This document shows, piece by piece, positions 1 through 64,000 of a DNA stretch of 64,000 nucleotides. This stretch comes from an uncultured virus (IMG/VR IMGVR_UViG_3300045391_004154). Lineage: Duplodnaviria; Heunggongvirae; Uroviricota; Caudoviricetes. The stretch lies in IMG/VR virus record IMGVR_UViG_3300045391_004154; one strand, given 5' to 3'. Position 1 is the stretch's first letter. Every line of letters begins with the position of its first letter. The notes under the pieces are model-generated. The model had not been told where the DNA came from. It saw only the letters and a program-made list of their open reading frames with translations, and did not search any database. Made by a program: the position numbers and the translations under genes.

Positions 1-2
1 TT

Positions 3-770
3 TCCTCGTACGATGACTTCGCGGAGAACGGGCGCAGTGGCCTGAACGTCAACTGGCCGCAGCGTCAGTCGTATCTTTTCCAGATCATGAAGGAATACGG
101 CGAGCGCGAGCTCGAACGTGCCGGTTTGGCGAAGATCAACTGGGTCTCCAGCCTGGACCAGGCGGCAGCGGGTGTGATGAACCGCTTCCAGAACCTGTCA
201 TACTTCTTCGGCATCGCCGGCCTGCAGAACTACGGCCTGCTCAACGATCCCAACCTGTCCGCCTCCCTCACTCCGGCCACCAAGGCCGCGGGCGGCGTCA
301 AGTGGATCAATGGCACGCAGATCGTGGCGACGGCCAACGAGGTCTATTCCGACATTCAGTCGCTGTTCTTCCAGCTGGTTTCCCAGGCTGGCGGCACCAT
401 CGACCAGAACGCCGAGATGACCCTCGCCATGTCGCCGACCTCGGAAGTTGCCCTGACGGCGACGAACTCGTTCGGCGTCAACGTGACCGACCTGTTGAAG
501 AAGAACTTCCCCAACATGAAGGTCATCACCGCCGTGCAGTATGGCGTTGTCTCCGCGGCCAATCCTAATGGCGTCGCGGCCGGCAACCTGGTGCAGCTCA
601 TCGCGGGACGTGTCGACGGCCAGGAAACTGGCTTCGCGGCGTTCAACGAGAAGATGCGCCAGCACAACCTCATCAAGGCCACCTCGTCCTTCAAGCAGAA
701 GGTCTCGGGCGGCACTTGGGGCGCCGTTATTCGCCAGGCGTTCGCCATCTCCTCGATGGTCGGCGTCTAA
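3..770 (+). CDS. Major capsid protein (DUF2184/encapsulin-like HK97 fold), 5' truncated
   Basis: Frame is open from the window start (SSYDDF..NVNWPQRQSYLFQ..YGERELERAG..YFFGIAGLQNYGLLNDPNL..SSFKQKVSGGTWGA); typical Bcep781-type capsid motifs. Confidence 0.85.
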   Translation, partial: SSYDDFAENGRSGLNVNWPQRQSYLFQIMKEYGERELERAGLAKINWVSSLDQAAAGVMNRFQNLSYFFGIAGLQNYGLLNDPNLSASLTPATKAAGGVKWINGTQIVATANEVYSDIQSLFFQLVSQAGGTIDQNAEMTLAMSPTSEVALTATNSFGVNVTDLLKKNFPNMKVITAVQYGVVSAANPNGVAAGNLVQLIAGRVDGQETGFAAFNEKMRQHNLIKATSSFKQKVSGGTWGAVIRQAFAISSMVGV

Positions 771-791
771 CTCCAACCTGCAGTGACTTGT

Positions 792-814
792 GGGGTCGAT
801 AGGAGTTCGACCCC
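792..814 (+). promoter_or_regulatory. Hairpin immediately after the capsid gene (attenuator or mRNA-stabilising stem)
   Basis: GGGGTCGA-taggagt-TCGACCCC inverted repeat; no clear U tract. Confidence 0.4.
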
Positions 815-833
815 CGTCGCTGGGAGAATTTTC

Positions 834-1361
834 ATGAGCAAAACCCAACAGAAGCTGACGACGGCAAAATATGTCACCGTCGGCCTCAAGCACCCGAGCG
901 GTCTCATCCTGCGCCTCTTCAAGGAGGAGCAGATTACCGAGCAGAGCCCGTCGGGCCCGCGCCAGGTGAAGCAGCATTTCCCCAACCTCGAGGCCGGTAC
1001 CGTCGAGATCAAGGGCTATGGCGGCGCTGCGTTCGGTCAGGTGCAGCCGCACCGCATCATCGGGCAGTACGCGCTGACCCCGAACGTGCCGGCCGACTTC
1101 ATTCAGGAATGGTTGAAGCAGAACAAGGACCACGACCTGGTGAAGAACAACCTCATCTTCATCCACGCCGAGGAGGCCGATGCCGCCGCCCAAGGCAAGG
1201 AACAGCACGCCGTCTGGGATGGCCTCCACCCCCTGCGCATGCACTCCGCCAAAAAGGACCCGCGCGTCCCGAAGAAGGTGAAGCAGCTGGCCAAGAACGA
1301 TGCCGACGACGCCACGGCCGAAACCATGGCGATGACGGCACCAGCCTCGGCGGCCGCCTAA
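834..1361 (+). CDS. Virion-associated hypothetical protein
   Basis: GGAG RBS then ATG at 834; VGLKHPSGLIL and YALTPNVPADF motifs typical of the post-capsid gene in this module. Confidence 0.65.
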   Translation: MSKTQQKLTTAKYVTVGLKHPSGLILRLFKEEQITEQSPSGPRQVKQHFPNLEAGTVEIKGYGGAAFGQVQPHRIIGQYALTPNVPADFIQEWLKQNKDHDLVKNNLIFIHAEEADAAAQGKEQHAVWDGLHPLRMHSAKKDPRVPKKVKQLAKNDADDATAETMAMTAPASAAA

Positions 1362-1362
1362 G

Positions 1363-1830
1363 ATGAGCTGTGGAGGAGGCGCCATTGCCGTGCCGGATTA
1401 TGCGGCATGGCTCTTGCTGTTCCCGAACTTTTCCAACGTTACCGAGCCGCAATACCAGGCGTGCTGGGACATGGCGACGCAGTTTTGCCGCAACGATGGA
1501 ACGGGGCCGGTATCGAAAGAAGCCGTGCAGCAGCGCCTCCTCAATCTTCTCGCCGCGCACTGGGCATTCCTGCTCTATGGGGATGCCCAGAGCGGCGGCG
1601 CGTCGCAGCTCGTCGGCCGCATCAGCAGCGCGGCCGAGGGCTCGGTGAATGTCAGCACCGAAAACAATTATCCGCCGGGCACCGTGCAGTGGTTTCAGCA
1701 AACCAAGTATGGCTCGGCCTTCTGGGCAGCTTCAGCGCCCTATCGCACCTTCCGGTATCGCTCCTTCGTCACCGACGCGGCGATCGCCGGCACCTACAAC
1801 CCGACCTTTCCGGTCATCATCAATCAATAG
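1363..1830 (+). CDS. Head-tail adaptor (DUF4054-like)
   Basis: LLNLLAAH, GRISSAAEGSVNVS, WFQQTKYG..FW motifs; position. Confidence 0.75.
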   Translation: MSCGGGAIAVPDYAAWLLLFPNFSNVTEPQYQACWDMATQFCRNDGTGPVSKEAVQQRLLNLLAAHWAFLLYGDAQSGGASQLVGRISSAAEGSVNVSTENNYPPGTVQWFQQTKYGSAFWAASAPYRTFRYRSFVTDAAIAGTYNPTFPVIINQ

Positions 1831-1839
1831 GAGAACGTC

Positions 1840-2202
1840 ATGGACCTGGACGCACAGTTGAAGTCGCAAGCTTCGCGCATCGCCGTTTTGGAGGGCCAGA
1901 TGGCCCTGCTGCTGGGCGTGCCCGGCCTGCTGGAGGAAGCCGAGCGCGCCGCGGCTGAACGAGCTGCCGAGGAGCAGGGGGCTGCTGGAAAGGCTGCCGA
2001 GGAGAAGGCCGAGGCCGAGCGCCTCGAGGCCGAGCGCCTGGCCAACGAGAAGGCCGAGGCCGAGCGCCTGGCGGCCGAGGAAGCCCAGCGCAACCCGGCG
2101 CCCGAACCGATCGTGGAGGCTGCCGATGCGGTCGGCCAGATGGCCGATGAGCTTAACGCCACGGTGGAGGAGACCTCCGCCGATGAAGCCAAGCCTGAAT
2201 AA
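1840..2202 (+). CDS. Hypothetical acidic coiled-coil protein with EKAEAERL repeats
   Basis: Strong RBS (AGGAG); tandem low-complexity repeats near 2000-2080. Confidence 0.6.
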   Translation: MDLDAQLKSQASRIAVLEGQMALLLGVPGLLEEAERAAAERAAEEQGAAGKAAEEKAEAERLEAERLANEKAEAERLAAEEAQRNPAPEPIVEAADAVGQMADELNATVEETSADEAKPE

Positions 2203-2699
2203 TGAAGGTCAAGGGCGGCGATAAGTTTGAGGCGGCCCTCAAGCAAATCGCCGCCGACCTTTCCCAGCCCGGCAAGGTGCGCGTCGGGTTTCTGGAGGGC
2301 GCCACCTACCCCGACGGACAGACCGTCGCAGAAGTAGCGGCCTACAATGAATATGGCCGCATGGTGCGCGGCAACGTGGAGGAGAGCGCCACCGGCAAGG
2401 GCGATCTCTACTATCAACTGCCGCGGCCGTTCTTTCGCAACATGATCGATGCCAAGAGCGGTGAGTGGCCCGAGGCCGTGCGCTTGAACCTTAAGGCGAC
2501 CAAGTACAACGTGCCCTTGACGCTGGGGCGCGTCGGCGAGGGGATCAAGGGCCAGCTGCAGCAGTCCATCCGCGACCTGGTGTCGCCGCCGCTGGCCGAG
2601 AGCACCATTCAAAAGAAGGGCTTTGACAAGCCCCTCATCGATACGGGGCACATGATCAACAGCGCCGCCTGGCAGGTAGTAGGAGAAAAGATCAAGTGA
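2202..2699 (+). CDS. Neck / tail-completion protein
   Basis: VAAYNEYG, PRPFFR, PLAESTI.KKGFDKPLIDTG motifs. Confidence 0.75.
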   Translation: MKVKGGDKFEAALKQIAADLSQPGKVRVGFLEGATYPDGQTVAEVAAYNEYGRMVRGNVEESATGKGDLYYQLPRPFFRNMIDAKSGEWPEAVRLNLKATKYNVPLTLGRVGEGIKGQLQQSIRDLVSPPLAESTIQKKGFDKPLIDTGHMINSAAWQVVGEKIK

Positions 2700-3088
2700 C
2701 CATCGGCGGCGGCTTGAACCTGCACGGCATTGTGCGCGGCGCGATTACGACCGTCAACGAGGACGTGACGGTGGCCTACGAGCGCAGCAACGGCTTTGCC
2801 ATTGGGCAGAGCGGCAAGCCCACGCCGCAGTATCTTCCAGTGGAGCCGATCAGGGCGCAATTCCAGGCACTGACCTACAAGGACCTGGCCCAGCTGGATG
2901 GGATCAACCAGAACGGGGTGCGTCGCGGCGTGTATCTCTACGGCTCGGCCGATGGGGTTGTGCGCGCGGACGCCAAGGGCGGTGACCTCATCACGGACTC
3001 CGAGAATCATGTGTGGCTCGTGACGCAAAATCTCGAGCAATGGCCTTTCTGGTGCAAGGTGGCGGTAACTCTGCAAAACGGGAGTTAA
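2696..3088 (+). CDS. Head closure protein
   Basis: GTG start overlapping the previous stop; NLHGIVRGAI, GGDL, WLV..LEQWP.WCKV motifs. Confidence 0.65.
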   Translation: MTIGGGLNLHGIVRGAITTVNEDVTVAYERSNGFAIGQSGKPTPQYLPVEPIRAQFQALTYKDLAQLDGINQNGVRRGVYLYGSADGVVRADAKGGDLITDSENHVWLVTQNLEQWPFWCKVAVTLQNGS

Positions 3089-3166
3089 GCATGCGTTCAT
3101 TCTTTGCCGCGTTGGTCACGATTGCATTGGTTTTATCCTTTCCCGATATGACGTAGGAGCCTTCAA

Positions 3167-3529
3167 ATGAAAAGTTTCTTGGGTACGCTGTTTGCCTTGG
3201 TCCTGGTTTGCCTCACGGCAGACTTCATGGAGAACAAGGCTCAGGCCGATGGGTGGATACAGCAGGTACCGCTCGGCTATCAGCAGATTACCTCGCTCAG
3301 CGCCTCTACGGCGCTGACGGTGCCGGCCGGCGCCACGCAGGCGGTGATTTACGTCGAGACCCAGGCCGTGCGCTATCGCGACGATGGCACCGCGCCGACC
3401 GCGGCCGTGGGCGCGCCGCTGGCGGTGACCGGCAGCGGCCAGCCGTTCGTCTACAATGGCACGCTGAGCGCCATTCGCTTTATCGAGCAGACGGCCAGCG
3501 CCAAGATCAACGTCCTCTATTATCGATAG
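3167..3529 (+). CDS. Small beta-rich protein with Sec-type signal peptide
   Basis: AGGAG RBS; MKSFLGTLFALVLVCL...AQA|DG; VRYRDDGTAPT motif. Confidence 0.65.
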   Translation: MKSFLGTLFALVLVCLTADFMENKAQADGWIQQVPLGYQQITSLSASTALTVPAGATQAVIYVETQAVRYRDDGTAPTAAVGAPLAVTGSGQPFVYNGTLSAIRFIEQTASAKINVLYYR

Positions 3530-4306
3530 ATGGCGCTGATTGTTTCACCCACCCAGGAGGAAACCCTAACCGTATTGAAGGGGTACCTGGATCAGATTGT
3601 GGGCCCGCAGGTGAACGTGCTGCAGGCTCAGGGCAATCGCATTCCGGAGGTCATGGCCGATAACTTCGTGCTGATGACCCCACGCAATCGCGAGCGGCTC
3701 TCCACAAACCGAAACCATTTTTTGGATTGTGCCTTCGCCGGCTCTATCTTGAATGATGTGCTGACGGTGACGGCGGTGGCGATCGGTACCATCATTCCAC
3801 CGGCGCAGATTTTCTCACCCTCGTTCACCGCGCCCGTAACCATCTTGAGCCAGCTTACGGGTACACCGGGCGGCATTGGCACCTACCAGCTCACCGACGC
3901 GCCCGACATTGCGGCGAGCTCGCAGGTGGGCGTCTTTGTGATCGGGCAGAGCCCGGTGGAGGGTACCAAGTTTGCCTGCGGCCAGCAGGGCGCGCTCCAG
4001 CCCACGAAGTTTTCGGTGCAGCTGGACGTGCATGGCGAGGACAGCGCCGACCTGGCTCAGATCATATCTACCATGCTCTGGGACGAGCAGGCCTACAGCT
4101 ATTTTCTGAGTGCCAACCCAAACGTGCTGCCGCTTTACGCTACCGACCCGCGGCAGCTGCCGTTCAACAACGACCAGACCCAGGTGGAAAACCGTTGGGT
4201 TTTTGAAGCCCTGCTTCAAGTCAACGCTACGGTGACGGCGCCGCAGCAATTCGCCGACCAGGTAGCGGTCGGTCTCATAAACGTCGATGCCACCTATCCC
4301 CCGTGA
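3530..4306 (+). CDS. Tail terminator / neck protein with inserted beta-rich domain
   Basis: Immediately upstream of sheath; QGNRIP, RLSTN, QLDVHG, PLYA.DPRQ, ENRW motifs. Confidence 0.65.
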   Translation: MALIVSPTQEETLTVLKGYLDQIVGPQVNVLQAQGNRIPEVMADNFVLMTPRNRERLSTNRNHFLDCAFAGSILNDVLTVTAVAIGTIIPPAQIFSPSFTAPVTILSQLTGTPGGIGTYQLTDAPDIAASSQVGVFVIGQSPVEGTKFACGQQGALQPTKFSVQLDVHGEDSADLAQIISTMLWDEQAYSYFLSANPNVLPLYATDPRQLPFNNDQTQVENRWVFEALLQVNATVTAPQQFADQVAVGLINVDATYPP

Positions 4307-4316
4307 GGAGTAAATA

Positions 4317-5825
4317 ATGAGCCTTGCCAACAGCATTCCGGCCAGCGAGCTGGTCCAGGTCAATCCCAACGTCTTGAGCGCCGGCGGTGAATCGCTGGAC
4401 ATCATCGCTCTGGTGCTTACCAATAGCGCGCGCGTGCCCATGGGCACCGTGGAGTCATTCCCCGATGCTGAAAGCGTCCGCAGCTATTTTGGCTCCGGGT
4501 CCAACGAGGACAGCTTTGCCAGCATCTACTTCTCGGGCTTTGTGGGCCGCTCGGTCTCTCCCGAGGCCATTCTGTTCACACAGTTCAACACCGCCAGCGT
4601 TGCCGCCTTCATGCGCGGCGGCTCGGGCCTGACGCTTGCTCAAATCAAGGCCGTTACCTCGGGCACGATCGCCATCACCACGGATGGCACGCTGAAAACT
4701 TCCTCGGCGATCAACCTGGCCGCGGCCACGAGCCCGTCCAATGCGGCGACCTTGATCCAGGCGGCCTTCACCACGCCGAACTTTGTCGTCAGCTGGGACA
4801 GTGTGATTGGCGCCTTTGTCTTCACGAGCTCCACAACGGGTGCAGCTTCCACCATCACCTTTGGCTCGGGCACCGCGGCCACGGCGCTGCTGCTCACCTC
4901 GGCGACCGGTGCGGTGCTGAGCCAGGGCGCGATCGCGGCGGTGCCGGGAACGTTCATGGATAACATCGTGGACAACCTCAGCCAGAACTGGGCGACCTTC
5001 GCGCTGACCTTCGATCCCGACACCGGTGGCGCGAATACCAACAAGCTGGCCTTCGCGCAATGGAACAGCAATCAGAACCAGATGTTCGCCTTCGTTTGCT
5101 GGGACTCTGACGTGGCGCCGGCCAACTCCAGCTCCGCGCCCACGAGCTTGGGCGCGCTGATTGAAGCGGCCGACATCTCCGGTACCACTCTGCTTTGGGG
5201 TCCGGACTTCACCAAGGCCGCCTTCACCTGCGGCACCGCGGCCTCGATTGACTTCACGCGCACCAACGGCCGCATCACCTTCGCTTACCGGCGGCAGGAA
5301 GGCTTGACGCCCGACGTCACCAACCAGCTCGTGGCCAACAACCTGCTGGCGAACGGCTACAACTATTATGGCGCCTACGCGACGCGCTCGGAAAACTTCA
5401 ACCTGCTCTACAACGGCTCGGTGTCTGGGCAGTTTGCCTGGCTGGACAGCTATATCAATCAGATTTGGCTGAACAGCGAGCTGCAGAACAGCATTCTGCT
5501 CGGCATGACCAATGCCAAGTCCATTCCGTACAACTCGTCGGGGTATGCCCTCATCGAGGCCTTCTGCATGGACCCGATCAACGCCGCGCTCAACTTCGGC
5601 GCCATTCGCGCCGGCGTTACGCTCTCGGCCTCGCAGATCGAGCAGATCAACCTGGCCGCCGGCGCCGACATCGCGAACATCGTGCAGACCCGCGGCTGGT
5701 ACCTGCAGGTGAAGGACGCAAGCCCGGTTGTGCGCGCCAACCGCGGCTCTCCCCCCTGCACCCTGTGGTACGCAGACGGCGGCTCGGTCCAGAAGATCGT
5801 GCTTGACTCCATCGAAGTTCAATAG
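4317..5825 (+). CDS. Tail sheath protein (DUF3383-like)
   Basis: 502 aa; SIPASELVQVNP.VL, NWATF, GYNYYGAY, WLDSYINQIWL, GWYLQ, WYADGGSVQ. Confidence 0.85.
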   Translation: MSLANSIPASELVQVNPNVLSAGGESLDIIALVLTNSARVPMGTVESFPDAESVRSYFGSGSNEDSFASIYFSGFVGRSVSPEAILFTQFNTASVAAFMRGGSGLTLAQIKAVTSGTIAITTDGTLKTSSAINLAAATSPSNAATLIQAAFTTPNFVVSWDSVIGAFVFTSSTTGAASTITFGSGTAATALLLTSATGAVLSQGAIAAVPGTFMDNIVDNLSQNWATFALTFDPDTGGANTNKLAFAQWNSNQNQMFAFVCWDSDVAPANSSSAPTSLGALIEAADISGTTLLWGPDFTKAAFTCGTAASIDFTRTNGRITFAYRRQEGLTPDVTNQLVANNLLANGYNYYGAYATRSENFNLLYNGSVSGQFAWLDSYINQIWLNSELQNSILLGMTNAKSIPYNSSGYALIEAFCMDPINAALNFGAIRAGVTLSASQIEQINLAAGADIANIVQTRGWYLQVKDASPVVRANRGSPPCTLWYADGGSVQKIVLDSIEVQ

Positions 5826-5850
5826 TTTCCAACGCGAGAGGATTTAATCC

Positions 5851-6282
5851 ATGTCATCCTTGACCGGCGCAACCGCCGTTATTCAGCTCCAGATTGCTGG
5901 GCTCTACGATCAGCCGCAGCAACTCCAGGGCTTTGCCGCTGACGACATTTTCGAAACCGAGGCCATTCAGAACGTCGAGACCCTTATGGGTACCGATGGC
6001 TACATGTCCGCCGGATTCGTCTATGTGCCCAAGACGATGAATATCTCGCTGCAGGCGGACTCGCCGTCGAATGCCATCTTCGACAACTGGTATTCCATCC
6101 AGGAGTCGCAGGCCGACGTTTATTTCGGCAATGCCGTCGTGGTGCTGCGGGCATTGGGTCAGAAGTGGAATTTGACCAGGGGGGTGCTGCAGAGCTATAC
6201 GCCGATTCCGGCGACCAAGAAGCTCATTCAGCCGCGCAAGTACGGCATCCTCTGGAACCTGATGAGCCCCGCACCCGTGTAG
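5851..6282 (+). CDS. Tail tube protein
   Basis: 143 aa after sheath; LQGFAADD, MGTDG..SAG, LQADSPS. Confidence 0.8.
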   Translation: MSSLTGATAVIQLQIAGLYDQPQQLQGFAADDIFETEAIQNVETLMGTDGYMSAGFVYVPKTMNISLQADSPSNAIFDNWYSIQESQADVYFGNAVVVLRALGQKWNLTRGVLQSYTPIPATKKLIQPRKYGILWNLMSPAPV

Positions 6283-6318
6283 CTTTAGTTTTCACATAGC
6301 CATCGGAGGAGAGAACGC

Positions 6319-6813
6319 ATGGCGCGTAGAATAAAGGACGTCACGATCAGCACGCCTGGTCGTGACCAGGGCAAGATGTTCCGCATTACCGAGATGGAGG
6401 CGGACAAGGGTGAGGAGTGGGGCATGCGTGCCCTGATGGCCCTCACCAAGGCCGGCGTGGAGCTGCCCGAGGGTGCCACTGGCATGGCGGGTATTGCCAG
6501 CGCCGGCCTGGAGGCCCTCGGCAAGCTGCAGTTCGCCGAGGTCAAGCTGCTGATGGACGAGATGTTCCTCTGCATCGAGCGCTTGCCCGATCCGAAAAAC
6601 CTCAGTGTAGTCCGACCGCTGGTCAAAGATGATACTGAGGAAATTCGCACGCGCATGATGCTTCGCGCGGAGGTTTGGACGCTGCACACGGGTTTTTCGT
6701 TTCCCGGGCTCCCCTCGACGGACTCGAGCTCGGGAACACAGGCCGCAGAGGGTCCTTCATTAAAACCGCGAACATCTCGCCGGCACTCGCGGCGGTTGTC
6801 ACCGCGCGGTTAG
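6319..6813 (+). CDS. Tail assembly chaperone (gpG-like)
   Basis: GGAGGAG RBS; GRDQGK.F.ITEM; lies between tube and tape measure. Confidence 0.75.
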   Translation: MARRIKDVTISTPGRDQGKMFRITEMEADKGEEWGMRALMALTKAGVELPEGATGMAGIASAGLEALGKLQFAEVKLLMDEMFLCIERLPDPKNLSVVRPLVKDDTEEIRTRMMLRAEVWTLHTGFSFPGLPSTDSSSGTQAAEGPSLKPRTSRRHSRRLSPRG

Positions 6814-6932
6814 CGACATGGGCCGATCTTTCCACGGTGCTGGGAGTAAAGGATTTGTATGACCTGCTGGAAATTGCCGCGGTGAATGCTCATAACGACC
6901 ACGCCGCGCGTAAGCTGGCGGAGCAGCAATAG
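6690..6932 (+). CDS. Tail assembly chaperone -1 frameshift extension (gpGT-like)
   Basis: In-frame slippery heptamer G GGT TTT at 6690-6696; the -1 frame is open to 6932 and encodes LATWADLSTVLGVKDLYDLLEI. Confidence 0.7.
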   Translation, partial: GFFVSRAPLDGLELGNTGRRGSFIKTANISPALAAVVTARLATWADLSTVLGVKDLYDLLEIAAVNAHNDHAARKLAEQQ

Positions 6933-8791
6933 TGCCGACGATCATCGACGCTCTCGTCGTTGAGCTGGGATTTGACGCGAACGGCCTGGAGGCTGGCCGC
7001 AAGAAGGTCCAGCAGACCTTCAACCAGACCCGCGAGAGCGCTGAAAAAACCGGCAAGGACATCGAGAAGTCGGCCAAGTCGGCCGAACAATATATCACGC
7101 GGTTGAGAAACAACGTGCTGGCCCTCTTTGCCGCCTTTACCGCGGGACGCGGGGTCAAGGACTTTCTCAGTGATATGACCACCAGCGATGCGGCGCTAGG
7201 CCGTTTCGCCAAGACGGTAGGCCAAAGCGCCGAGGAGATTGCCTCGTGGCGCGCCGCCGGCAAGCTGATGGGCGTGGATGCTCGTGATATTGACTCCACC
7301 TTCAGCAACCTCGTCCAACAGTTTCAGCAGTTCTCTCTCACTGGCGATTCCACGCTGGTGCCGTGGTTCCGTGCCTTGGGCTTGAGCATGTCGGACGCTA
7401 CCGGCAAGATGAAGCCGGTCAACGAGCTGCTGCTGGAGCTCGCCGAGCGCGTCCAGGGCCTGCCACCCGAGCGCGCCACCGCCTTCCTCACCAACATGGG
7501 CATCTCGCCGGGAATGATAAACCTGCTGCTGCAGGGACCGCCGGCCATTCGCAAGCTCATCGACAGTCAGCGCGAGCTCGCCAAGGCGCACGCGGCCGAT
7601 ATTGCGGCGGCGCAGGAGCGCCAGCGGGTTTGGAACGCCTTCTTGAACCAGGCGGAGCGCGTCGGGGTTGTTCTTCTTACCACCCTCACGCCCGCGATGA
7701 TAGCCGTGGCCGGCATGCTGGAGGAGGTCGCGCGCTGGGCTGGCGATAACCCCGACGCGGCCGCAGGAGCTTTCGGCGCCCTCACTGGGGTGACGCTGCT
7801 GCTCAGCGGTGCACTGCTGATTAACCTGGCGGGCTCGGCACTTACGGCCGTGGCCGCGGGCTTTGCCGGCTTGGTTAGCCTTTCAACCGGACTGCTGCTC
7901 CGAATGGCGGTGATGACCGCCACGGCGATCCCAGCCCTTTCCAAGGCCTTCTTCGGCCTGGCCCTGGCGATCGAGTCCACCCCCATCGGCTGGATCGTTA
8001 CGGGCATTGCCCTCATCTCCGCGGCTGGCTTTCTGCTTTACCGCAACTGGAACTCCATCTCCTCCTGGTGGAAGCGGCTTTGGAGTGGCATGAGCGATGA
8101 TACGACGGCAGCAACCGACAAGATGGCCAAGAAGCTGCCGGCACCGCCTGCCTCGGGAAAGCCCACGAGCGGGGCCTACGGCAGCAAGGGAGGCCCGACC
8201 CGCGAGGGGGACGTGCAAACCCTCATGGGAAAAGGATGGACGCGGGAGCAGGCCACGGGGATCGTGGCGAGCATCCAAAGCGAGAGCACCGGACGGACGG
8301 ACGCGGTGGGCGACAATGGCCGCGCCTTTGGCCTGGCCCAATGGCACCCGGATCGTCAGGCCAGGTTCAAGAATTGGACCGGCAAGGACATTCGCGAGGC
8401 CTCCCGCGCCGAGCAGCTGGCCTTCATTGACCACGAGCTGCGCAACGAGGAGAGCGGCGCCGGTCAAGCTCTGGCTAACACTCGCGACGCCGGCTCGGCC
8501 GCCAAGGTCGTATCGAGGCTCTACGAGCGGCCGGCCAGCGACCAGGGCGAGCTCCGGGCCGCGATCGCGCAGGCCATGATAAAGGCGCCAAGTACCGCAA
8601 CGGTGCCGGCAACCGCCGTGGCCTCCAGCGTTGCGGGCAATCGCTATCAGACCAATAACAACAAGACTGACGTACGGGTTGGCAGCATGACCGTGAATAC
8701 GCAGGCCACCGACGCACGCGGGATTGCCGGTGATATCACGCCGGCTCTGCAAAACTCTTTCGCCCAGATGGCCAACAGCGGGCCGACATAG
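6932..8791 (+). CDS. Tape measure protein with C-terminal phage tail lysozyme domain
   Basis: IIDALVVELG start; Ala-rich helical body; QATGIVASIQSES...AVGDNGRAFGLAQWHPDRQ. Confidence 0.85.
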   Translation: MPTIIDALVVELGFDANGLEAGRKKVQQTFNQTRESAEKTGKDIEKSAKSAEQYITRLRNNVLALFAAFTAGRGVKDFLSDMTTSDAALGRFAKTVGQSAEEIASWRAAGKLMGVDARDIDSTFSNLVQQFQQFSLTGDSTLVPWFRALGLSMSDATGKMKPVNELLLELAERVQGLPPERATAFLTNMGISPGMINLLLQGPPAIRKLIDSQRELAKAHAADIAAAQERQRVWNAFLNQAERVGVVLLTTLTPAMIAVAGMLEEVARWAGDNPDAAAGAFGALTGVTLLLSGALLINLAGSALTAVAAGFAGLVSLSTGLLLRMAVMTATAIPALSKAFFGLALAIESTPIGWIVTGIALISAAGFLLYRNWNSISSWWKRLWSGMSDDTTAATDKMAKKLPAPPASGKPTSGAYGSKGGPTREGDVQTLMGKGWTREQATGIVASIQSESTGRTDAVGDNGRAFGLAQWHPDRQARFKNWTGKDIREASRAEQLAFIDHELRNEESGAGQALANTRDAGSAAKVVSRLYERPASDQGELRAAIAQAMIKAPSTATVPATAVASSVAGNRYQTNNNKTDVRVGSMTVNTQATDARGIAGDITPALQNSFAQMANSGPT

Positions 8792-8793
8792 CC

Positions 8794-9819
8794 ATGTATT
8801 ATCCCATGGTTCCGGACGTTCCGGGCGTTCCATCATTGCTGCGCATCCCGCCGCACGTCATCTCGCGCACGGGTGACAGCATGGACCAGGCTATTGGAGC
8901 TCTGCTCAGCATCAGCTCCTTCGCCCGCAATTCCCCCCTGTCCCCAATGTCCAACGCGCTTTCGGGTGTGCAGGAGGCTCTTAGCCTAGTGGGAATTGTG
9001 AATGGTAATTTCAGCACCTATCCCTCCAGTCTGTTTGATCCGTTCGTCTATCCGATGACCGATGTTACGGGCAATCTGAATTCGCTGATGGCGACCATTG
9101 GAACAAATCCTACAGGGCCAATCAACCTGATTTCTGGAACGGTGGACAATACCGCCAGCATGCTCAGCAACGTCTCCGACGACTTCTTTGCGGATGCGGG
9201 CATTGATGATGCTACGTTGGAGGATGGTGTGGAGTCCGTTACTTCTACAGCGTTCAGGGGGGAACCGCAGTGGGGAATTTTTGAGTCGGGCCAGTCGGTC
9301 GTTGAGGCTGACAACGTTGTGGGATTTGACTATCGCAAGGATTGGACCATCTCCGACTATCCGGTGGAGGAGGGTGCCTTTCAGAGCTACGACAAGGTGG
9401 AGCTACCCTTTGACGCGCGCGTGAAGTTCTCGTGCGGCGGCTCGCTGGACACGCGCACGGCGTTTCTCAAATCGATTGAGGATATCGCCGGCAATCTGAC
9501 CCTCTACGATGTGGTGACGCCGACCAAGACCTATCAGAGCTGCAACATCACGCACGTGGACTATCGCCAAACGGCGCAGAATGGCGTGGGGCTCATGGTG
9601 GTAGAGGTTTACCTGCAGGAGATACGCGATACGGCCACGGCGACCTTCAGTCAGACGGCCGGCACCGATCCCAACAGTACCCCGACGACGACCAAGACGC
9701 CGGCGCCGAAGTCGCCCAGCGCCCAGCCGGTCAAGAGCGGTGGCACCAAGCAGGCCCAGCCCATCCCGGCGCAGGACAGCACGGCGATCGGAACGGCTCT
9801 ATTGAACACGTTGAACTGA
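8794..9819 (+). CDS. Baseplate hub / Dit-like protein
   Basis: VPDVPGVP N-terminus; ISDYPVEEGAFQSYDKV, YDVVTP, LQEIR. Confidence 0.7.
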   Translation: MYYPMVPDVPGVPSLLRIPPHVISRTGDSMDQAIGALLSISSFARNSPLSPMSNALSGVQEALSLVGIVNGNFSTYPSSLFDPFVYPMTDVTGNLNSLMATIGTNPTGPINLISGTVDNTASMLSNVSDDFFADAGIDDATLEDGVESVTSTAFRGEPQWGIFESGQSVVEADNVVGFDYRKDWTISDYPVEEGAFQSYDKVELPFDARVKFSCGGSLDTRTAFLKSIEDIAGNLTLYDVVTPTKTYQSCNITHVDYRQTAQNGVGLMVVEVYLQEIRDTATATFSQTAGTDPNSTPTTTKTPAPKSPSAQPVKSGGTKQAQPIPAQDSTAIGTALLNTLN

Positions 9820-10133
9820 TGCAGCTGGTTCCTTTGGACGCAGTACCCTCGCAGCGGTTTACGATCAGCCTGTCAAACCAGGCCTGCCAGATCGAGCTGT
9901 ATCAAAAGGTGCAGGGCCTTTTCATGAACGTCTCGGTGAATGATGAACTCATCATCGGTGGCGTAATCTGTTTAAACCAGGTGCGGATCGTGCGCGACCT
10001 TTACCTGGGATTTTTGGGTGACTTCTTCTTCAACGATAGTCAGGGCTCAAGTGATCCCTACTATACCGGCCTGGGCTCGCGCTTTCAGCTGGTATATGTG
10101 CCGCCCGAGGAGCTACCCGAGGGCGTCGGCTAG
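9819..10133 (+). CDS. Baseplate plug-like protein
   Basis: YLGFLGDFFF.DSQG..DP.YTGLGSRF motif; translationally coupled. Confidence 0.65.
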   Translation: MQLVPLDAVPSQRFTISLSNQACQIELYQKVQGLFMNVSVNDELIIGGVICLNQVRIVRDLYLGFLGDFFFNDSQGSSDPYYTGLGSRFQLVYVPPEELPEGVG

Positions 10134-11062
10134 TGGCGTTTAAACAGAAGAAGCTCAACGTGAGCTTCGCTCTGGGTTCGGGTACCTTTGGTGATACCGG
10201 CAAGAACCAGTCCAAGCTGGAAGGTCTTCGGATGATTGCGGACATTCGTCGCGCCGGCGGCGTGGCAATGAGCACCGCGATGCTTGAGATTTATGGCATG
10301 ACATTGGATATGATGAACCAATTGTCAACGCTTGGCCTGGTGGCAACGACCGTGCGGCGCAATACCGTCCAGGTGGAAGCCGGCGATGCGGATGGAATGA
10401 CGGTTGTTTTTACGGGAACGATCATCAACGCCTATCCCGATTTCTCGTCGCTGCCGGACGTGGCCTTTCGCGTAGAAGCACATACGATGCTTATCGACGC
10501 GGTGGCGCCATCGCCGCCGCAGAGCTTTCCGCAGCCGACCAAGGCCAGCGACATTCTGGCCGGGATCGCGGGCCAGCTGGGCGTACCATTTGAAAATAAT
10601 GGGGTTACGACCATCCTGCCGCCATCCTACTTTTCCGGCGCGCTGCGACAGCAGGCGCTAGCCGTGGTAAAGGCCGCGGGCTGTCTTTGGAACGGGGTTG
10701 AGGATGGCACACTGGCCATCTGGAACCCCGGAGAATCTCGAGGAGGACAGGCACCGCTCGTCTCGAAGGATACGGGCATGATACTGTATCCCCAGTTTTC
10801 GTCCAACGGAATTACTCTGCGCACGACCTACAATCCCTCCATTGGGTTTGGCAAGAAGATCGTGGTGGAGAGCGCGCTCGGCGATGTACTTGCCAAGTCA
10901 CTGAATCAAACGGCAAAAGGTCGAGGCGTGAGCAAGGACAAGAAGCAGACCACCTGGGTGGTGTTTGATCTCAACCATCGGCTGGCGGCGCAGATGCCGC
11001 GAGGTCCATGGTTTTCATTTCTCCAGGCCGCTCCCTTGGGCCTGGGCCCGCAGGTGCCATAA
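10133..11062 (+). CDS. Baseplate hub (gp27-like)
   Basis: IYGMTLD.MN.L, FENNGV, TGMI.YP motifs; position. Confidence 0.7.
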   Translation: MAFKQKKLNVSFALGSGTFGDTGKNQSKLEGLRMIADIRRAGGVAMSTAMLEIYGMTLDMMNQLSTLGLVATTVRRNTVQVEAGDADGMTVVFTGTIINAYPDFSSLPDVAFRVEAHTMLIDAVAPSPPQSFPQPTKASDILAGIAGQLGVPFENNGVTTILPPSYFSGALRQQALAVVKAAGCLWNGVEDGTLAIWNPGESRGGQAPLVSKDTGMILYPQFSSNGITLRTTYNPSIGFGKKIVVESALGDVLAKSLNQTAKGRGVSKDKKQTTWVVFDLNHRLAAQMPRGPWFSFLQAAPLGLGPQVP

Positions 11063-11817
11063 TGGCTTCTCCTAAAAAGAGTGGCGCCGGCTATCCGGGT
11101 CAACTCGGCCTCAACGGTGGAACGTCGCAATTCGGTGCGATGAGCTTTCTGATAGAGCAGATGCAGGGAATATTCCGTACCTGCACGATCGTGAAAGTTG
11201 TTAAGTGCACGAACGCTGGCGGCGTTTCGCCGATGGGTACCGTGGACGTGATCCCGATAATCAACATGGTAGACGGCTTGATGCAGGGCACCGAGCACGG
11301 CACCGTTTATGGATTGTCTTATGCCCGGGTCCAGGGCGGTCGCAACGCCGTTATCTGCGATCCGAGGCCAGGTGATTTGGGTGTGGCGGTAATCTCGGAC
11401 CGCGACACCTCCGTGGTGAAGAAGACCAAGAAGGTCGGAAACCCTGGCTCGCGTCGGCGCGGTGATCTGGCAGACGGTATTTATCTGTTCACGATCCTGG
11501 CCGAACAGGCGCCGCAACAGTACGTGCGTTTCGTGCTGGATGATGACGGCAATCCCACGGGCATGGAGCTCGTCGATGTCAATGGTAACAAGATCGAGAT
11601 GACGAGCACTGGAATAAAGTTGACCGATAAGACTGGTCATTTTATCGATATGAACACCTCAAAAATCGCAATCACAGGAGATGTGGAGATAACTGGAAAA
11701 CTGAGCTCTAGCGATATGACGGGCCTGGCTGGCGGCGCCAAGAAGGTAGTTCTTGACGGCGATCCGGTTTCGGGCGGCGTTGTACACGCTACGTCCACCA
11801 AGACCACGGCGACCTGA
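11062..11817 (+). CDS. Baseplate spike (gp138/gpV-like OB fold)
   Basis: ATG at 11062; RVQGG.NAVICDP.PGD.G..V..DRD.S..K; PGSRR..DLADG.Y. Confidence 0.75.
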   Translation: MASPKKSGAGYPGQLGLNGGTSQFGAMSFLIEQMQGIFRTCTIVKVVKCTNAGGVSPMGTVDVIPIINMVDGLMQGTEHGTVYGLSYARVQGGRNAVICDPRPGDLGVAVISDRDTSVVKKTKKVGNPGSRRRGDLADGIYLFTILAEQAPQQYVRFVLDDDGNPTGMELVDVNGNKIEMTSTGIKLTDKTGHFIDMNTSKIAITGDVEITGKLSSSDMTGLAGGAKKVVLDGDPVSGGVVHATSTKTTAT

Positions 11818-12173
11818 TGCCTGATACGCTGCTTCTCGATACCCTCACCTGGGACCTGGTGGTGGATATCAATGGAAACATCGCCAGGGCAGGAGAGCCC
11901 TATGCGCAGGCGCAGGATGCCGCAAGCGCCATCAAGCTCTTTGAGAGTGAGCTCTGGTACAACGTGATCCCGGGAACGCCGTACTGGACGCAAATCCTGG
12001 GAACGTCGCCGCCACCGCTCTCGCTGATGAAAGCCAAATTTGAAGCTGCAGCGCTGACGGTACCCGGCGTTGTAAAAACCAAGTGTTTAATTACCACCTT
12101 CACCGATCGCGTCATTGGAGGCCAGGTTCAGGTTCTCAATGCCGCCGGCCAAACCAGTCAGGCGACCTTCTGA
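11817..12173 (+). CDS. Baseplate wedge subunit (gp25/W-like)
   Basis: TLLLD..TWDL..D..GNIA, AQD.ASA..LF..ELWY, G.PYW. Confidence 0.7.
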   Translation: MPDTLLLDTLTWDLVVDINGNIARAGEPYAQAQDAASAIKLFESELWYNVIPGTPYWTQILGTSPPPLSLMKAKFEAAALTVPGVVKTKCLITTFTDRVIGGQVQVLNAAGQTSQATF

Positions 12174-13399
12174 TGTCACTTCCACTGACGACCAACGTTC
12201 CACCTCCCAGCTTCACCGATCGTGGATTTATTCCGCAGACCGATGATGCCATCCTCACGGGGTTGCAGCAGGATATTCAGGGAGCCTTTGGTGGCAATTT
12301 GAATTTTGATGACGACCAGGCCACCCCGCAGGGACAGCTTGCCAACAGTGAGGCGGCGATCGTCGCCAATATGCAGGCGGAATTTTGCAAGCTCACCCAG
12401 CAGATGGACCCGGCGTTTAACTCCGGGCGTTTCCAGGATGCCATCGCGCGCATTTATTATCTGACGCGCAATCCGGCGTTGCCGACGGTGGTGGTGTGCG
12501 ATTGCGTGGGCGTTGAGAATACCGTTATTCCGGCCGGCTCCAAGGCCGTTGATGAGTCCGGCAATATCTATTTCAGCATGGACAATGCTGTCATCGGTAT
12601 ATCGGGAGCGGTGTCCGTTCAATTCGCCTGTGAGATCGCCGGCCCGATCTCGTGCCCCGCGGGAACACTCAACCGAATTTATACCGCCGTTCCGGGCTGG
12701 GATACGGTGAACAATCCGGCTGACGGCGCGCTGGGACAAAATGTGGAATCTCGCCAGGCCTTTGAGGCTCGGCGCACGGCTTCGGTGGCGCAAAACTCTC
12801 GCGGTACCATTCAAGCCATCGTCGGTGCGGTATGGAGCGTGGATGGCGTCTTGGATGTCTTTGGCTATCAGAATGATACCGACAACACATTCACCTATCG
12901 CGGCGTTACGCTCGCACCTCACAGCATTTACGTTGCGGTGGTGGGCGGTACCAATGAAGATGTTGCGAAAGCCATCTGGTCCAAAAAATCTCCCGGCTGC
13001 TCCTACACGGGCGATACGACGGTGACGGTTGAGGACACGAGTGCCTTCTATACTCCGCCGTATCCGTCCTATGACGTGACCTTTACACGCCCAGATGACG
13101 TCGCGATAAAGTTTGCAGTCTCCATTTCAAATGGTCCCGACGTTCCGGCCGATGCTGTTGAACAAATTCAGACGGCCATCATAAATGCCTTCGCGGGTGA
13201 GGATGGTGGACCTCGAGCCCAGATCGGAACCACCATCTACGCCTCGCGGTATATCTGTCCGGTGCGCGCGCTGGGTGATTGGGTTCGCATCATCACGCTT
13301 CAGATTGGCCGCAGCACCGCCAATCAAAATTCGGTAACGCTGGATATTGATGAAGCTCCGGTAACTTCAGCGGCCGATATCGCGGTGACGATAGTATAA
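12173..13399 (+). CDS. Baseplate J-like protein
   Basis: ATG at 12173; TPQGQLA, GRFQDAI.RIY, PHSIYVAV.GG. Confidence 0.8.
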   Translation: MSLPLTTNVPPPSFTDRGFIPQTDDAILTGLQQDIQGAFGGNLNFDDDQATPQGQLANSEAAIVANMQAEFCKLTQQMDPAFNSGRFQDAIARIYYLTRNPALPTVVVCDCVGVENTVIPAGSKAVDESGNIYFSMDNAVIGISGAVSVQFACEIAGPISCPAGTLNRIYTAVPGWDTVNNPADGALGQNVESRQAFEARRTASVAQNSRGTIQAIVGAVWSVDGVLDVFGYQNDTDNTFTYRGVTLAPHSIYVAVVGGTNEDVAKAIWSKKSPGCSYTGDTTVTVEDTSAFYTPPYPSYDVTFTRPDDVAIKFAVSISNGPDVPADAVEQIQTAIINAFAGEDGGPRAQIGTTIYASRYICPVRALGDWVRIITLQIGRSTANQNSVTLDIDEAPVTSAADIAVTIV

Positions 13400-14211
13400 T
13401 GGCTCCGCTTCCTGGTCCCATCGGCTCTTTTACTATTGAAAGCAGCGCCATTGGCGTTGAGCCGTCATACTTCTTTCCGCCGGCGGAATCCGCCACGCCC
13501 ATCGGTGAGTTCGCAACGGGCGTCAGCCCTATCGGTCCGGTCAAGCCGTTCAACTGGCAGTCCACCGTCATCAGCCAGTACGCCAACAGTCAGCGTCTGC
13601 TGCAGCTAATTGAAAACTTCAACGCGTACATCGATCCAAATGCCAACATAGATGCCTTCTATCGCCAGATGTGGAGCATCGATACCGCGGTGGGCTATGG
13701 CCTCGACGTGTGGGGTCGCATCCTGGGTATCGGAAGAACGCTCCCAGTGGACTCCGGCAGCTATCTTGGCTTCGCCGAGCCGAATGATGTCACCGAGGTC
13801 GGGTTTAATCAGGAGGGCTTCTACTCCGGCCCCCCTGTCACCTCGAACTATCGGCTGAGCGACGACGCTTATAGGCAGCTCCTCCTGGCCAAGGCCGCGT
13901 TCAATATCTGCGATGGGTCTATTCCAGCGATCAACCAGCTGCTCATGACTTTATTTGCGGGTCGCGGAAATGCGTACGTGCTGGAGGGTGACGGAGTAGA
14001 TCGTGACTATTTCGGATTTGCCGAGACTGGTGATCCTTTCAGTCAGGGATTTAACGTTGAGCCGTTTTATTCCGGGCAGGATTTTTCAGATATGAACATG
14101 CGGTATGTCTTCAAGTTCCTGCTCACTCCAGTTGAGCTCTCCATCGTGAACAACTCCGGTGTCTTGCCGACACCATCTGGCGTCAACGCCGTCATCGAAA
14201 TTAGCCCGTAG
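13399..14211 (+). CDS. Baseplate wedge protein (DUF2612-like)
   Basis: ISQYANS, TAVGYGLDVWGRILG, LSDDAYR.L..KA..NI, LP.PSGV. Confidence 0.75.
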   Translation: MAPLPGPIGSFTIESSAIGVEPSYFFPPAESATPIGEFATGVSPIGPVKPFNWQSTVISQYANSQRLLQLIENFNAYIDPNANIDAFYRQMWSIDTAVGYGLDVWGRILGIGRTLPVDSGSYLGFAEPNDVTEVGFNQEGFYSGPPVTSNYRLSDDAYRQLLLAKAAFNICDGSIPAINQLLMTLFAGRGNAYVLEGDGVDRDYFGFAETGDPFSQGFNVEPFYSGQDFSDMNMRYVFKFLLTPVELSIVNNSGVLPTPSGVNAVIEISP

Positions 14212-14224
14212 AGGAAATTGCTCA

Positions 14225-15406
14225 ATGCTACTTACCGATATCCCCAGCAAATTCAATAACCCCTTCGGCTACGCCGCGGGTGTTCCCTACATCTCGAGCC
14301 CGGTGCCGGCGACGACCGGCACACCTGGCCGTGCTGCGTTAGATACGGGCTTTCCGCCATTGAACTTCCAGCCTCGCGGCGCCGGTGGCATTCCGCCATT
14401 TGGTCAGGATATCAATGGCCTGATGTTTCAGACCACTGGCTGGGCACGTTGGCTTGCGGCAGGGGGAGCCATCTTTTATGATGCGGCGTTTGCCACGGCG
14501 ATCGGTGGTTATCCGAAGAACTGCGTTCTGCAGTCGACTTTTTATCCGGGGCTGCTATGGCGCTCTTTGGTGGACAACAACACCTCGGACCCGGACTCCG
14601 CACTGGCCACCGGCTGGGCGCGCGCCAGTAGGGCAACGCTCTCTGCTGATACTATTTTCTACGTTTCGCCGGCGGGCAGCAATACCAACAATGGTTTGAC
14701 GGCGCTCACCCCATTCCAGACCATTCAGTTCGCCATTGATACGCTGACGCGGTTCTATGACCTCAACAATTTCCAGGTCACCATCCAGCTCGCCGATGGT
14801 ACATATCCGGCTGGAGCGACCATTTCGAACTTGGTCGGGCAAGGTTCAAAATACCTCATAATCAACGGCAATATTTCGACGCCAGCGAATGTCGTTGTCC
14901 AAGGTACAATAAATTCCGGAAACACCACTGGGGTAACTATTCAATATTTCCGGTTTAGTACGACCGGAAGCATTGGCCAGGCGCTCGCTGCTAGCGGCGG
15001 TGTTTTGAACAGTGGCCAGGGAATGGATTTTGGTCCGTCGCTCGGCGGTCAAGGATCGCATATTTATGCCAACGGCGGCACCATCCAAGTTGGCTTCAAT
15101 TATACGATTTCCGGCGGCGCGAACGCACACTTTCAAATATTCAATTCCGGAAAAATTCTCCTTACTCCTACGCCGATCACCGTCACCCTCACCGGAACGC
15201 CGGCCTTTACAGGCGCTTTCTGCACTGTGAATCAGTTAGGAAACTTCAATGGTGCCGGCGGCCTGGTCACGGTCGGCAGCGCAACCGGCCCGCGCTACTC
15301 CCTGGACAATTTCAGCTTCATCTTCACCGGCTCTGGTGGCAGCGCGACGTTCTTCCCCGGCAACGTCGCCGGCACCAACTTTGGCCACGGCTCCGTCTAC
15401 AACTAA
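14225..15406 (+). CDS. Tail fibre / tailspike protein
   Basis: GFPP.NF.P..AGGIPP.GQDINGL baseplate-attachment domain, IGGYPK; then YVSPAGSN and a beta-helix-like C-terminus. Confidence 0.75.
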   Translation: MLLTDIPSKFNNPFGYAAGVPYISSPVPATTGTPGRAALDTGFPPLNFQPRGAGGIPPFGQDINGLMFQTTGWARWLAAGGAIFYDAAFATAIGGYPKNCVLQSTFYPGLLWRSLVDNNTSDPDSALATGWARASRATLSADTIFYVSPAGSNTNNGLTALTPFQTIQFAIDTLTRFYDLNNFQVTIQLADGTYPAGATISNLVGQGSKYLIINGNISTPANVVVQGTINSGNTTGVTIQYFRFSTTGSIGQALAASGGVLNSGQGMDFGPSLGGQGSHIYANGGTIQVGFNYTISGGANAHFQIFNSGKILLTPTPITVTLTGTPAFTGAFCTVNQLGNFNGAGGLVTVGSATGPRYSLDNFSFIFTGSGGSATFFPGNVAGTNFGHGSVYN

Positions 15407-15427
15407 TCTCTCGAAGGACTAAACCCT

Positions 15428-18163
15428 ATGAAAAAAATCTCTCTCATCGGTTTGATTTCTCTGGCGGTCGTGGCGTCGACTTCCATAGCGTGCTCTCAGA
15501 CGTCGCCCGGCCTGGTATATGGCCAGGTTCCAACTGCGGCGCAGTGGAACGCGTATTTCGCGGCCAAGCAGGACTGGCCCGTTCCAGTCTTCTCGCTGAC
15601 GACCAACGGCCTGGTGCCGTTCCCCGGAACATCGTCGGGCAATTGCCTCAAGGACGACGCGACCTGGGGAACGTGCGGCAGCGGCGGCGGTGGAACGCCG
15701 GCCAATCCCACGGCCACGATTGGAGCGACTGCCGTCAATGGCGTGGCCACGACCTACATGCGCTCGGATGCGGCGCCGGCTCTCCCGGCTACTCTGCCCG
15801 CACTGAATGGCTCGCTCCTCACCAGCCTGACGGCGGCGAACCTTTCCGGCGCGGTGCCGGTAAACAAGGGCGGCACCAACTGCACGGTGGCGGCAATCGC
15901 CTGTGTCACGGCCATCTCTGGCGCGACTGGGGCGCCGAGCTCCAGCACCTTCTTGCGCGGTGACAATACCTGGGCGACGCCGGCCGGCTCCGGCAACGTT
16001 ACCGGCCCGGGATCGTCCGTCAGCGGCAATGTGACTTCGTTCAGCGGTACCAGTGGTACGCTCATTCAGGATACGGGTATTGCGTCCAGCGCCCTGGCGA
16101 CCCTGACGGGCTCGCAGACCCTCACGAACAAGACGATCAGCGGCGCATCCAATACGCTCTCGGCGATCGGCAATGGTTCGCTGACCAATAGTGCCATGAC
16201 GCTCTGCGGAGTATCTACCTCTCTGGGTGGATCGCTAACCGCCAGCGCGTGCCTGGACTCGCTCAGCAGCACGCGGGGTACGGTCCTGTATCGCGGGGCA
16301 TCCGGCTGGTCCGCTCTGGCACCGGCAACGGCCGGCAACGTCTTGAGCACCAATGGCGCTGGCGCCGATCCCTCGTGGATTTCGGTCGGCGGAACCGGCA
16401 CGGTGACGACGCTTACCGCCGGCAATGGTGTCCTTTTCAGCAGCGGTGCGACCTGCACGACCACCTGCACGATCTCTCTCACGCAGGCATTGAACGCGCA
16501 GACTGGTGCCAGCTATGCGCTACTCTCCGGCGACGGCGGCAAGCTGGTTACGCGCACCAATGCCGGTGCCATCACCGATACCATCGCGCAGGCAACCGGA
16601 TCGTTCGGTGCCGGCTATGGGGTCAACTATGGCGTCATGGCCAGCAGCGCTGGCTCCGCGACGCTGACACCTACGACCTCTAACGTCAGCGGCCTCGCGG
16701 CTCTGACGCTCTCTCCTGGGCAATGGGCCTCCATCTTCTCGGATGGTACCAACTACCAGGCCAGCGTCAGCCTCCCCCTGCTTGCCAATAACCGCTTCTT
16801 CGGCAACAACAGCGGCGGCACCAGCTACGGCAACGCTATGACGGGCACGCAGGCGACTGCGCTTCTGGATACGTTTACCTCCAGCTTGAAGGGTCTTGCT
16901 CCGTCCTCGGGCGGCGGTACCACCAACTTCCTGCGAGCTGATGGTACCTGGGCGGCACCTCCGGGTGGTGGCTCGGGTTGCTCGGTGTCCAGCACGCAAT
17001 ACCGGGTCCTGGTGGTGGACGCCGCCGGCACGGGCTGCAACGCCACGGCGAACGGTACATTGAACAACGGAGCGCTTACTCTGGGTGTGGCCGGTGCCAA
17101 TCAGGGTAGCATTGCCATCAGCGGCGCAACTTCGGGCACGATCACGATTGCGGCGCAGGCTGCGGCCGGAACGTTCAACTGGAATCTTCCGACCACGGCC
17201 GGCACTGCTGGCGACTGCCTGAAGTCAGGGGGTGGCGGTGCCTCGGCGATGACCTGGGGTGCGTGCGGTGGCGGTGGCGGTGGCAGCACCTATACGGCGA
17301 CCTTCACCGGCAACGTCAGCGGAACCCCGTCGGCGGTGGGTCTGGGCCTGGATTTGGCGGCCTTCACGATTACGGATAACGCCACGGCGGGCTCTGGTAC
17401 CCTGGCCCTGGCGGCGGCGCATTCCATTGAAGCGCCGACGTTGGCCGCCACCAACACCAGCGTGACGACCACGCATGCGACGACGCTCTACATCGCGGGC
17501 GTTCCAGTCACGGGCACGAACGAAACCATCACGGCCAAGACTGCAATGACGATTGCGGCCGGCGGTATCGCGCACCTGGACTCGACCACGGACATGACTT
17601 TCTATCAGGCGAGCAGCCCCGGTCAGACCAACACGACGTATGGCTTTATCGGCTGGGATAACACCAACTTTTTCACCATCAAAACCGCACGTACAGGATC
17701 GGGCACGCAGCGCAACATTCGCATCGACTCGGCGAATGGTACGCAGTTCTACATCAATGGGTCGTCCGTCCTCAACATCAATAACAGTGCCACGGTTCTC
17801 GACGGCAACAGCGGCACCGGCTTTGGTCTGACCAACAGCAATCCGAGCGGCACCGTGCCGGTGTTTCTGGTGAACAAGACCAGCACCAACACCGGATGGG
17901 GCGCGCAGGCAGCCGGCAACATTTCCGGTATCGCTGGCGGTACGGAAAAAATCCGCATTGACAGTAACGGCATGTCGATCCAGTCGGGCGTCTTGACCCT
18001 TAAGGGCTTTACCGTTTCGACGCTTCCCGCCTCGCCGGCAACGGGCTCTCTAGCGTACGTGACGGATGCAAATGCCGCCTGCTCATATAACACCGCACCG
18101 ACGGGCGGTGGCTCTACAGTTTGCAAAGTTTGGTACAACGGCACCGCTTGGGTTCAGGGTTAA
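15428..18163 (+). CDS. Long Gly/Thr/Ser-rich fibre protein with N-terminal signal peptide
   Basis: Repeated FLR(G/A)D.TW fibre motifs; MKKISLIGLISLAVVASTSIACSQ leader. Confidence 0.7.
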   Translation: MKKISLIGLISLAVVASTSIACSQTSPGLVYGQVPTAAQWNAYFAAKQDWPVPVFSLTTNGLVPFPGTSSGNCLKDDATWGTCGSGGGGTPANPTATIGATAVNGVATTYMRSDAAPALPATLPALNGSLLTSLTAANLSGAVPVNKGGTNCTVAAIACVTAISGATGAPSSSTFLRGDNTWATPAGSGNVTGPGSSVSGNVTSFSGTSGTLIQDTGIASSALATLTGSQTLTNKTISGASNTLSAIGNGSLTNSAMTLCGVSTSLGGSLTASACLDSLSSTRGTVLYRGASGWSALAPATAGNVLSTNGAGADPSWISVGGTGTVTTLTAGNGVLFSSGATCTTTCTISLTQALNAQTGASYALLSGDGGKLVTRTNAGAITDTIAQATGSFGAGYGVNYGVMASSAGSATLTPTTSNVSGLAALTLSPGQWASIFSDGTNYQASVSLPLLANNRFFGNNSGGTSYGNAMTGTQATALLDTFTSSLKGLAPSSGGGTTNFLRADGTWAAPPGGGSGCSVSSTQYRVLVVDAAGTGCNATANGTLNNGALTLGVAGANQGSIAISGATSGTITIAAQAAAGTFNWNLPTTAGTAGDCLKSGGGGASAMTWGACGGGGGGSTYTATFTGNVSGTPSAVGLGLDLAAFTITDNATAGSGTLALAAAHSIEAPTLAATNTSVTTTHATTLYIAGVPVTGTNETITAKTAMTIAAGGIAHLDSTTDMTFYQASSPGQTNTTYGFIGWDNTNFFTIKTARTGSGTQRNIRIDSANGTQFYINGSSVLNINNSATVLDGNSGTGFGLTNSNPSGTVPVFLVNKTSTNTGWGAQAAGNISGIAGGTEKIRIDSNGMSIQSGVLTLKGFTVSTLPASPATGSLAYVTDANAACSYNTAPTGGGSTVCKVWYNGTAWVQG

Positions 18164-18164
18164 C

Positions 18165-21100
18165 ATGACATACGCACAACGCCTTAAAGAACGTTTTAGC
18201 CGGAAGCGCGGTACGCTCCAGGCCAATCTGACGCGCCGCGCCATTTGCCTTGGAATCGGTATCAGCCTTCTGGTTGCCGGCGTTCCAGACAAGGCCGCGG
18301 CGTTCTTCTTTGCTGGCGGACAATCCAATGCAGCACCACCTCCAGGCGGAATCATCACTCAAATCGGACAGCTCAACACCACGACGATTAATGGACCAGC
18401 CGCAGCACTTACAAATGAAATTTGCCGCTTTGGCCATCCGTTTCCCGACGATGATGTAACGGGCGTTCCGGTTGGTAGGATTCCGCGCATCTATCCGCAG
18501 GGAAGCGGGACGCCGGTAGCCACTCAGGCGGTTGTGCCACTGCAGTATTGGCCTAGCGGTCGGTTGAAGCATGCGATGTTTGCTCATCTCGTGTCCTCGC
18601 TGCCGGGAAATGCCAGTCAGACTTCAACGGGTCTTGACCAGGGCAACAATACTACCTTGGTCTTTGATGTTGCAACCGTGGCTGGAAGTGAGGATCAGAC
18701 TGGAATCGCCGTATCGGTGTTCAATACCTATCTGAGTAACTCGTCCAATAACATGACGGGATCGTTCACCGATCTTGGGGGTACAGTTTGGTCTGCGTCT
18801 GCGTTCACGGCGTTTAGCGGTGCCACCAACGTAGCGAACTATGTTCTGGTTCCGACCTATTGGGGCAAGTTCTGCGGCAGTCCCTATGTGGACTGTTTCA
18901 AAGCCACGATGCCATTTGCCAATGGTGGTACCAACCACCGATCAGCAATCGCCGTCTTTTGGGCCTTCGTCTATCATAATGGCAGCACGATCACCGAGGT
19001 CGAATGGCATTGCCAGATCGAGAATGGCACTCTCGGTACTGCTCACCCGACCATTGGCGTCGGTAATGGCGATATCATTTATCGCTCTGCTGACTGGAGC
19101 ATTGGCGGTGTTGCGCGCTGGTTTCGCACGATGGAAACTCCCAACGCTACCTTAGAGGTGGGCCTGGGAAGCCTGGCGCCCACAATTTCAGGCCTCACTC
19201 CATCAGCCCGTTGGACGTCCTGTTCGCCGGTTGCCTGGATCAGCTCTGGCGCCTTTACGTTCGATCAGACACATCTCAGCCGTCCGATTTGCGTTGGCAC
19301 AACGGGTCAGGTCATGTATACCGTTGGTCGCGCCACGCAGTCACAAATCAACGTCACCGCTGGTGGTACCGGATTTACCACGCCGCCGACGATCAATTCG
19401 GGTGGTTCTGCCGTATTCCGTGCCATCATCGATCTGGCCAGCGGCGCCGTGGTGAAGATTATTTGCACCAAGTTCGGTACCGTGGGCACGCCAACCTTCA
19501 GTGGCGGCGGTGGTACCGGCCTCACGATGTCGGTAGCTGCCAATCAATCGGCCGTACAGTTCAACGCGCCGCAGGATGCCGGTGCCATCTGCACCGGACA
19601 AACCGGCACTGGCGGCTCTCTGTCTCTCAACGGCAAAAATTGCGCCAATGACGGTAGCGGCACCAAGGGCTATCCGCGCGCTTCGGGTGTTCCCCGCGTG
19701 TTCATGTGGTCACCCAATAACAATACCGGCTGCTCCATCACGATAAATGGTACGCGCACGAATGGCAGCACCACGCCTGGAACCTACACTGGTCCGGCTG
19801 CCGGTGCCTTCACCGACTGCGAAGATTGGGACGTCATTACTTCGATCACGCGCACCGGCACCTCCGACACCTTGTGCGTTGGCATCGGCGGTGTCCCCAG
19901 CGGCTCATTTGGCTGGGCGGGTTATGAAAACCAGACCAACAATCCGCCGTCATCTCCTGCGCGTGGTGTCACCTACGGCACCTATACGTCGGGCAACTGG
20001 AACATCATGGGCGGTGTGATTCCACGCGGCGCGGCGCCGGTAGAAATCATCTGGCAGAATCAGACCCCGCGGCATTACACCTCCTACAAGAATCAATATC
20101 TGCTCGATAGCAAGGTGCTGCTCAACTACGACCTGCCACAGTTCGCCGGCTCGGCTGGGTTGACTTCGGCCATTTCCAGCACCACGACTACCATCAACAC
20201 TTATGGAAAGTCGAGCAATGCGACGCTCTATCCCGACAGCGCCGACTACAATAAGCCCGCCTACCTGGGCGAGGGATCGAGTGGTTTAAACGAGTGGAAT
20301 TACGCGCTGCAGGAAAGCAAGTCTGGTGGCAATTCCGGCCTCGGCATGGACTCCGTGTTCGATCTATATTGGCTCGGCGGCGGCGGTTATGCAGCGTGGC
20401 GTGGAGTAATGACGGCCTGCAATCGCATCTTCAACATCCGGACCTACATCCGTGATGACAATACGGGCTTTGCAGCGGCAATGAGTGCCTATCCGAAGCT
20501 TGGCAGCGGTAGCTGGAATACCAACCCCGCAACGACTGGTGCCCCCTGTTTCTGGTTTGATCCGGGCCAGGCCTCTGGTCCCGGGTTCGGCGCCACCTTC
20601 GCCTGGGTCCAGCTGGATACCGCGCATTGCAACACGTCCTCGCGGCTCAGCTACGTTTTGACCTGCAATCCGGAAATTCTGGACGCCATGCAGCTGGAAG
20701 CAACAACGCGCTGGATGATGATAAGCAATGGTGGCGACGGTTACAACCGTAGCGCCGCGGGCTCAACGGGCGGAACCAACGCGCCATATCAGCAGCGCGT
20801 CACCGCCTGGTCGGGTCTAAAGTCGATGGGCATGCCCGTCATGCATCGACCCGACGATTCGGTGACCAGCATCTTCGCCGCGCTGTCAGTACACAAGACG
20901 ATGTTGGATAATTACTTCCACAACGGCTCCGTATCTAACGCTGGTCTAACCGACCTTTATGTCACCGGCCCCGATTATAATGGTGTCATGCCCGCGTCGA
21001 AGGGCAATGCGCACATGTGGGCCAACGCTCTCACTGGAGGCGCTGGATCGGCTACCGGCTACCAGACCGGCTTCAATTTGCTGGCCATGGGCAACTTGTA

Positions 21101-22076
21101 TGAGAACCAGGTCCTCAGCAGTTATGGCCTGCAATTCATGACGTGGGTTGCGGACCTGCCGATGCAATACTTCAACGCATCGTCCGATATCTGCTCGCCG
21201 TACATCGCCACCGTGCAATGGGTCTTAGGCTCGGACGTTTTCCGGTTCGCCAGTGGCAAGCAGCTTACTAGCCTGGCCGATCTCAATGATACGCTCATCT
21301 ACTGCTTCCCGGGAACGAGCATCGCGGGCTCACCCACGGCACTCAACCCCGAGCCGCCCGCAACATTGACTCCGACCGCGACGACCGGCAGCAGCGTTAC
21401 ATTCAACCTCAACGCCAACACGCTCTACACGCACGCCATCGGTGCCTACATTTCCGGGCAGGTGTTCAACGTCAGCTCCAACCAGACGGCAACGCCGTGG
21501 AACATGACGATCACCGGCCACCCGTACAACGACGGCGATCAAATCTACTTTGGCGCCGGCAGCGGCGGCGGCCGGCCCTCACAACCGCTGTCCTATGGCC
21601 GGACGATCTACTACGTCAAGAAGGTGGATGCGAACAACATTCAAGTCTTCACCGATGCCGGCCTCACCAATCAGGTCCAGTTCACGACTTCCGGCAGCAT
21701 GGTAGTAGCCGCGGGCCTGGCGCAGATTACGTCCGTGGGCGCTGGTGTCGCAACGCAGGCGTATAACTCCATCGTCTGCAACATCATCTCGCCGTTCCTC
21801 AACACCACGCCGATCACGTCCGGCAATTGGACAATGTCGATGCCGCCAGCGGGGCCGAACAACTCCGGTCACGCCTTCGCCTTCCCACAGGGCTTCACGT
21901 CGAACGATCAGCAGTTGGAGCTCAAGGCCTCGTTGGCCATCGCTTCGCTGGTGCCTGGAAACTACGCCGCGGCCAAGACGGCCTGGGATGCCTACGCCGC
22001 GCAGTGTGCAAACGACAATTGCGTCACGTCCAACTTCACCTTCTTCGCCAATCACGTGGTTAAGTATCGGTCATGA
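18165..22076 (+). CDS. ~1300-aa putative depolymerase / polysaccharide-lyase-like protein with Tat-like leader
   Basis: ATG two bases after the previous stop; FGHPF...PVATQ...WPSGRLKHA resembles the N-terminal domain of PcRGLX/YetA-type lyases; function inferred. Confidence 0.55.
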   Translation: MTYAQRLKERFSRKRGTLQANLTRRAICLGIGISLLVAGVPDKAAAFFFAGGQSNAAPPPGGIITQIGQLNTTTINGPAAALTNEICRFGHPFPDDDVTGVPVGRIPRIYPQGSGTPVATQAVVPLQYWPSGRLKHAMFAHLVSSLPGNASQTSTGLDQGNNTTLVFDVATVAGSEDQTGIAVSVFNTYLSNSSNNMTGSFTDLGGTVWSASAFTAFSGATNVANYVLVPTYWGKFCGSPYVDCFKATMPFANGGTNHRSAIAVFWAFVYHNGSTITEVEWHCQIENGTLGTAHPTIGVGNGDIIYRSADWSIGGVARWFRTMETPNATLEVGLGSLAPTISGLTPSARWTSCSPVAWISSGAFTFDQTHLSRPICVGTTGQVMYTVGRATQSQINVTAGGTGFTTPPTINSGGSAVFRAIIDLASGAVVKIICTKFGTVGTPTFSGGGGTGLTMSVAANQSAVQFNAPQDAGAICTGQTGTGGSLSLNGKNCANDGSGTKGYPRASGVPRVFMWSPNNNTGCSITINGTRTNGSTTPGTYTGPAAGAFTDCEDWDVITSITRTGTSDTLCVGIGGVPSGSFGWAGYENQTNNPPSSPARGVTYGTYTSGNWNIMGGVIPRGAAPVEIIWQNQTPRHYTSYKNQYLLDSKVLLNYDLPQFAGSAGLTSAISSTTTTINTYGKSSNATLYPDSADYNKPAYLGEGSSGLNEWNYALQESKSGGNSGLGMDSVFDLYWLGGGGYAAWRGVMTACNRIFNIRTYIRDDNTGFAAAMSAYPKLGSGSWNTNPATTGAPCFWFDPGQASGPGFGATFAWVQLDTAHCNTSSRLSYVLTCNPEILDAMQLEATTRWMMISNGGDGYNRSAAGSTGGTNAPYQQRVTAWSGLKSMGMPVMHRPDDSVTSIFAALSVHKTMLDNYFHNGSVSNAGLTDLYVTGPDYNGVMPASKGNAHMWANALTGGAGSATGYQTGFNLLAMGNLYENQVLSSYGLQFMTWVADLPMQYFNASSDICSPYIATVQWVLGSDVFRFASGKQLTSLADLNDTLIYCFPGTSIAGSPTALNPEPPATLTPTATTGSSVTFNLNANTLYTHAIGAYISGQVFNVSSNQTATPWNMTITGHPYNDGDQIYFGAGSGGGRPSQPLSYGRTIYYVKKVDANNIQVFTDAGLTNQVQFTTSGSMVVAAGLAQITSVGAGVATQAYNSIVCNIISPFLNTTPITSGNWTMSMPPAGPNNSGHAFAFPQGFTSNDQQLELKASLAIASLVPGNYAAAKTAWDAYAAQCANDNCVTSNFTFFANHVVKYRS

Positions 22077-22603
22077 TGCTCGCCTGGGGACAGAAGGTCT
22101 CGGACCAGTTCGGCCGTCTCACCATCGCCGCCTGCAAGCGGCTCGGTATCGATGATCCGTCCTGGCTCATGGCCTGCATGGCCTTCGAAACCGGCCGCAC
22201 CTTCTCCCCCTGCATCCGCAATGCGGCCGGCTCGGGTGCGGTGGGTCTCATCCAGTTTATGCCCTCTACGGCCGGCGCCTTGGGCACGTCGGTGGAGGAG
22301 CTCGCCACGCTCAAGGCGGAGGACCAGCTGCTGTATGTGGAGCTGTATTTCAAGCCCTGGTCGCGCCGGCTGCATTCGCTGGGCGACGTATATGGCGCGA
22401 TCCTCTGGCCGGGAATGATCGGCAAGCTGGACACCACCGTGATTTTCGAGCAGGGGGATGAGGCCAGGCCCAAGCTCTACCTGCAGAATAAGGGCCTGGA
22501 CCTGAATCACGACGGCCACATCACCCGCGGCGAGATCATCGCGCGCGTTCAGAAGGAGCTGGCCGCGGGATTGACCGCGCCGAACGTGTTGGAGGTTGTA
22601 TGA
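22073..22603 (+). CDS. Endolysin (lytic transglycosylase / lysozyme-like, EF-hand-like C-terminus)
   Basis: AFETG..FSP...SGAVGLIQFMPSTA; DLNHDGHITRGE. Confidence 0.8.
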   Translation: MMLAWGQKVSDQFGRLTIAACKRLGIDDPSWLMACMAFETGRTFSPCIRNAAGSGAVGLIQFMPSTAGALGTSVEELATLKAEDQLLYVELYFKPWSRRLHSLGDVYGAILWPGMIGKLDTTVIFEQGDEARPKLYLQNKGLDLNHDGHITRGEIIARVQKELAAGLTAPNVLEVV

Positions 22604-22845
22604 ACGACGCAACGAAAAACAAGGTCATATGGCTGTTCGCTTGCTGCGTCTCCTTTGTTTTTGTTTTCATGACGACGGCCATTGTTGGCGGTTTTATCGC
22701 CGCCAGGATGCTCGGGCTTCCAGTTGATACCGATCGATTTTATAATACGATCGGGCCCGCCTTCTTCATGATACTGGGCGCCGTCCTCAATATGTTCCCC
22801 GGTAATTTGAAAAACAAGCAAGCTGATAAAGGACCCGAAGAATGA
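22600..22845 (+). CDS. Holin/antiholin candidate (2 TM)
   Basis: Two hydrophobic segments, charged C-terminus, follows the endolysin. Confidence 0.5.
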   Translation: MNDATKNKVIWLFACCVSFVFVFMTTAIVGGFIAARMLGLPVDTDRFYNTIGPAFFMILGAVLNMFPGNLKNKQADKGPEE

Positions 22846-23219
22846 ACCCTAGCCCAAATATCGTTGCCGTCTTTGCCGCAACTCGCGGAGTGTTGATTGC
22901 CGTTGGCGCAATCATGGTCTATATGAAGCTCGGCGATACGCATGCCTATGCCCTGGTGATGCAGGCCGCCGGCTCCATCATGGTTGCAGGTCCGATGGCC
23001 TGGGCCGTATTCGAGAAGCTCGTGACCCTCAAGAAGACGATTGCCGCGGCCGTGCAGGCCGGCATCAATCTCACCGCGAGTGGTTCAGCCTTGGCCGAGG
23101 ACGGTTCGGTGGTGGACAAGAATGACGGAAGCACACCGCCGAAGGCGGTGACGGTCAAGACGGCGCAGGAAATTGTGAAGGATTTTGCACCTTCACCTAA
23201 ATCAATCGCAAAGGAATAA
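22842..23219 (+). CDS. Holin candidate (2 TM)
   Basis: Two N-terminal hydrophobic helices; within the lysis cassette. Confidence 0.5.
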   Translation: MNPSPNIVAVFAATRGVLIAVGAIMVYMKLGDTHAYALVMQAAGSIMVAGPMAWAVFEKLVTLKKTIAAAVQAGINLTASGSALAEDGSVVDKNDGSTPPKAVTVKTAQEIVKDFAPSPKSIAKE

Positions 23220-23223
23220 CGAT

Positions 23224-23472
23224 TTGTGGTTTATAAGTCTCCTGCTGGGCATCGGGAGCTGGGGTTTGAAGCTCTGGCGCCTGCTGCGACCCAGCACCGA
23301 TCGGCAGCTGGGCCGCGCGGAAGTTGAGCGCGACAACGCGCAAGGAGGGCTTGATGAGGTTAGGAGGACTGCAAAGGCTGGCGATCATCAGCGCACTGCC
23401 GATGATGGTCGGCTGCTCGACCGGGAATCCAGCGCCGCCGATCGCCGGCCGTGGAAGCCCCACGCCGACTGA
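23224..23472 (+). CDS. Inner-membrane spanin candidate (Rz-like)
   Basis: AAGGA RBS then TTG at 23224; N-terminal TM followed by a charged helix. Confidence 0.5.
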   Translation: MWFISLLLGIGSWGLKLWRLLRPSTDRQLGRAEVERDNAQGGLDEVRRTAKAGDHQRTADDGRLLDRESSAADRRPWKPHAD

Positions 23473-23677
23473 GCCACTGGCCTGCAGTGAATTTCCACCC
23501 CTTCGGTTCCAGCCAGGAAAGCCGGAGGTAAGCGTTCAGGACGTGCTGGCGGCCCTGGCCGAGGCCTCGGACCCCCTCGGGTACGCCCGCGGAACTCTGG
23601 GTGATACCAGGAGCACCCGGCTCGCCCTGAGCGATTATACCGCGCGTCGTAAGGCTCTAGGCTGCGTGGACCCGTAG
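23354..23677 (+). CDS. Outer-membrane spanin lipoprotein candidate (Rz1-like)
   Basis: AAGGAGG RBS; lipobox-like MVGC; Pro-rich; overlaps the i-spanin in another frame. Confidence 0.55.
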   Translation: MRLGGLQRLAIISALPMMVGCSTGNPAPPIAGRGSPTPTEPLACSEFPPLRFQPGKPEVSVQDVLAALAEASDPLGYARGTLGDTRSTRLALSDYTARRKALGCVDP

Positions 23678-23851
23678 CAGGTGGGCCTCTACGCGCCGGA
23701 AGCGCCTTTCCAGGAGCTTTAAGCGCAGGAGGTCACGGGCCAGGTGCAGGAGGATAACCCCCAGCTGCCACCCGTCCCGAAGCGATTCGTAACCCGTTTT
23801 TAGAATAGCCATGGGCGGTATAACGCCCCTCCCCGGAAAGGGTTCCTGGAC

Positions 23852-24079
23852 GTGAGCGACAAAATATCCGATGAAGTTCGTATTGCTATTCTGGAGCACG
23901 AGATGCAGCAGCTCAAGGAACAGTACAATTTAGACATGGGCGAGATTAAAACCGACATAAAGACACTGCTCGGAAAATTCAATCAGATGACCGGCGGCCA
24001 GAAGGCCTGGTTTGGTTTGACAATGATTGTGGGCGGTTTCATCGGTGTCATCATTGGCCTGCTTTCCGCACATAGGTAA
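23852..24079 (+). CDS. Small coiled-coil plus C-terminal TM protein (XhlA-like lysis accessory)
   Basis: RIAILE heptads then GLTMIVGGFIGVIIGLL. Confidence 0.55.
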   Translation: MSDKISDEVRIAILEHEMQQLKEQYNLDMGEIKTDIKTLLGKFNQMTGGQKAWFGLTMIVGGFIGVIIGLLSAHR

Positions 24080-24092
24080 CGGCCACAGCGAC

Positions 24093-24204
24093 GGGCCGTC
24101 CGGTTTCATCATACTCCTGCGAACACCTTCTCTCCCCTCCGGGGTGAACAATGGTCGCGATGGAGCCGGACGGTCTTTCCCTGCGGCTGGATATTCCAGC
24201 GCAG
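24093..24204 (+). ncRNA. Candidate structured RNA (18-bp stem with G-U pairs plus second hairpin)
   Basis: 24093-24110 pairs with 24159-24176 using 4 G-U pairs and no mismatch; CTGC-G-GCTGGA-tat-TCCAGC-GCAG follows. Confidence 0.5.
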
Positions 24205-24221
24205 TAACCCGGAGGTAAGTA

Positions 24222-24614
24222 ATGAAGCACGCATTGAAGATGCTCGTGCTCGCCGGCAGCCTGGCCTTGAGCCTGGGTGCCTGCGCCGCACTGCAGAAGG
24301 CCAGTCCCGACGTTGCCAGCGACGCCATCAGAGCGACGCAGGTGGCGATCACCACCTATGCCGACGTCTATCAGCCGGCCGTCATCGCCTATGGCAACTT
24401 GCCGGTTTGCGATGGGTCCACACCCATTTGCCGCGACCAGGCGGTGCACGCCAAGATGAAGGCCCTGGACCTGGCAGCGAGCACCGCGATCGAGGCCGCC
24501 CGAAAGGTCATGGCCACGAACGTCGGTGACAGTGGCGAGCTCACCGCGGCCATCCAGGCCATCATGAACGCCGAAACCACGATCGCGCCGGCAATCGCGA
24601 TCATCAAGCGCTAG
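24222..24614 (+). CDS. Lipoprotein
   Basis: GGAGG RBS; MKHALKMLVLAGSLALSLGA|C lipobox. Confidence 0.7.
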   Translation: MKHALKMLVLAGSLALSLGACAALQKASPDVASDAIRATQVAITTYADVYQPAVIAYGNLPVCDGSTPICRDQAVHAKMKALDLAASTAIEAARKVMATNVGDSGELTAAIQAIMNAETTIAPAIAIIKR

Positions 24615-24623
24615 GAGGCGACC

Positions 24624-24821
24624 TTGAAAGCTCAAGATGTATTAGCCGTTGTTCTGCAGCTGCTGGCGCTATTCCCGACCGTGGAGCCGGCAATTGCCCG
24701 GGCCATCGCCGATTTCCAAAAGCTGTTCGCCGATGGCAACGAGCCGACGCAGGCCGATATTGACGCACTGCTGGATCGGGTGAAGGCGCAGAGCGCCGTG
24801 ATCCAGAGCCAGCCCGACTGA
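24624..24821 (+). CDS. Small hypothetical protein
   Basis: AGGAGG RBS, TTG start; last late gene. Confidence 0.6.
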   Translation: MKAQDVLAVVLQLLALFPTVEPAIARAIADFQKLFADGNEPTQADIDALLDRVKAQSAVIQSQPD

Positions 24822-24846
24822 TTATTGAACTTATCATTGCTGAAAC

Positions 24847-24886
24847 AAAAAGGCCCGCCGGGATTTCCCGAGCGGGCCTTTTCTTT
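24847..24886. terminator. Bidirectional rho-independent terminator between the convergent arms
   Basis: AAAAAGGCCCGC-CGGGA-tt-TCCCG-A-GCGGGCCTTTT with A and T tracts on both sides. Confidence 0.85.
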
Positions 24887-24969
24887 ACGCGCGCCGTCCT
24901 TCAACATTCACATGACACTCTCCCGTCCAGCGTTGGACCAGCTCTGAAAACATCACAGGTAGAGCAAGC

Positions 24970-25158
24970 CTACCACGGGACTCGAGCGCCCGCCATACCC
25001 CCTGGCTCCAGCACCGCCCGCAATTCTACCAGCTCCATCACCAGGCCGGTGAGCACGACCATGCTGGCGAAAAATACAATAACGTAGAGCAGGGGGTAGC
25101 AGAGCGGGCAGCGGGGTTTTTCGGGAGGCGGCTCGTAGCAGGTCATGTAGGTGGCCAT
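24970..25158 (-). CDS. Small membrane protein
   Basis: 62-aa ORF with TM segment, coupled to the upstream gene. Confidence 0.45.
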   Translation of the reverse strand: MATYMTCYEPPPEKPRCPLCYPLLYVIVFFASMVVLTGLVMELVELRAVLEPGGMAGARVPW

Positions 25159-25493
25159 TTATAATTCTCCGGCGCGCCCATGGCGTCAATGGGAAAGGGC
25201 TTTTCAAATTTGCGGTTGGGCATAATGAACTTCTCCACGTATTTTTCCAGGCCGATCTCGGCGATAAGCCTCCGGCAGTCGGGGCATGGGATAAAGCCGG
25301 AGCCGGTCCACGGGCCGGGTTTTGGCTGGCGCTGCGGCGTGCTGAGCATCATGCCGCAGAAGGCGGTACGGCAGCACTCGGGATAGCCGTAAAGAGTGCC
25401 GTGCTCGGTCCACTGCATCGCCAGAGCCAGCAGCCGGATTTCAGCCTCGGACATGTCCTCGACCGTGATGCTCTTTATGTAGTGCGTTTTCAC
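25143..25493 (-). CDS. Hypothetical Cys-rich protein
   Basis: YGYPECC...GFIPCPDC motif. Confidence 0.6.
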   Translation of the reverse strand: MKTHYIKSITVEDMSEAEIRLLALAMQWTEHGTLYGYPECCRTAFCGMMLSTPQRQPKPGPWTGSGFIPCPDCRRLIAEIGLEKYVEKFIMPNRKFEKPFPIDAMGAPENYKWPPT

Positions 25494-25984
25494 ATTATCC
25501 TCATGTGCGGGCTGAAAAAGTTGATGGCATCGCCGTCCAACTCACCTTCCAGAGCCTTGAGCTCTCCCGCCTGGCGCGGCTTGGCGTCGGGAATGTCGGC
25601 GGTGGCGACGTAGGTCTCACCGCTAATGGTGCGCGCGGAGATCACGAGCACGTCGCGCCGGTCCTCCGCATCCTGCGGTTTTACGGTGGGATCGGAGCTC
25701 ATCCACGCCTCGCTCACCATGACGTAACCCCACGCGCCGGTCTCGGCGATCAGCTGGCGGATGGTGGTATAGGCACAGGTCTTCTCGAACTCGTTTGTAA
25801 ATGGTGTAATCACCACGCGGAGCCGGTGCTCGGTCATGATGAAAAAGGTCGGATCAATCTGGCCATATCTGGCCAGCTGGGCCTGCGCCGCTTCCACGGC
25901 CGCCTCCACCAGCTCCATCAGTGCGGATTTGGGCTGCTCCACGATCAGGTCTCCTTCGCTCGCGGTGAATCTATCTGGTCTCAC
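25490..25984 (-). CDS. Hypothetical protein
   Basis: GTG start overlapping the upstream stop; SEAW...P..AEDRRDVL motif. Confidence 0.55.
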   Translation of the reverse strand: MRPDRFTASEGDLIVEQPKSALMELVEAAVEAAQAQLARYGQIDPTFFIMTEHRLRVVITPFTNEFEKTCAYTTIRQLIAETGAWGYVMVSEAWMSSDPTVKPQDAEDRRDVLVISARTISGETYVATADIPDAKPRQAGELKALEGELDGDAINFFSPHMRIM

Positions 25985-26169
25985 ATGGGCCTCCTCAAGT
26001 AGACCCGCCGGCCGAGCTCCTGGAGCTCGGGCCCGATGGGCTCGTTCGTTCGGGTTAGGACGTGGGCGACGCGCTCGGCCTGGGCCACGATTGGGCCGGC
26101 GTTGACGTGATAGCGCCAGCTGGTGAACAGGACCCCGACGCAGAAGCCGACGATGAGGCCGCCGATCAC
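25981..26169 (-). CDS. Small membrane protein
   Basis: N-terminal TM; 4-bp overlaps with neighbours. Confidence 0.45.
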   Translation of the reverse strand: MIGGLIVGFCVGVLFTSWRYHVNAGPIVAQAERVAHVLTRTNEPIGPELQELGRRVYLRRPM

Positions 26170-26624
26170 GACGCGTCCTCCGGAAAGGGATTGCCGGCCG
26201 CCTCATAGCGCAGGCAGGCGCGCGTCACCCAATCCACCTGGGCCTGGTTCAACGAGAGCTGATAGCCGCCCCAGTGGGAATGATCGATGGCGATAGGTCC
26301 AATGGAGCGCGCCGAGCGCCAGAGCTCGGCGCCGGTCTCGGTGAACTTGGGCCTGCGCTTCTCCTCCCTTGCCTGCTTCTTCTCAAAGGCCACGTCCTCG
26401 TGGTCGGCGCGGCACACGTACCAGTCCACCTCCCAGCGCTTCACGATCTTCGGCGTAAGCTCCAGGCGCTGGCGCTGGTTGAGGAAGTCGGCGACGGCCT
26501 CCGCCTCCTCCTGGGTGAAGCGAACTCCCTGCACCGCGGCTGCGGGGTCAACCATCCAGGCCTTACAAACCTCGTGCCCGCATGGGCACTTCATGGCCCG
26601 ATATATTGTGCGATATTCACTCAT
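26166..26624 (-). CDS. Hypothetical protein
   Basis: GGAG-rich RBS; CPCGH..C motif. Confidence 0.55.
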   Translation of the reverse strand: MSEYRTIYRAMKCPCGHEVCKAWMVDPAAAVQGVRFTQEEAEAVADFLNQRQRLELTPKIVKRWEVDWYVCRADHEDVAFEKKQAREEKRRPKFTETGAELWRSARSIGPIAIDHSHWGGYQLSLNQAQVDWVTRACLRYEAAGNPFPEDAS

Positions 26625-27240
26625 CTTCGCCCTCCTCTCCTTCATAATCGCTATTCATCTGGCCGTGCTTGGCGACGGCGCAGCGCGGCGGCCCGAGCTC
26701 GTCCAGCCACTTCCGGGTGGTGCGGACCGTGTAGCCACACTCGGGGCACTCGCACTTGATGAGCCGGGTACCCTGCTTCTTGCCCGGACCCTTGAGCTTG
26801 CTCAGCGAGCCGGCCGGGTAGTCGCCATTCTTCTTGATGAACTCCTTGGCGAAGGCGTTCATGATCTCACCATTGACGGTGGAGGTCATCTTGCCTGTCA
26901 GGCCGATCGCCAGGGCGATGCGTTTAAACGCTCCCTTGTGGCCGTTCTTGTTGCCGTCCACGGCGTGGCAGAGCTCGTGTGCCAGGGTGCCGATGATGTC
27001 GGTCGCATCCTTGCTGGAGGGCGAGACGAAAATCTCGCAGTGCTTGTCGGAGCTTGACTCCGGCGCCCAGCACTGGCCGGCGATCTTCTCGGCGCGGCCG
27101 TAACCGAAGCCAATGGACACCCGCGTGCTGGCCGGCACCTCAAAGCCGTGCTTCTCAAAGTGCTTGCGCATCGCCGCCAGGCAGTTTTCCAGCCAGGTCT
27201 GGCGGAGCATGCTGGGTGATTTTCTGACCAGGTTGTTCAT
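26617..27240 (-). CDS. SprT-like zinc metalloprotease
   Basis: GQCW, LAHELCH (HExxH), GHKGAFK..A..IGL, C-terminal CPECGY. Confidence 0.75.
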   Translation of the reverse strand: MNNLVRKSPSMLRQTWLENCLAAMRKHFEKHGFEVPASTRVSIGFGYGRAEKIAGQCWAPESSSDKHCEIFVSPSSKDATDIIGTLAHELCHAVDGNKNGHKGAFKRIALAIGLTGKMTSTVNGEIMNAFAKEFIKKNGDYPAGSLSKLKGPGKKQGTRLIKCECPECGYTVRTTRKWLDELGPPRCAVAKHGQMNSDYEGEEGEDE

Positions 27241-27473
27241 TTTATCCTCCTATTAATTTCAGCTACGCCACAATCACAGCTGCTAATACCATCGTCCTTA
27301 GCTTCTATCGCGCAAGTTCCTTTATGCGGAACCGTCTTTCCAGCCGCAGCGAAGTGGCGTGCCTGGTGACAGCTTTTACGCAGTCGTCTCCGACCAAAGC
27401 ATTTCCGTCCAGGAAGTGCTCCGCATAATGGGCACTCTACTTTCATGGCTTCATGTCTTTTCATATCAGCCAC
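27237..27473 (-). CDS. Zinc-finger protein (AT-rich codon usage)
   Basis: CPLCGA.PG.KC...H.AR. Confidence 0.55.
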   Translation of the reverse strand: MADMKRHEAMKVECPLCGALPGRKCFGRRRLRKSCHQARHFAAAGKTVPHKGTCAIEAKDDGISSCDCGVAEINRRIK

Positions 27474-29001
27474 TCACCATCATCAGTTCCAGCTTGGCGC
27501 GCGTGTAGCCGACATAAAGGAGGTTGTACTCCTGCTGCAGCTGCCATTCCTGCTTGGCCGACTTGGAGGGGCAGAGCTCCGGCTTGTAGATGGCGCAGCG
27601 CTCAAACTCCGAGCCCTTGAGCTTGTGCATGGTGGAGAGGCTGAGCACGTCGGCCTCGCCGGCCTCGCCGAACAGGCCCTCGATCTTGAGGCAGAGCGCC
27701 GGCACCGTCTTCTGGTTTTCCGGCAGGTGCTCGGCGACAATCTTCACGCAGTCCACGCGATCGCGGATGGCCTCGGCGCGAACCTCATTGCCCTCGGAGA
27801 TGGCCTTGGTCACCTCCCGCTCGCAATAGTTCGCCAGCTTGTCCAGCAGGTTCTGCAGGCCCTTGGCCTTCTGACGCTTGACGAGGTTCACCAGGTTGGC
27901 GCCGATCTCGCGGCCCAGCACCCGGCACCCCCTGCCCTGCGCCACGAGCGCAAAGGCCAGGTCAATCAGCGGCGCGGTATTGCGGCACATGATGGCGTCC
28001 TTGTTGGACAGGCGCGTGAGCGCGTCCTTCAGAGTGGTGTGCGTTACCGCACCCTCAACGGCATTCTCCGCGGCCTCGATCTGCGGGACCAGGGTCTGGG
28101 CGAGCTCCACCACCTTGCGGCAGCAGCGATAGCTGACGGACAGGGGGAACTCGGCGCAGTTGAAGGCCTCCTTGATAAGGTCCATGGCATCGTGGCTCGC
28201 GCCGGTAAAGCCATAGATGGCCTGATGGCGATCGCCAACGGCCATGAGACGGCCACCGGAGCGCAGGGCCTTGGTGGCGATCGCGCGACGAACCGGGTTG
28301 GTATCCTGGGCCTCATCGATAAAGACCCAATCGTTCTGCCAAAGCCGCAGCTTCCAGAGCAGGGGAATATAAAGATGGTCGTCGAAGTCCAGCATGCCGG
28401 TTTGGGCGAGCTCGTTGGAGCGGCGCAGCGCGGCGCGGGCAAACTGCACCGCGAGCTCCTCGCTTGCTTCCTCCGAGTCCAGAAACAGGTCATGATGCGC
28501 AATCAGGTCCAGCCAATCCTGCGTGCCGGCCGGCACGAGCGCGCCGAAGCCCTGACCCTTGGCGAGCCCCACGAGCTTGGCGCAGAAGGCACCATAGATG
28601 TCGTAATCGGCCTCGGAGAGTTGGGCCTGCAGTATCTTCTTGACCTTGCTGGAGTCCGTCTCCACCTGGTCGGGCTTCTTATTGAGCCGCTTGCAGATGG
28701 CGGAGAAGCCGACCGAATGGAAGGTCGTGACCCGCACGCGGGACATATCCCGGCCGGTTTCCTTGCCGAGCTTCTCAATGGCCTCGCGCATCTCCTTGGC
28801 AATGATGACGTTGAAGGCAAAAATATGGATGGATTTGGTCACCGGGATGCGGAGCACGCACTGTTTGATGGTGGTGGACTTGCCGGAGCCGGCCACCGCC
28901 TCCACGATCGCGGACCCGCGGCCCTGCTCCACAAAATGGAAGATGGCGGCCTGGTGGGAGGAGGGCGTGAAGGTAGAAGTATTCTTTAGGACTTGAAGCA
29001 T
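27466..29001 (-). CDS. UvrD/Rep-family SF1 helicase (early region)
   Basis: AVAGSGKS, IDEAQD, VGDRHQAIYGF.GA, SYRC, STMHKLKGSE, YVGYTRAK; ATG at 29001. Confidence 0.85.
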   Translation of the reverse strand: MLQVLKNTSTFTPSSHQAAIFHFVEQGRGSAIVEAVAGSGKSTTIKQCVLRIPVTKSIHIFAFNVIIAKEMREAIEKLGKETGRDMSRVRVTTFHSVGFSAICKRLNKKPDQVETDSSKVKKILQAQLSEADYDIYGAFCAKLVGLAKGQGFGALVPAGTQDWLDLIAHHDLFLDSEEASEELAVQFARAALRRSNELAQTGMLDFDDHLYIPLLWKLRLWQNDWVFIDEAQDTNPVRRAIATKALRSGGRLMAVGDRHQAIYGFTGASHDAMDLIKEAFNCAEFPLSVSYRCCRKVVELAQTLVPQIEAAENAVEGAVTHTTLKDALTRLSNKDAIMCRNTAPLIDLAFALVAQGRGCRVLGREIGANLVNLVKRQKAKGLQNLLDKLANYCEREVTKAISEGNEVRAEAIRDRVDCVKIVAEHLPENQKTVPALCLKIEGLFGEAGEADVLSLSTMHKLKGSEFERCAIYKPELCPSKSAKQEWQLQQEYNLLYVGYTRAKLELMMVSG

Positions 29002-29255
29002 TAGAGCTTCTCCTGCAGCTTGTTGCCGGTAATTTCCACAAGACCCAAACCGCCGGCCTCCCAAACGCGCCCGTTGTAGGAAATATGCGCGATCACCTTG
29101 CCCTCTCTAAGTACCACGCACATGCCAACATCGCGGCTGCCGAGGTCTCTATCTTCAATGAAGGCCAAGGTCTTTTTGGAGGCCTCCGCTAGGGTTTCCA
29201 CCTTGACCTTTTTGGTGGTCATGGCGCTGAAGTCTTCAAGATGAAGCGTAGCCAT
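29001..29255 (-). CDS. Hypothetical protein
   Basis: IAHISYNGRVW motif; ATG at 29255. Confidence 0.6.
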   Translation of the reverse strand: MATLHLEDFSAMTTKKVKVETLAEASKKTLAFIEDRDLGSRDVGMCVVLREGKVIAHISYNGRVWEAGGLGLVEITGNKLQEKL

Positions 29256-29551
29256 TAGATAGCTCCTACCCGCTTGAGGACGCGCAGCTGATACCCGATC
29301 GGGCAGCCGCCGAAGCGGTCCCAATTGAAGCCGCTGTAGTAGAGCTCGTTGACGCGCTCATCCATGATTTCTGCCTCCTCATCCGAGAAGGTCCGGACCC
29401 ATTCGCCGTTCACGGTGTTGCCGATGGAATTGGCGCTGTCCTCAAAATGATAGGCGAGGTTGCTCGCGACAAGCAGCTCAATGAAGCGACACGCGGCCGC
29501 GCGGGAGGTGATAGGCTGTTTAAACGATTCTTGAAAGGTGCTCGTGGTCAT
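29255..29551 (-). CDS. Hypothetical early protein
   Basis: AAGGAGG RBS; YHFED motif. Confidence 0.6.
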   Translation of the reverse strand: MTTSTFQESFKQPITSRAAACRFIELLVASNLAYHFEDSANSIGNTVNGEWVRTFSDEEAEIMDERVNELYYSGFNWDRFGGCPIGYQLRVLKRVGAI

Positions 29552-29562
29552 TGAAGACCTCC

Positions 29563-29859
29563 TTAGCGATTTACGATATGGAATTTACCGGCAGCAACCT
29601 GCGCCCTAACGGCGTCAAGCTTTGCGCGAATGGCGGGAGTGTCAAAGTCTACCGGCGCATTCCACAGGCCCTTGTGCGAGCGCGGGACGCAGAAGACGTG
29701 AATACCCACCATTTCGCGGGTCTGTTGATTGCGGGCCTGCGTGAAGACATAGAATGAACGATCGTCGCGGCCGGGGTAGATGTTGCCGATATAGCCGGTG
29801 GTCACACCGAGGTCGGCATAGTCCGCCTTGAGGGCGGCATCTTTATCAACGTAGGTCAT
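29563..29859 (-). CDS. Hypothetical early protein
   Basis: AAGGAGG RBS; first gene after the promoter. Confidence 0.6.
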   Translation of the reverse strand: MTYVDKDAALKADYADLGVTTGYIGNIYPGRDDRSFYVFTQARNQQTREMVGIHVFCVPRSHKGLWNAPVDFDTPAIRAKLDAVRAQVAAGKFHIVNR

Positions 29860-29882
29860 TGAAGACCTCCTTGGTTCTGTGA

Positions 29883-29920
29883 AGAGACTACACCACGGCT
29901 CTAAACAAAAGTAAACCCCC
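29883..29920 (-). promoter_or_regulatory. Leftward early promoter-like element
   Basis: Minus strand GGGGTTTACTTTTGTTTAGAGCCGTGGTGTAGTC, near-identical to 48217-48250. Confidence 0.65.
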
Positions 29921-29968
29921 TACATGAAGATATTTTAGGTGCTGTTTAAACGCTTTAATTCCAGGAAC

Positions 29969-30322
29969 TTAGCTAAACTGGAAGCCTCGGGCCTCCCAAA
30001 AGGCCCGCAAATCCAGGTGCCCGCAGGCCTCCCGGCGCAAGAGGATTACGTGACTTACCCCGACCTTCGCGGCCGTCTTGCGCAGGGACCAGCCCGTGCG
30101 GCGCCGGGCCAGGGCGCAGAGCTCTCCCACCGTCTGCGGAGGATCGCGCCACCAGCGCGGCAGCTCAAATTCCACCTGGTCGGTTTCGTGCTTCCAATAG
30201 GTGGTGCGGCCCATGCCGAGACGCGCCGCGGCGGTGGTCTGCTTGAATCCTTCGCGCCGGCGCCACAGCCAGAGCTGCTCGCCAAAGGTCTGGTCGGTGA
30301 GGTCTTTGTTAGTGATGTTCAT
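29969..30322 (-). CDS. XRE-family regulator with two HTH units
   Basis: WRRREGFKQ..AAARLG..R.TY.K.E and ARRRTGWS....AAKVGVSH. Confidence 0.7.
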   Translation of the reverse strand: MNITNKDLTDQTFGEQLWLWRRREGFKQTTAAARLGMGRTTYWKHETDQVEFELPRWWRDPPQTVGELCALARRRTGWSLRKTAAKVGVSHVILLRREACGHLDLRAFWEARGFQFS

Positions 30323-30750
30323 GATAAAATGAGACTCTTGATGAGTTGCGTGGTTGGAAAAATCTTGCTGCCGATGATGTACTGCTGCAGCGCACTCTGC
30401 GTCGCGCGCCGCTCGTAGATGAGCCGCAACACCATCGGCGAGACAAACAAATAATCGCGGTCCACCTGGATGAGCGTCGCCACCTTACCCCCTGCCTCGT
30501 GCCATTCCTCCTGCCACTGGACCTGCTCCAGGTAGAGCTTCGGAATGTTCAGGGGGGTTGTGGGCTTTGCTGGCCACTCGCCGTGCTTGAGCTCGAGCCA
30601 GCCGCTGCAACGGCTGGCGGAGCTGGGAATCTTGCCGGCCCAGGCGACGTCGGGCGTTCCCTTCTCGCAGCTGTTCTCCACGCGGTGAAGGCAGAGGAAC
30701 ACTCCCACCTTGTCCCGCATCGTCTTCCAGAGCCCGTCTTCGCTGCTCAC
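30319..30750 (-). CDS. PD-(D/E)xK nuclease / Holliday junction resolvase (VRR-NUC-like)
   Basis: RVEN...GTPDV...WLELK...EQ..W. Confidence 0.75.
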   Translation of the reverse strand: MSSEDGLWKTMRDKVGVFLCLHRVENSCEKGTPDVAWAGKIPSSASRCSGWLELKHGEWPAKPTTPLNIPKLYLEQVQWQEEWHEAGGKVATLIQVDRDYLFVSPMVLRLIYERRATQSALQQYIIGSKIFPTTQLIKSLILS

Positions 30751-31139
30751 TGCTCGGCCGCCTTAAAGAGAATGCCTTGCTGCTTGGCGCTAAGATATCC
30801 CTTCTGCGTAAACTGCTCGTGGAATGATTGAATGAGGTTTTCCAGATATTCTGGAAGCTCCTTGAATTTTACGGCCTCAAAGGCACTCCGGATTGCGGCC
30901 GCGTCCTTGCTAGCTGTTGGATTGTTGTCTCGTGGTAGCGAGTCGCCGCCGTCTTCCACCTCCGGCATGCCGTTATCCACCTTCACCAGGCGGGCGAAGG
31001 CGTCGGCCCAGGTGTAGTTGTAGCGCTTTAAGATGACATTGGCGAGCCGCAGCGCGGCGAGGGCCTCGTGGTCGTTGTCGCTGGTGGTCTGCGTCATCAG
31101 CTTTTCGAGCTGCCGGAAGTCCTTTAGTGACATGGCCAT
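30747..31139 (-). CDS. Hypothetical protein (DUF2786-like N-terminus)
   Basis: KLM..TTSDNDHEALAALR.AN; LSAKQ..L. Confidence 0.55.
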   Translation of the reverse strand: MAMSLKDFRQLEKLMTQTTSDNDHEALAALRLANVILKRYNYTWADAFARLVKVDNGMPEVEDGGDSLPRDNNPTASKDAAAIRSAFEAVKFKELPEYLENLIQSFHEQFTQKGYLSAKQQGILFKAAEQ

Positions 31140-31311
31140 CTAGGCGTGCTCCGTAACGCGCTGCACCTTCACCCACGGATAGGTGGTCTTTTCTCCGGTG
31201 CCGACATTATTTTCCACCACGGTAATTCCCAGCTGATCCTGTCGCAGCAGGTAGGCCTGGTGCCAATCCCGATTGCCGGGAGCAAATGGGCCGGTGAGAT
31301 AGACGGTAACT

Positions 31312-31578
31312 CTAGTCATAAACCTCATCCTCAAAGCTGGGTGGTTCAATCGGAATGTTCTCGAGTATCCAGGCCTCGAAGCGCTCGCGCTCGGCCGGTG
31401 TCAGCTCCACCTCGGCGCCCGTCACCAGGTTATGGGCCGAGATGACATTGATTGTCGGGGCCTCACCACCGCCATCGCAGATGCTGCCGGGGCAGTCGGC
31501 GTAGCCCTCGCCGTAGCTCTCCACCTCCCACTCCACCTCAACCTCGGTGCCGTCATCCTTCTTGAGCCTGACGGTCAT
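31312..31578 (-). CDS. Hypothetical acidic protein
   Basis: ATG at 31578 coupled to the upstream stop. Confidence 0.5.
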   Translation of the reverse strand: MTVRLKKDDGTEVEVEWEVESYGEGYADCPGSICDGGGEAPTINVISAHNLVTGAEVELTPAERERFEAWILENIPIEPPSFEDEVYD

Positions 31579-31991
31579 GGCGTCCAGTGCTCCGGATCGG
31601 GCACGCCGTCCATGCGTCGGCCGGTGTTGAGCTCCACCTGCACGGCGCGATCGTCCCAGAGCTCCACCATCCCGTAGTCCTTGGTGGCGGTGATGGCGAG
31701 CGCCCGGCCGATGTGCTTCTTGCACCAGCGCTCAATGTATTTGGCGCCGGCGTCCATCTCGCCGGGCGATGCCACGCGCGCGGTGAAGATGCGCACCTCC
31801 TTGCCCTCTTTGAGCCACGCTTTGACGCGACTTACCATTGGTATAATGGGTTCGCCAATGTGGTTGAAGCCGCGCCAGTGATCGTAATGGGCCAGGGTGC
31901 CATCCAGGTCCACCCCGATCCAGCCGCGATGCTTCGGTGAGGTAACTCGGGTCTTGGGATGCTTGGTGGTGGCGAAGTTCTTATTAGACAT
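31575..31991 (-). CDS. HAD-family phosphatase (PNK 3'-phosphatase-like)
   Basis: WIGVDLDGTLA, IFTAR, KD, LWDDRA. Confidence 0.8.
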   Translation of the reverse strand: MSNKNFATTKHPKTRVTSPKHRGWIGVDLDGTLAHYDHWRGFNHIGEPIIPMVSRVKAWLKEGKEVRIFTARVASPGEMDAGAKYIERWCKKHIGRALAITATKDYGMVELWDDRAVQVELNTGRRMDGVPDPEHWTP

Positions 31992-32589
31992 TGGTCCTGC
32001 TCTGCTCCATGATTTTAAAATAGACTTCTGCCGTGGCCCGGCAATCCACGACGGCCGAGTGGGCGCCGTCAAAGCCGTCCGGATGCACGAAGTGCTTGTA
32101 GGCCTCCTGCAGGTTGGGTGGCTTGTACTTGTCGAAGCCGGCCGCAACCATTCGCGCCGTGGGCGGCAGCTTCATGATCGGGGTGGCGAGCTCCATGCAA
32201 CAGGTGATCTTGCCGGGACCCGGATGCGAGGGCTGCCGGCCGTAGCGGTGAAAGGCGGTGCGCAGCACGGTCTCATCAAACTTCTGGTTGAATCCCACCA
32301 CCTCGGAGGCCTTGGCGCGCAGCTGCGCGAAGACGCTCAGCGCCGTGGCCATCGGCACGCCGCATTCCTTGGCGATCTCGGTGGTGATGCCGTGGACCTT
32401 GGCGGCGCCGTCCGGAATGGTGTAGCCATTGGGCTGAATGATGAGGTCGGCCGAGCAAATCTCCTTGCCCGTATCGCTCACCAGCAGGCACCCCAGCTGC
32501 ACCAGATGCGGCTGCGTGGGATGGCTGGGTGGCAGCGAGCTCTGCACCAGGCCCGTGGTCTCGGTATCGTAGATGAAGATCAAGCTCAT
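31984..32589 (-). CDS. DEDDh 3'-5' exonuclease
   Basis: YDTETTG, GFN..FD, AHSA..DC. Confidence 0.85.
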   Translation of the reverse strand: MSLIFIYDTETTGLVQSSLPPSHPTQPHLVQLGCLLVSDTGKEICSADLIIQPNGYTIPDGAAKVHGITTEIAKECGVPMATALSVFAQLRAKASEVVGFNQKFDETVLRTAFHRYGRQPSHPGPGKITCCMELATPIMKLPPTARMVAAGFDKYKPPNLQEAYKHFVHPDGFDGAHSAVVDCRATAEVYFKIMEQSRTNV

Positions 32590-34520
32590 TTGGAATTATC
32601 CTTGCTGGTTAGAAGGTCTGCGGCGCGTCGCAGCAGCTCGCGGTCGGGTGAGGAGAGGTTGGAAATGCGCTCCGGCAGCGAGCGAAGCTCGTTAGCAATC
32701 TCCACCTGATTCTTAGAGATATGACCCTGGCCGTTGCAGGTGCGGCAGTCGGTATCGACCGTCTCCCCGCACACCTTGCAGCCTATGCCTTGTAGCAACA
32801 TCAAGCCCTCGCTTTCCTATGGCTTTGAAATGGTGGCGGGGAGATACGGGTGCGACCGGATCAGATCATCCACCGCAGCGAAGCACTCGGCGCTGGTCAT
32901 CCTGTCACAAAGGTGATGGCCGTTGACGTAGCAGACGAAAAATCGGGCGCTTCCGTCTCTGTTGTGGATTGGCTTTATCTCAACCGACATATTTCCCTCC
33001 TAAATTCCGGGTGCAGCGGATGAACGGGGGAAGTCTCCGTTCCACTCGACTGGTCCGATTTCAAATTGGGGTTTTCCAGTGGCGCGGTTCCAGCCACAGC
33101 AAAGGTGTCCGGCCCGGCCTGCGTCAGGGCAGTTGACGCGCTCAAGGTCGTCATGCTGCGGCTCTCGTCCGGTTGCCGCCTTGAACTCCGCTGCGGTAAT
33201 CATCAATCGCTCGCTAAATGTAAGGTTTATTGGTCAGCTTCAGCCATGCCCGGCGAAGCCACTTACGCAAACGTCGGTTAGGCCAGTCCATGCTTGTGAT
33301 GATGACGTGACCGCCAACGACCTCGCCGCCTGCCCAATCCTCGTCCCAAACCATGAACAGGGGGAGTTGCTTTTTACTTTTGAACCCCCAGCGTCTAACC
33401 GTGTGCATATTTCCCTCCTTTAGCCTATCGCCTTCGGCATCGGGTGCCGGGGCAGTTTATGCCAGTGGGTGTAGCCGATGGGTGCGCGGGCGCAGGAATG
33501 ACCCGCACCGGGGCTGCAAGCGAAAAATTCCTGATGCTCAGGACTCCATTCGCATAGGTCGATCCCGAAGCACTCGGTCCCGTCCACGGGCCGGAAATCG
33601 TAGAACAGAAGAATGGGCGTTTCCTCGCCCTTCGGTGCGGTCTCAATCGGTTGCCAGTCGGTCAACATGAGGGCTCCTATTTCCGTTGCGGCAGCGGCTT
33701 GTGCGTGTCACCGCGCGTCAAGGCTTTCATCACCTGTTCCGGTGATGGCGGCTTGGGCGGAAAGCGCGGGCCTTCGTATGGGATTTTCACCATTTCAAAA
33801 CGCTCGCTAATTGTTGGGTTGAATGGCGGCTTCAAGCGCCGCGCGCATCCGGCTGCGATAATCGTTGGGGTCACCAGTGCCGGTGTCAAAACCCTGTAAG
33901 GCGCGGCTCACCATATCAGCGCTAACGATCATTTTATTGAGGGTAAACCGAGCACCATCAACAAAGGCGTCCTGCAAGTCCCCGTACAGTTTCTTCTCAT
34001 CGGGATACTTCGGATCGGCCACGAACCGCTTGGCGGCCTCCGTCATAGCTTCGGCAATTATCTCGTCATTCCTCATTTTCCCCTCCAATTATTTGCCGCC
34101 GTACTGCGGCGTCAGGTTTCCATCTTCGTCGTGTGTCCCAAGCTCGATTAGATAGCGGCGACATGCTTCCGGTCCGGCTGCAACCAGCCTTTCGGAATGT
34201 TCACGGAGCATCTTTTTGATCTGCTCGCATTGCTCTGGTGTGTAGGCCATCGGCAATCGCTCCTTAAAACTTTGGCCCGGCCTTACCGGACAACCAAACA
34301 ACGAGGCTGACGCCAGCCCCAAAACTTGCGAGGCAACCGCCACCAACAATTAGGATAAGTGACCAAGACATATGGGCTCCTTTTAATCCTTATCCTGCCG
34401 CGCCCAGCTCTTGCACTGGCGCTTGAACATCTCGCGCTTTTCGGCTGGTGTCATCCTGGCCAGCCGCTTCTTGGCCTTCGCCAATAGCCTTTCCAGGTCG
34501 GGCCGAATCTTCGCTTTTGA
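32586..34520 (-). other. Cluster of short hypothetical ORFs (e.g. 32586-32804, 33000-33206, 33214-33408, 33420-33668 DUF551-like, 33807-34076, 34089-34250)
   Basis: Tandem leftward ORFs with GGAG RBSs; WQPIETAPK..THW motif in 33420-33668; lower GC. Confidence 0.55.
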
Positions 34521-34525
34521 TTTTA

Positions 34526-36595
34526 TCACGAGCAGGCTCCCCAATCTGCACCCCGGTCGCTCTCCACCAGCACGGGCACCTTGAGCTTGATGGCGTTCTC
34601 CATGATCCGGGTAAGCTCCCGGCCGGCCTCGTCCGCGATCTTCGTTCGGGCGATTGAGCTGCCGAGCTCGTCGTGGACGGTCACCAGGAAGGGCCCAATC
34701 ACGTTAAGAATGCCGGCCTCATCCGCGTCCACCATCGCCTTCTTGGTCAGGTCGGCTGATGAGCCCTGCATCTTTCGGTTCATTCCCATGTAGGTGTTGA
34801 CGCGCTCAATGCCGCGCACGGTATAGCCACGGTACTTCCGAAAGCCGCGCTGCGCCTCCTCGCTCGTGATCCAGTAGTGCACGGCCTCAGCGCGATCGCG
34901 AAATACGGCTGCCGGAATTTTCCGCTGATAGCGCACCGGACCCCAGAAGGGAAAGCGCTGCTTGCGGCCCAGGATCGTGGTGACGTAGCCATTGCGCTGG
35001 GCCCAGTAGGCGCAGGCATCGAAGGTGTCCTTGGTAAAGGGCAGCTTCTCCTCATACTCGCGCACGAACTCCTCCGCCTCCTCCACCGAGCACCCGAAGG
35101 TCAGCGCCAGCTTGGGTGCCTGCGCGCCGTAGCTCTTGGCAAAGTTGGTGTTCTTGACGCGCTTGCGCTTCTTCTTGTCCTCGCGATCCACTCCCAGCAT
35201 GTCGGCGGTGAGCTTGTGGAAGTCGGTCTTGGGATCATTGAGATAGGCCTGGCGCGCCTCCTCCGCGCCGCGGCCCACGGCAAAGTGGGTCGTGAAGCGA
35301 TACTCAATCTGGCTGAAGTCATCGCGCTGCCACTCCTCCCCCTGCTCGGGTTCGAAGACGCCGCGCACCTCCTTGGCCACCTCCTGGTCCTCCTGCCAGT
35401 CGGACTCGCGCGCCGGCATGAATTGCAGGTTGGGATGCGAGCCGGCAAACCGGCTGAGCGAGCCGCCCTCATCATCCTTGCCTTGCTTAAAGGTAGGGTG
35501 AACCCTACCTTTATGCAAATGACCAAGTATTTGCCCATCAATGAAGGTCGTCACCAGGGTGTTGAACTTGCGGCCATTCAAAATAACGCGCACCAGCGGG
35601 TCATTCTGGTACTGCTCCAGAAATGGCTTGGTGATGGAATCCTGGCCATCGGGATAGGCTCGCGAGGGCTTCGTGCGCGGCACCTCAATTCCACGCTCCT
35701 GCAGGGCAGCGGCCAGGGCCGGCACCTCCAGCAGCTCCGCCTTGGGGCCGGCGAGCCGCTTCAATTCCTTGGTCCAGCGCGCTACTTCTTTCACGAAGCG
35801 GATGCGCAGCTTGGCTACCTTATCCTCGTTGATGAGCACGCCGCGCTGGCGCATGCGGACGAGCAGGGGGATGAGGCGGCGCTCCACCTCGTAGACCGTC
35901 ATCTGGTCGTCGGCCTCGAGCAGTGGCAGCTGCTTGTCGAGAATTTGCAACGGCCGCAGCGCGTCGGCCTCGGCATAGGGTCCCACCAGGCCCGCCGGCA
36001 TGCTATGAATGTTGCGCTTGATGGCATCCTCGGACGCGCCGAAGCCCAGCGCCTCGGCGGCCTCGCGCAGCAGGTTTTCATCCTTGCCGATTCCCAGATG
36101 GGTCTGCGACACGGCCTCGAGGGAATAGGAGTCGCGCCACTCGTCCAGGAGCGGTTCCGCCACGAGCACGTCGTGGAATACCTTCACGTGCTTAAAGTCC
36201 ACGCCCCAGCAGGTGGAGAGCCCGTCCAGGTCGTAGCCCAGGTTGGCGCCCACGAGCTCGCCGCGGTACTCGCTGGCCAGCTTGCGCATGAACTTGCTCA
36301 CCAGGCCGCGGTCCAGGTTGCCGCCGCCCAAATGATCGGTGGGCAGGTACCAGGAGCGCCCATCGTCGGTCGCCAACGACACGCCCACGGGCTTGGCGCC
36401 CCAGCGAAAGCCCGGACCCTTGGTCTTGAGCTCCGCGTCGTGGGTCTCGGTATCGATCCCGAGCCGCTTGACGCCGGTCAGGTTGATGGTGTTGAGGTCC
36501 GGCGCGGTCCACTTGATCTCCGGCTGGAACAGGGCCATCTGACCCATCTCCGCGGCCTGGAGGTGACGGCGCGCGCCGGCGCTGACCTTGCTCAT
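34526..36595 (-). CDS. DNA polymerase family A with 3'-5' exonuclease
   Basis: IDTET, NLGYDL, YAEADA exonuclease motifs; PNLQ, DFSQIEYR, K.TNF..SYG, VHDE. Confidence 0.92.
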   Translation of the reverse strand: MSKVSAGARRHLQAAEMGQMALFQPEIKWTAPDLNTINLTGVKRLGIDTETHDAELKTKGPGFRWGAKPVGVSLATDDGRSWYLPTDHLGGGNLDRGLVSKFMRKLASEYRGELVGANLGYDLDGLSTCWGVDFKHVKVFHDVLVAEPLLDEWRDSYSLEAVSQTHLGIGKDENLLREAAEALGFGASEDAIKRNIHSMPAGLVGPYAEADALRPLQILDKQLPLLEADDQMTVYEVERRLIPLLVRMRQRGVLINEDKVAKLRIRFVKEVARWTKELKRLAGPKAELLEVPALAAALQERGIEVPRTKPSRAYPDGQDSITKPFLEQYQNDPLVRVILNGRKFNTLVTTFIDGQILGHLHKGRVHPTFKQGKDDEGGSLSRFAGSHPNLQFMPARESDWQEDQEVAKEVRGVFEPEQGEEWQRDDFSQIEYRFTTHFAVGRGAEEARQAYLNDPKTDFHKLTADMLGVDREDKKKRKRVKNTNFAKSYGAQAPKLALTFGCSVEEAEEFVREYEEKLPFTKDTFDACAYWAQRNGYVTTILGRKQRFPFWGPVRYQRKIPAAVFRDRAEAVHYWITSEEAQRGFRKYRGYTVRGIERVNTYMGMNRKMQGSSADLTKKAMVDADEAGILNVIGPFLVTVHDELGSSIARTKIADEAGRELTRIMENAIKLKVPVLVESDRGADWGACS

Positions 36596-36786
36596 ATAGA
36601 ACGCTCGTGATGATAATCAGGAAGCTGCTCTTTAAGTTTTTGAATTGTCGCGCGCAGCTCCTTCACCAGGTTGAAGGCCTTGCGGTGGAGCTCGCGCGAG
36701 TGCCGGTCGCGCGAGGTCTCATCCACAAACTTGCGCTCGCAGAACTCGCACGGCACGCGACGAATGCACTTGATGGTTTTAGGCAC
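36592..36786 (-). CDS. Small C2H2-type zinc-finger protein
   Basis: GTG start; CEFCERKF.....RDRHSRELH. Confidence 0.5.
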   Translation of the reverse strand: MPKTIKCIRRVPCEFCERKFVDETSRDRHSRELHRKAFNLVKELRATIQKLKEQLPDYHHERSI

Positions 36787-37237
36787 GCAGTATACCCCGT
36801 TCCTCCTCGGTGAGTAGCCCGCTGAGCTGGTCCAAAACTGCCCGAGCTTGCGGAAACATCTTGGCGTCGCCAAGCGCCATTTCAATCAGCTCGCGATAAT
36901 ACCAACGGCCCTTGTTGAGGTCATCGTCGCCGTTCTTGTTCTTGTAGCGGCGGACGTATTTGAGGGCATTGCCAGCGGCGAACTCGGGTCCCCAGCCCAT
37001 CTCTTTGATGTGATCCCACGGTTGAACACCGCTGCCGTAGTGGGCGGCGCGCTGGCCGATCTGCGCCGCGTCACCCTTTTGGATTTCAGCGATGGCCGCC
37101 TCGGCAATAGTCTTGAGATAATGGAGGCGCTCTATCTGTTGCTCAGTATTGTCGGTACCAAGGTCCAGTACGGTGCCTTCACCGTCCTGGTTGTCTGCTC
37201 TAAGCATGGCCAACGCCACGTGTTCCCAGCTTATCAT
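36779..37237 (-). CDS. DUF3310 (SaV-like / putative nucleotide kinase) protein
   Basis: HY...VQPWD.I, F..GNALKYV.RY..KNG.DDL.K..WY. Confidence 0.8.
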   Translation of the reverse strand: MISWEHVALAMLRADNQDGEGTVLDLGTDNTEQQIERLHYLKTIAEAAIAEIQKGDAAQIGQRAAHYGSGVQPWDHIKEMGWGPEFAAGNALKYVRRYKNKNGDDDLNKGRWYYRELIEMALGDAKMFPQARAVLDQLSGLLTEEERGILRA

Positions 37238-37434
37238 TTTTTCAACTCCACCTCAATCAGGTTGATGGGAATGCCGCTCAGGCTCGAGGCGGTACGCAGG
37301 CGATCCTGGGGCGCGCCGTCGCGACCGTCGCGCACGTAGGTCACGGCCGCGGCCAGCAGCCGCTCGCGCTGGCGCTTGAGGCCCTCCTGCATGTCGCCGT
37401 CGGGAAATTGATAGATGGCCTGCTCACCGCTCAT
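37234..37434 (-). CDS. Small hypothetical protein
   Basis: AAGGAG RBS, ATG at 37434. Confidence 0.45.
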   Translation of the reverse strand: MSGEQAIYQFPDGDMQEGLKRQRERLLAAAVTYVRDGRDGAPQDRLRTASSLSGIPINLIEVELKK

Positions 37435-38425
37435 TTTGATACTCCTTCGGTAATGGGGCGCAGTTCTCGCCGGGCAGCATCTTGCGATATTGGCGCCAGC
37501 CGTCGAAGTTGCCGTGCTGCCTGCGGTTGGCCCAGGCGGAGGATATGATTCCACTGGGATCAATCATGTAGTCGGGACGCGCCTGGTGCTCGGCCGGCGA
37601 CGCGTGGATGGGCTCCTCGGGATCGTAGAAGTCGGTGCCGGGAATGTTGAGCCGGGCATAGGTGCGCAGGTCCTCGCCCCAGGTGCTGCGCTTGCCGGTC
37701 TCAAAGCTGGTGGTGCTCACGCGGGCGCAGCGCGCCACCGAGGTCTTGATGATCCGTTCGCGCAGGGCCTCGAAGTTATAGGTGCCCTCCTCCAGCATCT
37801 CCACCTGCAACTTGGTCCAGTCCATTGGTCCGATATAGGGCAGGTGCCACTCCTCGTCGCTCAGGTGCTCCGGCTCGCTGTTCTTGATCGCCGGCCAGAT
37901 GGCATCGGCCAGCGCCTTGAACTCCGGCTGCGCCGCCCGATGCAGCCGCAGGCCAAAGAAGTTGTCCCAGTCCGTGGCGGTGATGATGCCGTGCACCCAT
38001 AGATACGGCTCCAGCACCCGGTTGGCAATCTGCTTGTGCAGGCCCAGCTTGGCCAGGCTCTCGGCCTGGATGGCGGCAAAACCGGCGGCGGCGCGCCACT
38101 GGCGCTTGGCCATCTCGCGATCCGTCACGGTAAAATATTGTCCGTCCGTATCCATCACCGTGTGCTTGCGCGCGGTATCATCCAGCTCCTCGGCCGCCTG
38201 CATGCCGGCCTGGTTCTTGCCCCAGAAGACTGGCATGGCCGGGTTGGTACGAACCTCCTCCAGCATCTTGGCGACGGGCACGGCGCGGCTGCTGCGATAG
38301 TTGCGGCTCAGCGCGCGATGCGTGTTGATCTCCGCCAGGATGAAGCGGTGCGCGGTGACCTCTACCGAGGTAATCCGCTTGCCAGCCGGTGAGATGCTGT
38401 CGCAGACGACGTCGGCGCGAATCAT
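37424..38425 (-). CDS. thyX: Flavin-dependent thymidylate synthase
   Basis: RFILAE..THR..SRN..SSRAVP, HKQIANR.LEP, FF.LR.H..AQPE, SVARCARVS, HASP.EH. Confidence 0.85.
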   Translation of the reverse strand: MIRADVVCDSISPAGKRITSVEVTAHRFILAEINTHRALSRNYRSSRAVPVAKMLEEVRTNPAMPVFWGKNQAGMQAAEELDDTARKHTVMDTDGQYFTVTDREMAKRQWRAAAGFAAIQAESLAKLGLHKQIANRVLEPYLWVHGIITATDWDNFFGLRLHRAAQPEFKALADAIWPAIKNSEPEHLSDEEWHLPYIGPMDWTKLQVEMLEEGTYNFEALRERIIKTSVARCARVSTTSFETGKRSTWGEDLRTYARLNIPGTDFYDPEEPIHASPAEHQARPDYMIDPSGIISSAWANRRQHGNFDGWRQYRKMLPGENCAPLPKEYQNER

Positions 38426-38913
38426 GATTTTTTCTCCGTCGGACCAGCATGCACGGACAGGCTGGCGTTTGCATCGAGTTCCGTAAAACCCTCGCGCATC
38501 TTTCCGGCCAAAATATGAGCCAATGCGGCGCGCACCTGCGGCGTAACATTCTCGGCCATATTGAAGGCCTTCACCAGGGCCAGACGCTTCTGCAGGGCAC
38601 CCTCTTCACCATTGCGCTTGCGCTCCTCCTCTACGATATTCTCGCCCACGGCCATAGCTCCCGCTAGCATCGCGGCGACGAACACCAAATCACCGCAAGG
38701 AAACTTGGATTCATGGGTATGAGCCATCTCCTGGAGATGATCACGCACCTTGGGAGTATACATGACAAATTCCAAGGCGGCAGTACCCACGGCGGTCTTG
38801 AGCGGATCAATCGGCCCGTGCTTGGCGGTGTCGTCGTGCAGCGCGTCCTTGAAGGCCGCGGCGCGCACCTCGGGTGAAACATTCTCCATCAGCTTTTTCA
38901 GTAAATCACTCAT
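38422..38913 (-). CDS. Hypothetical protein
   Basis: AAGGAG RBS; coupled to thyX. Confidence 0.6.
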   Translation of the reverse strand: MSDLLKKLMENVSPEVRAAAFKDALHDDTAKHGPIDPLKTAVGTAALEFVMYTPKVRDHLQEMAHTHESKFPCGDLVFVAAMLAGAMAVGENIVEEERKRNGEEGALQKRLALVKAFNMAENVTPQVRAALAHILAGKMREGFTELDANASLSVHAGPTEKKS

Positions 38914-38928
38914 TGGTTCTCCTTGGCT

Positions 38929-39471
38929 CTATAGTCGGCTCTTGATGAATATATTACCGCCAAACTTCGCTTGGGCTCGGCGCATGCGGGCAGCGTCTTC
39001 TGGGTGCAAACCCAACAGCAAACTTGGAAACCATTTTTGCTCAAATGGCTTGCCGCTTGGTTTGTAGAAGGTAAGCCGGTGATCTGGAAACCAGATGGCA
39101 GCGCTCTTTTCCATGATGAGCTGCGTGGCCGCGGTCTCGGTGGCGCGGCCGTTGAGCAGTGCAATTCCACTATTCTGCTCCACGAACTTCCTGGCCCACT
39201 GCAGCACGCCGCGATAGGGCGGGTTCATGAATACCCGATCGCGCGGACGCCACGGATAGTCCAGCCCATTTAGCACTGCCGGATAATAAAAGCCCTTCGC
39301 CGTCTTTCGCACGCTACCATCGGTCAGCATCAACCGGGCCGTGCGCCACGGCATCTTCGGCGGGCAGCACGGGTCAAGATCAAACGGGCCCAGCAGCTTC
39401 ACCAGCGCTGGGTCGGTGAGGTAGGTATTGGACCAGTTCTTTTGATCGGAATAGGGCGTGGCATCAGCCAT
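38929..39471 (-). CDS. Phage DNA N6-adenine methyltransferase-like protein
   Basis: LGPFDLDPC, NGL...W, VFMNPPY, GIALL..R..ET, RLTFY; ATG at 39471. Confidence 0.75.
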   Translation of the reverse strand: MADATPYSDQKNWSNTYLTDPALVKLLGPFDLDPCCPPKMPWRTARLMLTDGSVRKTAKGFYYPAVLNGLDYPWRPRDRVFMNPPYRGVLQWARKFVEQNSGIALLNGRATETAATQLIMEKSAAIWFPDHRLTFYKPSGKPFEQKWFPSLLLGLHPEDAARMRRAQAKFGGNIFIKSRL

Positions 39472-39928
39472 TTGTAATGTGCTCCCAGGTCCGGCGCGTC
39501 GGGAGAATGTCACCGTGCCGCGGCTTAAGCCACCGCCCCCTGCTCTCGGCATCGTGCGCGTAGGGCTCCGAAAATACGATCCGCAGGCAGCCGGTGTTTA
39601 GGAGCGCCTTGACGCAATCGAGGCAGGGGGAGTGCGTGACATAGCAGGTGTGGATCAACCGCACGTCGGGGCAGCGGAGCAGCGCGTTGATCTCGGCGTG
39701 AATGGCCTCGCAGGCTTGCAGGTTCTTTCCACTCGGGGCGTTGCGGCCGGCGCATGGAAAGATATCACAATGGGCCTGGCCACTCGCCGGCCCGTTGTAG
39801 CCGGAGGAGATGGGATAGCCGTCCGCGTCCATCAGCAGGCAGCCGACCTGGCGCCGGCCGCAGGTGCCGCGGCGCGCCCAGGCCGCGGCGATCGCCAGGC
39901 CCGTTTCGTCTAGGGTTGCGCGGCTCAT
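39464..39928 (-). CDS. dCMP deaminase
   Basis: TC.RRQVG, GYNG, IHAEINAL, THSPCLDC. Confidence 0.88.
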   Translation of the reverse strand: MSRATLDETGLAIAAAWARRGTCGRRQVGCLLMDADGYPISSGYNGPASGQAHCDIFPCAGRNAPSGKNLQACEAIHAEINALLRCPDVRLIHTCYVTHSPCLDCVKALLNTGCLRIVFSEPYAHDAESRGRWLKPRHGDILPTRRTWEHITNG

Positions 39929-40803
39929 CCGAACAACTCCCCGAGGAAGTGCGCCGACTGCAGCGACCATTGGCCGCGGGCGCAGGCCCAGAGGTGCGCG
40001 ATGAGGTCATCGCTGGTCTGGAACTCGGCGAGGTTGAGCGAGCGCATGACCTTTTCACTCGCCTCGTTTAAACACGCTTGTGCGCCGTCGCTGTCCACCT
40101 GATAGAGGTGCTGCGAGCCGGCGGTGAGGGTGAGGTAGCCGAGCTCCAGCTCGCGCAGCGCCGCGAGAGTGGTCTTCTGCTCGCCCAGCAATAGCTCAGC
40201 ATTTTGGGAGCTCAGGATTTTGCTGGCCTGGCCGCGCAGCTCCAGCGCCACGACGGCCGCCGCCATGGAGAAGTTGAAGATGTCGTAGACCCAGCCGGTC
40301 CAGATGTCGGAGCTGCGCATGGTGGCAACGCAGTGCAGCTTGCCGCCCCGGATGAGGAACTGCCAGGAGAGCGTGCAGGGCGTGTCCTTGCTCGGCCGCG
40401 GCTGCTCGCGCCAGATGTTCACGACGGCCTGACGAGAGGCGGGATCGCGCACGAGGGTATCCACCACGAAGGAGAGCTGGTCCACGAACTTGGGCCCGTA
40501 GGCCCCGAAGTAGCGCCGGCCGTCATCGCTCAAATCCTTGATGGCCTTGGCGTAGGGCGCGATGGTTGAGACGCGGTTGTCGCCGGACAAAATCCAGGCG
40601 GCCTCGGCGCACATGAACTTGTAGCCGAGCTTTCGGCCCGGAGAGAGTACCACAGGGTTGCTCATGTCGATTGTGGTCTGATAGGCGACCAGCTCCCGGT
40701 TCGCCCGGCCGCGCCAGGTGGCGCCAGCGGACATGGGAGAAACACTCACGCCACTGTGGAGCAAATCCATGAGGGCGCGTTTCCAAACCAGGGTGGTGCT
40801 CAT
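39925..40803 (-). CDS. Thymidylate synthase-fold enzyme, probably dCMP-specific (methyl- or hydroxymethyltransferase)
   Basis: GAYG, SRQAV, KDTPCT, QF.IR, MRSSD.W.G..YD.F, GSQHLY; ATG at 40803. Confidence 0.8.
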   Translation of the reverse strand: MSTTLVWKRALMDLLHSGVSVSPMSAGATWRGRANRELVAYQTTIDMSNPVVLSPGRKLGYKFMCAEAAWILSGDNRVSTIAPYAKAIKDLSDDGRRYFGAYGPKFVDQLSFVVDTLVRDPASRQAVVNIWREQPRPSKDTPCTLSWQFLIRGGKLHCVATMRSSDIWTGWVYDIFNFSMAAAVVALELRGQASKILSSQNAELLLGEQKTTLAALRELELGYLTLTAGSQHLYQVDSDGAQACLNEASEKVMRSLNLAEFQTSDDLIAHLWACARGQWSLQSAHFLGELFG

Positions 40804-41810
40804 ATTTTCAATGCCTCTTGCAGTAGGGTTCGATATTTTTCGGGATGCTGGGCCTGGAAGCGGCGGGCCCATTGGGGATGCGGAATGCTTGCCGCGTTGG
40901 GAAAGCTCAGCTCCTCCACCCGCCGCGCCGCGATCCCGCCCAGCGCGATCACGCGCGTGGTGGCGGAGAGGTGATCGCGCAGAAAGCGCAGCCAGTCGTG
41001 GCCGATGGCGTTGGTCCACAGTGCCTGGTCCTCGCGGAATTTGAGCTTATGCAATTGCTTGTTGAAATAGGTCGCCGAGCTCATCTCGTCGTTCCACAGG
41101 AACGGCGCGGCCCGGTTGCAGGCCCGTGGGCTCAGCTGCTCGCCCACGAACAGGTAGCGGGGATCGCGCGGGTTGCCGGTGAGGTTGGGCAGGTCGGTGG
41201 CGAAGGTTTCGCCGGCGTGGCGGCGCAGGGCGTAGACCCGGCCCACGATGGTATCCATGGCGATGTCCAGGAGCTTGGCCGATATGCCGGCAATCTCGAA
41301 GTCGTACACCAGCACGTCATCGCGCAGCGGATAGTCCTGAAACTGGGTAAGCTGGTTGTAATACCACTTGCCGTCGGCCGCCAGGTTGCCGCTGGCCAGA
41401 TCGAGATAGCGTTGCGCCACCATCTCCATGCGAGCAAACTTCTCCACCCGGGTGCGCTTCAGCTCCTCGAAGTGCTTCATGTGACCGGCAAAGTCGCGCC
41501 GGACGCACAGCACCGTCACGGCGCCGTAGCGCAGCAGGGCGCGATCCAGGCACCTGGCGCCCAGATCGTAGGCTGGCCCGTCGCGGAAGGTGTCGCCGTA
41601 TATCTGCTCGGAGAGCCAGAGCCGGTCAATGATGACCAGCTGCTTCTGACTGCGCTTGATTGCCAGATCAACCGTCGCCAAATGCCGCTTCCAGATATCC
41701 GGCCACAGGCCATTGTGAATGTAAAAGGCGTCATAGCGCTTCACGAGCGCGCGGGCCAGCGTAGTCTTGCCCGTGCCGTCGGCGCCCTCCAGGATAATAA
41801 TGCCCTTCAA
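40800..41810 (-). CDS. dNMP kinase fused to a uracil-DNA glycosylase-like domain
   Basis: LEGADGTGKTT, IDR..LSE.IYG; then LFVGE, WTNA, VIALG..A, HP. Confidence 0.75.
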   Translation of the reverse strand: MKGIIILEGADGTGKTTLARALVKRYDAFYIHNGLWPDIWKRHLATVDLAIKRSQKQLVIIDRLWLSEQIYGDTFRDGPAYDLGARCLDRALLRYGAVTVLCVRRDFAGHMKHFEELKRTRVEKFARMEMVAQRYLDLASGNLAADGKWYYNQLTQFQDYPLRDDVLVYDFEIAGISAKLLDIAMDTIVGRVYALRRHAGETFATDLPNLTGNPRDPRYLFVGEQLSPRACNRAAPFLWNDEMSSATYFNKQLHKLKFREDQALWTNAIGHDWLRFLRDHLSATTRVIALGGIAARRVEELSFPNAASIPHPQWARRFQAQHPEKYRTLLQEALKI

Positions 41811-41811
41811 T

Positions 41812-41967
41812 TCAATCTCCCTGCGATAGCTTGCGTTTAAACAGCATCGCCTTGCCGCTCGGGTAGAGCGCGCAAAACTCCCAGGTGGGGTCGAGGTGCT
41901 TCCAGAACACGTCGTCGGGCCCGGGAATAACCACGAACTCCGCCACCAGATATTCCCAGCGGTCCAT
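41812..41967 (-). CDS. Small protein (DUF4177-like)
   Basis: 52 codons: MDRWEY...WEF...LFKR; below the ORF-track cutoff. Confidence 0.45.
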   Translation of the reverse strand: MDRWEYLVAEFVVIPGPDDVFWKHLDPTWEFCALYPSGKAMLFKRKLSQGD

Positions 41968-41972
41968 GATTG

Positions 41973-42161
41973 CTATTCCTTCGGCCCAATCAGGTTCAAG
42001 CTCAGCTTGACCCCCTCGGGCGCGCCGTCCACCTTGGCAAAGCCGCTGGTGCTGGCGATCATCCGCGACTTACCGGTGCCGCTCAGCGGCGCGGCCTTCA
42101 CCTGCTCGGCGGTGCACGGAATGCGCACCACCACTTCACCGTTTTCATACGAGATTTTCAT
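41973..42161 (-). CDS. Small hypothetical protein
   Basis: S.TGKS..IAST.G motif; GGAG RBS. Confidence 0.6.
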   Translation of the reverse strand: MKISYENGEVVVRIPCTAEQVKAAPLSGTGKSRMIASTSGFAKVDGAPEGVKLSLNLIGPKE

Positions 42162-42185
42162 TTGGTTCTCCCAGCTCTGTTTCGA

Positions 42186-42230
42186 AACTAAACCCTAGTC
42201 TCTCGGGTAAACAAAAGTAAACACTGTTTA
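42186..42230 (-). promoter_or_regulatory. Leftward promoter-like element
   Basis: Minus strand GTTTACTTTTGTTTA (shared with the 29.9 kb element), 18-nt spacer, TAGGGT. Confidence 0.5.
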
Positions 42231-42713
42231 TTCGCCGATCCGGAAGCGCTTGGCGTGCTGCTCCAGGATGGGCGCGTGGTTCGGCGGCACGAAGTCCTTT
42301 GGTTTCACCACGTCCAGGCTATGCCCGCGAGTCGATCGCGGATCACCCGCGGACACAGCCCGCTCCTTGCTCATGTTGGCGCGCTGCACCTCGGCGAAGA
42401 CCTCGTTGAGTGGAATACCCAGCATGTGCGCGGTGCCATCAGTGACATACTTCAAGTCGGCCAATGCGTCAGCGGCCTTCTCCAGGTCCTTGCCGTCATC
42501 GGGATATTCGTTGAGGTAATCCTGAGCCCGACTGATGGCATCGGCCGCGTTGCTGTAGCCACAGGCAAGCACCAGCTCCGAGAGCTCCTCCATCAGGAAT
42601 TTTATTCTAAAGCAGATGGTGCTCTCGTCGGGAAACCCGGGTGGCGTGCTCTCGGCCACGGGCAGGTCAAACTTGCGGTGGAACTCGCCCACCAGGTTGA
42701 AGGTATCGGTCAT
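42228..42713 (-). CDS. MazG/PRA-PH-like NTP pyrophosphohydrolase
   Basis: V.EFH.KF, R...L.EEL.EL, ADALADL.YV..G, F.EV.RANMSK, KP..F..P. Confidence 0.82.
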   Translation of the reverse strand: MTDTFNLVGEFHRKFDLPVAESTPPGFPDESTICFRIKFLMEELSELVLACGYSNAADAISRAQDYLNEYPDDGKDLEKAADALADLKYVTDGTAHMLGIPLNEVFAEVQRANMSKERAVSAGDPRSTRGHSLDVVKPKDFVPPNHAPILEQHAKRFRIGE

Positions 42714-42716
42714 GCT

Positions 42717-43244
42717 CTATCTCCGTCTAATTATGTTGATAATTTCCGCCTCACTGATGGGGCGATAGTCGGCGTAGTCGCAGTCCACTCCGACGTCCAG
42801 GAAGGTGCAGAGCTCCTGGCGCGGCGGCTTGCCCTTGCCGCCGTGATGATGGCCGTGCAGCACCAGGCCATTAGCCATCGGGTCGTGCAGGTGGAGTCGG
42901 CGCGGGTCGTGGATCAGGTTGACCTTCCAGCCATTTGAGAAGCAAATGACGGAGTAATCCTCCACGCTGGCCCAGCCCCTGGCCTTGTAGGTATCGCGAT
43001 GATCGTGGTTGCCCTTGCGCAGATGCTTGGTGCCATGCAGCTCCACCAGGATGCACTCGAGCTCGGGCCGGCGAAAGTATAGCGCCACGTCTCCCAGCAC
43101 GAACACCTCGTCCTCCGGCCGCACGGTGTCGTTCCAGCGGCAAATCAGCTGCTCGTGCATGTGGGCCAGGTCGCGAAACGGCCGCTCGCAATAGTCAATG
43201 ATCTTGTCGTGGCCGAAGTGGAGATCGGAGGTGAAGTATCTCAT
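42717..43244 (-). CDS. Calcineurin-like metallophosphoesterase
   Basis: TSDLHFGH, LGD, GNHD, LHGHHH, DVGVD. Confidence 0.85.
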   Translation of the reverse strand: MRYFTSDLHFGHDKIIDYCERPFRDLAHMHEQLICRWNDTVRPEDEVFVLGDVALYFRRPELECILVELHGTKHLRKGNHDHRDTYKARGWASVEDYSVICFSNGWKVNLIHDPRRLHLHDPMANGLVLHGHHHGGKGKPPRQELCTFLDVGVDCDYADYRPISEAEIINIIRRR

Positions 43245-43582
43245 TTCTCACCGTGCGTCACGTTCCGCGGGATATCCTCCAGAAGGTATTCACCCTCCAG
43301 CGCCGCCAGATCGCCGACGGCGTAGAAGGCCGCGCCGAGCTCGCGATAGCCCTCCACCGAATAACCAATCAGCATGTAGAACTGGTTCAGCTCGGCCTCG
43401 GTAAACTCGCCTTCGTGATAGCGCTTGACGATCTCGTTGAGGTCCAGCCTCTTGGGGCCGGTGCCTCTAAGGTCCAGCAGCGCGGTGACAATCCGGTTTT
43501 CCTGAAACCGCGGCTTGTTATCCGGGCCCAGGATAACGGGCTGCATCGGCAGCCCATTCATCGGTTCAAGCAGTCTCTTCAT
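43241..43582 (-). CDS. Hypothetical protein
   Basis: PMQP, RFQEN.IV, QF..LIGYSV.GY.EL. Confidence 0.6.
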   Translation of the reverse strand: MKRLLEPMNGLPMQPVILGPDNKPRFQENRIVTALLDLRGTGPKRLDLNEIVKRYHEGEFTEAELNQFYMLIGYSVEGYRELGAAFYAVGDLAALEGEYLLEDIPRNVTHGEK

Positions 43583-45080
43583 CGGCTTCCTCCTCCATCT
43601 GCGCCTCAATGGACTTCGGCACGGCGAACGGCAGGAGCTCGGCCGGGAATTTCCGTATCTCCGGCACGGCATCCTTGCCGCGCAACAGCTTGAGGTTCTT
43701 GCGCTGCGTCGCCACATCGTTCTTGCTCACCAGGCTCTCCGGCCAGTGATGCTTGATGATAGCCACCAGCTGGTCGGCGGTGAAGCGGTCCAGGGATATC
43801 AGCTCCTGGAGGTAGCGCATGCGGCCCTGCTTGCGATCGGGCTCGGGTATCGGCGCGCCCACGAGCAGGTTCGCCACGGGCACCTCCACCCGCCGCTTGC
43901 CACCCACCCCCTGACTCTTGGCCCGCGGCGCGCCCTCAAAGCGGGCGGCCGGAATGTGCTGGACGAGCTCGCGAGCAGGGGGGAGCTCGTGAACGTAGGA
44001 ATGACCCTCCGCGGGAGGCTCGCGCAATTCCACGTGGAAGACGCCAGGCCGCTCGGGCTTGGTCCCGGTGCGAATGGCGTTGGCCACCACGCCGCCCAGC
44101 CAGGAGCCACACGGCGGGCAGACGCCGCGCGCGATGAGAGAGAAGGCCGCGTTGGGAGTGGTGGCGGCGAACTCGTAGTCCGGCGGAAAGCCGCAGAGGG
44201 CTGCGCCCTCATTGACGGTAACAAAGCGCTTTTCCGTCGGATGAATGAGGGCGTAGCCCACGAAGGCATCGGCCGGTCGGTCAACCGGCAGGCGGCGATG
44301 GCCGAAGCTGGGCCGGCCGATAATCTGGCCCTGCTCGCCGCGCTTCCACTGGTCCTGCGGCACGAAGCGCTCCCAATAGTCGCGCACCTTCTCGCCCGGC
44401 TCCATTTCGAAATAGGTATTCTGCAGCCACTTGGCAACGAGCGGTTCGATCTTCACCGTCCAGTCCAGCCTGGTGGGCGTAACCTCCTGGAGGCATTCCA
44501 GCGCGGTCTTGGGTGGCGCCCAGTTGGGCAGCGGCCAGCCGATGTTGACCTTGGAGCAAACCATGAAGAAGCGCTTGCGGCTCTGTGGCACACCGTGCCA
44601 CTTGGTGTCATGGAGCACGTAATAGACGTTGTACCCGAGCTCCAGGGCCTTCTTCTCGAGCTCGCGCAGCACCTCCTGGCCCTTGCCATAGGCCTGCGTC
44701 ACGCTTTCGGTGGCCCAGACGGTCGGGCGCAGCTTCTCCAGCAGGCCGAAGTGCCGCACGGTACACTGCACGCGCGGATCGGTCCGCCACTTGTCGGCGC
44801 CGCGCGTCTTGGTGTAGCCGGCCACCGACCAGGCGGCGCAGGGTGGATTGCCGTAGATGAAATCGAGTTCTTGGAACTCGGGTTCATCTACGGGCCACTC
44901 TGAATTCGGATAATGAATGGGCAGGTCCGGGTAGTTCTTCTGCACGGTTGCCACCCCGTAGTCACTCTCCTCGAAATGGGCGATGACGTCGAAGTGGTCG
45001 CGCACCCCGATGGAGAAGCCACCGGCGAAGACGTTGGCGGCGAGGGCGCGGAGCTTGGGCTGAGTTTTCTTTTTGGTCAC
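43566..45080 (-). CDS. C5-cytosine DNA methyltransferase-fold enzyme with divergent motifs I, VI and X and an extra C-terminal domain
   Basis: FAGGFSIG, GNPPC, ESV, GVPQSRKR, RF.TV.E.A.L.GFP, IARGVCPP. Confidence 0.85.
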   Translation of the reverse strand: MTKKKTQPKLRALAANVFAGGFSIGVRDHFDVIAHFEESDYGVATVQKNYPDLPIHYPNSEWPVDEPEFQELDFIYGNPPCAAWSVAGYTKTRGADKWRTDPRVQCTVRHFGLLEKLRPTVWATESVTQAYGKGQEVLRELEKKALELGYNVYYVLHDTKWHGVPQSRKRFFMVCSKVNIGWPLPNWAPPKTALECLQEVTPTRLDWTVKIEPLVAKWLQNTYFEMEPGEKVRDYWERFVPQDQWKRGEQGQIIGRPSFGHRRLPVDRPADAFVGYALIHPTEKRFVTVNEGAALCGFPPDYEFAATTPNAAFSLIARGVCPPCGSWLGGVVANAIRTGTKPERPGVFHVELREPPAEGHSYVHELPPARELVQHIPAARFEGAPRAKSQGVGGKRRVEVPVANLLVGAPIPEPDRKQGRMRYLQELISLDRFTADQLVAIIKHHWPESLVSKNDVATQRKNLKLLRGKDAVPEIRKFPAELLPFAVPKSIEAQMEEEADEETA

Positions 45081-45104
45081 GGGTATTCCTTGGCTGGTTG
45101 AGAG

Positions 45105-45476
45105 TTAGCGACGACGATAGAGGCCCTTGGCCGGTGAGACAATGAGCTTATAGATATTGTTCATGAGGGACATCTGCGGGCTGCAGTTGCTTTCCTTGAA
45201 GTTGTTCTCCTTCAAGAAGGTCTTGACCTGCTTGAGGTTGAATTCGGTACCGCTGGGCATCTGCTGCACCCAGGCTCGGACGGCCTCGGTGATGGGAGAG
45301 CCCTTTGACTGGGTAATTACCCGCTTCTTGGGCGGCATAACGGCGGTCGTGATGGGACCATTACCGACGGTAGTTACCTGCAGGTTGCTGACCTCCTTGG
45401 TCAGCACCTCCAGGACGGTGGTAAGCCGGTTCTGCGGAATGTCGAATGAGACGTGGAACATGCTTTGAACTTTCAT
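45105..45476 (-). CDS. Hypothetical protein, possible winged helix
   Basis: AAGGAG RBS; C-terminal ...SPAKGLYR. Confidence 0.55.
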   Translation of the reverse strand: MKVQSMFHVSFDIPQNRLTTVLEVLTKEVSNLQVTTVGNGPITTAVMPPKKRVITQSKGSPITEAVRAWVQQMPSGTEFNLKQVKTFLKENNFKESNCSPQMSLMNNIYKLIVSPAKGLYRRR

Positions 45477-45501
45477 GACGGTTCTCCTTTGGCTCTGTTA
45501 A

Positions 45502-45723
45502 TTATCTTTTGGCGCGGCACTTCGGAACTGGGCCATACCAGACAAACATGTTGAGGTCGTTCCAGCTATCATCAGAGCCGAACTCGTAGATTTTATCGCG
45601 GCTCTTATCACCGTTGGTGTAGACCAGGAGCGGGACAATATCCGGGCTATGCGTTTGACGGCCGTAATAAACGCCATCTTCGGTCGGTGCCGGATTGATT
45701 TTGCGTCGCAGGACTCGGCTCAT
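45502..45723 (-). CDS. Small hypothetical protein
   Basis: PTEDG.YY...WYGP.P motif. Confidence 0.5.
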   Translation of the reverse strand: MSRVLRRKINPAPTEDGVYYGRQTHSPDIVPLLVYTNGDKSRDKIYEFGSDDSWNDLNMFVWYGPVPKCRAKR

Positions 45724-46421
45724 TTCTTCTTGCCCTTCTTCTTGGGCTTTTCAGCCGGCGCTGGCTCCGCCTTCACTACGGGCTTGGCGTCCTTCTCGGG
45801 CCAGGGCGGCACGTCGCCGCGGCCGAAGCGCGCCTGGCGGTCCTCCACGCTCATCTCCATGAGGATATTGTAGTTGTACTTGACGTCGGACTTCTTGGTG
45901 GTGCGGCCGGGCCAATTGCTCAGCACGATCTCCACCAGGCGCTCGGGCGTGTAGCTGCCCGTCATCCAGAGGCGCTGCATAAGCTTGCCGGAGCCCTCGT
46001 TCTGACCGGGCTTCTCGCCCTCGCCGGGAACGTAGACCTTCTCCACCTTGGCCGCGTTTAAACGCTCTGCGGCCGCGGCGCGCTGGGCCTTCTGCTCGGG
46101 GCTCAGCTCGGGCTCGGGCACGGGAAAGCCGAGCAGCTTCATGGCGAGCCGGTAGGTCGCCGAGTTGCGATCGTACTCCTCCGCCGTTCGCGCCAGCCGC
46201 ACCGCCACCTCCTGGTAGTTCCAGGCCGGCAGCAGGAGCTCCACGGGCTTGAGCCGATCCCAGATGGCGATGGGGCTCTTATCATAGGAGCAGTCGGCCG
46301 GTGACAAGAGCGTCACCCACTTTTGGCCGCGCTCCACCACGAGCAGCCGGCGCTTGCCGGCGCCGAAGGTTGGGATTTCATCCTCCAGGTGGACTTCCCA
46401 ATAGGTGATGTCGTCGCTCAT
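45720..46421 (-). CDS. Early protein carrying the shared ~50-aa domain
   Basis: GGAGG RBS; ...YTPERLVEIVLSNWPGRTTKKSDV...; basic tail. Confidence 0.65.
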   Translation of the reverse strand: MSDDITYWEVHLEDEIPTFGAGKRRLLVVERGQKWVTLLSPADCSYDKSPIAIWDRLKPVELLLPAWNYQEVAVRLARTAEEYDRNSATYRLAMKLLGFPVPEPELSPEQKAQRAAAAERLNAAKVEKVYVPGEGEKPGQNEGSGKLMQRLWMTGSYTPERLVEIVLSNWPGRTTKKSDVKYNYNILMEMSVEDRQARFGRGDVPPWPEKDAKPVVKAEPAPAEKPKKKGKKK

Positions 46422-46739
46422 TTATCCCCTCCGCAGAAAGATGAAAATCACCGTGGGTATCAGGATGGCCGCGGCCACCAGGCTATAGATGGCCGTCCAG
46501 ACTTGCGCGTCAGTTGGCATGGCTCAGCTCCGCGAGTAGGCCACGCCATAGTAGCGCAGCTTGGCTTCGTAGGCGTTGGCCATTATGGAGGAGCGAAAGT
46601 GAAACTCTCGCCATTCCCCGCTGAACGGCAGCAGGACCTTAAATATGTGCAGCTTCATCGTCACCACTCCTTGGGCTCGGGTGTACTCACAGTCTCCCCT
46701 CCGGGTGACTGTGAGCACACGCCTAGCTCACCGTGGGGC

Positions 46740-47441
46740 TTATTCGGCGGCCGGCAGCTTCTTGCCGTCGTTGCGCAGCTTCTGGCGGTTCCAGCTGACG
46801 TCGCTGGCCTTGGCGGAGCTGTCGGGGTAGTGCTTCTTGACCAGATCAAGAATGGCGGCGGTCGTGGCATTCTTGCCGCCCTTCATGAGCAGCGAGCGAA
46901 TGTAGCAGCCGCAGGTCATGTTGGCCTTCGGCGCCGAGGTGCTCAGCTCCTCAAAGAGCGGGGCCGCGACGCGGGGCTTGCGCTCGCCGGCCTTCTTGGC
47001 CGACTTCTTGACTGCAGGCTTCTTGGACTTCTTGGACTTCGTGGCCATCTGGCCCTCCGTTGGTTGGTCCGTCCCCTCCGAGGGGCCGGCGTTGATGGCG
47101 GCCGGGTTGGTATCCTGCTGATCCGTGGCCGTCGGCTTCGGGTCAAAGGGTTCTTCGGGCTGCTGCCCGTACTTGGCATTCAGCGCGGCGAACACCCGGC
47201 GCTGACCGTCTTGCTTGGTGGCGAACTTTGAGACATGCTTTTTCTCATCATCCGTCAGGCGATTGAACAACACGGCGAGATTGGGTCCCGAATAGCTGTT
47301 CAAATCCTCCGCCTCAATTACCACGACCTGAGTGGGCTGACCAGTGCCTGCCAAATATTGGCGAGCGGCCTCCCCGTGCGGGTGCGTGGTGATCAAAAGG
47401 TCCCTGAACAGGACCCCATGTGCAAGGGCGTATATCGTCAT
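46740..47441 (-). CDS. Early protein carrying the shared ~50-aa domain
   Basis: GGAGGAG RBS, ATG at 47441; Lys-rich linker; ...TTAAILDLVKKHYPDSSAKASDVSW... Confidence 0.65.
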   Translation of the reverse strand: MTIYALAHGVLFRDLLITTHPHGEAARQYLAGTGQPTQVVVIEAEDLNSYSGPNLAVLFNRLTDDEKKHVSKFATKQDGQRRVFAALNAKYGQQPEEPFDPKPTATDQQDTNPAAINAGPSEGTDQPTEGQMATKSKKSKKPAVKKSAKKAGERKPRVAAPLFEELSTSAPKANMTCGCYIRSLLMKGGKNATTAAILDLVKKHYPDSSAKASDVSWNRQKLRNDGKKLPAAE

Positions 47442-47564
47442 TTCTCCTCCGTGGCTCTGTTTACCATCTAAAGCGTTGCGAAGCAACACCTTAGATGGTA
47501 AGCCCAACTGGTCGGACGGAGCGGGGAATGCTTAACCGCCAGCTGGGCTCCCACTCACCGCGCC

Positions 47565-47993
47565 CTACGTGGGCGCAGGAACCTTGTTCTTCAAATCCGT
47601 CGCCGCCTTGATCCGGTCCACGATGCTGGTGGTATAGACCATGGTCTTTCCGGTCACGACGTTCCGCATCTTGATCGGATATTTGGTCCGATTGAGCGCT
47701 AGGCCGGCCACTTCCCACACCTGGTGCTGCAGCGTGACCTGCGTCCCGAAGTCAATGCCGCGCAGCCCATACATGGAAGCGTAGACGCTGAACTCGCGCC
47801 GTGCCGCGCTCTCCATCACCGACTTGTCGGCGATCTTCATTTCCAGCTGGAACTTGGCGGTGGCCTCATCAAAGCGGCCGTTGCCGACGCGGAACTCAAT
47901 TCCGTATTTCTCGCCCAGCTCCTTCAGGGCATCCTCAAGTGGAGAGCGGAGGCCCTTCAGGGCATCCTTGGAAAACTTCATGATCTTGGCCAT
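47565..47993 (-). CDS. First early protein (hypothetical)
   Basis: GGAGGAG RBS, ATG at 47993; RTKYPI motif. Confidence 0.65.
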   Translation of the reverse strand: MAKIMKFSKDALKGLRSPLEDALKELGEKYGIEFRVGNGRFDEATAKFQLEMKIADKSVMESAARREFSVYASMYGLRGIDFGTQVTLQHQVWEVAGLALNRTKYPIKMRNVVTGKTMVYTTSIVDRIKAATDLKNKVPAPT

Positions 47994-48216
47994 TAAAGGC
48001 TCCTCCATTGGTTTCTGCGTTGATCCGGTGCGGGGTCCCATAAGCTTGAGCCTGCTGCATCGCCCGTCCGAAGACGTACTAAAGCCTGCTCGTTGATGGG
48101 ACCCCCACCTTCCGCGACCTCCACTCACCACTCCTGAACCCACCCGTCTGCGCGTGTCCGAGGACACTATGCTTGGGCCGGGGTTCGTTGTTGGTACTCG
48201 GCCGATCACTGAAGCT

Positions 48217-48250
48217 GACTAAACCATGGCTCTGAACATCTGTAAACCCC
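48217..48250 (-). promoter_or_regulatory. Leftward early promoter-like element
   Basis: Minus strand GGGGTTTACAGATGTTCAGAGCCATGGTTTAGTC with AT-rich upstream sequence. Confidence 0.65.
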
Positions 48251-48289
48251 TCCTAGCCACTTTTTTCAAATTATTTTGGACCATTGATT

Positions 48290-49753
48290 TTAAAGGGGAA
48301 ACCCGTAGGCGGTCTTCGGGGCGACCAGATATAAGGTCTCCGAGGCCCGGGTGAGCCCGACGTAGAACACCCGGTGCTCGCTGTCCGGGTCCAGCCGATA
48401 GCCCCGCTGGGTCCGATAGGTGAGGTCCGTGGAGAGCAGGACGTTCTCCGCCTCGGCACCCTTCGCCCCGTGAATGGTCTCGATCCTCACGCGCGGCTCG
48501 CCGTCCAGCTTCTCGCCGCGGCGCCGGCAGGCCAGGTAGTATTCCCGATCCTCGAGGGGCAGCCGAATGAGAGCGTCGTGCCAGATGGGCGTGCAGTCCA
48601 TCTTCAACTCCGCGGCCGTATAGGTGCTCGCCTCCTTCAGCTCGCGCGTCACGCCGCAGAAGCGCAGCACCTCGGATACGTCGCTCGCCTCCACGCGCTT
48701 GCCGGCGCGAAGCGCCTCATAGGATTTGATGGCGATGATGTGCGCCGGCTTGACGCTCGGCTCACCCTTGAGCCGATACACAACCCCCTGCTCGCGCGCC
48801 ATCTGCGCCAGCGGGTTGAGCTGGGCGCGCGTCCGGGCGAGCAGGAGCCACTTGCCAGTGCTCAGGTCCACCTCCTCCGGCCGGTTGATCCACTCCACCC
48901 GGCCGGCGCGATCCTGGCTCCGCCACTCCTTGGCGTAGCGACGCTCAACCCGCGAGGCCACCGATTCCGCTAAGTCAAAAATTGACTTAGGCAGTCGGTG
49001 GGACAGGGGGAGAATGCGGCGCTGGAATGGCAGATTGAGGAAATGCTCCTCGGCGGCGCCGGCCCAGCGGTGAATGGATTGCAGGTCGTCGCCGGCATAA
49101 TAGACGTCATCGGCATCGGCGAAGGCCTTGCGCGCCACGTCGTATTGCGCCAGGGTGAAGTCCTGGGCCTCATCGAGAATGGCGAGCTTGACCGGCGCCG
49201 GCGGGACGTGCGCGTGCGCATAGGCCGTGAGCATGTCGGTGAAGTCCATCAGGTTCCAGTCGCGCTTATACGATCGGTAGGTGTCGGAGAAGCGCTTGAG
49301 CCGGAACCAATCCACGTCGCCGCCATGATCCTGCCACGCGTTTTCCAGGCCGCGCTTGGTGGTGCGCGCCAGGTGATCGATTGTGAGGAGCTCGTCGGCG
49401 TTGCGACGCGTGGCCGGCGAGTCCAGCATCGGGTTGAGGTCGTTGATGAGCTCGCCGGTGGCCGCGGAGAGCTCACCGAGGTGCTCCTCGCTCAGCACGT
49501 CGCGCGAGGTTAGGCCCAGCTCGCGGAACGCCAGGCTGTGGAGCGTGCGGAAGTAGGGCAGGTCGCGCTCGCTGAGGTTGAAGCGCTTGGTGGCGCGGTC
49601 CTTGGCCTCCTGGACGGCCGCACGGGTGAAGGAGACAAACGCGATGGAGGACGGCTGCAGCCCTTCTTCCATGGCCTGCTCCATGATCCCGAGCAGCTCG
49701 GTCGTCTTGCCGGCGCCGGGTCCACCCAGGATGAGGGTCTGGTTCTGGGTCAT
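48290..49753 (-). CDS. UvrD-like SF1 helicase (replication module)
   Basis: GGPGAGKTT, SFTR.A, FRTLHS, DEAQD, AGDD.QSI..WAGA, TIHGAKGAE, YVGLTRA. Confidence 0.88.
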   Translation of the reverse strand: MTQNQTLILGGPGAGKTTELLGIMEQAMEEGLQPSSIAFVSFTRAAVQEAKDRATKRFNLSERDLPYFRTLHSLAFRELGLTSRDVLSEEHLGELSAATGELINDLNPMLDSPATRRNADELLTIDHLARTTKRGLENAWQDHGGDVDWFRLKRFSDTYRSYKRDWNLMDFTDMLTAYAHAHVPPAPVKLAILDEAQDFTLAQYDVARKAFADADDVYYAGDDLQSIHRWAGAAEEHFLNLPFQRRILPLSHRLPKSIFDLAESVASRVERRYAKEWRSQDRAGRVEWINRPEEVDLSTGKWLLLARTRAQLNPLAQMAREQGVVYRLKGEPSVKPAHIIAIKSYEALRAGKRVEASDVSEVLRFCGVTRELKEASTYTAAELKMDCTPIWHDALIRLPLEDREYYLACRRRGEKLDGEPRVRIETIHGAKGAEAENVLLSTDLTYRTQRGYRLDPDSEHRVFYVGLTRASETLYLVAPKTAYGFPL

Positions 49754-49916
49754 TTAATCAGCTTCCCCCAGCGCCAGTATACGTAGAAGAAGGCCCAGGC
49801 AGTAAAATATACGCAATCACCAACCTGTTTCCAGTCGTGGGAGGCGAAGCCGTATAAAATGCTTCCAGTGGATACGGCTACCCACATGCTGAATAATTCG
49901 TGCTTCAAAAGATTTT

Positions 49917-50492
49917 TCATAGCAGTTTGTACGCCGCCTCGCACGCGTTCAGCACCTCGTGCCGCAGCGCGGCGCGGGGCCTGGCGGCCATCCACTTGCC
50001 GTGGTCAATCTGCCAGAAGACCCGCGCGGTATAGGTCTCGATCGGCGGCGTGCGGTCGTTGAGGGTAACGGTGCCGCGATCGGCGTCGGTCTCGTGCACC
50101 TCGTTGAGCAGCTGCGAGTATTTCATGCCGGCTTCATAGTTCTCCAGGGCCTTGCAGGCGAGCTGGCAGGTGTGCTCGCCGCTGGCGTCCGCGCCATCGG
50201 GCCCGGTCTGAATGCGCTTGAAGAAGTGGGTGGGATAGGAACTGTCCTCATCGCAGGCGTAGCGGCGATTGCGCAGCTTGCCGGCCACCAGGTAGCTCGT
50301 GAAGCTCCATGGGTGATCGTGAATGAGGGATACTCCCGGCGTGCGCAACCGGTCATCCCAGATGTTCAAGCGCCAACGCTGCTGCTCGTCCAGATAGGTT
50401 CGGATCATTCCGAAGCCCTGCACGGTCCAGCCGTAGTTCATGGGATTGAGCAGGATGGCGCGGAGGAAGGCCTGCGAGATGGCGAGGTTCAT
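49917..50492 (-). CDS. Cupin-fold protein (HDHPW motif)
   Basis: ATG at 50492; RLNIW, IHDHPWSFTS..VAG, EVHET. Confidence 0.6.
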   Translation of the reverse strand: MNLAISQAFLRAILLNPMNYGWTVQGFGMIRTYLDEQQRWRLNIWDDRLRTPGVSLIHDHPWSFTSYLVAGKLRNRRYACDEDSSYPTHFFKRIQTGPDGADASGEHTCQLACKALENYEAGMKYSQLLNEVHETDADRGTVTLNDRTPPIETYTARVFWQIDHGKWMAARPRAALRHEVLNACEAAYKLL

Positions 50493-50947
50493 AGAGAAAC
50501 TCCCTTCTTTTGAAACAACTTGGCCAGGCCGCGCTCGGTGTTGATCTTCACCGTGACGGGCTCGAGATGGAACGGGTTGGAGCAATCGCGAAACCGGCAG
50601 CCGCGCGCCTTTACGTGATCCAGAATATCGGTATCGCCGAGCGGCGGCAGGCTCAGCGACTCCTCCAGCAGCTTGTAGACGACGCGGTGCACCTGGCGGT
50701 GCCGGCCGCCGACACCCATCTTGGCAAAGCCGTTGTTGCTGTTCCAACCGCTTACCCGCCAGCAGCTGCCATCCAGCCGCATGCGCGCAATGATCCGCGC
50801 CGGCAGCTGCGGATCAAAGGCGCACCTTATTCCCGGTATTCTTGACGCCATATCAAAAATGGAAAGGGTAAAGGAGGAAACATTCTTCTGCGGTTCGGCG
50901 CGCAGCGCGGCAAGCTCGGCGGCGGTGATGGGCTTTATCGTTCGCAT
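50489..50947 (-). CDS. HNH endonuclease
   Basis: CW, VHRVVY, LDH....C..RDC.NP.HLEPVT...N..RG. Confidence 0.8.
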   Translation of the reverse strand: MRTIKPITAAELAALRAEPQKNVSSFTLSIFDMASRIPGIRCAFDPQLPARIIARMRLDGSCWRVSGWNSNNGFAKMGVGGRHRQVHRVVYKLLEESLSLPPLGDTDILDHVKARGCRFRDCSNPFHLEPVTVKINTERGLAKLFQKKGVSL

Positions 50948-51158
50948 CAGTCAGCTCTCGTCAGCAGGCAGGCCAGGACGATTATTATCAGCAGCACGGT
51001 CGTCCAGTGCAGGTGCGCCATTGGTCTCTCCACGATCGTGCTCCGCCAGGGCCTCGCGCGCCTCCTTGAGGAGGGCGCCCGAGACCGAAAAGATGTAGCG
51101 CGCGCCCAGCTGGGTCACGTTCACCTCGGTGGACGTGCCCAGCAGGCGGCGCAGGGCC

Positions 51159-51746
51159 TCAGCGGCCCGGCTCATTTATCACCGCCACGGTGGTGGTCAA
51201 TAGTTTGAAGTCGCTCTGCAGCTTGTCCATGGCTTTGGTAATGGGCTCATGAAGCTCCAGCATCTTAACTTGCAGCTGGGTCAGCCGCTCCTGAATCGCC
51301 TCGGCCTCGGTCTTCTGGTAGCGGATGCGGTCGGTGATCTTCTGCAGGGCCACGTTGAGGTCTTTGACATGGAAGATACCCTCGGCATGCTTCCATTCCT
51401 TGTAGCCCTCGTTCTCGCCGACCAGGTAGATGGGCTTGCCGTGCGCCCAGGCGTCACCGATCTCGAAGATGGAGGTGTTGAGCGCGTCCTCCGGCTCGGC
51501 GTAGCTCAGCATCACGTCCGAGCGGATCATGTCGTCGTGATTATCCCGCATCCAGAAGCGCGCGGGCCTGGCCTGCTCGGCCGCGATGTCGCGCACGATC
51601 GTCCAGCGCGCGGTGAAGTAGAGCCGCTCCCAGTGCTGGCGCAGCTCCAGGAGCTTGGCCGCGTGAATGCGCTTGCTCGTGATGTAGACCGAGACGAACT
51701 TTCCCGGCGGATACTCCAGGCGATTGACGGGTTGGCTATTGCTCAT
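51159..51746 (-). CDS. Nucleoside 2-deoxyribosyltransferase-like protein
   Basis: VYITSK, DMIRSDVML, FEIG.A.A.GKPIYLV. Confidence 0.65.
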   Translation of the reverse strand: MSNSQPVNRLEYPPGKFVSVYITSKRIHAAKLLELRQHWERLYFTARWTIVRDIAAEQARPARFWMRDNHDDMIRSDVMLSYAEPEDALNTSIFEIGDAWAHGKPIYLVGENEGYKEWKHAEGIFHVKDLNVALQKITDRIRYQKTEAEAIQERLTQLQVKMLELHEPITKAMDKLQSDFKLLTTTVAVINEPGR

Positions 51747-52146
51747 GGTACAGGCCCTCTCTAACGGATTGTTGCAGCCGGCGCGCCTCGGCCAGGATGC
51801 GCTCTAAATCGTTCACCAGCGCGTCTATGGGTGAAACGGTTGTTCCATGCTTCTCATTGGCGGGCATCAGCACGTAGCCCAGGTTGCGCTTGGTCTCAAT
51901 GGCCTTCTCGCCCAGCGCCGCGCGCAGCTTTAGAATGAGAATGCGCACGGCGTTGAGCGACGCGCATCCGGTTGCCCGCTGCAGGCGCTCCGGCACGGCA
52001 TAGCGCTTCCAGCTGGTTCCGTGAGCAATGCGCAGCTCCATCAGGGTGCGCAGCACAATCGCCTCCTCGCGCGTCAGCCGGACCTTGCGCGGCGATACCA
52101 CCAATGTGCCCTGCAATTCCCAGCCGCTCCAGATCGTCGTGTTCAT
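51736..52146 (-). CDS. OmpR-type winged-helix protein (no receiver domain)
   Basis: LTREE..VL..L, ILKLRA.LG..AIET.R.LGY.L. Confidence 0.7.
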   Translation of the reverse strand: MNTTIWSGWELQGTLVVSPRKVRLTREEAIVLRTLMELRIAHGTSWKRYAVPERLQRATGCASLNAVRILILKLRAALGEKAIETKRNLGYVLMPANEKHGTTVSPIDALVNDLERILAEARRLQQSVREGLYHEQ

Positions 52147-52550
52147 AGTGAGCTCCGGTTCGGCAGCACGCTCGGCGGATCGTAGGGCAGCGCGTAGTAG
52201 CCCTTGCCCCACAGCGTGGCGATGAAGCGATCGGTGCCGTAAACGCCGCGCAGCTTGGCGCGCAGCTTGGAGATGTAGACGTCAATGCTCTTGACGTCGG
52301 GCCAGTCCGGCTCGGCCTTGCCCTGACAGATGGCCGCGTACAGGCCGCCATCCTTCTTCACCAGGCGGCCCTCCGCGCGCAGGAGTGCGCCGGCCACCGC
52401 ACCCTCGTGTCCCGTCAGGATGACGCTGAGCCCGCCGCCAAGCAGCACGCAGAGCTCCTCATCGTAGACCCAGCCGCCCCAATCCAGCAGCCGCGGAATA
52501 TCCAATGACCCACTGCAGTGCGGGCAAAATCGCATTGCTGGTTGCCCCAT
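52143..52550 (-). CDS. CtrA-like winged-helix protein (no receiver domain)
   Basis: LTGHE, PDVKSIDVYISKLRAKL, IATLWGKGY. Confidence 0.75.
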   Translation of the reverse strand: MGQPAMRFCPHCSGSLDIPRLLDWGGWVYDEELCVLLGGGLSVILTGHEGAVAGALLRAEGRLVKKDGGLYAAICQGKAEPDWPDVKSIDVYISKLRAKLRGVYGTDRFIATLWGKGYYALPYDPPSVLPNRSSL

Positions 52551-54136
52551 TACATTGCCTCCGGCTTATTCACGGTGGGCTGCTTGAACTCCTCGGTCTG
52601 CTTCGAGAAGGCCGGCAGCACCCACAGGTTGACAATCTTACCCTTGATGGTTCGCACCTCGCTGATGGCGCGGCGGCGGTGCAGGAATTTCCAGATGGCC
52701 CGCTCATCGATCCCCGACACGCGGTGCTGCTGGAGATACTGGAGGAAGTCGGACGACTGGAAGTAAACCAAGCCGCCACTCTCATCCGTGTATGGCTTGC
52801 CCATTAATACCTCGTCCAGCTCCTTGGCCGTGACCTTGCCGGTGCAGAAGCGGTGCAGGAAGCTCCACCACTGGCCCTCGCGCGTCGCGTCCTCGGGAAC
52901 GTCCACCTCCTCCGCATTGTCCATCAGCTCCTGGACGAGCTCCATCCATTTCGTCGGCTTCATGGGACGCGGCCAGAAGCTCGTCGCCTCGATCACGGCC
53001 GCCGCGAATTTCAGCTGGTTCATGAAGCTGGGAGTATCAATCTCCAGGCGACGATCATTGACCATGATTATCCAGGTCACGGGATCGGTCTTGAGCTTGA
53101 CGATATCGCCGAAGGTGATGTTGGTGGTATCGGAGAGCGGTACCTTTTCCTTCTTGGCCTTGGTGATCCCGAAGGCGCACTTGGCGCAGGCCTTCTTGTC
53201 GCACAGCTCCTTGATCGGCGACTGCTCGCACAGGTAGAAATAGTCGCGCTTGGCAATCGACTTGCCGACCCCCTGCACCTCGCTGGCCGAGAGTGGATTT
53301 TCCAGCAGCGCGTTGAGCTTGGGCAGATGGTCCCAGAACTTTTCCACGCCCCAGCGCGCCTTGGCGTAGCGCGCCAGATTGAACATCATGTTGTTGTCCC
53401 AGTCGCCGAACTTCTTCTCGGCGAAACCGCGGATAATGCAGGGGGGAGCGCCGAACAGCAGGTCATCGGAATTTTCGGTGACGGCGCCGTTGGTGTGCTT
53501 CACGGGCAGTGGATTGACGATGATCGCCGAGAGCTCGGCCGGCGCGATGGCGGTTTTCTCCGCCAGCTTCAGGAAGTCCTCGGGGGTCAGCGCGTCGCCG
53601 GTCTCGGGGTCCAGCGCGTAGCGGTTGGAAAACTCGCCGCCGGCGTACGGCATGTTGATCCAGTTGCCGGTGCCCTCCTCATCGAGGGTATCCTGCTTGG
53701 GGAATATCTCAACGCCGGCATGGCCGAGCACCTCGGCCCAGCGCGTCAGCTTGGCGCGCACCAGCTTGGCCGGCGCCGGCTCGCTCAGGAACAGATAGAG
53801 ATGGGCGCCGCCCGACTTGGTGCGGCAGACAATGAGCGGAAGGTTGAGAGCCTGGACGAGGGCGTTGAGTGCCTTCAGGTCCAGATTATATTCGTCGATG
53901 TCGATCGCGCCGAAGTAGCAGAGGCTCTGCTCGTTGATCGGCACAACGCCGATGGCGTAGGTGCCGGCCAGGTGGGTTTCCCACAGCGCGGCCGTATAGG
54001 GCTTGTGAACGGTCTTGCGCTTGCCGGTGAACTTGCCCTTGTCGTCGATCGTGAGGCCCGTACCCACGGCATAGGTGCCGTGGCTCTTGAGGAGCCCCGC
54101 GAAACGTTCATAAAACTGTGCGGCAAGCGATGTCAT
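52550..54136 (-). CDS. AEP-superfamily primase (PrimPol-like)
   Basis: GAIDIDEY, CRTKSGGAHLYLF, EIFPKQ, GNWINMPY, APPC. Confidence 0.8.
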   Translation of the reverse strand: MTSLAAQFYERFAGLLKSHGTYAVGTGLTIDDKGKFTGKRKTVHKPYTAALWETHLAGTYAIGVVPINEQSLCYFGAIDIDEYNLDLKALNALVQALNLPLIVCRTKSGGAHLYLFLSEPAPAKLVRAKLTRWAEVLGHAGVEIFPKQDTLDEEGTGNWINMPYAGGEFSNRYALDPETGDALTPEDFLKLAEKTAIAPAELSAIIVNPLPVKHTNGAVTENSDDLLFGAPPCIIRGFAEKKFGDWDNNMMFNLARYAKARWGVEKFWDHLPKLNALLENPLSASEVQGVGKSIAKRDYFYLCEQSPIKELCDKKACAKCAFGITKAKKEKVPLSDTTNITFGDIVKLKTDPVTWIIMVNDRRLEIDTPSFMNQLKFAAAVIEATSFWPRPMKPTKWMELVQELMDNAEEVDVPEDATREGQWWSFLHRFCTGKVTAKELDEVLMGKPYTDESGGLVYFQSSDFLQYLQQHRVSGIDERAIWKFLHRRRAISEVRTIKGKIVNLWVLPAFSKQTEEFKQPTVNKPEAM

Positions 54137-54167
54137 ACCCAACCTATGTTATTCTTGTGAAAGCAGA

Positions 54168-54200
54168 CGGGGTGATGATCTCTCGTAACTCATCACCCCG
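54168..54200 (-). terminator. Hairpin/terminator after the SSB-like gene
   Basis: CGGGGTGATGA...TCATCACCCCG 11-bp inverted repeat; weak T tail on the minus strand. Confidence 0.55.
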
Positions 54201-54241
54201 CCCCTCATATCCGCGGCGCCGCAAGCACCACGGTTATTCAC

Positions 54242-55189
54242 TTACATGGGAGGAGTATCGGAACCCTTGACCGCGATGTCGCCCGTGCCGGTCTGGTCGG
54301 TGCTGGTATCGGCCTTGGCCTTGCCCTCCTTGAGCATGACGTGGAAGGCCTTCGCCTCCTGGTACAGATTGTCACTCAGGGGCAGCAGGCTTTTCTGATA
54401 GGCGTCCTCGCTGCCGTCCTCGCGCTTGACGGCCAGCGTGAGGGTCAGGCCATAGAAGTCGCCCTGCTTGTTGCTCTCGAACACCGTCTTGAGGGTCCAG
54501 CGATGGGCCCACATCGGCGGCGTCACGTCCGGCAGCTTGTTGTTTTCCGTGGACCGGGGATTGGGATACTTGAAGCTGGTCACACGGCCCATGAAGCCCT
54601 GGTACTTCTTGATCTGCGTGGACTTGAAGCTCACCACGGCCCGGAACCACTGGCCGCTGCTCGGGTCCTTGAAGATACCGAACAGCGAGAAGACCTCGGT
54701 GATTTCCGTGCCGTCCAGCGCTTCGCCCTTGTCGTTGCGCTTCGTAACGCCGCGAGGCAGGCGACCGAACTTGCCGTGCTGCTGCTGGAGCTGGAGCACG
54801 ATGGGATCGGTGGGCTCGTAGACGGCAACCAGGCCGCCGCCGAGAGCGCGAGGAGTGAACTCCAGGAACTTGTGATCGCGATAGACCGGGATGAACTCCA
54901 TCGGGGCCTCATCGATCTTGTAGAGCTCACCAGTAGCACCATTGAGCAGCATGCCGGCAACGGCGCCGGGCATTCCACCATTGGCCACGGGCTTGACCTG
55001 CGGCGAGAGCGGCTGCAGCAGGTTCAGGAAGGGAATCTTGAGCTCGGCGCTGGAGACGTCCTCCAGGCCCGCGCCGGCGTCGTCGCCAAAGTCGTAGGTC
55101 TGGACGGCGGTGCCGGTGCCGGCCGCGGCCGGAAGGTTCTTGTCTTCGGTCTTGGGCTCTTCAACTTTGGATGCTTGTGCTTTCGACAT
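54242..55189 (-). CDS. Single-stranded DNA-binding / annealing protein (putative)
   Basis: GLED...LKIPFL.LLQ.LSPQV, KSTQIK; acidic tail; position in the replication module. Confidence 0.6.
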   Translation of the reverse strand: MSKAQASKVEEPKTEDKNLPAAAGTGTAVQTYDFGDDAGAGLEDVSSAELKIPFLNLLQPLSPQVKPVANGGMPGAVAGMLLNGATGELYKIDEAPMEFIPVYRDHKFLEFTPRALGGGLVAVYEPTDPIVLQLQQQHGKFGRLPRGVTKRNDKGEALDGTEITEVFSLFGIFKDPSSGQWFRAVVSFKSTQIKKYQGFMGRVTSFKYPNPRSTENNKLPDVTPPMWAHRWTLKTVFESNKQGDFYGLTLTLAVKREDGSEDAYQKSLLPLSDNLYQEAKAFHVMLKEGKAKADTSTDQTGTGDIAVKGSDTPPM

Positions 55190-55549
55190 GTCTAACTTAC
55201 CTCTTCAATATGCCCGAACTTTCTAGCGGCAACGGGCTAACCGCGGCTTCTGTTCGTACGCATCAATTAGATGTGTACGAACAAAATCAATTGGGTGGCG
55301 CGTGCTGGCTGGCGACGTAGAGCATATAACCCACGATCATGAGCACGGTAACGGTGACGCAGATAAAGTCAGTCTTTGTCACTGGCGTATCTCCAATGGG
55401 TTATGTCGTTGTCGGGGTCGCGGTGATCGTGGTACCAGGAGAGGCTGGCCGCGCGAATGCGCAGCCGCTCGCTTCCATCGCGATGCCGCACGGCCACGAA
55501 GGCCTGCGCGTTGCAGGGGCGCCCGTCTCCCTCGTGGGGCTTGTATCCA

Positions 55550-56440
55550 TTAGCCATCGAACGCCGCCACTCCCTTCTTGCGCTCCTTCTTGCTGAACAC
55601 GGCGAAGCGCAGCTTGAACTGGTCCACCTGCTTGGGCAGGGCCTCATCGGGGTTGCGGCCGGCCTTGATGAGCTTCTCGCGCTCCTCGCGGCAGTAGCTC
55701 TGCAGGGTCTGGTAGTGGATTTCCTCCTTTACCTCCGGCTCAAGATCAACCTTGCGCTTGGCCAGGTCGGCGAGGAATTTCTTGGCGGCCTTCACCTGGT
55801 CGCGGCCGAACTTGATCACGATGGTGCGCTTGACGATCGCGTCGTCCTTCTTCTTTTCCAGCCAGCCAATGAAGCCGGGAAGGTTTTCCTTCTTGACGGA
55901 GAACTTGACGTCCTCCACCAGGTCCGTTTCCCACTCGCCGTCGTTGCGATCCTTGTAGACCCAGCCGCTGACGCGCGCGTCGGTCATGACGTTGGGCAGC
56001 GTGATTTCCGTTAGCTCCTTCAGCTCCTTCTGGAGCTTGGCGAGCTCGGCCTCGGCCTCGGGAATGAGTATCTCCTGCAGCTTCAGCCCCCTGCTCACCA
56101 GCGCGGCGAGGTTCTTGACCTGCGCTTCACTCGGGCCGGTCTCCTCATCGGCCTCCACCTCGAGCGGCATCGGGTTCTTGAAGCTCGCCAGCACCTGGTC
56201 AGCGGTGATGATTTGCACCTCCTCACCCTGCTGGACGTATCGCGCGCCGCGGTTGCTGACGTTGTGATCGGCGCACAGCCCGCACATCGGCAGGCAAACC
56301 TTATCGGTGCCCATCACCACGAAGGTTGCGGGCTGCCGGCATGGCGTGTAGGTGGCTGCGCCCATGACGCACTCGGCGCAATCCACGCCGGGGCCGGGAT
56401 GCATGTGCTTGACGGATTTCTTTTCAGGCTTCTTGGGCAT
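55550..56440 (-). CDS. Conserved replication-module hypothetical protein
   Basis: AAGGAG RBS, ATG at 56440; LP..M, IHYQTL..Y.RE. Confidence 0.6.
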   Translation of the reverse strand: MPKKPEKKSVKHMHPGPGVDCAECVMGAATYTPCRQPATFVVMGTDKVCLPMCGLCADHNVSNRGARYVQQGEEVQIITADQVLASFKNPMPLEVEADEETGPSEAQVKNLAALVSRGLKLQEILIPEAEAELAKLQKELKELTEITLPNVMTDARVSGWVYKDRNDGEWETDLVEDVKFSVKKENLPGFIGWLEKKKDDAIVKRTIVIKFGRDQVKAAKKFLADLAKRKVDLEPEVKEEIHYQTLQSYCREEREKLIKAGRNPDEALPKQVDQFKLRFAVFSKKERKKGVAAFDG

Positions 56441-56819
56441 GGGATTCTCCTTGGGGCTCTGGGTTGGGAAGCAGGGGGATTTGGCAGGCGACGTAGCCGA
56501 GCTCGCGACCACGCCACACCAGGATATTGATGCAGTATTTTTGCGTGGTGCCGCAATAGGCGCCGATGATGGAAGCGGCCGCGGTGATGAGCGCGGGATG
56601 GCCGACGGGAAGCAGGAAGTCCTCGGCCGGATTGAAGTCCAGCAGCTTCTTGGCCATCTCCGGCCACCAGCCGAACGGGTCCAATGGCGGCTCGCCGGCG
56701 GGCGCGAGATAGACGAGCTCGCCGAACACCTCGGCCGGCCGCAGGTCAATGGCGCGACCATAGGCGCTCGAGCCGGGAATGCGCTTGAGAGGTTCGTTGA
56801 CGACAAAGACCTTGGGCAT
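56424..56819 (-). CDS. Hypothetical protein
   Basis: VFVVNEP, A..FGEL..L, DFLL.VG.P, W. Confidence 0.6.
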   Translation of the reverse strand: MPKVFVVNEPLKRIPGSSAYGRAIDLRPAEVFGELVYLAPAGEPPLDPFGWWPEMAKKLLDFNPAEDFLLPVGHPALITAAASIIGAYCGTTQKYCINILVWRGRELGYVACQIPLLPNPEPQGESHAQEA

Positions 56820-57142
56820 TATGACTCCGGGCTCAGGATGGCCGCAATCACCTTCTCGGCAATTTCAGCGGGGGTGAGGGTGGTATAATCGATGTTATCC
56901 AGTACGGCGGTGATGCGGCCGATGGCGCTGTGTACGCCGGTCATCTGGGCGGCGTGCATGTTCATCTCGGCAACCAGCCGCCCCGCATTCTCCGGGGTGA
57001 ACAGGAAGTCCAGGAAGCCGTGGATGGGATGACCGAGCCGCAGCAGTGGCGCCTGGGTTTCCCCAAAGGGCACCGTGCTCACCAGGAAGTGCGGGTTGAG
57101 CGCGATCATGGCCACTTCGCCGTTTTCCATCTGCACGATCAT
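56819..57142 (-). CDS. Hypothetical protein
   Basis: AAGGA RBS; coupled to the next gene. Confidence 0.5.
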   Translation of the reverse strand: MIVQMENGEVAMIALNPHFLVSTVPFGETQAPLLRLGHPIHGFLDFLFTPENAGRLVAEMNMHAAQMTGVHSAIGRITAVLDNIDYTTLTPAEIAEKVIAAILSPES

Positions 57143-57574
57143 ATGGGCGTTCCTTCCGGGTCCTGGAGCTCAAAGGGCTTGAAGTAGACGCCACCGATCA
57201 GCAGAATGGAGCGGTATTGCTGGGTGGCGCGCAGGAGCAGGCCCGGATCAACCCACACCACCGCGCCGGGTGGCACCCCGCGAGCCCGCTGGCGCAGATA
57301 GACCTGGGCCTTGTTGTTGGGATCGGGGTTCACTTGCGACACTCCGATGGAATATTCACGGGGTCCTGCAGGATGGTATTGGGAGAGCGCGCCTCCACCA
57401 GGCGGCCGTGCCAATAGCCATTGAGATAGCAGGCCTGGCTCGCGGCGCGATAGGCAGCGTTGAGCTTCTCCCGGCTATCGCTTCGCAGCGTGGGGGAAGC
57501 CTCGGTAAAGGCTATCACGACCATGATAATCGCGGCGTTGCTTATAAAAACGCTGGTGATAATTATAGCCGCTC

Positions 57575-59203
57575 TCATATCCACTTCCCCGAATGCTCGT
57601 TCAAGATCAGGTCGCTCAGCTTGCGGCGCGCCCGGTGCGAGCGCACGATGTCCTCGTCCTTGGTCTCCGCGGCGATGAGGTCGATGATGCCGGTGGCGAT
57701 TGTCCTCAATCCCGTTTGCGCTCTGACTTCGGATTGAAGCCTCTGGTTCAATCCGAATTCAGAGGAGTAGTACATCATCCACTCGGCCGCTGATACATTC
57801 ACAGCTCTGCCGGCAGAACGAGTCTTCGCCACGAATGTATCAGCGTCCCCGGCCTGGAACGCGGCCTTGTTGCGGTGCTTGGTCTCGTCGTCCACCTGGC
57901 CGTCGTAGCGGACGGGCCGGCGGCCTAGTTGGCGACTGAGTTCAAGAACGTCGTCGATATCCTGGTTGAAGCGGCACCAGATGATTGCCGGTTGGGGAGC
58001 GGCCTTGAACTCGGCGGCAAGGCCAAGAAGCTTTGGGTTTCGATCCACCGGAACAATGCGCTGAAGGGGGATTTGGGTTTCAATAACTCCAAGACCGTCA
58101 CAAGCGGCGCAGCCGTCGCCCTCGCCGGAGCATAGCTCGCACACCTCGGCAGCCTTCGCGTTGGGCCAAAATCCGCTGGTAAGCTGCTGAAGGCGCAGGT
58201 AGCGAGTGAGAACGTTGGCGACCGTAACCTTGCCGAGGTGCTGGAGCTCCAGCTCGTACTCGGTGGACAGCTTCTCGTATGCGGCTCGCTGCTCATCGGT
58301 CAACTCCACGTAGCGCTTCTGATAGATGGGATCGGGGACATTGGCAAAGACCTCCTTGAAGCGCACTCTATAAGTGTGCGGCGCAATGAGGCGCTGCAGC
58401 TTGTCGAGGTTGCGATAGATGGGCTGGCCCTGGTCGTCCTTCTTGATCTGTTTAAACGCCTTGGCATTCTTGCCGTACTGCATCACCTGCTGCTCGGAAT
58501 ATTCGGCGCGGAAGGCGGTGGCGTTGGAGCCGAGAATGTGCTCGCTGAGGAAGCGATACTGGGCGAACAGGTCAAAGGGACCTTCACCCGTGGGCGTGCC
58601 GTCCAGCACGCGCCGCATCTCCGCCTTCTTGCTCATCCAGTGCAGCGACTTGGTGCGCGCCGCGTCGGGAGACTTCATGAGCAGCGTGCCCTCGTCGCCG
58701 ACCAGCAGGGTCTTGCGCTTCACCAGGAAGTGGTTGAGCATGTAATCGCAGAAGGCGGGCGTGTTGGTGCTTTCGCCGTTGATGCAGATGATGGCCAGGC
58801 CCTCGTAGGTGAGCAGGTCCTTGAGGAGCTCGGTATGGGTGAGGTTCTTGACCTTGAAGCGGCCGGGACGGTTCGGATCGCGCTTCTTGGTCTTGCCCGA
58901 TTTGGTCGGGTCCCACAGCAGGGTGCGCCGCTCGATGAAGGCCGGCAGCATGAGGGCGTTGATCTCGTCCAGCCAGTTGCGCGGCGCGCCGCTCGGCATG
59001 GCCGCGATCACCAGGCCATTGATGCGGCGGTTGAGGAAGTTGAGGCCCGCGGTATCCAGCACCACCTGGGTCTTGCCGGTGCGCTGCTCCATGGAGAGGT
59101 AGAAGCCCGTGCGATCGTGCGATCGGGCGAAGCCCTCCACCTGGTGGTCCCAGCGGGTGCGATCGGGCAATGGCGCTGACGCCAGATATTCGTCCACGTT
59201 CAC
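57575..59203 (-). CDS. SNF2-family SF2 helicase
   Basis: MEQRTGKT, GDEG, LDGTP, DLFAQY.FL, LRLQQ, IIWCRF, QSE.R. Confidence 0.85.
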   Translation of the reverse strand: MNVDEYLASAPLPDRTRWDHQVEGFARSHDRTGFYLSMEQRTGKTQVVLDTAGLNFLNRRINGLVIAAMPSGAPRNWLDEINALMLPAFIERRTLLWDPTKSGKTKKRDPNRPGRFKVKNLTHTELLKDLLTYEGLAIICINGESTNTPAFCDYMLNHFLVKRKTLLVGDEGTLLMKSPDAARTKSLHWMSKKAEMRRVLDGTPTGEGPFDLFAQYRFLSEHILGSNATAFRAEYSEQQVMQYGKNAKAFKQIKKDDQGQPIYRNLDKLQRLIAPHTYRVRFKEVFANVPDPIYQKRYVELTDEQRAAYEKLSTEYELELQHLGKVTVANVLTRYLRLQQLTSGFWPNAKAAEVCELCSGEGDGCAACDGLGVIETQIPLQRIVPVDRNPKLLGLAAEFKAAPQPAIIWCRFNQDIDDVLELSRQLGRRPVRYDGQVDDETKHRNKAAFQAGDADTFVAKTRSAGRAVNVSAAEWMMYYSSEFGLNQRLQSEVRAQTGLRTIATGIIDLIAAETKDEDIVRSHRARRKLSDLILNEHSGKWI

Positions 59204-59380
59204 CGAATAGTCTCCAAGGCTCTGTGTAATCGGTTCAAGTAATAGTCACGCGGGCGAGAAGCGCGGGTCGCGCTACTCGTTTAGATCATTGGTTCACGGT
59301 GATAGGCCCCGGCTCCTCGCCCAGAGGCAGGACGCTAAGAGAAGGAGTAAAATGGTGTCCATAGGTGAGCGAAAATTATT

Positions 59381-59893
59381 TTAGACGTCGTAGGCGTCGG
59401 TGGAGGTGAGCTGGTAGGCAATCCTACCCTCCGGGGTAAAGGCCTTCTTTACGAGGCCCTCCTCCTTGAGCTTCCACAGCGCAACAAGGGCCTTGGTGCG
59501 GGCGTGCTTCTGGTTGAATTTGGTGTCGGGCATATCCTTCATGAAGAGGGCGGCGACATTGTCCACGGAGATGGGCCGATCAACGTGCAGCGTACGGATT
59601 ATCTCCATCTTGCTGACGCGCACCCATGTGTGCCGCTGATTCTTTAGGATGCCACCTTCCTCCACTGGTCGCTCGTTCAGGGCGATGCCCAATCGGCGCA
59701 GGGCCACCTGGGCGCGGCGCAAATCCTCGCGCTGCTCGGGTCGCCATTCTGTGATAAATTGCCGCACCGGAGAAAAGAACAACTCGCTGTCGGGCCAGGT
59801 CGGGCCGAGGGCCTCGTCCTCGTCGGAGCGAAGGACCGAGGTGGAGAAGGCATCTAGGTTGTTGTAGGTGCGTCCGGAGCCTGGACCGCCCAT
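59381..59893 (-). CDS. Hypothetical protein with C-terminal winged helix
   Basis: MGGPGSGR start; AL.KL.EEGLV.K....GR..YQLT. Confidence 0.55.
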   Translation of the reverse strand: MGGPGSGRTYNNLDAFSTSVLRSDEDEALGPTWPDSELFFSPVRQFITEWRPEQREDLRRAQVALRRLGIALNERPVEEGGILKNQRHTWVRVSKMEIIRTLHVDRPISVDNVAALFMKDMPDTKFNQKHARTKALVALWKLKEEGLVKKAFTPEGRIAYQLTSTDAYDV

Positions 59894-59997
59894 ATTGTGT
59901 TTCCTTTCAGGGAGTTAGAGAGAAAAACAGGGGGTTTTGCCTGGAATTTGGTTCAGCGTCTCCTCCTGGTCTAATAAGTATCGGTGGGGATTTTAAG

Positions 59998-60026
59998 TTG
60001 ACCTCTATACTAAGAAATACTAACTT
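59998..60026 (+). promoter_or_regulatory. Sigma70-like rightward promoter in the AT-rich divergence region
   Basis: TTGACC-17 nt-TAACTT upstream of the NusG-like gene. Confidence 0.5.
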
Positions 60027-60174
60027 GTATTTTTTAGGTTTGTCTTCAGTTTAAAATCTCCGTGCGCGTATACGCGGGCGCGCGGGAGGACGCGGTGGCC
60101 TGGGGAGAAGATCAGCAGAGACGAAGTTTTAAGGATTTGTGGAGAAGGATGCGGGGACATCTGGGAGGCGATGC

Positions 60175-60681
60175 ATGAAGCGATGGTACGTGGCGAGAAC
60201 CCAACCGGGTCTCGGGATCATCGCGGAGCGTGAGCTGCAAAAGAGCTACGGCGATAGGCCGGCATTTCAAACGCTGCTGATAATGGATGGAAAGGGGCGA
60301 TCGGTATTCGGGCCATATATCTTCATTGAGATTGATCTTGACGAGGATTATTGGGAGCCAATCAATTCAGTGCGAGGAGTGAGCCGGCTTCTGCCCATCG
60401 GCACTGCCACCCCCCTGCCACTTCCAGAAACGTTCATGCGGGAATTGCGAAAGCGGCTGGGTAGCGGGGATTTTGATGAGCGGGCCGCGGCGGAATTGGT
60501 CTATGCCTACTCGCCGCAGGAGCCGGCGCTGGTGACTTCGGGACCGTGGGAGGGTCATGTTGGCAATTTTGTTCGACGAAAGAAAGGATTTATAAACCTT
60601 TCTCTGGTACTGTTCAACCGTCCATTCGAAATTCCAGTTCCGGCCCACCAGGTCCGACCCGCGTCGCCCAAAGCAGCTTGA
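60175..60681 (+). CDS. NusG/RfaH-family transcription antiterminator
   Basis: GGAGG RBS; WYVART.PG, F..YIFI, W..INS.RGV.RL, KOW motif VTSGPWEG. Confidence 0.8.
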   Translation: MKRWYVARTQPGLGIIAERELQKSYGDRPAFQTLLIMDGKGRSVFGPYIFIEIDLDEDYWEPINSVRGVSRLLPIGTATPLPLPETFMRELRKRLGSGDFDERAAAELVYAYSPQEPALVTSGPWEGHVGNFVRRKKGFINLSLVLFNRPFEIPVPAHQVRPASPKAA

Positions 60682-60734
60682 GGCTGAGTGCGGCAGCTAT
60701 GACCTCTTGATTTAAACCAAGAACAATTCAAACG

Positions 60735-61223
60735 ATGGCCGGCAAAGCAGTAGCAAAAACAAATGGTCACGGCGGCGCCCGCCCGAATGCGGGCCGAAAG
60801 CCGGGTGGCCTGGGTGAGAAGGCTCGGGCCTATGCGGCGGAAGCGGCTGAGGAGGGCGTTCGCCCCATCGATGTGATGCTCGGCAATATGCGCTATTACC
60901 ATGAGCGTGCCGTTGACTTCGACAAGAAGTTGGAAGCTATCGCCGAGACCATGACGGCGGAGCAGATCGTCAAGGGCGGTGAAGAGGTCATGAACGTTTT
61001 GAAGCTCGTCGCCAAGATCGGCGAGTTTCGCATGAAGGCGCAACAGTGCGCCGTGGATGCGGCACCCTATGTTCATCCGCGCTTGACCGCGATCGCGGTG
61101 AAGGTGGACAATGGCGATTCCCAGAAGCCGCTGTTGACCTTGACCGAGCAGAAGACGGCGCAGCAGGCGGCGGACGCCTACGCGAGCATGCTAGCCGGCA
61201 CCTATCGTGAAACTGCAGTATAA
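60735..61223 (+). CDS. terS: Terminase small subunit
   Basis: GGARPNAGRK, P.DVML..MR, A.DAAPYVHPRL; directly upstream of TerL. Confidence 0.75.
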   Translation: MAGKAVAKTNGHGGARPNAGRKPGGLGEKARAYAAEAAEEGVRPIDVMLGNMRYYHERAVDFDKKLEAIAETMTAEQIVKGGEEVMNVLKLVAKIGEFRMKAQQCAVDAAPYVHPRLTAIAVKVDNGDSQKPLLTLTEQKTAQQAADAYASMLAGTYRETAV

Positions 61224-62961
61224 GCCGCCCGTAGTTCTGGGCAAGAGCAGTTGGCCGCCCGATTACATGGCGGTGCACAAATGGCGCCAGCAACAGCTGA
61301 TGATCTTTCGAAAAGATCAGAAGATGCTTGAGGCAGCGTTGGCCTACTATGCGATGCCCGAGCACGCAGCCGAGTTCATCTGCCACTGGGTTGACACCTA
61401 CGACCCGCGCAATGCCGGCTCCAACCTGCCGACGCGCCTGCCACTGATTCTGTTTGAGAAGCAGGCCGAGCTCGTCGATTTTCTCAATAGTCTGGTCAAG
61501 AACCAGCAGAATGGGCTCATCGACAAGAGCCGCGACATGGGTGCAACCTGGCTCTGCTGTGCCTACAGCGTGTGGGCCTGGTTGTTCATTCCCGGCGTTT
61601 CGATCGGCTGGGGCTCGCGCAAGCAGGAGCTGGTCGACAAGCTCGGCGACATGGACAGCATCTTTGAGAAGCTGCGCCAACTCATTCGCGGCTTGCCGCG
61701 CGAGTTCTTGCCGCATGGCTTTGCCTACGCGCGCCATCTGAGCTTTGAGCGGATATTGAATCCCGAGACCAACGCCAGCATCACAGGCGAGGTCGGCGAT
61801 AACATCGGTCGTGGCGGCCGCAAATCGTTTTACTTCAAGGATGAGAGCGCCCACTATGAGCACCCCGAGCTCATCGAGGCGGCACTGGGCGACAACACCC
61901 GCGTCCAGGTAGACATCTCAACGCCGAATGGCATTGGCACCGTCTACGATCGCAAGAAGGAAAGCGCGATCGAGTGGAAGCCGGGTGACAAGATGAAGCC
62001 CGGTTTCACGCAGATGCTCGTGATGGACTGGTCACATCATCCGGCCAAGACGCAGGCCTGGTATGATGAGCGGCAGGCCAAGATGAAGCGCGAAGGCCTC
62101 ATCCACATCTTTCGCCAGGAAGTGGACCGCAACCCGGCGGCCTCGCTCGTCGGCGTCATCATCCCGCCCGAGTGGGTCAACGCCGCGGTGGACGCCCATG
62201 TAAAGCTGGGCTTCGGCGCGACTGGCAACCTGGTGGGAGCACTGGACGTGGCCGATGAGGGTGGTGATCTGAACGCACTGACTCTGCGCAAGGGCGTGAT
62301 ATTGCAGATGGCGGAGGACTTCGCCGGTGATGAGGAGGGCGTGGGCAAGAGCGCGCGCTATGCCATCGGCGAGCTGCACCAGCGTGGCTGCTTCAACCTG
62401 CAATATGATTGCTGCGGCATTGGCGCCGGCGTGAAGACCGAGGCCGCCAGGCTGCGCAAGGAGAAGAAGCTGCCGCATGGTTTCCAGGTCATCGCCTGGG
62501 ATGCGGGCCAGAGCGTGCTGCGGCCCAAGGAGCGCGTGGTGCCGGGTGACAAGACCTCACCACTGAATGAGGACTTCTACAAGAATTTGAAGGCGCAGGG
62601 CTGGTGGGAGTTGCGCCGGCGGTTCGAGAAGACCTTCCAGATGGTCACCGAGCCGTATATCTACCAGTACAAATTCAACGAGCTCATTTCACTGCCGAGC
62701 ACGTTGCCGCGGCTGCCGCAGCTCAAGCGTGAGCTCTCGCAGCCCACGATCAAATATGATGGCGCCATGAGAATCATGGTGGACAAGAAACCAGACGGCG
62801 CGAAGTCGCCCAACCTTGGAGATAGCGTAATGATGGATTACTTCCCGCTCCAGGGCGCGATGGTCGTCACCGACCAGCACCTGCGCAGCATGGGCCAGCC
62901 GACTCCGATGAAGATCAGAGGCGGCCAGTCCCAGCAAGATCAGGTATCGCAGTTCCGGTGA
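61207..62961 (+). CDS. terL: Terminase large subunit
   Basis: KSRDMGATW, GRGGR, FKDESA, ISTPNG, LDVADEG.D, SPNL.DS. Confidence 0.9.
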   Translation: MKLQYKPPVVLGKSSWPPDYMAVHKWRQQQLMIFRKDQKMLEAALAYYAMPEHAAEFICHWVDTYDPRNAGSNLPTRLPLILFEKQAELVDFLNSLVKNQQNGLIDKSRDMGATWLCCAYSVWAWLFIPGVSIGWGSRKQELVDKLGDMDSIFEKLRQLIRGLPREFLPHGFAYARHLSFERILNPETNASITGEVGDNIGRGGRKSFYFKDESAHYEHPELIEAALGDNTRVQVDISTPNGIGTVYDRKKESAIEWKPGDKMKPGFTQMLVMDWSHHPAKTQAWYDERQAKMKREGLIHIFRQEVDRNPAASLVGVIIPPEWVNAAVDAHVKLGFGATGNLVGALDVADEGGDLNALTLRKGVILQMAEDFAGDEEGVGKSARYAIGELHQRGCFNLQYDCCGIGAGVKTEAARLRKEKKLPHGFQVIAWDAGQSVLRPKERVVPGDKTSPLNEDFYKNLKAQGWWELRRRFEKTFQMVTEPYIYQYKFNELISLPSTLPRLPQLKRELSQPTIKYDGAMRIMVDKKPDGAKSPNLGDSVMMDYFPLQGAMVVTDQHLRSMGQPTPMKIRGGQSQQDQVSQFR

Positions 62962-64000
62962 AGCCCCACAAGCCCGGCGAATATACCCGGCGCAAGCGCC
63001 GGCAACCCGCGCCCGCGAAGAAGCGGCCGGCGATCGCCAAGCATCCAGTGAAGGCCAAGGCCAAGCCGGGACCGCGCCTGCGCGAGACCGGCCTGGGAGC
63101 CGACCAGCTTTCGCAGTTCACCGGCATTCAGCGCGAGCTGAAGAAGCAGGGCCGCAAGGAGCTGAAGGGCAAGCGCCTATTCCGCATCACCGATCAGATG
63201 CTGATGAACGCCAAGGGCAGCACGGCCGGCAGCGTGGAGCTGGCGCGGCGCATCTTTGCGGCCGCGAAGCCATTGCCGACGGTGATCCCAAAGGACAACA
63301 CCAAGGCCCTGCTGGCCATGGACGAGAACATTTCGCTGTTCACCGCCTGGGCCGCGCAGAGCATCTACAACGGTGCGTTCCAGCAGGGCGTGACCTTCCT
63401 GGGCTATCCATATCTCGCCGAGCTCGCGCAGCGCGGCGAGTATCGGCGTGTGAGCGAAGTTATCGCCACCGAGATGACGCGCAAGTGGATCGAGGTCAAG
63501 GCCCACAGCGCGCAGAAGCTCCAGGTAACGCTGGCCGAGACGGAGGGCCAGGACACCGAGGAGGAGGACCTCAACGCCGGCGGGCCCGAGGAGGCGGACG
63601 AGCTCGAGGGCAATGATCCCAGCTTCCAGTACGATGACGAGACGGCCAACGACAAGGCGCCAGTGGCCTGGGCCGACACCGAGCAGCAGGCCGAGCAGAT
63701 GGCCGCGAGCCTGCAGGCTGAGCCGGCGCAGCAGCAGAACGGCGAGGCGCCCACCGATCCCAACGCCAACATCGAGGCGGACGGCGAGGCGGACATTGAC
63801 GTGGACGGCGCGGTGGCGGAGAGCCAGCCATCAGCACCGGACAAGACGGCCAAGATCAAGGAGCTGAACGAGGAGCTGGAACGTTTAAACGTCCAGGCCA
63901 TCTTCAAGAGCATCGCCGAGCAGGATGGCTTCTTTGGCCGCGCCCATCTCTACATCGACACGGGCCACACCGACAACCTGCCCGAGCTCAAGATGCCCAT
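62958..64000 (+). CDS. Portal protein (DUF1073-type), 3' truncated
   Basis: GTG overlapping the TerL stop, open to the window end; FLGYPYLAELAQR.EYR, EMTRKWI, DGFFGR. Confidence 0.8.
   Translation, partial: MKPHKPGEYTRRKRRQPAPAKKRPAIAKHPVKAKAKPGPRLRETGLGADQLSQFTGIQRELKKQGRKELKGKRLFRITDQMLMNAKGSTAGSVELARRIFAAAKPLPTVIPKDNTKALLAMDENISLFTAWAAQSIYNGAFQQGVTFLGYPYLAELAQRGEYRRVSEVIATEMTRKWIEVKAHSAQKLQVTLAETEGQDTEEEDLNAGGPEEADELEGNDPSFQYDDETANDKAPVAWADTEQQAEQMAASLQAEPAQQQNGEAPTDPNANIEADGEADIDVDGAVAESQPSAPDKTAKIKELNEELERLNVQAIFKSIAEQDGFFGRAHLYIDTGHTDNLPELKMP

Follow-up and report, generated by a model that had tools for sequence, protein, structure and literature searches.

Small DNA-binding domains that are attached to, or encoded beside, DNA methyltransferases and base-modifying enzymes are represented by HARE-HTH (PF05066), a modification-linked winged helix, and by ParB-N/ParBc (PF02195). 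Phage DNA hypermodification pathways are being solved one enzyme at a time, and little is known of what directs these enzymes to viral DNA. CmoX (PDB 8YF3), a phage DNA cytosine C5-carboxymethyltransferase, has the fold of C5 methyltransferases (MTases) and an Arg in motif X; this residue (R350) binds the carboxymethyl group of Cx-SAM, CmoX candidates are defined by an SPPC motif together with an R350-equivalent Arg, and ParBc proteins of 'precise function unknown' adjoin phage C5-carboxymethyltransferases (PMC12783734). Other known systems that the module described here may come close to are small tri-helical HTH DNA-binding domains, namely homeodomain-like or transposase-type HTH, TrpR and the N-terminal domain of the small terminase.

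The window analysed here, a 64,000-nucleotide stretch of an uncultured caudoviricete (IMG/VR record IMGVR_UViG_3300045391_004154), encodes a C5-MTase-like protein in a block that also holds ThyA-like, dCMP deaminase, MazG and kinase-like genes (Table 1). The first-pass annotation had proposed, from quoted protein segments, that a repeat of ~50 residues occurs in three neighbouring proteins, one copy being fused to the C5 transferase. All three segments were found, on the minus strand, and they belong to one homologous module of ~55 residues. Megablast with the region matched no INPHARED phage. A syntenic 74.5-kb IMG/VR contig keeps all three copies and encodes an MTase that is 88% identical. 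The p123 gene is kept in contig L002 and gave no module match in HMM searches, with Pfam returning DUF3349 at a sub-threshold level only. A UvrD-type helicase gene lies immediately upstream of the p255-like gene in contigs L088 and L090, and one extra small gene separates the two in the window and in L002.

Table 1 Coordinates of the module copies, their carrier genes and neighbouring features in the window.
Feature	Position	Strand	Remarks
C5 cytosine DNA-methyltransferase-like gene	43566..45080	−	504 aa; PF00145, PHROG 116
Module copy 1, MTase residues 413-470	43671..43844	−	divergent 'GRM...DVATQR' subtype
p123, small conserved gene between MTase gene and p233	45105..45476	−	module-free; context
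p233 gene	45720..46421	−	carries module copy 2
Module copy 2, p233 residues 137-195	45837..46013	−	'GSGKLMQRLWMTG...NWPGRTTKKSDVKYNYN' subtype
p255-family gene	46740..47441	−	233 aa from ATG at 47441; longest ORF to 47507
Module copy 3, residues 190-255 of 255-aa ORF (168-233 from ATG)	46743..46940	−	'CGCYIRSLLM...HYPDSSAKASDVSWNR' subtype
Internal in-frame ATG (47048-47046) behind GGAGGG (47058-47053)	47046..47058	−	in p255 gene
UvrD-type helicase gene	48290..49753	−	upstream of block; PF00580 at E 1.4e-24

Pairwise BLASTP between the copies is weak, with E-values of 4e-5, 0.003 and 0.13, the last for p233 against p255. HMMs built from two copies and searched against the 1209 six-frame segments of the window recovered the third copy as the best non-training match each time (E 4.8e-5, 5.9e-6 and 2.1e-4), the next matches following only at E ≥ 0.4. 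Comparison of independent family alignments by hhalign gave probabilities of 94.4% (E 9e-8), 92.8% (E 4e-7) and 96.7% (E 3e-10), and in every pair the aligned region was the module alone. With a family HMM of 173 sequences, the window shows three copies and no more (E 1.6e-26, 2e-25 and 3.8e-17), the next match lying at E 0.49. The profile alignment, on whose significance the first-pass annotation had staked its claim, is thus significant by both leave-one-out HMMs and hhalign and, judged by sequence comparison, the repeat represents a genuine protein domain ~55 residues long.

The module belongs to a phage domain family that is widespread, lacks an earlier description and corresponds to no Pfam model. 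A profile search of 1.84e9 proteins returned, as cluster representatives, at least 191 sequences at E ≤ 1e-3, of which 29 reach E ≤ 1e-10, and the family consensus reads P-x2-G-E-G-S-G-x-Y-I-R-R-L-L-M-x-G-x2-T-x-E-x-I-L-x2-V-x3-F-P-x-S-K-A-x2-S-D-V-S-W-N-R-x-K-L-K-x2-G, to which copy 3 is the nearest of the three window copies. Searches of Pfam and NCBIfam found no family for it, searches of the literature on the motif and on C-terminal DNA-binding domains of phage C5-MTases yielded nothing on it, and it goes unmentioned in the hypermodification papers searched for relevant terms. The family is almost absent from the cellular genomes scanned: genome contigs yielded no confirmed locus with the p255 family and, with the MTase subfamily, two MAG loci only, both of them module-free. 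Its definition would provide an annotation for the at least 191 representatives, mostly without a functional name, and a handle for finding modification gene sets.

With regard to known families, a Pfam search with the module copies of the window gave no match to HARE-HTH at E ≤ 10, and this family is missing from the 25 Pfam families listed for 41 module members, and DUF3489 (PF11994) gave no Pfam match to the module. Leads from the ESM Atlas to HARE-HTH clusters (0.76) and DUF3489 clusters (0.75-0.78) lie under the trust level of the tool. Unlike HARE-HTH and ParBc, to which no HMM match exists, the module is shorter and mostly wingless. Residues 207-254 of p255 match PHROG 17205 at E 4e-5, and the MTase and p233 copies have no PHROG match over the module. 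DUF6465 (PF20069) scores 19.8 bits on p255, below its gathering cut-off of 26, and produces sub-threshold matches to 9 of the 41 members at E ≤ 10 (best E 2.5e-4), which span the Lys-rich stretch and part of the module only and never attain the gathering score. DUF6465 and PHROG 17205, 38698 and 34102 are all families of unknown function.

The three-helix architecture proposed at first pass is predicted with high confidence for two of the copies. The AlphaFold model of the MTase copy (pLDDT 91.7) places helices at residues 8-17, 23-33 and 41-56, and the module blocks of the p233 model (pLDDT ~92) contain helices at 144-153, 159-169 and 177-189; the helix layout is identical and the top neighbours are the same, so the two predicted folds agree. 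According to these models, the module would form a compact, positively charged three-helix HTH-like bundle, in which helix 1 is capped by a loop rich in Gly, and the residues D-V-S-W-N-R form a conserved polar face on helix 3. Helices 2 and 3 are separated by a loop of 7 residues (34-40 in the MTase copy, 170-176 in p233), which is longer than the tight turn of ~3-4 residues in a classical HTH. The mean net charge is +4, with positive values for 94% of the 173 instances, and helix 3 is nearly invariant among phages of different hosts. In six short members (P0079, P0095, P0098, P0106, P0114 and P0137) helix 3 is followed by a conserved 'V-R-x-D-K-D-G-x-R-Y' stretch, possibly a wing. Foldseek returned nothing at E ≤ 1e-3 from PDB or BFVD, and a sequence-profile search of the PDB found no family for the module, Lys-rich histone tails being the only matches. 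The linkers, described as flexible in the first-pass annotation, do look so: those of the MTase family vary and are rich in Pro, that of p255 is rich in Lys, and in p233 the pLDDT of the linkers is low.

Among the 62 module matches of at least 300 aa, PF00145 is present in 46, often followed by a further enzyme domain, and the other domains include PF13489 class-I MTase (13), HMUDK_hel, the helical domain of 5-hmdU DNA kinase (2), UDG (1) and MazG (1). In 11 of the 46 matches with an MTase, a PF13489 domain follows the module; it resembles UbiG and CmoB only weakly. For the domains behind the module in fusion MTases of ~900 aa, Pfam remained silent even at E 0.01, and comparison with the other window proteins produced MazG (P0082) as the sole match. 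Short family members consist of a Lys-rich tail and the module, and PaMx74 gp56 and Mallos gp64 combine it with a long K/A/E-rich tail; such Lys-rich module proteins are abundant and belong to Pamexvirus- and Bradleyvirinae-type phages. The Lys-rich tails are compositional evidence only. When 43 MTase-linked modules outside the training sets were assigned to subtypes, 19 were of p233 type, 16 of p255 type and 2 of window-MTase type, with 6 ambiguous; elsewhere, p233- and p255-type modules thus ride on a methyltransferase, often between the MTase and a second DNA-modification domain, and the domain has evidently moved between carriers. On a FastTree phylogeny of the 173 modules, the MTase/non-MTase label changes 24 times compared with ~40 in shuffles (a value from five of 200), changes that are not countable as transfers because the module alignment is too short.

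The carrier enzyme of the window consists of a catalytic domain (residues 19-324), a variable linker, the module and an acidic tail, and it matches PF00145 with 84.7 bits (cut-off 22) and PHROG 116 at E 4e-35. C81 (the motif IV Cys), E125 (motif VI) and R168 and R170 (the R-x-R of motif VIII) do not vary across 20 family members. The sequence of motif IV is NPPCAAWS and that of motif X is IARGVCPP; the motif IV Gln (PCQ) and the motif X Asn (N304 of M.HhaI) are absent, and the alignment places the motif X Arg opposite the Asn in the GNAVPP of DNMT1. This pattern of NPPCA and Arg in motif X is common to most module-bearing relatives, and the subfamily with the signature NPPCA / A-R-x-V-x-P-P is nearly absent from cellular genomes. 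A tblastn search with the window MTase returned only distant matches to the catalytic domain, never covering the module. The enzyme has the fold of CmoX and an R350-equivalent Arg, but its motif IV is NPPC instead of SPPC. The MTase family profile matches 8YF3 at E 7.7e-23, no better than HaeIII or DNMT1, and 8YF3 does not match the module profile. A scan of 40 window ORFs, all outside the structural-gene half, revealed neither a CmoA-like gene for Cx-SAM synthase nor a class-I MTase. In the module copy of this enzyme, the most conserved residues of the family are replaced (G9 by M, W46 by T and N47 by Q), so the ligand need not be the same for all three copies.

The second carrier, p233, is composed of an N-terminal beta-rich domain (1-96), which weakly resembles Tudor/PWWP/SH3 barrels, a helix (108-125), the module, an ordered 'VPxWP' extension and a Lys-rich tail. 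In p255, an N-domain and a Lys-rich linker precede the C-terminal module, which is the best-conserved part among nine relatives (50-78% identity) that start at the equivalent Met.

In eight phage contigs or more, L088, L090 and L091 among them, a module-bearing MTase was found beside module proteins encoded separately. At 80 IMG/VR loci with the MTase subfamily, the module is on the MTase in 12; another module ORF lies within 10 kb in 6 of these 12, compared with 1 of the 68 loci whose MTase lacks the module, some of which are cut by contig ends (Fisher p 2e-5, loci counted without correction for relatedness). This co-occurrence supports a functional link between the enzyme and the module proteins; the first-pass annotation had gone further and suggested a DNA- or partner-targeting module that would join the three proteins in one system and position the transferase.

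On balance, we think that the module is probably, if far from certainly, a new HTH-like DNA-tethering domain; that it binds DNA and that it serves as a tether are both inferences, and for DNA binding the net charge, the Lys-rich flanks and the fusions to DNA enzymes are indirect evidence. Tethering would be non-specific or weakly specific for sequence, and the near-invariance of helix 3 across hosts argues against sequence-specific reading of DNA. On an MTase-like enzyme, the module would follow the catalytic domain on a flexible linker and hold the enzyme on (phage) DNA, which would raise its local concentration or processivity, while on p255-like and p233-like proteins it may act together with the histone-H1-like Lys/Ala/Pro-rich stretches. 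The enzyme does not need the module, since 68 of the 80 loci lack it on the MTase, and the window MTase copy may bind something else in view of its replaced G9, W46 and N47. Defining the module would also offer a testable candidate for how modification enzymes stay on phage DNA.

A near-invariant helix 3 suits a conserved protein partner equally well, and the module could instead be a protein-protein docking device that brings the MTase, p233 and p255 to one partner, for instance a replisome component like the neighbouring helicase, or a host factor. We regard this as rather unlikely: the module is basic and Lys-rich stretches regularly adjoin it, matches to PqqD stayed under any threshold, and the helicase beside PaMx74 gp56 is not homologous to the UvrD-type helicase of the window, which leaves no single conserved neighbour to propose as the partner.

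It appears more doubtful that the module reads the phage's own modified DNA and guides an MTase-like writer and accessory proteins to modified or hemimodified sites. Its ties to DNA-modification enzymes (the 46 of 62 long matches and the HMUDK, UDG, class-I MTase and MazG fusions), the presence of ThyA-like, dCMP deaminase, MazG and kinase-like genes in its block, a conserved aromatic residue and Asn-Arg on helix 3 that could touch a modified base, the weakly Tudor/PWWP/SH3-like N-domain of p233 and the sub-trust ESM Atlas leads to HARE-HTH/DUF3489 clusters (0.76-0.78) are consistent with such a reader. However, PaMx74 carries three module proteins and Mallos two with no such MTase nearby, Pfam reveals no similarity to HARE-HTH and every structural match is weak. 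A similarly long shot is that the module serves as an 'address tag' of a phage epigenetic reader-writer set, which would recognise the phage's own modified or replicating DNA and recruit the C5-pyrimidine-modifying enzyme with its CmoX-like Arg, p233 with its Tudor/SH3-like barrel and the histone-H1-like p255, possibly also as a short isoform from an internal start; if so, modification would spread along viral DNA and stay confined there.

Binding of the modules to each other, as homo- or hetero-oligomers joining the MTase, p233 and p255 in one complex, would fit the one or two module proteins that accompany a module-bearing MTase in at least eight contigs and the several paralogues in PaMx74 and Mallos, but is very improbable given that the large fusion MTases of L008, L012, L029, L081 and L082 carry a single module with no second module ORF within 10 kb and that the models suggest no dimer interface. 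Chance or compositional likeness of unrelated C-terminal tails, to which the BLASTP value of only 0.13 between p233 and p255 might point, is practically negligible and was refuted by three kinds of profile comparison (leave-one-out HMMs, hhalign and the search of the whole database), each of which reached significance within the module alone, and two independent models show the same fold.

The internal ATG of the p255 gene may serve as the start for a 102-aa product comprising the Lys-rich stretch and the module. A Shine-Dalgarno-like purine run lies 5-9 nt before the conserved 'MA(T/A)KKK' in all five p255-like genes examined (5/5), compared with 24 of the 236 in-frame ATGs that lie inside 43 ORFs of the window.

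The repeated domain that the first-pass annotation had proposed for three neighbouring proteins was confirmed as a module at residues 413-470 of the C5 cytosine DNA-methyltransferase-like protein (MTase, 504 aa), residues 137-195 of p233 and the C-terminal 66 residues of p255, whose longest ORF encodes 255 aa. Pairwise BLASTP among the copies was marginal (E 4e-5, 0.003 and 0.13). HMMs built from two copies and run on the 1209 six-frame segments of the window ranked the third copy as the top non-training match in each leave-one-out run (E 4.8e-5, 5.9e-6 and 2.1e-4), with chance matches appearing from E 0.4. Comparison by hhalign of independent family alignments, comprising six MTases that carry the window-type module, 19 relatives of p233 and nine of p255, gave probabilities of 94.4%, 92.8% and 96.7% (E 9e-8, 4e-7 and 3e-10), and every comparison aligned the module alone and no other region. 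As the leave-one-out HMMs and hhalign both yield a significant profile alignment, the objection foreseen with the original proposal, an alignment lacking significance, does not apply. An HMM of the 173-sequence family detected exactly three copies in the window.

The predicted structures are consistent with the three-helix layout suggested earlier. An AlphaFold2 model of the MTase copy (41-sequence alignment, mean pLDDT 91.7) places helices at positions 8-17, 23-33 and 41-56, and a separate model of full-length p233 (mean pLDDT 83.5) shows the same spacing (helices 144-153, 159-169 and 177-189), with an additional short helix and an ordered 'VPxWP' extension. The nearest solved structures common to both models in VIA-align were the helix-turn-helix (HTH) domains of SETMAR, Mos1, Tc3, ISCth4 and TnsB. 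Neighbours of the MTase copy also included homeodomains and Myb-like domains, and those of the p233 copy DnaA domain IV. The best structural neighbour of the module in BFVD was a region of the 1192-aa ADP-ribosyltransferase A0A7G9UT14 of Xanthomonas phage Xp12 (E 0.16, prob 0.97), with Xoo-sp2 proteins, one of them annotated 'TolA', as further neighbours. Contig L088 likewise encodes a protein of 883 aa (1576-4227, minus strand) that includes an ADP-ribosyltransferase domain, two genes downstream of its module-bearing MTase.

Judged by its profiles, the module forms a genuine family for which Pfam has no matching model, and searches of NCBIfam and PDB sequences likewise returned no match. A six-sequence profile retrieved 191 cluster representatives at E<=1e-3 and 29 at E<=1e-10 from 1.84 billion proteins, and a word-indexed search returned 38 longer proteins. 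DUF6465 recurred below threshold, in nine of the 41 members (E 2.5e-4 at best), and PqqD gave a few weaker hits; p255 matches PHROG 17205, a family without assigned function. The consensus of 173 instances reads P-x2-GEGSG-x-YIRRLLM-x-G-x2-T-x-E-x-IL-x2-V-x3-FP-x-SKA-x2-SDVSWNR-x-KLK-x2-G, with G9, D43, V44, N47 and L51 kept in 86-98% and a mean net charge of +4 (positive in 94%). Cellular genomes almost entirely lack the family: in a scan of 185,579 species, each represented by one genome, no confirmed locus was found for the p255 family and only two MAG loci for the MTase subfamily.

We favour, by a modest measure, the reading of the module as a putative DNA-tethering domain, since it is basic, has an HTH-like predicted fold, is flanked by histone-H1-like stretches and is joined through variable, apparently flexible linkers to the DNA-modifying catalytic domains that it follows or separates. 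Plausible backbone contacts would be the Gly-rich cap where helix 1 begins and, on helix 3, the Asn and Arg. Helix 3 is near-invariant across phages of different hosts, which counts against sequence-specific recognition and agrees equally well with non-specific DNA binding and with docking onto a conserved protein partner; the latter explanation is judged unlikely overall. Reading of modified DNA by the module appears less probable still, and binding of the modules to one another is highly improbable. The tethering reading would conform to an arrangement of known kind, in which a DNA-modification enzyme carries a small attached DNA-binding domain such as HARE-HTH. ParB-N/ParBc with methyltransferases is a published example (PMC12783734). 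The module showed no sequence match to ParB-N/ParBc or HARE-HTH, and no description of it was found in literature searches or in hypermodification papers screened for relevant terms.

Domain architectures were counted in the 62 matches of at least 300 aa among the best 150. A C5 DNA-methylase domain was present in 46, nearly always N-terminal to the module, and a class-I methyltransferase domain (PF13489) in 13, in 11 of these behind MTase and module; a 5-hmdU DNA kinase helical domain occurred in two, UDG and MazG in one each, and LAGLIDADG inteins interrupt three MTases. Four of the 62 are spurious repeat proteins. In about eleven fusions of 820-1120 aa, a large domain without Pfam recognition follows the module. 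In P0044, P0067 and P0071, the module-bearing MTases of other phages that are split by inteins with LAGLIDADG homing endonuclease domains, the insertion lies in the catalytic domain. The remaining matches are mostly short. In one group the module comes after a Lys/Ala/Pro-rich stretch, in some cases together with a second Lys-rich tail; in another, a Lys-rich linker connects it to an unrelated N-domain. Six short members have a module that continues into a conserved 'VRxDKDGxRY' segment, a possible wing. Module proteins of named phages are annotated 'hypothetical'. PaMx74 gp56 and Xanthomonas phage Mallos gp64 consist of the module and a long K/A/E-rich tail, and Variovorax and Janthinobacterium phages carry the module too. 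The PaMx74 region has three ORFs in which the family HMM recognises the module, and Mallos has two, both regions being without a C5-MTase.

The window contains three module subtypes. Subtype HMMs assigned 43 MTase-linked modules of other phages to the p233 type (19), the p255 type (16) and the window-MTase type (2), with six ambiguous, and the p233 and p255 kinds therefore occupy the enzyme itself elsewhere. The MTase copy in the window, in which G9, W46 and N47 have been lost, is a derived variant kept within its own small clade. Of 124 IMG/VR loci encoding MTases from this subfamily, the best 80 were retained. Among these, 12 carry the module on the MTase, and six of these 12 have one or two extra module ORFs within 10 kb, as against one of 68 loci with a module-free MTase (Fisher p 2e-5, for loci that are related to each other and in some cases cut by contig ends). 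A p255-type DNA pattern identified five loci, two of them new contigs and a third (L090) identical to locus L011 of the 80; in all five, a module-bearing MTase lies 0.1-1 kb downstream of a p255-like gene. This neighbourhood pairing thus supports a link among the three gene products beyond shared domain ancestry.

Module-bearing genes and their surroundings in the window, in transcription order
Feature	Coordinates	Strand	Remarks
UvrD-type helicase gene	48290-49753	-	first of the genes listed
Small gene	47565-48209	-	between UvrD-type helicase and p255-family gene
p255-family gene	46740-47441 (longest ORF to 47507)	-	followed by a 64-aa ORF
p233	45720-46421	-	after the 64-aa ORF; followed by a 73-aa ORF
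p123	45105-45476	-	between the 73-aa ORF and the MTase gene
C5-methyltransferase-like gene	43566-45080	-	last of module-bearing genes
Pyrimidine block	37424-43244	-	dense, directly downstream of MTase; ThyX-like, Dam-like (weak), dCMP deaminase, ThyA-like, P-loop kinase-like (336 aa), MazG, phosphoesterase

The three genes belong to a block on the minus strand that encodes replication and nucleotide-metabolism functions, and all are kept in an identical IMG/VR contig and in the syntenic contig L002 (MTase 88% identical). Past the MTase, phosphoesterase, MazG, P-loop kinase-like, ThyA-like and dCMP deaminase genes follow in this order; such pyrimidine metabolism is compatible with a modified pyrimidine in virion DNA. 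The longest ORF at 43241-43717 (minus strand) runs 152 nt into its upstream neighbour, and those at 39925-41019 and 40800-41810 (minus strand) overlap by 220 nt; these starts are probably annotated too early, as L002 has a different, 70-aa ORF after the MTase. The window looks like part of a ~74-kb uncultured siphophage-like genome with 61% G+C. Two proteins encoded in 54242-56806 (minus strand) match Pfam families named for Pseudomonas phage Pam3 (gp34-like, E 3e-46; gp33-like, DUF7307), and the DNA polymerase shares only 38% identity with those of the nearest named phages (Dinoroseobacter R5C and Pseudanabaena Pan1), so that the lineage is without a close cultured relative.

Twenty members of the MTase family show no variation at the catalytic Cys, motif VI Glu or motif VIII R-x-R. 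Motif IV (residues 78-85 in the window enzyme) is NPPCA, replacing PCQ, and motif X (residues 316-323) is (L/I)-A-R-(G/A)-V-x-P-P, its Arg taking the place of the Asn found in DNMT1 and M.HhaI. R350, which occupies this Asn position in CmoX, a phage carboxymethyltransferase, is described as binding the carboxymethyl group of carboxy-SAM (PMC12783734). The window enzyme shares the Arg, but was not assigned as CmoX because motif IV of the latter is SPPC, HaeIII and DNMT1 scored at least as well against the family profile as the CmoX structure 8YF3, a scan of 40 window ORFs detected no CmoA-like gene, and the class-I MTase domains present as fusions in relatives have only a weak resemblance to UbiG and CmoB. 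The motif X Arg suggests that the co-substrate may be other than plain SAM, and the group transferred by this subfamily may be other than methyl.

Within the p255-family gene, an in-frame internal ATG (starting at 47048; 47046-47058 with its SD-like run, minus strand) opens the Lys-rich stretch 'MA(T/A)KKK'. In all five p255-like genes compared (window, L002, L088, L090 and L091), an SD-like run (GGAGG, GAGGAG, GAGG or AGGAGG) lies 5-9 nt upstream of this ATG, against a background of 24 of 236 internal ATGs, and is kept although the residues encoded there differ; the relative P0009 has Val instead of the internal Met. This pattern suggests either a nested ~100-aa isoform, in which the Lys-rich tail is joined to the module, or a scar left by gene fusion.
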